A DNA stretch of 32,000 bases from Candidatus Omnitrophota bacterium. Lineage in GTDB: Bacteria > Omnitrophota > Gorgyraeia > 2-01-FULL-45-10. The position numbers and the translations under genes are program-made. The DNA lies in contig JAMWCX010000002.1 in NCBI GenBank assembly GCA_023818895.1, positions 150,001 to 182,000 on the forward strand. The letters run 5' to 3'. The notes under the pieces were generated by a model. That model was not told the origin of the DNA. It saw only the letters and a program-made list of their open reading frames with translations, and ran no database searches. The stretch's first letter is position 1. The number at the start of each line of letters is the position of its first letter. This document shows, piece by piece, positions 1 through 32,000 of this stretch.

Positions 1-401
1 CAACGGCCTTTCTCGTATAATAAGGAGGTGCTAACTCCATCGAATTTAAGCTCCACGACATATTCGACCTGCTGGCCTCTAAGGTTCTTTTTTACCCTCT
101 CATCGAACTGCCTTAGCTCATCCTCAGAATACGTATTATCCAGACTCGTCATTGGCGCAATATGCCTGACGACGGCGAACCCTTTTGTCAGCTCGCCACC
201 CACCCTCTGGGTGGGTGAATCCGAGGTTATGAGTTCGGGGTGCGCCTCCTCCAGCTTCTTGAGTCTTTGATAAAGCCTGTCATATTCCTCGTCCGATATC
301 TCTGGTTTATTCAATACATAATAAAGCCTGTCATGCCTTGTTATCTGGTTCCTAAGCGTTTCTATTTCTTTTCTGAGCTGGTCCATATCCTTTGACGCCA
401 T
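1..401 (-). CDS. ligA: NAD-dependent DNA ligase LigA, N-terminal part (continues beyond the window start)
   Basis: Not in the ORF track because the frame is open at the window edge. The minus-strand translation from the ATG at 399-401 reads MASKDMDQLRKEIETLRNQITRHDRLYYVLNKPEISDEEYDRLYQRLKKLEEAHPELITSDSPTQRVGG...VVELKFDGVS. This is the typical LigA Ia domain followed by the KxDG adenylation motif. The start lies 2 nt after the stop of the upstream gene. Confidence 0.85.
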   Translation of the reverse strand, partial: MASKDMDQLRKEIETLRNQITRHDRLYYVLNKPEISDEEYDRLYQRLKKLEEAHPELITSDSPTQRVGGELTKGFAVVRHIAPMTSLDNTYSEDELRQFDERVKKNLRGQQVEYVVELKFDGVSTSLLYEKGR

Positions 402-403
402 AG

Positions 404-1132
404 TTATCTTCCCTCTGCAAGCCTTGTTGCCAACCAGGCCGGCAGGCCGGCTTTAAGTATTTTTTCCTGCGCCCTTTCAACATCGTATATTATCCTTCTT
501 ATTTCAACTGTATTATCCTCATCGTCGTAGATGACATAAGAAGCCCGGGGATCTCCATCGCGCGGCTGCCCGACACTGCCCACGTTAACGACATACTTTT
601 TGTTGCCCTCTATCTTCACTTTAACGGCGGGAACTCGGATTGCGCCGTCGCTCTCAAGTATAAATATAGCCGGATAATGGGAATGACCCACAAAACAGAG
701 CGGTGTCCTTGAAAGTCTCATATTTAGGAATGCGTCGTCATCATCGAGGATATAGTTAAACTTCGCCGGCTGGTTAAGAGAGCCGTGCACTAAGGTAAAA
801 TTCCCTTCTTCGTGAAATAACACAAATGATTTGAGATAATCCATCTCAGCGGGCTTAAGCATGCGGGCCGTCCAAGCGACGGCCGAGGCCGCATATTCGT
901 TGAAATAATCCATATCAAGAAGGCCCAGCACGCCCCAATCGTGGTTTCCGGCTATTAGAACTTTCGGAGCAAGGGACTTCATCTTTATTATGCATTCGTG
1001 TGGATCGGCGCCGTATCCCACAAGATCACCGATGAATAGACAAGCATCCAGACGTTCCTTCGTAAGAGCCGCGCATACAGCGTCAAACGCTTCGAGATTA
1101 CTGTGAATGTCGGATAAAATACCGTAACGCAC
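404..1132 (-). CDS. Metallophosphoesterase family protein (calcineurin-like, YfcE/ApaH-like)
   Basis: Contains the metallophosphoesterase motifs SDIHSN, GDLVGYG, GNHD and GHSH. It uses a GTG start. Confidence 0.8.
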   Translation of the reverse strand: MRYGILSDIHSNLEAFDAVCAALTKERLDACLFIGDLVGYGADPHECIIKMKSLAPKVLIAGNHDWGVLGLLDMDYFNEYAASAVAWTARMLKPAEMDYLKSFVLFHEEGNFTLVHGSLNQPAKFNYILDDDDAFLNMRLSRTPLCFVGHSHYPAIFILESDGAIRVPAVKVKIEGNKKYVVNVGSVGQPRDGDPRASYVIYDDEDNTVEIRRIIYDVERAQEKILKAGLPAWLATRLAEGR

Positions 1133-1138
1133 GATATA

Positions 1139-1441
1139 TCAGTCCACCCTTATATCGAAGCCGCTAAAATCCCCTGACGCCTCACTCCATTCGATATCGA
1201 CATTTCTGATATAAGCCTTGAATATCGAGCCCAGTTTTTCGAGAAAATCCTTAAGCACCTCTTCCTTACCCTCGCACAGGATCTCGACCCGGCCGTCCTT
1301 GAGATTTTTGACCCAGCCGTCTATTCCCAGCGATCCGGCTATCCTCTCAGCCGTAAACCTGAAACCGACGCCTTGTACCCATCCCGAATAATACGCGTGG
1401 AGCCTTTTATTCATACCTGTCTTCTTCATAGCCATCAACAT
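1139..1441 (-). CDS. acyP: Acylphosphatase
   Basis: Has the acylphosphatase signature YYSGWVQGVGFRF followed by GWVKNLKDGRVE. The size is about 90-100 aa. The true start may be an internal Met (M5 or M10). Confidence 0.85.
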   Translation of the reverse strand: MLMAMKKTGMNKRLHAYYSGWVQGVGFRFTAERIAGSLGIDGWVKNLKDGRVEILCEGKEEVLKDFLEKLGSIFKAYIRNVDIEWSEASGDFSGFDIRVD

Positions 1442-1456
1442 CCTTGAAGGAAAAAT

Positions 1457-3151
1457 TTACTTCAGCCCTGTCACGCCTTCCTGCGCCAGCAACTCTATAA
1501 AATTATTGGGAACCCTAAAACCCATCTCCTTAAGGCGCCTGACACAATACGCCGCTTTGTCAAAACGCTTCTGTTCATAATAATAGATAGCCAAGTTTTT
1601 ATAAGCGTGCACATTTGCCGGATTGATCGACACAGCTTTGTTCCACATATTTTCAGCCTCTTTTAATCTTCCGGTCTTGTAATAAATAACGCCCAGCTCA
1701 AGATGTGCGATGTCGTAGCCAGGATATGCCGCTATTGTCTTCTTCATCTGTCTTTCGGCTTCAGAAATCATGCCTTTGGAGTAGTAAATAGCACCTAGAC
1801 CGTATATAGCCCCTGGTTCCAACGGATCGAGCTGGAGGCATTTTCTGTATTCTGACTCTGCCTCCTCGCCCATGCCGTCGTCAGCATACGCGATAGCAAG
1901 CGCCAGATGCGCAAACGAGGAGCGAGGAGAGGTGCGGACAGCATTACGCCAAAAAGCAAACTTATCAGCAAAGTTATCCATATGCCTGAAGGTAAGAAAA
2001 GAGAAAAGCGCTATCACGATCAAGGCGCATGATCGCATCAACATCTTATGCTTATCAAGAAAAGCGACGGTGTCTGTCTCGCACAAGATGACTATGCAAC
2101 CTATAATAGGCACATACAGGCGGTGTTCCAGAAAATCAGCGACAAGCCTTGTATTCGCCCTTATCAAAGAAGGTAGCAGGAACATCACCGCCCATGCCGC
2201 CCCGAATATCATCATATCCTTGCGGCCATGGCGGCTCATAAAAACGGCGGCCGCTAGCAGCGCCGCGGCCGCTATCCCATACGCCATAGTCGTATCTGCT
2301 ATTATAGGAAAGACTGAGAGATTGAATGGGAAAAATACCTTGCCCAGGAACTGAAGCACCGCTGGAAGATACGCCGCTATCAGAGAACCCATCTCGTAAA
2401 AATTCATAACCTTTGAATTCTGCACAGCCTGCTCTCTGAACAGGAACCATACTATTCCTATGCCAGTCCAGCCGCTTATGAGGGCGACCGTGCGGCGCGA
2501 AAAAAGCGACTCCTTCGCAACAAGCCGCATATAGAGAAGAGATAATGGCGCAAGCACTAGGGCCGTCTCTTTGGTAAAAAGCGCGAGCGCGAAAAAAAAC
2601 ATATGAGCCGCATATGATACCTGTTTCCTATTTCTCAGGAACACAATAAAAAAAATGGTCGAGGCGAGAACGAAAACAGCCAACATAGTATCGTTACGCC
2701 CCGGAAGCCAGGCGACACCTTGCGAGAGGGCCGGATGGACCGCGAAAATAACACTAAAGAAAAAGGACAATTCCCTGCCGTAGCCCAAATTCTTCAGAAA
2801 AAGAAAAAGGAGGCAGGATGCGGCGATGTGTATCGCGATATTCGTAATGTGATAAAATAAGAGCGAGTTTTCCGCAAACTGCGCATCTAACATAAGCGAA
2901 ATAGTAAGTAAGGGACGATAGTAAGGAAGATAACTTTTAGGAAAAACTTTAATCCAAAAAGCGCTCCATATATTCGATAGATCCTTGAGAAATTCGATAT
3001 TTCTCATGATAAGTATATTATCATCAAGATAGGTGTATCCGTACCAAAGAGATTTGGAGTAAAGCATAACGATAACTGCCGCTATCCACAAGTAAGGACG
3101 CATGCCCTTAAGGAACAATTTATCAAAAATAGCCTCGTCACCGAAACTCAT
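1457..3151 (-). CDS. Polytopic membrane protein with C-terminal TPR repeats, GT-C/TMTC-like putative glycosyltransferase (paralog 1)
   Basis: The N-terminal ~400 aa are multi-pass hydrophobic. They carry a YLDD motif in the first loop, then YYRPLLT, HPALSQGVAWLPGRND and FTKETA blocks. The C-terminal ~170 aa hold TPR-like repeats (AxxYxxAL/GxxYY patterns). The ATGA start/stop overlaps the upstream paralog. Confidence 0.7.
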   Translation of the reverse strand: MSFGDEAIFDKLFLKGMRPYLWIAAVIVMLYSKSLWYGYTYLDDNILIMRNIEFLKDLSNIWSAFWIKVFPKSYLPYYRPLLTISLMLDAQFAENSLLFYHITNIAIHIAASCLLFLFLKNLGYGRELSFFFSVIFAVHPALSQGVAWLPGRNDTMLAVFVLASTIFFIVFLRNRKQVSYAAHMFFFALALFTKETALVLAPLSLLYMRLVAKESLFSRRTVALISGWTGIGIVWFLFREQAVQNSKVMNFYEMGSLIAAYLPAVLQFLGKVFFPFNLSVFPIIADTTMAYGIAAAALLAAAVFMSRHGRKDMMIFGAAWAVMFLLPSLIRANTRLVADFLEHRLYVPIIGCIVILCETDTVAFLDKHKMLMRSCALIVIALFSFLTFRHMDNFADKFAFWRNAVRTSPRSSFAHLALAIAYADDGMGEEAESEYRKCLQLDPLEPGAIYGLGAIYYSKGMISEAERQMKKTIAAYPGYDIAHLELGVIYYKTGRLKEAENMWNKAVSINPANVHAYKNLAIYYYEQKRFDKAAYCVRRLKEMGFRVPNNFIELLAQEGVTGLK

Positions 3152-4854
3152 GGCTTGCCCCTCTCTTCAAGACCGATATCACCTATTGCCTTCAAAAATT
3201 CAGCCGGTGGCTCAACGCCCAGTTGCCTGAGCCTATCTACATAGAAATGGGCCGCCTTAAAATCCCTCTGCTCTGCACAGAATATAGCAAGGTTACGCAG
3301 GGCGGTGACTTCGTCTGGCTTCAACTTAATAGCTTTTATCCACATTTGAGCGGCCTCTTTCAGCCTTCCCTGCCTATAGTAGACCGTGCCGAGACTTACA
3401 TAAGACGGATAATTGGCATCGCATGCCGCTATCGCCCGCCTGAACTCAAACTCCGCCTTTTCTAACTCATTTCTTGCCAGGAATACATGACCCAGTCCAG
3501 CATAGGAAGCGGGCTGTATCCTTTCCAGTTTCACGGCCTTTTGATACTCGGCTTCAGCCTTATCAAGAAGGCCGGCTTCGTAATACATGTAACCAAGCTT
3601 CAGATGGGTAAGCCAAGAATGCGGCGCAGTAGCCGCGGAGTTCTCCCAATAAGCAAGTCTGTTCCTGAAGTTCTCCGCATGGCGCAAATTTATGGCCGCA
3701 AAAATTAACAACGCCAGGCCGCAGGCAATGATCGACGTTTTTTTCTTATCCATATTCTTAAAAAAATCTACCTCACCAAAAACTACGAGCATGCCTATCA
3801 TAGGCAGATACATCCTATGTTCCTGAAAGTCATGGACAAGGCCCGCCGAGATGCGGACAAAAGACGGCGCCAGGAAAAAGCCGAACCACAAGAGCCCAAA
3901 TGTGATAAAAGACAGGCGCTTTTGCCTTGAGCGCCATATCGCAAATGATACCAACGCCAAAACTATAAAGCCATATATGAATGTCGTATCCCGCATTATG
4001 GGAAATACCGACAGGTTGAAAGGCAGCACGATCTTACCGATATACTGTATTACGGCCGGGGAGCTCACGAAAAGCGCGCCAAGCAACCCTTCAAGAGACG
4101 AGCCGAACGACCCTTCCAGCGCTATTTGCCTTACCACAAGCCAGATGTCGGTAATGATGAGCCACCCTAGAAAAAACTTTTTGGCCTCGCCGGATGCAAG
4201 ATCCTTATGTCCTATGAGCTTTGCGTAGAGAAAACATATGGGGACAAGCGCTATCGCGGTTTCTTTGGTAAAAAGGGCCAGTACGAAAAACATAAGATGC
4301 AATACCCATAGATAAAGAGACCGTGTTCTGGTTTCTAAGTATTTTTTAAAGCATATAAATGATGCAAGCACAAAGACGGTCAAAAGTGAATCATTTCTTC
4401 CTGGTATCCACGCGACGGCCTGGACTAGCGCAGGATGAATGGAGAAGAAGACTGTAAAAAACAGGCTCTGCAGCCGACCGAACCCGAACGCCAAAAGCAG
4501 CCAAAAGACCATGCAGCATACCACTGAATGGATCAGAATATTCACCGCATGATAAGAAAATGGATTTGCGCCTCCTATCTTGGAGTTGAGGATAAAAGTA
4601 ACCGTAAGCAGAGGCCGATAATAAGGCGCAAGGATTTTTGGAAATACTCTGCTCATGAAGGCTTGAGGTATGTTTGAAAGTTCAGAAATAAAATCGTAAT
4701 TATCAAGAATAAGCTCTTTATCGTCAAGGTACGTAAAGTCGAAAAAAAGGGTCTTAGCATAGATGGCCCATATTATGAGAACAACCCAGACGTAGGGATG
4801 CCAGCGGAAAAGAAAGATGTCTTCTAGTTGGGAACGCCTATTAACTGTCTGCAT
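3148..4854 (-). CDS. Polytopic membrane protein with C-terminal TPR repeats, GT-C/TMTC-like putative glycosyltransferase (paralog 2)
   Basis: Same architecture and same conserved blocks as 1457-3151: YLDD, YYRPLLT, HPALVQAVAWIPGRND, FTKETA, EHRMYLP. The C-terminus has TPR repeats. Confidence 0.7.
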   Translation of the reverse strand: MQTVNRRSQLEDIFLFRWHPYVWVVLIIWAIYAKTLFFDFTYLDDKELILDNYDFISELSNIPQAFMSRVFPKILAPYYRPLLTVTFILNSKIGGANPFSYHAVNILIHSVVCCMVFWLLLAFGFGRLQSLFFTVFFSIHPALVQAVAWIPGRNDSLLTVFVLASFICFKKYLETRTRSLYLWVLHLMFFVLALFTKETAIALVPICFLYAKLIGHKDLASGEAKKFFLGWLIITDIWLVVRQIALEGSFGSSLEGLLGALFVSSPAVIQYIGKIVLPFNLSVFPIMRDTTFIYGFIVLALVSFAIWRSRQKRLSFITFGLLWFGFFLAPSFVRISAGLVHDFQEHRMYLPMIGMLVVFGEVDFFKNMDKKKTSIIACGLALLIFAAINLRHAENFRNRLAYWENSAATAPHSWLTHLKLGYMYYEAGLLDKAEAEYQKAVKLERIQPASYAGLGHVFLARNELEKAEFEFRRAIAACDANYPSYVSLGTVYYRQGRLKEAAQMWIKAIKLKPDEVTALRNLAIFCAEQRDFKAAHFYVDRLRQLGVEPPAEFLKAIGDIGLEERGKP

Positions 4855-5009
4855 GAGTGGATGTGTCCTACAAAGCTACTCGATTCTGTTTATGCAAGCA
4901 GAGTAGGATGGCCTGCCCTTCTATCTCATTTTATATAAAGAAGATAGCGTTCGGCACGCTCATCCGCCGTAGGATATTTACCTTGAATAACCCAATACAC
5001 AACGACGGA

Positions 5010-5087
5010 TGGTCGGGGCGGGCGGATTTGAACCGCCGACCTCTTGGTCCCGAACCAAGCGCGCTAAGCCAACTGCGCTACGCCCCG
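5010..5087 (-). tRNA. tRNA-Pro (anticodon CGG), CCA end encoded
   Basis: I folded the cloverleaf by hand. The minus-strand sequence is CGGGGCG-TA-GCGC-AGTTGGCTTA-GCGC-G-CTTGG-TTCGGGA-CCAAG-AGGTC-GGCGG-TTCAAAT-CCGCC-CGCCCCG-A-CCA. It has a 7-bp acceptor stem, 4-bp D stem, 5-bp anticodon stem with CGG at positions 34-36, and a T arm with a TTCAAAT loop. Confidence 0.92.
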
Positions 5088-5249
5088 AAGAAAAGCTTTA
5101 GTGTGGCGATGCGTCCCACAAGACAAATTGTGAGAGATTATCATTTTTCATAAAGCAATATTGCGAGACTGCGCTACGCCCATATGAATTTGCGTAAGTA
5201 TGCTAGTTAACATAATATATTATCATACGATTAGGTGCATACAAATAAA

Positions 5250-5300
5250 ATTTTCTGAAATAAACGCCCCGAGGCGCGTTGACCACCCCGGGGCAGTGGC
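5250..5300 (-). terminator. Probable intrinsic terminator downstream of the 5321-5692 gene
   Basis: The minus strand has two consecutive GC-rich hairpins, CCACTGCCCCGGGGTGG and AACGCGCCTCGGGGCGTT. The second is followed by the T-rich tract TATTTCAGAAAATTTTATTT. Confidence 0.5.
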
Positions 5301-5320
5301 GACAAAAACTTCCGATTGTG

Positions 5321-5692
5321 CTAGTAGGTTTCCTGCTCGAAGAAGAATTCAGGGTCAGTAATTATAGGCCTATACCCTTCTGGTATGGGCAAAGGAAAGC
5401 TTAATATTTCGTAGGCACCTATGAGAGCCCTGTATACGCTCATCGTTAAACCCTTAACCACTCCGACCGTAAAAGCCGCATATGGGCCATCGCTCTTATT
5501 GGCCTCGCCTATCCTGTACGGTATCTCATAAGGGAAAGTCAAGAAATTGGCTGCTCCCCGCCCGAGTTTCTTCAATGGGCCGCCGTCATCGCTGGCTTTT
5601 TTGACTGGCGCGCAGACAGCACCGTAACTATATGAAATGACACCTACTATAAATAAGAAAGAAATCGCTATGCTTAAAACCTTTTTTGCCAT
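5321..5692 (-). CDS. Small secreted protein resembling the exosortase-system-associated TIGR04073 family
   Basis: It has an N-terminal signal peptide (MAKKVLSIAISFLFIVGVISYSYGA). This is followed by KLGRGAANFLTFPYEIP, GLTMSVYRALIGAYEILSFPLPIPEGYRP and a C-terminal DPEFFF. This matches the motif layout I recall for TIGR04073. A strong RBS (AAGGAGG) is present. Confidence 0.55.
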   Translation of the reverse strand: MAKKVLSIAISFLFIVGVISYSYGAVCAPVKKASDDGGPLKKLGRGAANFLTFPYEIPYRIGEANKSDGPYAAFTVGVVKGLTMSVYRALIGAYEILSFPLPIPEGYRPIITDPEFFFEQETY

Positions 5693-5749
5693 CTCTGCCT
5701 CCTTTTTTATAAATATAACATGAAGAAACTACCTTTTCAAGACACAATG

Positions 5750-6385
5750 TCAGAACCCATGCTCTCTAAGAAACTGCTCACTTATTCTGGTGCCGCTTTT
5801 AGGCATGCCGAATTTCATAATATATTTACCTATTATATCAAACTCCAGGTTGACTTCATCGCCGCGCTTCCGTAAGCCCAGAGTTGTTGCCCGCAAAGTA
5901 TGCGGTATTAGATAGACACTAAAAAGGCCCTTTTCAATATCTGTTACCGTAAGGCTGACACCATCAACGGCTATCGAACCTTTCTCGACGACAAGGCCTG
6001 TAAACTCTTCCGAAAAAGATATCGTCATAATGCGGTCTTGTCCGCTTTCTTTCATTTCTTTAACAATCCCTACGCAATCGACATGTCCCAGCACAAAATG
6101 ACCGCCCAGCCTACCATCCGCCTTAAGCGCGCACTCCAGATTTACAGCGTCCTTCGGTTTCAGCCGGCCAAGGCTTGTCTTCCTCATAGTTTCGGCCATA
6201 GCATCGAAAAGCATAGCGTCCTTCTTTTTAGCGGTGACGGTAAGGCACACTCCATTTACGGAAACGCTATCGCCTATAAAAGATTCGGTGAAAACTTTTT
6301 TAGAACATACCTCGATATTATAGATATTTTCCGATCTCTCAAAACTGTTAATAGAACCTATTTCCTGAACTATGCCGGTGAACAC
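5750..6385 (-). CDS. ribE: Riboflavin synthase (alpha chain)
   Basis: Starts with the canonical MFTGIVQEIG N-terminus. The lumazine-binding repeat is duplicated (GDSVSVNGVCLTV and GSIAVDGVSLTV). Confidence 0.92.
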   Translation of the reverse strand: MFTGIVQEIGSINSFERSENIYNIEVCSKKVFTESFIGDSVSVNGVCLTVTAKKKDAMLFDAMAETMRKTSLGRLKPKDAVNLECALKADGRLGGHFVLGHVDCVGIVKEMKESGQDRIMTISFSEEFTGLVVEKGSIAVDGVSLTVTDIEKGLFSVYLIPHTLRATTLGLRKRGDEVNLEFDIIGKYIMKFGMPKSGTRISEQFLREHGF

Positions 6386-7470
6386 CGCTCCACCTCTAAC
6401 AAGACATCCTTTTTGAACCTTTTTATCTTAATCGAGCCAAACTCTTTTGCTTCTTTTATACTTTCAACACCCCTTCCCTCGACAGATGTTATGGCCGACG
6501 CGCCCCCTATTATCTTGGGTGCGATAAAAAACAGGAACCTATCCGCAAGATTTTCTTCTACCAGGCTTGCAACGATCTCCCCTCCTCCCTCAACCAATAT
6601 GTTGATCATTCCCATGGCAGCCAACCTTCTGAGCAGCTTTTTCAGGTCCACTCTTCCGCTCTTCCCTTCAAAAAAAATAACCTCAACGCCTCTTTTCTCA
6701 TATTTTCGCTTCTTTACAAATGACGCTTTGCTAGTGGTCGCTATAATAACAGGCGATATATCTATCGTAGAGAATATCCTGGCGTTTAACGGCGTCTTAA
6801 GGGCGCTATCAACTATCACTCTGGCCGGCTGCTTGGCGCAACTTAGTTTGCACAAGAGAATCGGATCGTCCTTGAGAACCGTATTTACGCCTACGAGTAT
6901 GGCGTCTACCGACCGCCGCAGCCGATGGACATATCTTCTCGAATCTTCGTCCGTTATCCATCTTGAATCGCCACTCCTTGTAGCGATCTTCCCATCGAGA
7001 GACTGCGCAACCTTTACGGTAACAAAAGGCATCTTCCTCGTCATCGCCTTGATAAACGGCCTATTAATTGCCTTCGCCTCATTGGCCAAAATTCCCACCG
7101 ACGTATTTATGCCGGCGGCTTTTAACTTCTTTATTCCACGGCCGTTGGTTATGGGATTCGGATCCTTCATCGCTATAACGACTTTTCTGATCCCGCTCAT
7201 TATTATGGCCTGCGTGCAGGGCGGCGTCCTGCCGAAATGGTTACACGGCTCCAGCGTCACGTACATCGTGGCACCCTTAGCTAAGAAACCCGCTTCTTTA
7301 AGCGCGTTCACCTCCGCATGAGGAAGGCCGCATTTTTTATGATACCCCTTGCCTACGATCCTGCCGTTTTTCACTATAACGGCCCCAACAGCGGGGTTCG
7401 GACTTGTGTGGCCGATGCCTTTTTTTGCCAGATTAATCGCGACACGCATGTATTTTTCTTGGCCATCCAT
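6370..7470 (-). CDS. ribD: Bifunctional diaminohydroxyphosphoribosylaminopyrimidine deaminase / 5-amino-6-(5-phosphoribosylamino)uracil reductase
   Basis: Has the CMP/dCMP deaminase zinc motifs HAEVNAL and PCNHFGRTPPC, followed by a RibD C-terminal reductase domain. It overlaps ribE by 16 nt. Confidence 0.92.
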   Translation of the reverse strand: MDGQEKYMRVAINLAKKGIGHTSPNPAVGAVIVKNGRIVGKGYHKKCGLPHAEVNALKEAGFLAKGATMYVTLEPCNHFGRTPPCTQAIIMSGIRKVVIAMKDPNPITNGRGIKKLKAAGINTSVGILANEAKAINRPFIKAMTRKMPFVTVKVAQSLDGKIATRSGDSRWITDEDSRRYVHRLRRSVDAILVGVNTVLKDDPILLCKLSCAKQPARVIVDSALKTPLNARIFSTIDISPVIIATTSKASFVKKRKYEKRGVEVIFFEGKSGRVDLKKLLRRLAAMGMINILVEGGGEIVASLVEENLADRFLFFIAPKIIGGASAITSVEGRGVESIKEAKEFGSIKIKRFKKDVLLEVERCSPA

Positions 7471-7513
7471 ACAAAATCCAGAGTATAATATAAGGCTGCG
7501 ACCTAGAAGGTCG

Positions 7514-8359
7514 TTAGCTGGGCCTGTTTTGTTCTTTTCTTATTCTCTGCGCTTCTTCCTTTAACTTCTCAACCACCGTATATGGCACCCTTACCCCACC
7601 AAGAAGCACCCTCCCCTTGCCGAGGCCATGGCAGTCCGAACCTCCTGTTATCAAAAGGCCGAAGTCTTTTGCGAGAGCTTCATAATGTTTGGCTACCGAC
7701 GGCTTATGGTCTGTATGATATACCTCTATGCCCCTTAGGCCGTAGTTAATAAGATCTGGGATGTATTCGTCCCTACCCATGATATGCGGATGTGCCAAAA
7801 CAGGCACACCACCCGTCTTCAATATGGCTCCTATCGCCTCTTGAGGCGAAAATCTGACGTTTGCGACATAGCAGGGCTTCATAAACCCTATATACTTATC
7901 GAAAGCTTCCTGAATAGTCCTTATCTTTTTGGTTCGGAACATGGTCTGGGCAAGATGAAGCCTGCCGACAGTACCCTTGCCCGCGATAGACAGGACATCT
8001 GCCACCTTAACAGGTATGCCTTTGTCATTAAGCTTGCTCACCATCTTACTAAGACGCTCGATACGGGCCTTTCGTATAGCAGCCAACTTCTTCTGCAACC
8101 AATCCGTCTTATAATCCATGAAATAACCGAGTATGTGTATCTCGACATCCGATTTCTCCACAGTAAACTCAATCCCCGGTATTATCTCGATATTCAGTTG
8201 TCTTGCCGCTCTAATACACGGCTCTATGCCTTCGGTGGAATCATGGTCGCAGATCGCCACAGCAGATAATCCTTTATCCTTGGCGCAAGCGACTACCTCT
8301 TCCGGAGAGAAGGTGGAATCGGAATAAAAGGTGTGGACGTGAAGGTCCGCGTATTTCAT
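7514..8359 (-). CDS. PHP-domain phosphoesterase (TrpH/YciV, COG0613-like)
   Basis: Carries the PHP motifs DLHVHTFYSD, ICDHD, LAHP and GGSDCHG. Its ATG shares one nucleotide with the nusB stop codon (TGATG). Confidence 0.8.
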   Translation of the reverse strand: MKYADLHVHTFYSDSTFSPEEVVACAKDKGLSAVAICDHDSTEGIEPCIRAARQLNIEIIPGIEFTVEKSDVEIHILGYFMDYKTDWLQKKLAAIRKARIERLSKMVSKLNDKGIPVKVADVLSIAGKGTVGRLHLAQTMFRTKKIRTIQEAFDKYIGFMKPCYVANVRFSPQEAIGAILKTGGVPVLAHPHIMGRDEYIPDLINYGLRGIEVYHTDHKPSVAKHYEALAKDFGLLITGGSDCHGLGKGRVLLGGVRVPYTVVEKLKEEAQRIRKEQNRPS

Positions 8360-8775
8360 CAGGCTTTTTTTTCTTCAGTCTTATTTATCTTATCGAGGAT
8401 GCCGTTAACAAACTTCCCCGAATCCTTGTCTCCGTATTTCTTCGCTATATCTATCGCCTCGTTTATGGCGACCTTTGGGGGCGTGCCTTCCATAAAAAGT
8501 AGCTCGCATACACCGAATCTTAGTATATTCCTGTCGATAACGGCCATCCTGTCAAGCTCCCAGTTCGTCGCGTGTTTCGCTATCAAGGCATCAATATCTT
8601 CCTTGTTCTTATACACACTGCGGACGATTGCGTCGGCAAAGCTCTTGACCTGTGTTTCGGTAGCGTCCTGGCTCTTCCAAAAATTCTCGATGCATTTTTC
8701 CGGATCCTCCTTGGTTATCTCTATTGCGTAGAGGATCTTCAGCGCGCATTCACGCGCAAGAGTTCTTTTTCTCAT
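8359..8775 (-). CDS. nusB: Transcription antitermination factor NusB
   Basis: Typical NusB sequence: RTLARECALKILYAIE...LDRMAVIDRNILRFGVCELLF...PPKVAINEAIDIAKKYG. I placed the start at the internal ATG (MRKRT). The longer track ORF would overlap the end of ribH. Confidence 0.85.
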   Translation of the reverse strand: MRKRTLARECALKILYAIEITKEDPEKCIENFWKSQDATETQVKSFADAIVRSVYKNKEDIDALIAKHATNWELDRMAVIDRNILRFGVCELLFMEGTPPKVAINEAIDIAKKYGDKDSGKFVNGILDKINKTEEKKA

Positions 8776-8791
8776 ATCGTCTTCCCGACGT

Positions 8792-9256
8792 CTATATCTT
8801 ATCGTAGATATTAGCCATCTCGATAGCCGAGAGCGCGGCGTCGCGACCCTTGTTACCATCCTTGGTCCCCGCCCTCTCTATAGCCTGCTCCAGGTTATCA
8901 GCCGTTATTACGCCAAATATGCATGGCACTCCCGTGTCAAGAGACACCTTCGCCACACCTTTCGCGGCTTCGCTGGCCACAAACTCGAAATGCGGCGTCG
9001 CCCCTCTTATCACGGTACCAAGACACACGACCGCGTCGTATTTTTTAGATTTCGCAAGCTTAAGCGCCAGCATCGGTATCTCGAAGGATCCCGGCACCCA
9101 TACCACATCTATGCCGCTCTCCGGCACCCCGTGCCTCGTTAGCGTGTCAAGGCATCCTTCGAGGAGCTTCGATGAGATGAACTCGTTAAAACGCGATACT
9201 ACCACCGCAAACTTCTTACCCTTAGCAACTAACTCCGCTTTTATCACATTTGCCAT
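8792..9256 (-). CDS. ribH: 6,7-dimethyl-8-ribityllumazine synthase
   Basis: Shows the typical RibH blocks [34 protein letters not shown] and [11 protein letters not shown]. An RBS (GGAGGTG) lies upstream. Confidence 0.92.
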
Positions 9257-9343
9257 CTGTCACCTCCGGCTTTTATTCTGGTTTTGTATAACCCGACCCT
9301 TTTTTCAAAAGCTACGACAAATAGGTGGAGTCGAGAAGCTCCC

Positions 9344-10540
9344 CTAAAAATCTATATAGTGGCCCATTCTCTCTTTCTTCGTCTTCAGATATTTCCTGTT
9401 TGCCCTAGATGGAGGTATCTTCAAGGGCACTCTTTCGAGAACTTTAAGACCGTAACCCTCAAGCCCCACTATCTTCCTGGGATTATTTGTAAGCAGCTTT
9501 ATCTTTTTTAAACCAAGGTCAGCAAGTATCTGGGCGCCAATGCCGTAATCTCTAAGATCGTCTTTAAAACCAAGCGCCATGTTGGCATCTACGGTATCAA
9601 GGCCCTTGTCCTGAAGCTCATAGGCTTTTAGCTTATTAGCAAGTCCTATGCCACGGCCTTCCTGCCGCATGTATAAAACTACACCACCGCGGCTTTTGCC
9701 CACCAGCCTCATTGCCTCGCGAAGCTGCTGGCCACAGTCACAGCGCCGCGACCCAAAGACATCACCGGTCAGGCATTCTGAATGAACCCTAACTAACATG
9801 CCTTCTTTCTTTACCTTCCCCTTTACCAGAGCAATGTGGTGATATTTATCTGTAACCGATTCGTAAACGAAGGCCTTAAAAGTCCCAAAAGGCGTTGGTA
9901 TGGTTGTGGCGGCTATTTTTTTTATAAGCCTTTCCGACTTCCTCCTATATTCTATTAGATCCGCTATCGTACATATCTTAAGGCCGTGGGTTTTCGCAAA
10001 TTCAAACAGGTCCGATGTCCGCGCCATGGTACCGTCGTCTTTCATTATTTCGCATATTACGCCGACTGGAGGAAGGCCGGCAAGCCTCATAAGATCGATG
10101 CAGGCTTCGGTATGACCAGCCCGCACTAATACGCCGCCCTCACTTGCCCTTAGAGGAAAGACATGCCCCGGCCTTATCAGATCCGAAGATTTAGTACGCG
10201 GGTTTGCCAGTAATTTGATTGTGCGCGCCCTGTCATGCGCAGATATACCGGTTGTAATACCATGTCGCGAATCACATGAGATAGCCCATCCCGTCCGATA
10301 CGGATCGCGAGCACCTAGCGACATTGGATGCAGGTCCAGCTTGTCAAGCCTTGAGCCTTCCATCGGAACGCAGATGAGACCACGGCCTTCACGGGCCATG
10401 AAATTTATATCGGACGGCTTGGTGAATAAGGCCGCCATTATCAGGTCTCCCTCATTCTCGCGGTCGGCATCATCTACGACGATGACAATTCTGCCTTTTC
10501 TGATTTCAGCCAGTACTTCCGGTATTGAATTAAACTTCAT
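9344..10540 (-). CDS. ribBA: Bifunctional 3,4-dihydroxy-2-butanone-4-phosphate synthase / GTP cyclohydrolase II
   Basis: The RibB part carries [11 protein letters not shown] and RAGHTEA. The RibA part carries [18 protein letters not shown] and [11 protein letters not shown] placed the start at the ATG (MKFNS) rather than the TTG used by the ORF track. Confidence 0.92.
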
Positions 10541-10550
10541 ATATCTTTCC

Positions 10551-10583
10551 AAAAAAATAACCCCGAAAATTCTCTTCGGGGTT
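10551..10583 (-). terminator. Intrinsic terminator (attenuator) forming the expression platform of the FMN riboswitch
   Basis: The minus strand forms a perfect 9-bp stem, AACCCCGAA-GAGAATT-TTCGGGGTT, followed by ATTTTTTT. It ends about 10 nt before the ribBA ATG. The left arm CCCCGAAGA is also exactly complementary to TCTTCGGGG at the 5' end of the aptamer, which gives a possible antiterminator pairing. Confidence 0.75.
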
Positions 10584-10622
10584 AAAAACGGCTAACAAAA
10601 ACCGATAACTGACGGTTGGGCT

Positions 10623-10852
10623 GTCTTCTTCCATCCCGACTATACGGTCGGCACTTGAATTTCACAAGTTCTGTCCGTCATTTTATAAGCGCCTATTTTA
10701 ATCGCCACTAAAAATGACGAACTCGCGGGCTTTTATCCCTTTAGGAATATCAATTAAAAAGGGATGAACCGCCGGTCGAGGAATCTATGCCCGCCAAAGT
10801 CAATCCTTCTAAAATTTGCTATGGCTAAAGCAATCTACCCCGCCCCGAAGAC
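10623..10852 (-). promoter_or_regulatory. FMN riboswitch (RFN element) aptamer upstream of ribBA
   Basis: The minus strand contains the conserved RFN core blocks in the correct order. These are GTCTTCGGGGCGGGG, TTCCTCGACCGGCGGT, AAGCCCGCGAG, ACTTGTGAAATTCAAGTGCCGACCGTATAGTCGGGATGGAAGAAGAC. P1 is closed by GTCTTC/GAAGAC. The element is about 230 nt because of insertions between the core blocks. Confidence 0.85.
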
Positions 10853-10858
10853 GGTTAT

Positions 10859-10886
10859 ATTATACCTACTTTTTATACCTTGTCAA
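10859..10886 (-). promoter_or_regulatory. Sigma70-type promoter of the rib operon
   Basis: The minus strand reads TTGACA, a 16-nt spacer, then TATAAT; both hexamers match consensus. This predicts a TSS about 7 nt downstream, coinciding with the first base of riboswitch P1. Confidence 0.65.
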
Positions 10887-10929
10887 CTGAATTTGGGGTA
10901 GCTTAGAACCCAAGAAAAGTGTCATGCTA

Positions 10930-10958
10930 TTGACAGCTGAAAACGCATATGATAATAT
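10930..10958 (+). promoter_or_regulatory. Sigma70-type promoter for the plus-strand unit, divergent from the rib promoter
   Basis: TTGACA, a 17-nt spacer, then TAATAT. An AAGGAGG RBS at 10974-10980 sits 5 nt before the ATG at 10986. Confidence 0.55.
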
Positions 10959-10985
10959 CAAGCTTACTAACAAAAGGAGGCATTG

Positions 10986-11462
10986 ATGAGAAAGTTCTTA
11001 ATTGTCGCGATGATAGCGTATGTTAGCCTGACGTCATGGGAGGCAATTTTCGCGGCTGATGAGGCAAAGCCCAAAACTGCACCACAAGTTCAGAAGGCAC
11101 CCCCGATGCCCCCGCGGATGGCTCCGCAAGGCATTCCGGCTGCCACGGGCAGAACCAACATTAACATGCTGTTCGGCAGCATTACCAATATTGACGCAAA
11201 AGACCCATCAAACATAAAGGTCGAGATTATGAGCGAGACTGATGGGAAGACGCAAATAGTGGAAGTCAACCAAGCAACCACAATCACAAAGGTCACAGAT
11301 GCCTCTGAGCTTAAAAAAGGAGAAAATGCCAGGGTGATGTTCAAGAGAGTAGATGATAAAAACGTTGCTATGGGCGTGATGTTCGGAAAGATAAGAAAGC
11401 TTAGCGTCCCGAAAGCGGCGGCGCCAGCGGCACCTGAGGCAAAATCACCACAGAAGAAATAG
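10986..11462 (+). CDS. Secreted hypothetical protein with a Pro/Ala-rich N-terminal linker and C-terminal tail
   Basis: Has a signal peptide (MRKFLIVAMIAYVSLTSWEAIFAA) and a strong RBS. I recognise no family. Its stop lies 8 nt before the next gene's ATG. Confidence 0.6.
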   Translation: MRKFLIVAMIAYVSLTSWEAIFAADEAKPKTAPQVQKAPPMPPRMAPQGIPAATGRTNINMLFGSITNIDAKDPSNIKVEIMSETDGKTQIVEVNQATTITKVTDASELKKGENARVMFKRVDDKNVAMGVMFGKIRKLSVPKAAAPAAPEAKSPQKK

Positions 11463-11470
11463 CGGTATTG

Positions 11471-12664
11471 ATGGAAAAAGAACAAGACAAGCTTCTGAGA
11501 CAGGAGATTGAGAGGCTCGAGTGGGAGTTCTCGCTTCTCTATGAGATCTCCAACGCGATGCGAACCACTCTCAACCTGGATCAGATATTATATATAATCC
11601 TCACGGCCCTCACATCGCATGAAGGGCTGGGCTTCAACCGCGCGATGCTCTTTCTGGTAAACGAGAAGGAGCAGGTGCTCGAAGGGGTTATGGGCATTGG
11701 CCCGCACACAGCGGAAGAAGCTGGGAAGATATGGCATGCCATCTCTCAGAAAAAAATGACGCTGGACGATTTCATAGCGTCATACGCGACTTTTAAAAAA
11801 GACCCCGAATCAAAACTTAATCAGATCGTAAAAGGCATCAAGATACCATTGAGAGAGGACATGGGAATACTGGCTCTCACGATACTGGAGGGCATGCCTT
11901 TTGAGATAACCACCCAGGAAGCAAAAAAGATTGTTGATCCAGAGATACAAAGGGCTCTCAATACCGATTTCTTCGTTACTATACCTCTAAAGGCCAAGGA
12001 CAAAGTCGTAGGCGCAATTCTTGTTGACAACATCTTTAACAAGAAACCTATAACTAAAGCGGATGTTAGAATGCTTGCCATGTTTGCCAGCCACGCCGGC
12101 CTCGCTATTGAAAATTCAAGGCTCTATGAGGAGACGGTGTATCTTTCAAATACCGACTGGCTTACGAAATTATGGAACTATGGCAAATTCCATCAGAGCC
12201 TTTCTTACGAGTTGGAAAAGTCGAAGATCGGGGACACGAGTGTGAGCCTCGTTATGGTTGATGTCGATAATTTCAAAAACTACAACGACACCCTCGGCCA
12301 CATGAAAGGCGATGAGGCGCTTAAAGCAATAGCCGGTGTCCTACAATCCAAGTCTCGCAAGGGTGATATCGTCGCCAGATATGGCGGAGAGGAATTCGCC
12401 ATAGTTATGCCAAATACCTCGAAGGAAAACGCGCGGCTTTTCGCCGAACGCCTGCGAAACGAGATTGAGAAGATGTTCTCTAACGAACCGGGCATAGATC
12501 CGGCAAAGGCCCTTACAATAAGCTGCGGCATCGCAACTTACCCGGAAGACGCCAACAAAAAAAGCGAGCTGATCTCACGCGCCGATCTCGCCCTTTATGA
12601 AGCAAAACACGCGGGTAAAAACAGGACTTGCGTATACTCCAAAGCGATGGAAGAAAAGAAATAA
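11471..12664 (+). CDS. GAF domain-containing diguanylate cyclase (GGDEF)
   Basis: The N-terminal region is GAF-like. The C-terminal GGDEF domain carries the active-site motif GGEEF. An RxxD I-site (RKGD) lies five residues upstream of it. Confidence 0.85.
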   Translation: MEKEQDKLLRQEIERLEWEFSLLYEISNAMRTTLNLDQILYIILTALTSHEGLGFNRAMLFLVNEKEQVLEGVMGIGPHTAEEAGKIWHAISQKKMTLDDFIASYATFKKDPESKLNQIVKGIKIPLREDMGILALTILEGMPFEITTQEAKKIVDPEIQRALNTDFFVTIPLKAKDKVVGAILVDNIFNKKPITKADVRMLAMFASHAGLAIENSRLYEETVYLSNTDWLTKLWNYGKFHQSLSYELEKSKIGDTSVSLVMVDVDNFKNYNDTLGHMKGDEALKAIAGVLQSKSRKGDIVARYGGEEFAIVMPNTSKENARLFAERLRNEIEKMFSNEPGIDPAKALTISCGIATYPEDANKKSELISRADLALYEAKHAGKNRTCVYSKAMEEKK

Positions 12665-12773
12665 GCCTGATAGCCGGCCTAAAAAGACTGCCCTGCGAAA
12701 CTAAAACTCAAAAGGGTATCCACAAGAAGCATAAATCAGATTTAATTAAAGAAGCGTGGATTTATTATGCCGC

Positions 12774-15700
12774 TTAGGCGGGGACTGTAGCGGCTTGCTG
12801 AGTTGTTGAGGATTCTTGCTGCGTTTGTTGTGACTTTGTTTCCGCCTGCGTCTTTTTCTTCTCATCCAGAAACTTTACTGAAACTATCTTCGAAACCCCT
12901 CTTTCCTGCATCGTTATGCCGTATATCACATCCGCAAGCTCCATCGTGCGCTTGTTATGCGTTATTATTATAAACTGCGACATTTTGACGAATTCCCTGA
13001 GGACACTTGCGAAGCGCACGACATTTGACTCATCAAGAGGCGCATCCAGCTCGTCAAGCACGCAGAACGGGCTGGGCTTTACCTTGAATATAGCGAAGAG
13101 AAGGGCGCAGGCGGTCAGCGCCTTTTCGCCGCCTGATAAAAGCATGAGATTCTGGAGCTTTTTCCCAGGCGGCCTTACTATTATCTCGATGCCCGATTCC
13201 AGTATATCCTGCTCGTCTATCAGCACCAGCTCCGCCTGCCCACCGCCGAAAAGCATACGAAAGAAATTCTTGAACTCAACCTGTATTTTCCTGAAAGTAT
13301 CTATAAACTGCTCCTTGGTGGTCTTATTAATCTTCTGTATCGCCTTCATCAGGGAATCTTTTGCGTTGACGAGATCCTCCTGCTGATGTATCAGGAAGTT
13401 ATTTCGTTCTTCAAGCTCTTTGTGCTCGTCAATCGCGACAAGATTAACCGGCCCCATCTTGTCAAGCTTGTCTTTAAGCTCAGCGACCTGGGCCTTTATT
13501 GCTTCCCAATCTATATTTTCCTCTATCTCCAAATGGGCTGTTTCAAGGTCTACTTTATAAGCCTGCAATATTTTGTCTTTTAGGTTGGTCTTCTTGAAGT
13601 TAAGCTCTGTGAGTTTTACGTCAATATCCCTTATCTGGTTTCTAAGGGCCTCCTGCCGGGCTTCATTTTCTTTAAGCCGAACTTCATCCATGCTAAGCCT
13701 CAAGACCAGATCGGCTCTTTCGCCTTCTACGGCCGAAGATTCCTCGGAAATTGTTTTCATCTCCGAGGAAATTGCATCATTATCAGACAGAAGCTTTGCG
13801 ATTTCTTCCTCAAGGGTCTTTATCTTTTCTGAGGTCTCCTTAAGAAGGGTTTCTTTGGAATAGATGGTATCTTCGAATTCAAAAAGAAGGGTCTGGTGTG
13901 ACCTCAGATTGTTCCTTACGCTCTCCTCCTCCTTCTCGAGCGATTGCGCCTCAGCCCTCAAAGTGGCCATCTCAAGAGTTATATTTTGGCGCTGCACATT
14001 CTTTTCGGAAATAAGATTTTGGGATTGGTCTATAAAATCCTGCATGGAGGACTTTTCTGCCTCTATCGCATTAAGTTCGGAATTCAGCGACTCCCCTCTG
14101 GCAGTTAGCTCCTCCAACATCTGGTTTACCTCTTCAAGTTCTGAATCCAGCAGGAATAGTTCGTCTTTGAGCTTCTGTACAGAGGCCCCCTGAGCATCCT
14201 TTTTTGTCCTGGCATTTGCCAGGTTTATATCTTCCTGATGAAGACCCGCCTCCATAGAGATTATTTCCGCTTGAAGGGCCTTGCCAATTCTCTCCTTCTC
14301 GGCACGGCAGCCTCCCAGAGAGAGGACTTTTTCTTCGCACATCCGAAGTTCCGCCTTAAGCTCTTCCAGCCGTTCGCGGCGCCCTATAAGCATGGACTCA
14401 CTGTTTTCACCGGAACTCCCTCCAAGCACCTTGCAACCGTCTACCATCTGGCCGGTTTTTGTCACAAACCGGCTGGCGTGCCGACCGGATACTCCCATTC
14501 CATCCCCAAGGGAATCCACAAGATAAGCGTCCCCAAAGAAATAATCCAGGACGATTTCGAACTTTGTGTCCGCCTTCACAAAATTCCTCAAGGTTACCCT
14601 GTCACTTGAAATGCCTCTGGCAGCTGCCTCATTTGGCCGGTTACGCAGTGACTCTAACGACAAAAAACAGGCCTTCCCCAAACTATTGGCATTGAGATAT
14701 TCCACCGCCCTTAGAGCATCACTCTCGGTCTCTGTTATTATAAGCTGGGCGTCGTCTCCCAGTAGGACGGATACCGCCTCTTCGTATCCCCTGTCTACTT
14801 TTACGATATTTGCTAAAGCTCCCAGTATACCGCTAAATAAAGCTTCACCCTCAGCGGATTTTAAAAGTATGCTTCTGACACCATTCTTAAAACCCTCATA
14901 TGTCTTCAGGCTTTCCTCAAGCATCTCTATTTTCGATAAAAGGGCGGATCTTTTGTTATCTTCTTTAGCTATCTCCAGTTCTATAGTCTTTACAGCCGAT
15001 AAGGCCTCCTCGCTTGCCCTCCTCTTTGACTCTAGCTCTTGGCGCAACGCAAGAACCTTGTTCTCGATTGTTTTGAACCCCAACAAAACTTCCGAAAGTG
15101 CCTTTTCGGCAGATTCCAACTCCTTGGCGACATCGCCCTTTTCGATTTCAAGCCTGCGCTGACGCGCCTTTCTGTTCTGAATATCGGCACCTATCTTTAT
15201 AAGATCGTTTTTTATCTTCGTCTCCTTGGCAAGATAATCGACTATCCGCACCTTGAATTCCTTGACTCGCGATTCAGTCTCTTCGATCTCTCTGGCTATA
15301 TTAACAAGCATAGCCTCCCGCTCGCTTACGGCCTTCTGCTTCTCAGCTCTCCCTGAGGCGGCCTTATCAAGATCCGACTTCAGGCTTTCGACAAGAGCCT
15401 TTTCAGCGCCGATTTTCTCGGCTATAGATTCGACCTCCTTGCGCAAACCGTCCTGCAGCTCGATGGACTCGGCTATTCTTTCCCTGTTCACCTCTATCTT
15501 ATGTTTATTCATGTCGAGTAAATTCGACATCTCGGATATACGGCTACGAATAGCAGTCATCTTATTATTGAAATCATTAAGAGCTCGCCTCTGGGCTTCT
15601 ATGTTTGAGGCTATTTCCGCAATGCAAGCGCTAAGCTCTTTTTCCCTGGCCCTCGTATCATCGCTTTCAACTGTATATGTCGCCTCCTGCGTCTTCAGGC

Positions 15701-16406
15701 TTTTGTATTCTGTAAAGGAAAGTTTTATCTCCATCTCTTTTAGTTTTTCAAAATCTATTTTGTATCGCTCTGCCTTTTTGGCTTGTCTCTCTATAGAAGC
15801 TATTTGCCGCTTTACCTCAGTGATGATATCGTTTATTCGAAGGAGATTCTGCTCGGTCTGTTCCAACTTCCTTAAGGCTTCTTTTTTCTTGGCCTTATAT
15901 TTAGTTATACCGCTCGCCTCCTCAAAAACATAACGTCTGTCTTCGGGCTTGGAGCTAAGTATCATATCCATTTTGCCCTGTTCGATTATGGAATAGCTCT
16001 CCGTGCCGATGCCTGTTCCCATAAGAAGATCGGATATATCTTTAAGCCTTACAGGGGTCTTGTTAAGAAGATATTCGCTTTCGCCGGAACGAAATATTCT
16101 GCGGGTTATAGTGACCTCGTCATAATCTATGGGAAGGGCCCTGTTTTCGTTCGAGAATGTCAGGGATACTTCCGCGAAATTGATTGGCTCTTTATTGTCG
16201 GTGCCGTTGAAGATGACGTCCTGCATACTGGACGCGCGAAGGGATTTTGCGGATTGTTCTCCGAGGACCCATCGGATGGAATCGGCTACATTGGATTTGC
16301 CACAGCCGTTTGGTCCGACGACAGCTGTAACGCCGGGCTCGAAGTTAAGCTTCGTCTTTTCGGCAAATGACTTGAACCCTATCAGTTCAAGTGATTTAAA
16401 ATACAT
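12774..16406 (-). CDS. smc: Chromosome segregation protein SMC
   Basis: 1210 aa. The N-terminal Walker A is GPNGCGKSN within MYFKSLELIGFKSF...VVGPNGCGKSNVADSIRWVLGEQS. Long coiled coils flank a hinge. The C-terminus has the signature LSGGEKALTA and Walker B FCVLDELDAPLD. Confidence 0.95.
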   Translation of the reverse strand: MYFKSLELIGFKSFAEKTKLNFEPGVTAVVGPNGCGKSNVADSIRWVLGEQSAKSLRASSMQDVIFNGTDNKEPINFAEVSLTFSNENRALPIDYDEVTITRRIFRSGESEYLLNKTPVRLKDISDLLMGTGIGTESYSIIEQGKMDMILSSKPEDRRYVFEEASGITKYKAKKKEALRKLEQTEQNLLRINDIITEVKRQIASIERQAKKAERYKIDFEKLKEMEIKLSFTEYKSLKTQEATYTVESDDTRAREKELSACIAEIASNIEAQRRALNDFNNKMTAIRSRISEMSNLLDMNKHKIEVNRERIAESIELQDGLRKEVESIAEKIGAEKALVESLKSDLDKAASGRAEKQKAVSEREAMLVNIAREIEETESRVKEFKVRIVDYLAKETKIKNDLIKIGADIQNRKARQRRLEIEKGDVAKELESAEKALSEVLLGFKTIENKVLALRQELESKRRASEEALSAVKTIELEIAKEDNKRSALLSKIEMLEESLKTYEGFKNGVRSILLKSAEGEALFSGILGALANIVKVDRGYEEAVSVLLGDDAQLIITETESDALRAVEYLNANSLGKACFLSLESLRNRPNEAAARGISSDRVTLRNFVKADTKFEIVLDYFFGDAYLVDSLGDGMGVSGRHASRFVTKTGQMVDGCKVLGGSSGENSESMLIGRRERLEELKAELRMCEEKVLSLGGCRAEKERIGKALQAEIISMEAGLHQEDINLANARTKKDAQGASVQKLKDELFLLDSELEEVNQMLEELTARGESLNSELNAIEAEKSSMQDFIDQSQNLISEKNVQRQNITLEMATLRAEAQSLEKEEESVRNNLRSHQTLLFEFEDTIYSKETLLKETSEKIKTLEEEIAKLLSDNDAISSEMKTISEESSAVEGERADLVLRLSMDEVRLKENEARQEALRNQIRDIDVKLTELNFKKTNLKDKILQAYKVDLETAHLEIEENIDWEAIKAQVAELKDKLDKMGPVNLVAIDEHKELEERNNFLIHQQEDLVNAKDSLMKAIQKINKTTKEQFIDTFRKIQVEFKNFFRMLFGGGQAELVLIDEQDILESGIEIIVRPPGKKLQNLMLLSGGEKALTACALLFAIFKVKPSPFCVLDELDAPLDESNVVRFASVLREFVKMSQFIIITHNKRTMELADVIYGITMQERGVSKIVSVKFLDEKKKTQAETKSQQTQQESSTTQQAATVPA

Positions 16407-16509
16407 ATGACCTTATGTATAAAGCCGTATAAAATTTATAAAAAAATATAAAATTGTATAAATTAGAATAACCAGAATAAAAGTGTAATGAAGTATATCA
16501 CAGGATTAT

Positions 16510-16540
16510 AAAAAAGTCAACCCCTGAGGCTGACTTTTTT
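16510..16540 (-). terminator. Intrinsic terminator ending the long minus-strand gene array (after the HAD gene)
   Basis: The minus strand reads AAAAAAGTCAGCC-TCAGG-GGTTGACTTTTTT. The stem has 8 positions with one mismatch and is flanked by A and T runs, so it could act in both directions. Confidence 0.65.
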
Positions 16541-16568
16541 ATTTAACTCATGTATGGCGTGCGAGGAA

Positions 16569-17174
16569 TTAGGACAGGACTCCCTTTTCTTTCATTTTAA
16601 CCTTAAGCTTTTCTATGCCTTCGAATCTAATAGAATCGATGCCCATTTGCTCAGCTTCTTTTACAAGATCCTCCCTATCGTCTATATATAATAATTTCGA
16701 ACGATCGCCGCCGGCGCGTCTTATCACATCTTCAAAAATTATCCGGTCCGGCTTCATGGCACCCACCATAAATGATAATATAACATCATCAAAAATATTT
16801 ATAATATCAAATTTTTTCCTTATATATTCAAAATGGGACCTGTTTACATTTGACAAAAGAAAAAGTCTATAATGTTCTTTGAGGCTCCTTGCGAGAGCGC
16901 ACATGTCGATATCTTCCCAGAAGATATCATTCCATATATCCATGAAATCTTTATATGGAATGTTTATGCCGAGATGGTTTTTAGTTTTTCTGTAAAATTC
17001 CCTCGGCGAGATCAGTCCCTTTTCGAAATCTCGTGTAAGATGAGAGTCGAAAAATGTGTCGTACACCTTTTTGCTATCGAGATGGAAAAGGTTGACTATC
17101 TTACGCGCTGATATATTGTGGTCGAATCTTATGAGAGTGTTGCCTAGATCAAATACTATATGAGTATAAGCCAC
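16569..17174 (-). CDS. HAD-superfamily hydrolase, YihX-like (subfamily IA)
   Basis: Motif I is FDLGNTL, as in E. coli YihX (FDLGNV). Motif II is LLSN. Motifs III/IV are KPD and YIDD. The overall length and layout match YihX-type sugar-phosphate phosphatases. Confidence 0.8.
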   Translation of the reverse strand: MAYTHIVFDLGNTLIRFDHNISARKIVNLFHLDSKKVYDTFFDSHLTRDFEKGLISPREFYRKTKNHLGINIPYKDFMDIWNDIFWEDIDMCALARSLKEHYRLFLLSNVNRSHFEYIRKKFDIINIFDDVILSFMVGAMKPDRIIFEDVIRRAGGDRSKLLYIDDREDLVKEAEQMGIDSIRFEGIEKLKVKMKEKGVLS

Positions 17175-17193
17175 GTCCGCCAGCTTGCCGGTA

Positions 17194-17433
17194 TTATTTT
17201 TTAATCATCGCCTTATGAAATACTTTATGACAGGCCCTGCCGTAGCGCAAACCGGTCTTTGATAACTCTGCGTCCGTAATTAGGTAGACATACATTATAG
17301 TCAATACCACAAGAGAGGCTGCAATCGAGTTACCAGCTGCTCTAAGGACACCCTTTTCTCTTTGAGCTAGAATGCAGAGCGTGCAACTTATGCCGAGCAT
17401 TATAAAAACCCAGAAGGCGCCTAACATCATCAT
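17194..17433 (-). CDS. Small hypothetical membrane protein (two predicted TM helices)
   Basis: I placed the start at ATGATGATG, preceded by a strong RBS (AAGGAGG, 6-nt spacing). The longer track ORF would overlap the end of truA. There are two hydrophobic segments. I recognise no family. Confidence 0.45.
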   Translation of the reverse strand: MMMLGAFWVFIMLGISCTLCILAQREKGVLRAAGNSIAASLVVLTIMYVYLITDAELSKTGLRYGRACHKVFHKAMIKK

Positions 17434-17452
17434 AAGATACCTCCTTCTTTTT

Positions 17453-18190
17453 TTAATACTTAACCTTAATAAGGCACAAACCTTTGGCCGGCATTGTTGG
17501 GCCACACCGTCTTCTGTCTCTTGCGCGGAGGATATCTTTCACGCTTTCTACCGAAAATTTACCCCGGCCCACCTCCACAAGAGTCCCAACTATGTTTCGC
17601 GCCATGTTGTATAAAAAACCGTCCGCCTCAATATTAATATATATCAAGTCGCCTTCTTTTTTAATATCAATTTTCCTGACGGTCCTCACAGAGTTCTTTT
17701 CCGCCCCGTCCGTGGCCTGAAACGCCCTGAAGTCATGCCTGCCAATAAGCCACTTAGCTGCCTGTCTCATACGGCCGATGTCCATCGTATAGAATATTTT
17801 AGCAGCGTAGAGCCTAAGGAAGGGGTCCATGAAGTCAGCGTTCATTATCGTATATCGGTAAATCTTGGACTTGGCATCACGTTGGGCGTCAAATCCGGCT
17901 TTAGCCTCTTCGACTCTGTATATCACGATATCTTCGGGCAACAGACTGTTAAGCGCCATATGGATATTCTTAAGAGGGATACTGGATCGGGTCCTGAAAT
18001 TGGCGACCTGCGCCATGGCGTGAACTCCAGCATCCGTCCTGCCGGAACCGGTGAGATGAGACTTTTCGCCTGTAATCTTCTTTATGGCGCGCTCTATGAC
18101 GGCCTGGATGGTCCTGCTGGAATTTTTTTGAAACTGCCATCCGGAGTAGCTGGTGCCATCGTAGCGGATTGTGAGCTTTATGTTTCTCAA
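17453..18190 (-). CDS. truA: tRNA pseudouridine(38-40) synthase
   Basis: The N-terminus IRYDGTSYSGWQFQ and the catalytic GSGRTDAGVHA motif are present. A TTG start overlaps the asd stop (TTGA). Confidence 0.9.
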   Translation of the reverse strand: MRNIKLTIRYDGTSYSGWQFQKNSSRTIQAVIERAIKKITGEKSHLTGSGRTDAGVHAMAQVANFRTRSSIPLKNIHMALNSLLPEDIVIYRVEEAKAGFDAQRDAKSKIYRYTIMNADFMDPFLRLYAAKIFYTMDIGRMRQAAKWLIGRHDFRAFQATDGAEKNSVRTVRKIDIKKEGDLIYINIEADGFLYNMARNIVGTLVEVGRGKFSVESVKDILRARDRRRCGPTMPAKGLCLIKVKY

Positions 18191-19209
18191 TTTTGCCTGA
18201 TAAGCTCTTCCGCGATCTGAATCGCATTCGTAGCCGCGCCCTTGCGCAGATTATCGGCGACGACCCAGAGCCAGAGGCCATTCTTTACAAACGGATCGCG
18301 CCTTATCCTGCCAACGAATGTCTCATCGCGGCCTTCGACATCCTTAGGCATCGGGTAAAGCCCCTTCTTGACATCATCAATAACAACGATACCTGGTGAC
18401 GTAGCGAGCAGCTTTCTTACCTCATCTGGAGATATTGTTTTTTCGGTCTCGATATAAATGGATTCTGAGTGTCCTGTCCTGACCGGTACGCGTATCGTCG
18501 TCGCGGATATATTGATCTTGTCATCATGCATAATCTTGTGCGTCTCCCTGACAAGCTTCCATTCCTCCGTCGTGTAGCCGTCATCCGCAAATCCGCCGAT
18601 CTGCGGGAATACATTGTAGGCAAGCTGCTGCGGCATCGACTTCTCCACATTAACGTGCACCGAACAGAACCTTCCGGCGCATATGGCCGACACTTCCTCG
18701 TTTAATTGTTCCACAGCGCTCTTCCCCGCCCCAGATGAGGCCTGCAGCGTGGTGATGATCACACGTTTTATGCCGACCCTTCTATAGATGGGGGCAATGG
18801 CAACGACCATCTGTATTGTAGAACAATTTGGATTCGCTATGATGCCCTTATGCTTCTTTATATCGGAACCGTTCACCTCGGGGACTACGAGAGGAACGTC
18901 TTTTTCCATCCTAAAGTCCGCCCCGTTATCTATGACAATGGCTCCGCGCTTCACCGCTTCGGTAGCGTAAGTCACGGCCGCGCCCTTCTCACCCTCTGTG
19001 CCGGCGAAAAGCGCTATGTCAACGCCGTCGAACACCTCCGGCGATATTGCCATGACCGTGTATTTTTGATCATCAACTTCTATGTCGCGCGCGGACCTTG
19101 CGAAAACCCTTATCTCTTTGGAGGGGAACTTACGCTGCTTTAACACGCGCAGCATCTCGATGCCGACCGCGCCGACGCCTATCACCGCGACAACTGGTTT
19201 TTTATTCAT
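18187..19209 (-). CDS. asd: Aspartate-semialdehyde dehydrogenase
   Basis: Has the NAD(P)-binding motif VIGVGAVG and the active-site motif IANPNCSTI. The length is 340 aa. Confidence 0.9.
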   Translation of the reverse strand: MNKKPVVAVIGVGAVGIEMLRVLKQRKFPSKEIRVFARSARDIEVDDQKYTVMAISPEVFDGVDIALFAGTEGEKGAAVTYATEAVKRGAIVIDNGADFRMEKDVPLVVPEVNGSDIKKHKGIIANPNCSTIQMVVAIAPIYRRVGIKRVIITTLQASSGAGKSAVEQLNEEVSAICAGRFCSVHVNVEKSMPQQLAYNVFPQIGGFADDGYTTEEWKLVRETHKIMHDDKINISATTIRVPVRTGHSESIYIETEKTISPDEVRKLLATSPGIVVIDDVKKGLYPMPKDVEGRDETFVGRIRRDPFVKNGLWLWVVADNLRKGAATNAIQIAEELIRQN

Positions 19210-19232
19210 ATACCTACTGTCCTTCCTGGAAT

Positions 19233-20294
19233 TTACAAGCCCTCTACCACTAAATCGCCGACCTCATTGGTCGAATACCCCATCTTACCTGCGGCGAGGC
19301 TCTTGAGTTTCGTCGATACTACCTTGATAACGCTGGCCTCGACTGCGCTGGCGGCCTTTTCCTCGCCAATGGTTTCAAGCAGCATGCCGACAGCGCATAT
19401 GGCGGCAAGCGGATTTATCACATGCTGACCCGTATATTTAGGAGCTGAGCCGCCAATGGGCTCGAACATCGAAACACCGATGGGGTTGATATTGCCGCCG
19501 GCGGCGATGCCCATGCCGCCCTGTATCATCGCTCCGAGATCGGTAATTATGTCGCCGAACATATTATCAGTCACTATCACGTCGAACCACTCAGGGTTTT
19601 TGACAAACCACATCGTAGTGGCATCCACATGCGTATAGTCCGTCTTTATATCCGGATACTCTCTTTTAAGCTCGTCGAAAGTCCGCTGCCAAAGGTCCCA
19701 TGCGTAAGTCAGCACATTAGTCTTGCCGCATAGCGTCAAGGTCTTGCGCTTATTACGCTTCCGGCAGTATTCGAAAGCGTAACGCAAACACCTTTCCACG
19801 CCCTTTCTTGTATTATATGATATCTGTATGGCGACCTCGTCTTTAGTGCCCTTCTTCTGGAACTCACCCATACCTTTGTACAGGCCCTCGGAATTTTCCC
19901 GTACTACGACAAAATCAATATCTTCAGGCTTTTTATCTTTGAGAGGGCAGAATCGAGAATCGTATAGCTTCACTGGTCGCAGATTAATATACTGATCGAG
20001 ACCGAACCTGATCTTAAGAAGTATGCCGGTCTCGAGAATACCGGGTTTCACGTCCGGATGCCCTATAGCACCTAAAAATATAGCATCGAATTTTTTTAGA
20101 TCCTCAAGCTCCTTTTCGTCTATCGTCTTGCCTGTCTTTAAGTATCTCTCTCCGCCATAATCGAAGATCTCGTGTTTATAGTCGAAACAGAATTTTTTAG
20201 AAGCGGCCTCTAAGACCTTGAGCCCTTCCGCAACTACTTCAGGACCGGTTCCGTCGCCGGGTATCACGGCTATCTTATATTGCTTTTTACCCAT
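19233..20294 (-). CDS. leuB: 3-isopropylmalate dehydrogenase (isopropylmalate/tartrate dehydrogenase family)
   Basis: Carries [27 protein letters not shown] and the [12 protein letters not shown] motif. It sits directly downstream of leuC and leuD. The sequence resembles the D-malate/tartrate dehydrogenase subgroup, so substrate assignment rests on context. Confidence 0.75.
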
Positions 20295-20318
20295 CTGTCT
20301 GTAAACCTCCTTGATGCT

Positions 20319-20813
20319 TTACGATAATTTACGTTTTTTTATGAATTCCATAAGGCCGCCTGATTTGATTATCTTCTGCATAAACGGTGGGTATTTCTCA
20401 ACTTTGTACGATTGCCTTCTTGTAATGTTCTTTACGATACCGGAGCTGGTATCCACAATAATACTATCGCCTTTCTTTATTCGCTCTCTGGCCTTTTCAA
20501 GCTCTATGATCGGTAGTCCTATATTAATCGCATTGCGAAAGAATATCCTGGCAAAGCTTTCCGCTATGACACAGGAGACGCCTGCGGCTTTTATAGCTAT
20601 AGGCGCATGCTCCCTCGAGGAGCCACAACCGAAGTTTTTGCCTGCCACTATAATATCACCGGCCTTTACCCTTTTCGCGAAATCCTTATCGGCGTCCTCC
20701 ATGCAATGGCTGGCAAGCTCATGCCTGTCAGTCGTGTGAAGATACCGCGCTGGTATAATCTCATCGGTGTTGATATCGTCACCGAATATATGCGCTTTTC
20801 CTTTATGCGGCAT
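20319..20813 (-). CDS. leuD: 3-isopropylmalate dehydratase small subunit (short, archaeal-type)
   Basis: 164 aa with the aconitase swivel-domain motifs [13 protein letters not shown] and [13 protein letters not shown]. Confidence 0.85.
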
Positions 20814-20825
20814 AATTACCCCTTA

Positions 20826-22100
20826 TCAAAGTACTTCGTCCGGATGCGCGATCCGCCCCTTGACGGCGCTTGCCGCCGCGACCGCGGGATTCGAAAGATA
20901 GACCTCGCTTGCCGGATCCCCCATCCTGCCTGTAAAATTTCTGTTCGTCGTGGCTATAGCCCTCTCGCCCGCCGCAAGTATCCCCATATGCCCGCCGAGG
21001 CACGGCCCGCAGGTCGGAGTGGAAAACACGCCGCCCGCCTCGACGAATATTTTCGCAAGCCCTTCCTTGACAGCATCAAGATATATCTTCTGCGTCGCAG
21101 GGATGACAACCAACCTCACCGTAGATTTAGCCTTCTTGCCGCGCAAAAGCTTTGCGGCAATTCTCAAATCCGACAGCCGGCCGTTCGTACAGGAGCCTAT
21201 CACCACCTGGTCTATTGAAATATCTTTTAAGGCCCTCGCCGGCTTCACGTTCGACGGAAGGTTTGGGCAGGCCACAAGCGGCTCTATCTTGCGCACGTCA
21301 TATTCTTTTATGGCGCAATACCTGGCATCTTTATCGCTTGAATAAAACTTGCCCAGGCCAGGCCTTGCCTTCCTCTTTATCGATTTTAGGTATCGCGACG
21401 TGATCTTATCAGGAGCTATGATACCGTTCTTCCCGCCGGCCTCGATGGCCATGTTGCACATGGCAAGCCTGTCGTCCATCTCAAGCGATTCAATTGTTTC
21501 CCCGCATATCTCCATGGCATTATATCGCGCCCCGTCAACCCCGATATCGCCTATGAGATGCAGGATAAGGTCTTTCCCGCCGACCCATCTATTGCGCCTG
21601 CCGAAGAACACAAACTTCATAGATTCAGGCACTTTCAGCCACACCTCACCGGTCGCCATCGCGGCCGCAAGGTCGGTAGAGCCAACTCCGGTCGAAAAGG
21701 CGCCGAGCGCCCCATACGTGCAGGTATGGGAATCCGCGCCTATCACAAGATCACCCGGAAGCACAAGTCCCATCTCCGGTAGAAGCGCATGCTCCACACC
21801 CATCCTGCCGACTTCAAAGTAGTTCTTTATATCTTGCGTCTTCGCGAATCTCGCCAGGACCTTGCACTGGTTTGCGCTCTTCATGTCCTTGGCGGGTGCA
21901 AAATGGTCGGGAACAAGCACAACCTTCTTTTTATCAAATACCTTCTTGATGCCGAGTTTTTCGAATTCCTCTATGGCAAACGGCGCGGTTATGTCATTGC
22001 CGAGACACAGGTCTATTTTCGCGTAGATAAATTCGCCGGGATGGATATCTTTGAGCTTTGCGTGTTTTAAAAGTATCTTCTCGGTTATCGTATATCCCAT
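20826..22100 (-). CDS. leuC: 3-isopropylmalate dehydratase large subunit (archaeal-type)
   Basis: 424 aa with aconitase family motifs. The Fe-S ligand cysteines sit in [19 protein letters not shown] and TCGPCLG. Confidence 0.85.
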
Positions 22101-22550
22101 TTAAAGCTCCCTCATTACCGCTATTTCCTTACAGCGCGGAAAGTAGACGCACTTGATGCACTCATTCCATATCTTGTGCGGCAATTTTCTCTTGCTAATC
22201 CGCTGAAAACCGAATTTTTCAAAAAAATCCGGCACATAGGTAAGCGCGAACACCTTTTTTACTTTTAGCGCCTTCGCGTCCTGCAGGCAGCTCCTTATCA
22301 GCTTACTTCCTATGTCGCGGCCGGTACAGGTGCTCGCCACTGCCAGGCACTTTATCTCCGCCAGATTTTCCCAGTCGATATGCAGAGCGCAGCAGCCGTA
22401 TATCTTTTTACCCGACGCGGATACATAGAAGTCTCTTATGTTCTCATACAGCTCATTGAGGGAACGCGGAAGCATCTTATCGCGCTTTGCGTAGTAATTT
22501 ATGAGCTTCTGTATCTTCTTAACGTCATCTACCGTGGCCTTGCGTATCAC
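22101..22550 (-). CDS. GNAT family N-acetyltransferase (ArgA/COG1246-like)
   Basis: The acetyl-CoA binding region is CLAVASTCTGRDIGSKL. A C-terminal Cys cluster (ECIKCVYFPRC) is typical of this small GNAT group. The stop abuts the leuC start with no gap. Confidence 0.75.
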   Translation of the reverse strand: MIRKATVDDVKKIQKLINYYAKRDKMLPRSLNELYENIRDFYVSASGKKIYGCCALHIDWENLAEIKCLAVASTCTGRDIGSKLIRSCLQDAKALKVKKVFALTYVPDFFEKFGFQRISKRKLPHKIWNECIKCVYFPRCKEIAVMREL

Positions 22551-23245
22551 TTTGTCTTTCTCGCCCTGTAAATGGCTTTATCCTTGTATCTGCACATATT
22601 ATACAAAACGCAAAACCCGCAAAGAGGGTTTTGCGCCTTACATATCTTTCGACCGTGCTCTATTATACCTAAATGGAAGGCGTATATCAAGTGCTTAGGC
22701 ACAAGCTTTGTAAGTACGCTATGGGCTTGTTCTACGGTAACTTTTCCGCTTAAAAGACCCATCCGCTTCGCCACCCTGAATATATGCGTATCTACCGGCA
22801 TGGCCGGTTTTCCAAAACTGAACAGAAGAACACATGCGGCGGTCTTCGGCCCGACTCCTTTTAGAGAGCGAAGATAGAGAAGCGCATCTTCGACATCCAT
22901 TTTCTTCAGAGACGAAAGGCTCAGCCTGCCCTCGCGCCTTTCGATTTCGGAAAGCACCTCTTTGATGCGGGCCGCTTTGATATTCGCAAGGCCGGCGTGC
23001 TTTATGAGACCCGCTATGCTACTCGTATCTGCCTTAAGCAGACTCTCCCACGACTTAAAATGACGTTTCAATATGGCGAACGCCGCAAGCGAATTTCTAT
23101 CGTTGGTATTCTGGGAAAGTATGGTGCGGATTATCTCATCGATCGGCGGAGTCTTCCGTAAGGGTGCGGGTCGGCCGTATGCCTTCTCAACTAAAGCCAG
23201 GACCTTTTCTGTCTTCTGCTTGTTTCTCATAAAAGGAGGTCTCAT
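22547..23245 (-). CDS. nth: Endonuclease III-like HhH-GPD DNA glycosylase
   Basis: Has the HhH motif LKGVGPKTAACVLLF, the catalytic region VDTH, and a C-terminal 4Fe-4S cluster loop CKAQNPLCGFCVLYNMC. Confidence 0.8.
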   Translation of the reverse strand: MRPPFMRNKQKTEKVLALVEKAYGRPAPLRKTPPIDEIIRTILSQNTNDRNSLAAFAILKRHFKSWESLLKADTSSIAGLIKHAGLANIKAARIKEVLSEIERREGRLSLSSLKKMDVEDALLYLRSLKGVGPKTAACVLLFSFGKPAMPVDTHIFRVAKRMGLLSGKVTVEQAHSVLTKLVPKHLIYAFHLGIIEHGRKICKAQNPLCGFCVLYNMCRYKDKAIYRARKTK

Positions 23246-23320
23246 TATAAATCAATAGCTTTCCGTATAGCAAGCATTTTTCGGGTAAAGATCTTATTGA
23301 TTTTGGAACTGTTCTTTTTG

Positions 23321-24574
23321 CTATAACCCTCCATGTCGGTAGGCCGCCTCTACTGATTTACTCACTCTATATGCGATCAGTCCTCCCACCGCGGAACCTA
23401 ACGCTCCCTCAAAGGTATGAACAACGATGTACCATGGAGCGTAGAACTTGTGCCAAATATATGGCGATGCGACAAAATAAAAATACAGATATACGGACAA
23501 GCCGCGTAACAGGCCCGCTATAAAGAATGACTGCCGTGAGGCGAGATAGTCTTTCGCCGCGAAAAAATAGGTTTCCAGGACAGCCGCCTCAAGCAATGCG
23601 TAAGGCCACCAGAGCGGATTTATCCCGCGAGAGACTATCTGCGCAAAGAGGCTGTGGCCGAGGATCATAAGAGTTGCTGTTCCGAAACGCGGCACTATAC
23701 GAATGCCTATAAGAAGAACGCATGTAAAAGGTATGGAAAAGAAGAAGGCGTGCACAAGTGGAACCTTGCTAAGGCCCATTTTAAAAGGCAATATAGCGAC
23801 ATACAATAAAACAACGAAGAACGATATTACGATGAGGTCAAGTGTATCAAATCTCAAAAGGCCGCCCTTTTCCCTGGAGTTTGCCTTGCGAAATGAATAA
23901 CCTCTTACTTCAGCGGCAAGCGCAACCAATCGCGCTTGACGTAACGAATTAATGACCAAAGGCGATAAGACATATTTCGAGGCTTTAATGCTATTTGATA
24001 TGCCTTTAAGCTTGAAACCTTTTAACCTTATCGCTACCAAGACTCTTCTTGTCTCTTCCAGTAGCTGAGGCAAGAATCGCATGCTCGTGGCAATGATAAA
24101 ACTTAGCTCTTTAGGTATCCGAATTTTGTTCAATGCCATTATCATCTGGGATGGATGAGTTGATATCACAACTGCGGTTGCCATGAACATAACTGACGAT
24201 ATCCTGAGAGACTGAATAAGCCCGTATAAGGCTCCTTCCTTATAGATATAAATCCCGCCTGTTATCGTTCCGACGATAGGCGTCGCCTTATCTATTATAG
24301 TTACAAGGACTGTCCTCGGTTCCAGATAATAGAAGAATGCTTGTGAAAGGCTCGTCGTTATCACTACTGCTCCGAGCGCATATATGAGGCCCTTAAGCCT
24401 GGCAAAATCAGGTTTTGCTAACAGCAACACGCAGAAGGTAACCGCTGCCAGAAGGCATAGCTGTAAGGGGGCCTTCAGCAACACCACAAGGAGCGAAACC
24501 GCTATACTGTATACTATCTTCGCGAAAGGGCTAATCCTGTGTATAGGCGTATCAATCTTTTGGTATTTCATCAC
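23321..24574 (-). CDS. ECF transporter transmembrane T component (EcfT/CbiQ-like) fused to a C-terminal S-component-like membrane domain
   Basis: The N-terminal ~270 aa look like CbiQ/EcfT, with two coupling-helix A-x-x-x-R/K-G motifs (VAIRLKGF, AAEVRGYS). The C-terminal ~150 aa are additional TM helices with the blocks PRFGTATLM, LLEAAVLETYFFAAKDY and GALGSAVGGLIAYRVSKSV. These resemble the YkoE/COG4721 S-component pattern as I recall it. Confidence 0.7.
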   Translation of the reverse strand: MMKYQKIDTPIHRISPFAKIVYSIAVSLLVVLLKAPLQLCLLAAVTFCVLLLAKPDFARLKGLIYALGAVVITTSLSQAFFYYLEPRTVLVTIIDKATPIVGTITGGIYIYKEGALYGLIQSLRISSVMFMATAVVISTHPSQMIMALNKIRIPKELSFIIATSMRFLPQLLEETRRVLVAIRLKGFKLKGISNSIKASKYVLSPLVINSLRQARLVALAAEVRGYSFRKANSREKGGLLRFDTLDLIVISFFVVLLYVAILPFKMGLSKVPLVHAFFFSIPFTCVLLIGIRIVPRFGTATLMILGHSLFAQIVSRGINPLWWPYALLEAAVLETYFFAAKDYLASRQSFFIAGLLRGLSVYLYFYFVASPYIWHKFYAPWYIVVHTFEGALGSAVGGLIAYRVSKSVEAAYRHGGL

Positions 24575-25928
24575 TTATAACCCTACCTTTATCAAACACG
24601 ACGACCCTGTCGGCATAGAAATCCGCAACTTTCCTATTGTGGGTTGAGAACAGGACCGTCGTTCCCTCCTTGACGAGCGAAAAGGCATAATCCATCAATG
24701 CCAACCAGCTTTTTTCATCCAGACCTGTCGTCGGCTCATCAAGTAATATTATATCGGGCCTCAAGGCCGCGACAGAAGCAAAAGCCACTTTCTGGCGCTC
24801 GCCTTTTGACAACGCATGGGGATGTACATACTCGTATTTCTTAAGGTCGAATCGGGCCATTATGTCCTCGCAATCACACGCTTTCTTCAACTGACGCGGC
24901 CCGAGCATTATCTCTTCCCTTACCGTAGAGGCGAATAGCTGTTCATCGGGATTCTGGAACAATAGCCCGATCCTGCCCGCCGAATCATCGATCGAGCGGA
25001 TGATGTCACCGGCTACCGCGATACGACCTTCCTGCGGCTTTAAAATGCCCATCAGCAGTTTAAAAAATGTGGTCTTACCGCTTCCATTATTACCCATGAA
25101 AGCGACCACTTCTTGTTTTCTTATAATCATGTTCAGATGATTAAAAAAAGGCGAGCTTTTGTCATAACCATATGACACGTCCTGCACCTCAATAATCGCG
25201 TCGAAGTCTTGACAGAAGTTGTGTGCTTTTCTTTCACGGATGGTGCTCTTGTGGGCATCATCCCCCGTTTTGAGAACCCCGTTCTCCATAACATATATAC
25301 GTGTGGCAATATCTTCAAAAAGTGCCGTATCATGCTCAACTAGCACGATTGTATAGCACCTGTCTTTTAGCTCTTTGATGATCTTCCGGAGCGACTGTTT
25401 TCCAGCAACGTCCAGATTAGTCGAGGGCTCATCGAATAGTATTATCTGAGGTCCTACAGCATAGACACCGGCGATCGCAAGCCTCTGCTTTTCTCCGGCC
25501 GAAAGCGTACTGGTGTCTCTATCTAAAAGCTCATCAAGACCCAGTTCAAGTATGGCATGGCGCGAATTTCTTTCGAGAGACTCCTCTTCAAGACCCACAT
25601 TCCGGCAGCCGAATTCGACATCTTCTCTTACCGTGGGCATAAATATCTGATATTCCGGATTCTGAAATACCGTACCCACTCTTCTTGATATTTCACTTAT
25701 CGGTGTTAGCCTGGGATCGACGTCCGCTATCATCACAGATCCTGACATATCCCCACTAAATACGTGCGGGACAAGTCCATTCAGACAATAAAGAAACGTT
25801 GACTTGCCGGAACCGGAAGGGCCAGTGATCAAAACAAGGTCGCCTTTATCGACCGTTAAATCGATGCCGTTTATGATTTTTTTATGTGAAAGCGGGTAGG
25901 AATAGGAGAGATTCTTTATCTCGATCAT
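24552..25928 (-). CDS. ECF transporter duplicated ATPase (fused EcfA-EcfA', YkoD-like)
   Basis: Contains two complete ABC domains. The Walker A motifs are GPSGSGKST and GNNGSGKTT. The signature motifs are LSAGEKQRL and LSKGERQKV. The Walker B motifs are ILFDEPST and ILLDEPTT. It overlaps the downstream T gene by 23 nt. Confidence 0.88.
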   Translation of the reverse strand: MIEIKNLSYSYPLSHKKIINGIDLTVDKGDLVLITGPSGSGKSTFLYCLNGLVPHVFSGDMSGSVMIADVDPRLTPISEISRRVGTVFQNPEYQIFMPTVREDVEFGCRNVGLEEESLERNSRHAILELGLDELLDRDTSTLSAGEKQRLAIAGVYAVGPQIILFDEPSTNLDVAGKQSLRKIIKELKDRCYTIVLVEHDTALFEDIATRIYVMENGVLKTGDDAHKSTIRERKAHNFCQDFDAIIEVQDVSYGYDKSSPFFNHLNMIIRKQEVVAFMGNNGSGKTTFFKLLMGILKPQEGRIAVAGDIIRSIDDSAGRIGLLFQNPDEQLFASTVREEIMLGPRQLKKACDCEDIMARFDLKKYEYVHPHALSKGERQKVAFASVAALRPDIILLDEPTTGLDEKSWLALMDYAFSLVKEGTTVLFSTHNRKVADFYADRVVVFDKGRVISDEIPKD

Positions 25929-26635
25929 CGACGCAAGTTGTTGGTAAAAAGATCTATAATACCGCTGTAATCTTCGCCTTTCGAACGCGAAAATACCACA
26001 TTTTTTAAGTATCTTCTGGCAACAGCGGCCGCTTCAGCCAGTTCGGTGCAATCCGGCTCGCGATACGGTAAGCCGTCGACCTTCATATAGCCTATTATCC
26101 TGAAAGGGATATTCGCATCTACCACCGAAATCAATTTAGCCACCTTTTCTATTTCTTCTTTATCCAAGAGGTCCGGTATCAAGACACTGGAGATAGAGAG
26201 TTCTATCCCATTCCTATGTACAAAACGGAGATTTTCGAGGCATCTTTTATTGGACTTCCCGGTATATCTTTTGTGGACCTCCTCATCGGCAGCTTTTATG
26301 GACATCGACACGTGGGTTACGCCATCAAGACAGGGAAGTATATAACCGTTGGTAAGAAGCCGGACCTTGCATCCTATCTCTTCTTTAAGTACCCTGGGCA
26401 GACGAATGTAATCGGCAGTCGGCACAGGGTCGCCACTTAATATCGAAACAGACCGCGGGTTTACTTTTTTCAGCAGTCCGATAACCTCATCCATTGTCGG
26501 AAACTTAAGAGTTCTGAGCTTCACGTTTCCATATATCTGTTTCCAGTAGCAGCAGACACAGCGGAAGTTACACCCTATGAAATAGAGCGAACATGATCGT
26601 GTCTTCGGATTGTGGGTAATCCTGTGTATATTCAT
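25925..26635 (-). CDS. Small radical SAM enzyme (236 aa), function unknown
   Basis: The CX3CX2C motif is C22-NFR-C26-VC-C29, within YFIGCNFRCVCCYW. A GGE-like SAM motif (ILSGDP) follows. Its ATG shares one base with the stop of the TonB-dependent receptor gene, and its stop overlaps the ATPase start by 4 nt. Confidence 0.8.
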   Translation of the reverse strand: MNIHRITHNPKTRSCSLYFIGCNFRCVCCYWKQIYGNVKLRTLKFPTMDEVIGLLKKVNPRSVSILSGDPVPTADYIRLPRVLKEEIGCKVRLLTNGYILPCLDGVTHVSMSIKAADEEVHKRYTGKSNKRCLENLRFVHRNGIELSISSVLIPDLLDKEEIEKVAKLISVVDANIPFRIIGYMKVDGLPYREPDCTELAEAAAVARRYLKNVVFSRSKGEDYSGIIDLFTNNLRR

Positions 26636-28653
26636 CAGAACTTTATCTTGGCCTGTACGTCCACCGTGCGGGGCGGCATCAGAGTATTCAGGTAGTTCTG
26701 ATACCGCGCGTCGAAGAGATTGTCGATCTTGACCAGCACGCTGAAGTTCTTTGTGATTTCCTTGGAGACACCCAGGTCGAACACATAGCTTTCTTTGATC
26801 TTCTGGGTGTTCGTGTCATTTGTGAACATTATACCAGTATATCGTCCCGCCAGATCAAGGTCAAATAGCTTCGGCAGGGTAAGCGACAGGCCGAAGGAAG
26901 ACTTGTTCTTGGGGGTATAGACGAGGTATTTTTTCAGAGTATTCGTATTTGTGTGATCTTCAATCCTGGAGGAGTTTAGCGTATAGTTGGCGTAAACAAA
27001 GAAGTATTCATTAAGCCGATAACTTAACCCGGTTTCCATGCCAAAAATGTCAACATGCCCGATGTTCTGCCGAAGTTTCGTCTTCTCGCTTATATCAGCG
27101 CTATATATGAGATCGCGCACATCACTGTGATAGAAGGTCGTCCTCAAAAGCAATTTTTTCGCAAATAGATAATCGACCCCTATTTCGTATGAATAGGCCC
27201 GCTCCGGCTTAAGGTCAGGGTTTGCCTGATAGACGGTCGTGCCCATCTGCCAGGTACGGTACTGGTCATAAAGCGTCGGTATGCGAAAAACTTTGCCCGA
27301 GCCGCCGCGAAGCGTCAGCTCTTCAGTCACGTGCAGGATAGCGCTTGCCGCGGGCGAGAGCGCCTTGCCGGATACCGGGCCATAGCCGGTCTCCCTCCTA
27401 GCCACCGCCCAGTTCGTATCATAGCCATAGCCGTCGTAATTGGTCCATAAATCCAGTCTCCCGCACAGATAGACCAAAAGTTTTTCGTCGAGGAATTTGA
27501 GTTCGTCCTGAAGGTACAGCCCTTCCGTGGCCTGCGTGCCGTGCGCCTGCGTTCTTCTTGTGGAGGCAATGTATTCGTCCCTGCTGTTGATCTTGCCCCA
27601 GCGCCAATCAAAACCAGCGACGATTGTATTATTTCTGCAGATATCAAAGGTCGTCTGGACGTTCCCGCTCCATTCACTCTTGGGATTACGGTTTACATAA
27701 GATGGGATATACTGCGGCAGTCCGCGCGCCCTTTGGGCGGCGGTGGCGATGGTATCAATCCACTGGGTGGTATTTTCCCATCCGAAATTCATCGACGCGA
27801 AGACCTCCATAATGCCGGTGATCACTTTCCTGCCGGACATCGTCAGATTATCAAGGTCCTGTTCGCTCAGGTAATTCTGCCTGCCGAGACACGCCTCCTG
27901 ATTAAAATACCGGTATTCTGCGGTAACGTAAGAGTCTTCGTCAAAATCGTATCTGGTCTTAATGTCCGCCGTGTAGCTTTCGCGCCACCTGCGTATATCC
28001 CAGTAGTTCCGGTTAGCGGCCGCGACATAGCCGTTAGTCCTGTAAGCGCTTCCCGAAAGAATATAACTGAAATTTTTGTATTTAAAAGCATGCCTGAAAT
28101 CCGCTGACCGGGTGGCGAAACTTCCATAGGAGAGGTAAACGTCTGTCTCGGGTTTATCCGGAAGCTTTGTTATTATGTTTATGACACCTCCCATGGCACC
28201 GGGGCCGTATATGGCCGAAAACGGCCCTGGCGAGACCTCGACCCGCTCAACATCCTTTGGATTAATGGCGTTCCAATAGACTTCGCCCGTATATATCTCG
28301 TTAAAGCGCACCCCGTCTATGAGAACAAGTGTGCGGCCTCTGACGTCTGTGCCGAAACCGCGTAATGAGACTTTGCTTACAGTCGATGTAAAACCCTGGG
28401 GGCGCTGCACATCAACGCCCGGCAACGCGCGCAGCGTTTCATCTATGGTAGCGGGATTCTGACGCTCGATCTGATCGCCCTCTACCATCGACACAGCTGC
28501 CGGTGCGTCGTATAAGGTAACGGCATTGCGCGCCGGTGTAACGACTATTTTATCCAGTTTAACGCTGCTTTCTTCTCCATAAACAGTAGTCGCTGCCATA
28601 AAAGATGCGACAGCAAATATTATCCCTAATAACCTGAGAACACCTCGCGCCAT
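26635..28653 (-). CDS. TonB-dependent outer-membrane receptor
   Basis: Has a signal peptide, a TonB-box-like DKIVVTP, and plug-domain blocks (LRALPGVDV, LIDGVRFN, GPGAMGGVINIITK). A long beta-barrel region ends in AKIKF with a terminal Phe. A strong RBS (GAGGAGGAGGAG) is present. Confidence 0.88.
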   Translation of the reverse strand: MARGVLRLLGIIFAVASFMAATTVYGEESSVKLDKIVVTPARNAVTLYDAPAAVSMVEGDQIERQNPATIDETLRALPGVDVQRPQGFTSTVSKVSLRGFGTDVRGRTLVLIDGVRFNEIYTGEVYWNAINPKDVERVEVSPGPFSAIYGPGAMGGVINIITKLPDKPETDVYLSYGSFATRSADFRHAFKYKNFSYILSGSAYRTNGYVAAANRNYWDIRRWRESYTADIKTRYDFDEDSYVTAEYRYFNQEACLGRQNYLSEQDLDNLTMSGRKVITGIMEVFASMNFGWENTTQWIDTIATAAQRARGLPQYIPSYVNRNPKSEWSGNVQTTFDICRNNTIVAGFDWRWGKINSRDEYIASTRRTQAHGTQATEGLYLQDELKFLDEKLLVYLCGRLDLWTNYDGYGYDTNWAVARRETGYGPVSGKALSPAASAILHVTEELTLRGGSGKVFRIPTLYDQYRTWQMGTTVYQANPDLKPERAYSYEIGVDYLFAKKLLLRTTFYHSDVRDLIYSADISEKTKLRQNIGHVDIFGMETGLSYRLNEYFFVYANYTLNSSRIEDHTNTNTLKKYLVYTPKNKSSFGLSLTLPKLFDLDLAGRYTGIMFTNDTNTQKIKESYVFDLGVSKEITKNFSVLVKIDNLFDARYQNYLNTLMPPRTVDVQAKIKF

Positions 28654-28727
28654 CTCCTCCTCCTCAATCTTTCTTTAGTGTTACTACTACAATAATCGTG
28701 CTACTCTTATGCAAAAAAATAAAGTCC

Positions 28728-29141
28728 TCATACTATACATCTACCCGTGCTCGACATGCCGAGGGTCGCATGTTTAACGCCCCTTACAGCCTTAAGCGTA
28801 TCGGCGAGCCTTTGCGCCTCTCTGGCGCTTCCTCTTATCGCTATGATCTCCATGCAGTTATGGTGATCTATATGTATATGCTGGGTCGATATGATGTTTT
28901 TGCCGTGGTCATGCTGGATATCCATCAACTTATTAACGAGCTCTCTCTGGTGGTGGTCATAGACTATCGTTATCGTCCCAACCACATCCGCGTCCTCCTC
29001 CCATTCCTTCTTAACAAGCTCCTTGCGTATGAGGTCGCGGAACGCCTCGGAGCGGTTCGTGTAATTTTTTCTTTCGATAAGGCGATCGAATTTCTCAAGC
29101 AGCTCTTTGTCGAGTGATACGCCGAACCTTACCAAGCCCAT
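28728..29141 (-). CDS. nikR: Nickel-responsive transcriptional regulator NikR
   Basis: The N-terminal ribbon-helix-helix is RFGVSLDKELLEKFDRLIERKNYTNRSEAFRDLIR. The C-terminal ACT-like domain has the His/Cys cluster QHDHGKNIISTQHIHIDHHNC, which aligns with the E. coli NikR high-affinity Ni site region. Confidence 0.9.
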   Translation of the reverse strand: MGLVRFGVSLDKELLEKFDRLIERKNYTNRSEAFRDLIRKELVKKEWEEDADVVGTITIVYDHHQRELVNKLMDIQHDHGKNIISTQHIHIDHHNCMEIIAIRGSAREAQRLADTLKAVRGVKHATLGMSSTGRCIV

Positions 29142-29156
29142 ACGGTCTATCCTTTT

Positions 29157-29185
29157 AATGCTACTTTTTTAAGAATTGTAGCATT
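29157..29185. promoter_or_regulatory. Candidate NikR operator: perfect inverted repeat AATGCTAC-N13-GTAGCATT
   Basis: This 8-bp perfect palindrome with a 13-nt AT-rich spacer lies 16 nt upstream of the nikR ATG and overlaps the predicted -10 box. Its geometry matches the 7-N13-7 (GTGTTAC-N13-GTAACAC type) NikR boxes I recall from non-enteric bacteria. Confidence 0.55.
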
Positions 29186-29202
29186 ACTATTATTTTAGTC
29201 AA
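29175..29202 (-). promoter_or_regulatory. Sigma70-type promoter reading into nikR and the downstream receptor/ECF genes
   Basis: The minus strand reads TTGACT, a 16-nt spacer, then TACAAT. The -10 hexamer is embedded in the upstream half-site of the palindrome. Confidence 0.45.
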
Positions 29203-29259
29203 TAGAATTTTTTAAAAACGTTGGCAGCGGCATACTTTTATCAAAAAATTTATGAGGTT

Positions 29260-30018
29260 TTACTGCCCGATAAGACCAACGGAGAGTATTGAAGACAGCA
29301 AAAGTTTTGTGTAAGGATGGCTTGGCCTGTTGTAAACATTGTCGACATCGCCCTCCTCCACGATCCTGCCCTGCCGCATCACAGCGAGCCGATCGCACAT
29401 GTATTTCACCACCCGCAGGTCGTGGCTGATAAAAAGATACGTTATACCTAATTTTCTCCGGAAGTCTTTAAGAAGGTTCAATATCTCAAGTTGTATCGTG
29501 ACATCAAGGCTCGAGACCGGCTCGTCGCAGACGATGAATTCCGGCTCGGTGATTATCGCCCTGGCGATGGCGATCCTCTGGCGCTCACCGCCGGAGAACT
29601 GGTGCGGAAATTTCATCAAGGCAGACTCCGGAAGCTTCACAAGGTCAAGCGCTTCCCTGACTTTTTCTCTTATTGGCGTCATGCGCCCTGTAACATTCGC
29701 CTTTAAAACAAGCCCTTCGGCGAGTATATCACATACTCTCATCTTAGGATCCAGGCTGTTATACGGATCCTGGAATACCGCCTGAAGCTTCGTCGTTTTC
29801 AGCTCGACTGACCCTGCGTCCGGCTTAATAACGCCGAGGATGATCCTGCCGAGTGTCGTCTTGCCGCAGCCTGATTCCCCCACAAGGCCGAAGGCTTCGC
29901 CTTTATTTATCGTAAGCGAAACGCCGTCAACTGCCTTAACCGCGCCTATGGTATCCTGCAGATAACCGCGCTTTATCGGAAATTCTTTCCTTACATTTTC
30001 ACATTTGGCCAGTATCAT
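29260..30018 (-). CDS. ABC transporter ATP-binding protein, peptide/nickel family (NikE/OppF-like, short form)
   Basis: Walker A is GESGCGKTT, the signature is FSGGERQRI, and Walker B is FIVCDEPVSSLD. A C-terminal RPSHPYT motif is present. At 252 aa it lacks the long Opp-type C-terminal extension. Confidence 0.85.
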   Translation of the reverse strand: MILAKCENVRKEFPIKRGYLQDTIGAVKAVDGVSLTINKGEAFGLVGESGCGKTTLGRIILGVIKPDAGSVELKTTKLQAVFQDPYNSLDPKMRVCDILAEGLVLKANVTGRMTPIREKVREALDLVKLPESALMKFPHQFSGGERQRIAIARAIITEPEFIVCDEPVSSLDVTIQLEILNLLKDFRRKLGITYLFISHDLRVVKYMCDRLAVMRQGRIVEEGDVDNVYNRPSHPYTKLLLSSILSVGLIGQ

Positions 30019-30800
30019 GCGAGCGCCTTTACGGATTCCAATAACGCTATTGTATAAGGATCCTTGGGTCTTCCTATAACCATCTTCGTATCACCGAACT
30101 CCACTATTTTTCCTTTATTCATCACGGCGACCCTGTCGCACATTTTCGCTATTATGCCGAAATCGTGACTTATAAATAGGACCGAGAGGTTCTCACGCTT
30201 GATTATCTCCTCGAGAAGCTCGAGTATCTGTGCCTGTGTCGTTACATCAAGGGCTGTCGTTGGCTCATCAAGTATGAGAAGCTGCGGCGAATTGGCAAGC
30301 GCCATCGCTATCATAGCACGTTGCTTCATCCCGCCTGAGAGTTGGTGCGGATAATCGGCGTAGACTTTATGCGAATCCGGAATCTGCGCTTTTCGAAGGA
30401 ATTTCATAACTATATCCTTTACCTTCCAAGCCGCCATCGGATTGTGCGCCGTAATAGCCTCACTTATCTGATAGCCGATGGTAAATACCGGGTTAAAAGC
30501 GCTTGCCGGTTCCTGAAATACCATCGATATCTTTGAGCCGCGGATATCGCGCAAGGACTTTTCGTTCATAACCAATATATCTTTGCCGTTAAAAAGGATG
30601 CTTCCTGACGTTATCTTCCCGGGCGGTGATATAAGCCTCAGAATCGAAAGAGCCGTCAAAGTCTTACCGCAACCTGACTCTCCTATAAGGCCAAATACCT
30701 CCCCCTTCCGGATGTCAAAATTTATACCGTCGATGGGCCTGACAACACCGTACGGGGTATCGAATTGCACTCTTAAGTCCTTTACGCTTAATATATCCAT
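30015..30800 (-). CDS. ABC transporter ATP-binding protein, peptide/nickel family (NikD/OppD-like, short form)
   Basis: Walker A is GESGCGKTL, the signature is LSGGMKQRA, and Walker B is LLILDEPTTALD. It overlaps the next ATPase gene by 4 nt. Confidence 0.85.
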   Translation of the reverse strand: MDILSVKDLRVQFDTPYGVVRPIDGINFDIRKGEVFGLIGESGCGKTLTALSILRLISPPGKITSGSILFNGKDILVMNEKSLRDIRGSKISMVFQEPASAFNPVFTIGYQISEAITAHNPMAAWKVKDIVMKFLRKAQIPDSHKVYADYPHQLSGGMKQRAMIAMALANSPQLLILDEPTTALDVTTQAQILELLEEIIKRENLSVLFISHDFGIIAKMCDRVAVMNKGKIVEFGDTKMVIGRPKDPYTIALLESVKALA

Positions 30801-30801
30801 C

Positions 30802-31620
30802 TTATTTTCGAAGCCTCGGCTCCATGAGGTCTCTCAATCCCTCCCCCAATAGATTATACGCAAGCACCGTCAGCAATATAAATACGCCTGGAAATACAGT
30901 AAGCCACCAGGCAACTCCTAAAGTCGATTTGCCATCCATCAGAATGTTACCCCAGCTCGGAGTAGGCGGTTGTACCCCTATGCCCAGAAAGCTGAGCGAG
31001 GATTCAACGAGTATGGCGCCACCTACGCCAAGAGTCGCATTCACCATGACCGGCCCTATAGCGTTCGGTATCAGATGCCTGAAGATTATCCAGGCGCCGT
31101 TGGCGCCCATTACCTTTGAGGCCACCACGTAGTCCCTCTCTTTAAGGGTAAGTATCTCCGCTCTTATGAGGCGGGCTACACCCATCCAGCTGGTCGCGCC
31201 TATTATAACCATTATGTTGAATATTGAGGGTTCGAGAACCGCTATCACAGCGAGTATAAGAAAAAATGTCGGGAAGCACAGCATTATATCCACAAACCTC
31301 ATTATTATCGAATCCACCTTGCCGCCGTAATATCCGGCAACTGAACCTAAGAATACACCTATAAGCACCGCGATGCCAACAGCGATGAACCCTATCGACA
31401 AAGATATCCGCGAGCCGTAGACTATCCGCGAGAATAGATCGCGGCCGAGAGCGTCTGTGCCGAAGATATGCTTTGCGGACGGCGCGGCAAGTACATTTTT
31501 GGAATCGATATACGATGGGTCGTAGGGAGCTATAAAGGGCGCAAATAAGGCAAAAGCAATCATCAGAGTTATGAAGTCTAACCCCACAAGCGCCATTTTG
31601 TTATTTAAGAATTCTTTCAT
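30802..31620 (-). CDS. ABC transporter permease, peptide/nickel family (NikC/DppC/OppC-like)
   Basis: Multi-pass permease with the typical N-terminus (FAPFIAPYDP) and a BPD_transp_1 EAA-loop region (ASKVMGANGAWIIFRHLIPN). Confidence 0.85.
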   Translation of the reverse strand: MKEFLNNKMALVGLDFITLMIAFALFAPFIAPYDPSYIDSKNVLAAPSAKHIFGTDALGRDLFSRIVYGSRISLSIGFIAVGIAVLIGVFLGSVAGYYGGKVDSIIMRFVDIMLCFPTFFLILAVIAVLEPSIFNIMVIIGATSWMGVARLIRAEILTLKERDYVVASKVMGANGAWIIFRHLIPNAIGPVMVNATLGVGGAILVESSLSFLGIGVQPPTPSWGNILMDGKSTLGVAWWLTVFPGVFILLTVLAYNLLGEGLRDLMEPRLRK

Positions 31621-31638
31621 CTGTTCCTAATCGCCGCC

Positions 31639-32000
31639 TTAAGCATTTTCTGTAATCCTTATCCTCGGGTCAGCGTATGAATATGCGATATCCGCAAGCA
31701 AATTACCAAAAAGTGTCAGCACAGCGCCAATTGACAACACCCCCATTATCGTAGGGTAGTCACGCGCCATGACAGATTCGTAAAAAAGCCTGCCCATCCC
31801 GGGTATCGCGAATATTGATTCGAATATGACGCTTCCGCCGATGAGGCCGGGTATCGAAAGCCCCAGTATCGTGATAACCGGAAGTATAGCGTTCTTTAAA
31901 GCGTGCTTATATATAACAACCGACTCCTTCAGGCCTTTGGCACGGGCTGTCCTTATGTAGTCCTGATGCATCACGCCCACCATCGAGCCGCGCATGTAAC
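31639..32000 (-). CDS. ABC transporter permease, peptide/nickel family (NikB/DppB/OppB-like), C-terminal part; continues beyond the window end
   Basis: The EAA-loop sequence is [24 protein letters not shown], and the C-terminus YSYADPRIR is typical. The reading frame stays open to the window edge. Confidence 0.8.

Follow-up and report, generated by a model that had tools for sequence, protein, structure and literature searches.

Why should a small radical SAM enzyme be encoded between the outer-membrane and inner-membrane components of an import system, behind a gene for a nickel-responsive repressor? The question is raised by a locus in an uncultured Omnitrophota bacterium, for which we analysed a window of 32,000 nt (contig JAMWCX010000002.1 of GCA_023818895.1, positions 150,001-182,000, forward strand). 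All features described here are on the minus strand of the window. ORF calling placed nikR (137 aa) at 29141-28728, followed by genes for a TonB-dependent receptor (28653-26635, 672 aa), the radical SAM enzyme, hereafter rSAM (26635-25925, 236 aa), a fused A-A' ECF ATPase (25928-24552, 458 aa) and a fused T-S ECF membrane protein (24574-23321, 417 aa). A sequence-only reading of the locus had described this set as an operon in which the last four genes overlap by 1, 4 and 23 nt, and all gene identities hold in the ORFs and profile matches. Read directly, the receptor and rSAM genes share 1 nt (TTCTGATGAAT), the rSAM and ATPase genes share the 4 nt of an ATGA (CGATGATCG), and the ATPase and T-S genes overlap by 23 nt with the GTG start at 24574 or by 20 nt with the adjacent ATG at 24571. 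Since the 1-nt and 4-nt overlaps flank the rSAM gene and the ATGA junction is conserved across most relatives (7 nt in L007 and L011), the rSAM appears tightly coupled to the rest of the module.

The profile search called for by the same reading assigned NikR, the receptor, the ATPase and the CbiQ-type T domain, and placed the rSAM in no curated family. NikR consists of RHH_1 and NikR_C domains and belongs to the nickel-responsive ribbon-helix-helix repressor family (NF003381, 191.5 bits against a cut-off of 105). The receptor has a Plug and a TonB_dep_Rec_b-barrel domain with a 22-strand barrel, a signal peptide and the TonB box DKIVVTP; its best, though sub-threshold, matches among receptor models were those for heme/hemoglobin, siderophores and B12, and its nearest solved relatives by sequence, via the plug domain, were Cir and BtuB. 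The ATPase contains two ABC_tran domains, scores 344.9 bits against the 330 required for TIGR04521 (ECF_ATPase_2) and, as a fused A-A' protein, resembles YkoD. In the T-S fusion, the T (EcfT/CbiQ) domain occupies residues 1 to ~235 (23870-24574), with a match to PF02361 (CbiQ) of 99.3 bits over residues 9-228, and the substrate-capture S domain occupies residues ~236-417 (23321-23866).

A sigma-70-like promoter is predicted for nikR at 29202-29175 (TTGACT-16-TACAAT, with a TG before the -10 and 10 of 12 consensus positions), and this match is equal-best on the minus strand within 23100-29400. Its -10 hexamer is overlapped by an inverted repeat at 29184-29158 (ATGCTAC-N13-GTAGCAT, extended TAATGCTAC-N13-GTAGCATTA), the palindrome already noted from the letters alone, which is a candidate NikR-type operator and recurs in the same form and position 5' of nikR in L001, L003, L006, L013, L016, L017, L023-L026 and other relatives. 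A pattern scan revealed a second candidate, absent from the earlier list, at 28704-28678 within the 74-nt spacer between nikR and the receptor gene (GTAGCAC-N13-GTAACAC). In most relatives, even at loci that lack nikR (L014/L037, L018/L045), an equivalent site precedes the receptor gene, and in the Eremiobacterota loci one precedes the SBP_bac_5 gene. Both sites resemble, in both orientations, the published delta-proteobacterial NikR signal GTGTTAC-N13/14-GTAACAC (PMC545781), and the pattern RTRNYAY-N13-RTRNYAY has two matches in the 32-kb window compared with 0.29 expected by chance. The two sites, their likeness to the published signal and their recurrence at the same two positions argue for the NikR control that had been proposed. 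Since the receptor gene has its own operator-like site and a -10-like box, nikR need not be the sole entry point of the operon. Against nickel-repressed uptake of a nickel complex, the reading preferred below, we count the half-sites of the second candidate, which lie in the same orientation, as would not be expected for a symmetric NikR tetramer, the several loci with no operator match (L007, L011, L041-L044) and the absence of a nearby nikR from about half of the ~38 loci considered below.

We also examined the gene neighbourhoods of the rSAM in relatives. It adjoins the same ECF system in ~38 distinct loci from anaerobes, with SBP_bac_5-type exceptions, in Omnitrophota, Syntrophorhabdaceae, Smithella/Syntrophales and other MAGs. 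Where downstream DNA was available and the locus was not of the SBP_bac_5 type, the rSAM gene was directly followed by those for the A-A' ATPase, T and S in 33 of 34 cases, the exception being a contig end; T is a separate gene of 262-266 aa in Syntrophorhabdaceae-type loci and S is a separate gene of 206 aa in loci other than that of the window. The receptor gene adjoins in 28 of the ~38 loci and nikR in 17. Thus, nikR and the four genes form a conserved module, in support of the sequence-only reading. That reading was to fall if the rSAM belonged to a characterised family or lacked synteny elsewhere; instead, an enzyme of no characterised family is syntenic with receptor and ECF genes well beyond the window. 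A second rSAM branch, 32% identical, is paired with the same S family in the order receptor-AA'-T-S-rSAM (L047-L049), and since the pairing persists in another gene order we take it to be old rather than a local accident. In four Eremiobacterota/Vulcanimicrobiota loci the rSAM instead follows an SBP_bac_5 protein of the NikA/Opp family behind a NikR-type box, and distant rSAM branches are found in Peripla_BP_2/FecCD/ABC operons. The earlier idea that the enzyme goes with the cargo is strengthened by these loci, since the rSAM stays with the importer when the type of importer changes. Between lineages, receptor identity is only 28-52%, compared with 55-79% for the rSAM and S proteins, suggesting that the outer-membrane partner is less tightly co-inherited, which we also count against uptake of a nickel complex.

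The S domain bears on the nature of the cargo. The ~180 C-terminal residues of the T-S protein that make it up matched no Pfam family at E-values up to 10, and its family is tiny: a set of 1.84 billion proteins contained only 36 of its representative clusters. The AF2 model (pLDDT 91.1) was most similar in Foldseek to YkoE (5EDL; E = 2e-4, TM 0.69), followed by ThiT and RibU. An identity as NikM/CbiM was ruled out by this fold and by the lack of a PF01891 match. Several features make a bare ion an improbable cargo. The S domain is unlike CbiM/NikM; it is closest in fold to YkoE, which binds a vitamin; Trp, Tyr, Phe and Pro make up most of its invariant positions, among which there is a single His; its N-terminus is joined to T, whereas NikM is known from its structure to bind Ni through a free N-terminus; and TonB-dependent receptors normally serve large or scarce chelates. 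Since the S domain is not that of NikM/CbiM, the module is not the canonical nickel pump, in agreement with the earlier view. Canonical NikM(L)QO genes even lie beside the module in L024 and L048, which suggests that the two have different tasks. The claim that a NikBCDE-like ABC system lies upstream stands at the family level for the permease and ATPase genes at 29260-31995 (a partial B, then C, D and E), with best matches to Opp/Dpp/Nik models; nickel specificity does not, as none reached the cut-off of a nickel-specific NCBIfam model. These genes are unlinked to the module in relatives (e.g. L006) and serve here as context only.

The rSAM itself is a minimal enzyme with a single cluster (PF04055, 60.8 bits; motif C22xxxC26xxC29) and an invariant C89. 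No NCBIfam model was matched above its cut-off, the best being NrdG2 (47.7 versus 131), and the profile search yielded no HemN-type match. The AF2 model (pLDDT 91.6) is closest to PflA (3c8f/8fo0, TM 0.75-0.77), and PflA is likewise the PDB protein that the sequence matches best, at 18-19% identity.

On the evidence of sequence, models and genomic context, we give somewhat better than even chances to the module being a nickel-repressed, envelope-spanning system that takes up an organic nickel complex and subjects this cargo to radical chemistry in the cytoplasm. When nickel is scarce, NikR would leave both operators, at its own promoter and at the receptor gene, and the operon would be transcribed. 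The TonB-dependent receptor would then bring the complex across the outer membrane, and the S domain of the dedicated group-I ECF transporter, with its fused T-S and A-A' proteins, would capture it in the periplasm for transfer into the cytoplasm. There, the rSAM, translationally coupled to the ATPase, may carry out an oxygen-sensitive radical step that makes the nickel or nickel cofactor usable. We infer the link to nickel from the NikR above its equivalog cut-off, the two operator-like sites, NikM(L)QO in L024/L048 and the LarC-LarB-LarE genes that adjoin the module in L049. We found no published description of such a system, and the operon is probably an undescribed route for uptake and processing of an organic nickel complex.

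Other roles for the rSAM have to be weighed against such processing. Were it biosynthetic, making or maturing a secreted nickel chelator (nickelophore) or nickel cofactor whose loaded form is imported by the receptor and ECF transporter, the locus would be akin to metallophore operons, in which genes for synthesis and uptake are found together. The constant company of uptake genes that share its nickel control, the LarBCE cofactor-synthesis genes in L049 and the cofactor-building MoaA and NifB among the nearest sequence and fold relatives would all suit this role; we nevertheless consider it unlikely, since the rSAM is a lone enzyme of 236 aa with one cluster, the module in the annotated loci conserves neither an exporter nor a further gene of biosynthesis, only a binding protein accompanies the rSAM in Eremiobacterota, and the paralogs occur in clusters for corrinoid salvage, not de novo synthesis. 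The substrates of PflA are proteins, and its position as nearest full-length fold counts against action on a nickel complex and for an enzyme that modifies or activates a transporter subunit, binding protein or nickel enzyme. The rSAM shares the size and compact partial barrel of PflA and other glycyl-radical activases, and its two termini are highly conserved, as might suit a protein-protein interface. However, all activase models fell far below their cut-offs (TIGR02493, 37.3 versus 231.75; TIGR02494, 28.1 versus 174.35), no annotated neighbourhood contained a glycyl-radical enzyme, and the capture proteins encoded nearby fall into three folds without relationship to one another (ECF S component, SBP_bac_5 and Peripla_BP_2), so that a shared protein target is unlikely and this role improbable.

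Equally improbable, in our view, is import of free Ni2+ (or Co2+) in the manner of NikMNQO, with the rSAM in an accessory role that leaves the cargo untouched, for instance sensing redox state or SAM, or acting like a metallochaperone. Known importers of nickel ions have the same NikR control and ECF architecture, and NikR-regulated TonB-dependent receptors, FrpB4 and FecA3, serve nickel uptake in H. pylori (cited in PMC11247825), but the lack of relationship to CbiM/NikM and of a free N-terminus, the aromatic rather than metal-binding invariant pocket residues and the co-occurrence with NikM(L)QO all speak against it. The least probable of these alternatives is a corrinoid or other vitamin, with the NikR linkage reflecting regulatory cross-talk or co-location. 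The S fold is nearest to a vitamin-binding S component, paralogous rSAMs lie inside importer operons for corrinoid salvage, and B12-type import genes adjoin the module in L047 and L018. Yet the two cobalamin riboswitches in L047 control neighbouring genes while the module carries a NikR-type box; no riboswitch of any Rfam family was detected 5' of the module in the window and 15 relatives at the gathering threshold, or in the L001 leader at the E-value threshold; and the NikR boxes, nikR, NikMQO and LarBCE all indicate nickel.

The proposed nickel-complex importer can be compared with several known systems. The group-I ECF importers NikMNQO/CbiMNQO likewise have dedicated A and T components in one operon and are in many bacteria controlled by NikR through the same operator type (PMC545781), but the module lacks NikN/K/L, its A-A' and T-S proteins are fused, and the receptor and rSAM are integral to it. 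YkoEDC is the group-I ECF transporter for thiamine/HMP in B. subtilis (YkoE structure 5EDL, PMC5037267). It too has a dedicated T component; distant members of the S family touch PF09819, and JGI labels some members thiamin/HMP permease. The S domain of the window matched neither YkoE nor any other PDB chain at the sequence level, the T-S protein had no PF09819 match and no THI riboswitch was detected at the module with Rfam; the NikR-type sites and the receptor and rSAM partners further distinguish it from YkoEDC. PMC11247825 also lists the predicted Bll6948 and Daro_3944 with FrpB4 and FecA3 as NikR-regulated nickel receptors. The window receptor belongs with these to the generic receptor family and would share with them a TonB-energised, NikR-repressed nickel step at the outer membrane. 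To our knowledge, none of these receptors has been described with an ECF importer or an rSAM.

While the conserved module, the NikR sites and the distinction from the canonical pump stood, the analogy drawn earlier with ChuW/HutW does not extend to homology. These are likewise radical SAM enzymes of TonB-dependent metal-chelate uptake loci, where the metal is released without oxygen, but they belong to the class C methyltransferases of HemN-like type and have about double the length of the PflA-like rSAM. The uncharacterised rSAM paralogs in corrinoid-salvage clusters of Bathyarchaeia, Thermoprotei and Dehalogenimonas are members of the same superfamily as the window enzyme, with 32-38% identity over ~90% of the length. 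Their neighbours are BtuFCD-type importers, CbiZ, CbiB, CobS and a class II-like RNR rather than NikR and ECF genes; an insertion follows their cluster motif, and the conserved DLFTNNLRR C-terminus is missing from them. Nevertheless, they too are encoded within operons for import of a metal-containing cofactor, and have the motifs SIKA...H..YTGKSN and IP.RI.GY in common with the rSAM of the window.

Five genes on the minus strand make up the cluster. The first, nikR (29141-28728), carries an RHH DNA-binding domain (PF01402) and a C-terminal nickel-binding domain (PF08753) and scores 191.5 bits against NF003381, for which the equivalog cut-off is 105. It is followed by genes for a TonB-dependent receptor (28653-26635; PF07715, 98.2 bits; PF00593, 145.6 bits), a radical SAM protein of 236 aa, here termed rSAM (26635-25925; PF04055, 60.8 bits vs 29.5), an ATPase of 458 aa with two ABC_tran domains (A-A', 25928-24552) and a membrane protein of 417 aa, T-S (24574-23321), in which PF02361 (CbiQ/EcfT) covers residues 9-228. 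The ATPase passes both TIGR04521 (344.9 bits vs 330) and TIGR04520 (335.6 bits vs 315), and the T domain scores 99.3 bits against PF02361 (cut-off 25) while remaining below the cut-off of TIGR02454 (64.7 vs 111.8). The receptor has a signal peptide (N-terminus MARGVLRLLGIIFAVASFMAATTVYG), the TonB box DKIVVTP, a plug and a C-terminal beta-barrel. None of the substrate-specific NCBIfam models reached its cut-off on the receptor, and models for heme, B12 and siderophore receptors scored alike and below cut-off in five lineages, which is uninformative about the substrate class. The receptor and rSAM genes overlap by 1 nt (TTCTGATGAAT), the rSAM and ATPase genes by the 4 nt of an ATGA (CGATGATCG), and the ATPase and T-S genes by 23 nt from the GTG start at 24574; should the ATG that follows it, at 24571, be the true start, this last overlap is 20 nt. 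The set of overlapping genes described in the sequence-only reading was thus borne out by the open reading frames, the junctions and the family models.

The rSAM has about 80 close homologues at 50-79% identity, every one from metagenomes or metagenome-assembled genomes (MAGs), and the public MAG record with identical proteins names it merely 'radical SAM protein'. We retrieved 54 related loci (L001-L054), in which BLASTP comparison with the window proteins gave the ORF labels; the counts refer to about 38 non-redundant loci. Synteny across relatives had been named beforehand as a check on the cluster, and the rSAM gene does adjoin receptor and ECF genes in these loci. The order rSAM, A-A' ATPase, T, S was found in every locus with downstream DNA other than those with an SBP_bac_5 gene. 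A TonB-dependent receptor is adjacent in 28 of the approximately 38 loci, nikR is present in 17, and several contain a dedicated TonB gene. The A, T and S genes, adjacent and overlapping in the window, are co-encoded in all relatives with enough DNA, and the ATGA junction is kept in most relatives, with an overlap of 7 nt in L007 and L011. Smithella and other long contigs have the alternative order receptor-AA'-T-S-rSAM; the rSAM of these loci is 32% identical to that of the window, and their S protein is a member of the family whose sequences were recovered at 48-66% identity to the window S domain. Four loci from Eremiobacterota/Vulcanimicrobiota instead contain a 630-aa SBP_bac_5 gene (NikA/Opp family) with a NikR-type box, followed by the rSAM gene. 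Fusion of T and S, as in the window, recurs in at least 10 independent assemblies (among them L006, L007, L009, L011, L023, L024, L026, L027 and L031), and Syntrophorhabdaceae-type loci encode the two separately (262-266 aa and 206 aa, respectively). Because the two are fused in many assemblies and separate in others, we consider the fusion real and the C-terminal domain an independent unit.

Some loci showed local departures from this organization. An extra ORF of 144 aa lies between the receptor and rSAM genes in L051 (4687-5121) and L038 (6532-6966); it has no Pfam annotation on record and encodes hydrophobic helices followed by a C-terminal, zinc-ribbon-like CxxC...CxxC motif. The S gene is split into two or three ORFs in L003 (10972-11591), L039, L004 and L012 (8755-9995), in the last of which the T-S gene is split too; this could reflect either a frameshift, an assembly error or decay of the module. 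Just the first 53 rSAM residues are recognisable in L046 (7001-7213), beside an S-like ORF and TonB-like genes, and this may be a decayed or rearranged copy.

A palindrome in the nikR promoter had been noted from the sequence, and the search for NikR-type sites confirmed it. This site (site 1, TAATGCTAC-N13-GTAGCATTA; core form ATGCTAC-N13-GTAGCAT at 29158-29184) is located in the 118-nt gap 5' of nikR, where its left arm runs into the -10 hexamer of TTGACT-16-TACAAT (29202-29175), the strand's best sigma-70-like match. A second site (site 2, GTAGCAC-N13-GTAACAC, 28704-28678), missing from the sequence-only reading, lies in the 74-nt spacer 5' of the receptor gene. These were the only two matches to the loose pattern RTRNYAY-N13-RTRNYAY in the 32-kb window, vs 0.29 expected from shuffled sequences. 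Nearly all matches in the related loci are located about 40 nt 5' of nikR or just 5' of the receptor gene, the latter even in loci that lack nikR, and the Eremiobacterota variant has a match upstream of its SBP_bac_5 gene. The 27-28-bp sites with their two half-sites resemble the delta-proteobacterial NikR signal GTGTTAC-N13/14-GTAACAC, which has been reported in inverted and everted forms (PMC545781). We consider the two sites candidate NikR operators with predicted nickel-dependent repression. The site upstream of nikR is always inverted. The receptor-side site is everted in L003 and L016, and its half-sites have the same orientation (GTAGCAC-N13-GTAGCAC or GTAACAC) in the window, L006, L022, L023, L025 and L026, an arrangement that is unexpected for a symmetric NikR tetramer. 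A simple scan revealed no terminator-like structure in the nikR-receptor spacer of the window; read-through from the nikR promoter is therefore possible, and transcription could start from either promoter.

The nikR-receptor spacer of Syntrophorhabdaceae-type loci is 350-370 nt long and contains a conserved leader (L001, 5640-5835; L003, 5672-5845; L040, 1295-1480) that is absent from the window. The leader forms a hairpin with compensatory changes and the invariant loop CCTTGGCAGG, followed by an anti-Shine-Dalgarno sequence, CACCTCC, that can pair with the Shine-Dalgarno sequence GGAGGTG. It had no match in Rfam, for L001 at E up to 5.

The C-terminal part of T-S, about 180 residues, had no Pfam match even at E = 10, and a profile search against PDB sequences matched no chain. 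Its family comprises just 36 representative clusters among 1.84 billion proteins. The AF2 model of the domain (pLDDT 91.1) was most similar in a Foldseek search to 5EDL (probability 1.00, E 2e-4, TM 0.69), followed by ThiT and RibU; 5EDL is YkoE of B. subtilis, a group-I ECF S component (PMC5037267). Its identity as an S component with the six-helix S fold holds at the level of the fold alone. For the YkoE family model PF09819, the window domain gave no match, the S protein of L001 an E value of 2.1, and distant family members E values of 9e-7 and 3e-3. The invariant residues are mainly Trp, Tyr, Phe and Pro, and just one is His. The transporter is a group-I ECF system in which the S component is neither NikM nor a member of another described family. 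The closest architecture is that of YkoEDC, to whose YkoE the S fold is nearest. That thiamine/HMP importer is under THI-box control, whereas no Rfam riboswitch, the THI-box included, was found in the window or at the module in 15 related loci. In NikMNQO and CbiMNQO, the S component belongs to the CbiM/NikM family (PF01891) and is accompanied by a NikN/K/L partner, whereas T-S gave no PF01891 hit, and neither did its C-terminal domain at E up to 10. The model itself is readily detected by a Pfam scan on the NikM next to the module in L024, and the corresponding NikM of L048 has it on record. In both of these loci, canonical nickel ECF genes (NikM-PDGLE, CbiQ and ABC) directly adjoin the module, and with this coexistence and the missing PF01891 the suggestion that the cluster is not simply the canonical nickel pump held.

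The rSAM contains a single CxxxCxxC motif with invariant residues C22, C26 and C29; C89 is also invariant and the termini are very conserved (MNIHRIT... and ...DLFTNNLRR). In Pfam and NCBIfam it matched the generic superfamily alone, with all specific models far below cut-off, so that the proposed HMM search placed it in no characterised family. The best NCBIfam matches were NrdG2 (TIGR02495, 47.7 vs 131.15), YjjW, MoaA and PflA, and the best PDB sequence matches were PflA and MoaA. The best superposition of the AF2 model (pLDDT 91.6) was with PflA and extended along the entire protein (TM 0.75-0.77), followed by NifB, SuiB, LipA, viperin and MoaA. Membership of the glycyl-radical activases of the PflA or NrdG type was rejected because of the sub-cut-off scores (37.3 vs 231.75 for TIGR02493 and 28.1 vs 174.35 for TIGR02494) and the missing partner, since no glycyl-radical enzyme was seen in any annotated neighbourhood. 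The comparison with ChuW and HutW made in the sequence-only reading stands as an analogy and fails as homology: a HemN-like class C methyltransferase is ruled out by the size of 236 aa and the PflA-like fold, and the 24 NCBIfam hits (E up to 0.01) included no HemN/ChuW-type model.

Neighbouring genes add to the link with nickel. LarC, LarB and LarE, the set for the nickel-pincer cofactor, all score above their equivalog cut-offs at L049 (211-3137), and likewise in L050, directly upstream of a receptor-AA'-T-S-rSAM-NikR module. With the NikR gene, the two conserved operator-like sites and the NikMQO and LarBCE neighbours, the predicted association with nickel is strong for a result obtained by computation. 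In L047, the module adjoins a FecCD/ABC/receptor/CbiZ/TonB cluster with two cobalamin riboswitches (12479-12648 and 14483-14657; 94.4 and 68.5 bits), which control the FecCD/ABC and receptor-CbiZ-TonB units immediately downstream of the module. The module itself has no riboswitch there; its TonB gene is preceded by a NikR-type box instead. Cobalamin is therefore unlikely as cargo, since both riboswitches serve the adjacent genes alone. Other neighbours include a methyltransferase beside the rSAM gene in L007, and a methyltransferase, FecCD, ABC ATPase, MoeA-like and Peripla_BP_2 set directly upstream of the receptor-rSAM-ECF module in L018 (2237-7506) and L045.

Distant branches of the rSAM superfamily, with 32-38% identity across about 90% of the protein, are located inside clusters for corrinoid salvage and import. 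In Bathyarchaeota, the paralog (L052, 6001-6765) is part of a Peripla_BP_2-DUF4015-rSAM-FecCD-ABC cluster beside CbiB, CbiZ and CobS, and the arrangement in Thermoprotei (L053, 6001-6759) is similar. Dehalogenimonas has two paralogs (L054, 7001-7732 and 10095-10835) among CbiZ, CobA, CbiB, a class II-like ribonucleotide reductase and a reductive dehalogenase (RdhAB).

A free N-terminus ligates the nickel in NikM. The receptor, the aromatic-rich S pocket, the fusion of the S N-terminus to T and the coexistence with NikMQO favour an organic nickel complex over the bare ion as cargo. The rSAM associates with three unrelated types of importers (ECF, SBP_bac_5 and Peripla_BP_2/FecCD), and we infer that it processes the imported cargo in the cytoplasm because the cargo is the simplest common factor of the three. 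A biosynthetic role for the rSAM and action on a protein, a role kept alive by the PflA-like fold, are both improbable.

As to the nature of the complex, the module may serve nickel piracy from a nickel tetrapyrrole, for which coenzyme F430 released by methanogens, or one of its breakdown products, is the most plausible candidate; this is a tentative proposal that we regard as unlikely on balance. The macrocycle would enter through the receptor, to which heme and B12 receptor models come closest, and the ECF importer, and the rSAM would attack it and free the nickel, the nickel counterpart of anaerobic heme-iron harvesting. An origin in F430 fits the observation that the sole rSAM paralogs with informative context sit in operons for salvage and import of corrinoids, which are tetrapyrroles. 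It also fits the aromatic residues of the S pocket and the carriers of the module, which according to record titles are Syntrophorhabdus, Smithella/Syntrophales and Omnitrophota MAGs, from anoxic sediments and a Syntrophorhabdus bioreactor bin. These lineages live alongside methanogens. For Omnitrophota, host-dependent traits have been reported (PMC10066038).

In anoxic, sulfidic habitats free Ni2+ is scarce, and nickel is limiting for hydrogenases, CO dehydrogenase/acetyl-CoA synthase and nickel-pincer enzymes. To our knowledge, little has been established about the form in which anaerobes take up nickel, and no ligand has yet been identified for the known nickel TonB-dependent receptors. Both NikR-regulated ECF nickel importers (PMC545781) and NikR-regulated TonB-dependent receptors (PMC11247825) have been described before. 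In full-text literature on NikR, radical SAM, ECF, TonB, nickelophores and F430, with incomplete coverage of older work, we found no description of the cluster, in which a receptor is coupled to a YkoE-like ECF system whose S family is new and an uncharacterised rSAM is obligatory. The module couples an outer-membrane receptor straight to an ECF importer, a periplasmic binding protein being absent, and it would add one new family of S components and one of PflA-like rSAM enzymes to metal acquisition. With five genes and two operators it is a compact, defined and testable set. The sister branch of the rSAM in corrinoid-salvage operons suggests that radical enzymes dealing with imported metal cofactors form a broader class that has gone unrecognised.

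The segment from 1 to 23000 of the window contains housekeeping genes such as SMC, ribBA, leuBCD, asd and an nth-like glycosylase gene. Amid these are an ORF of 427 aa (6038-7321, plus strand) without a Pfam family at E up to 1e-5 and a tRNA gene (5013-5087, minus strand).
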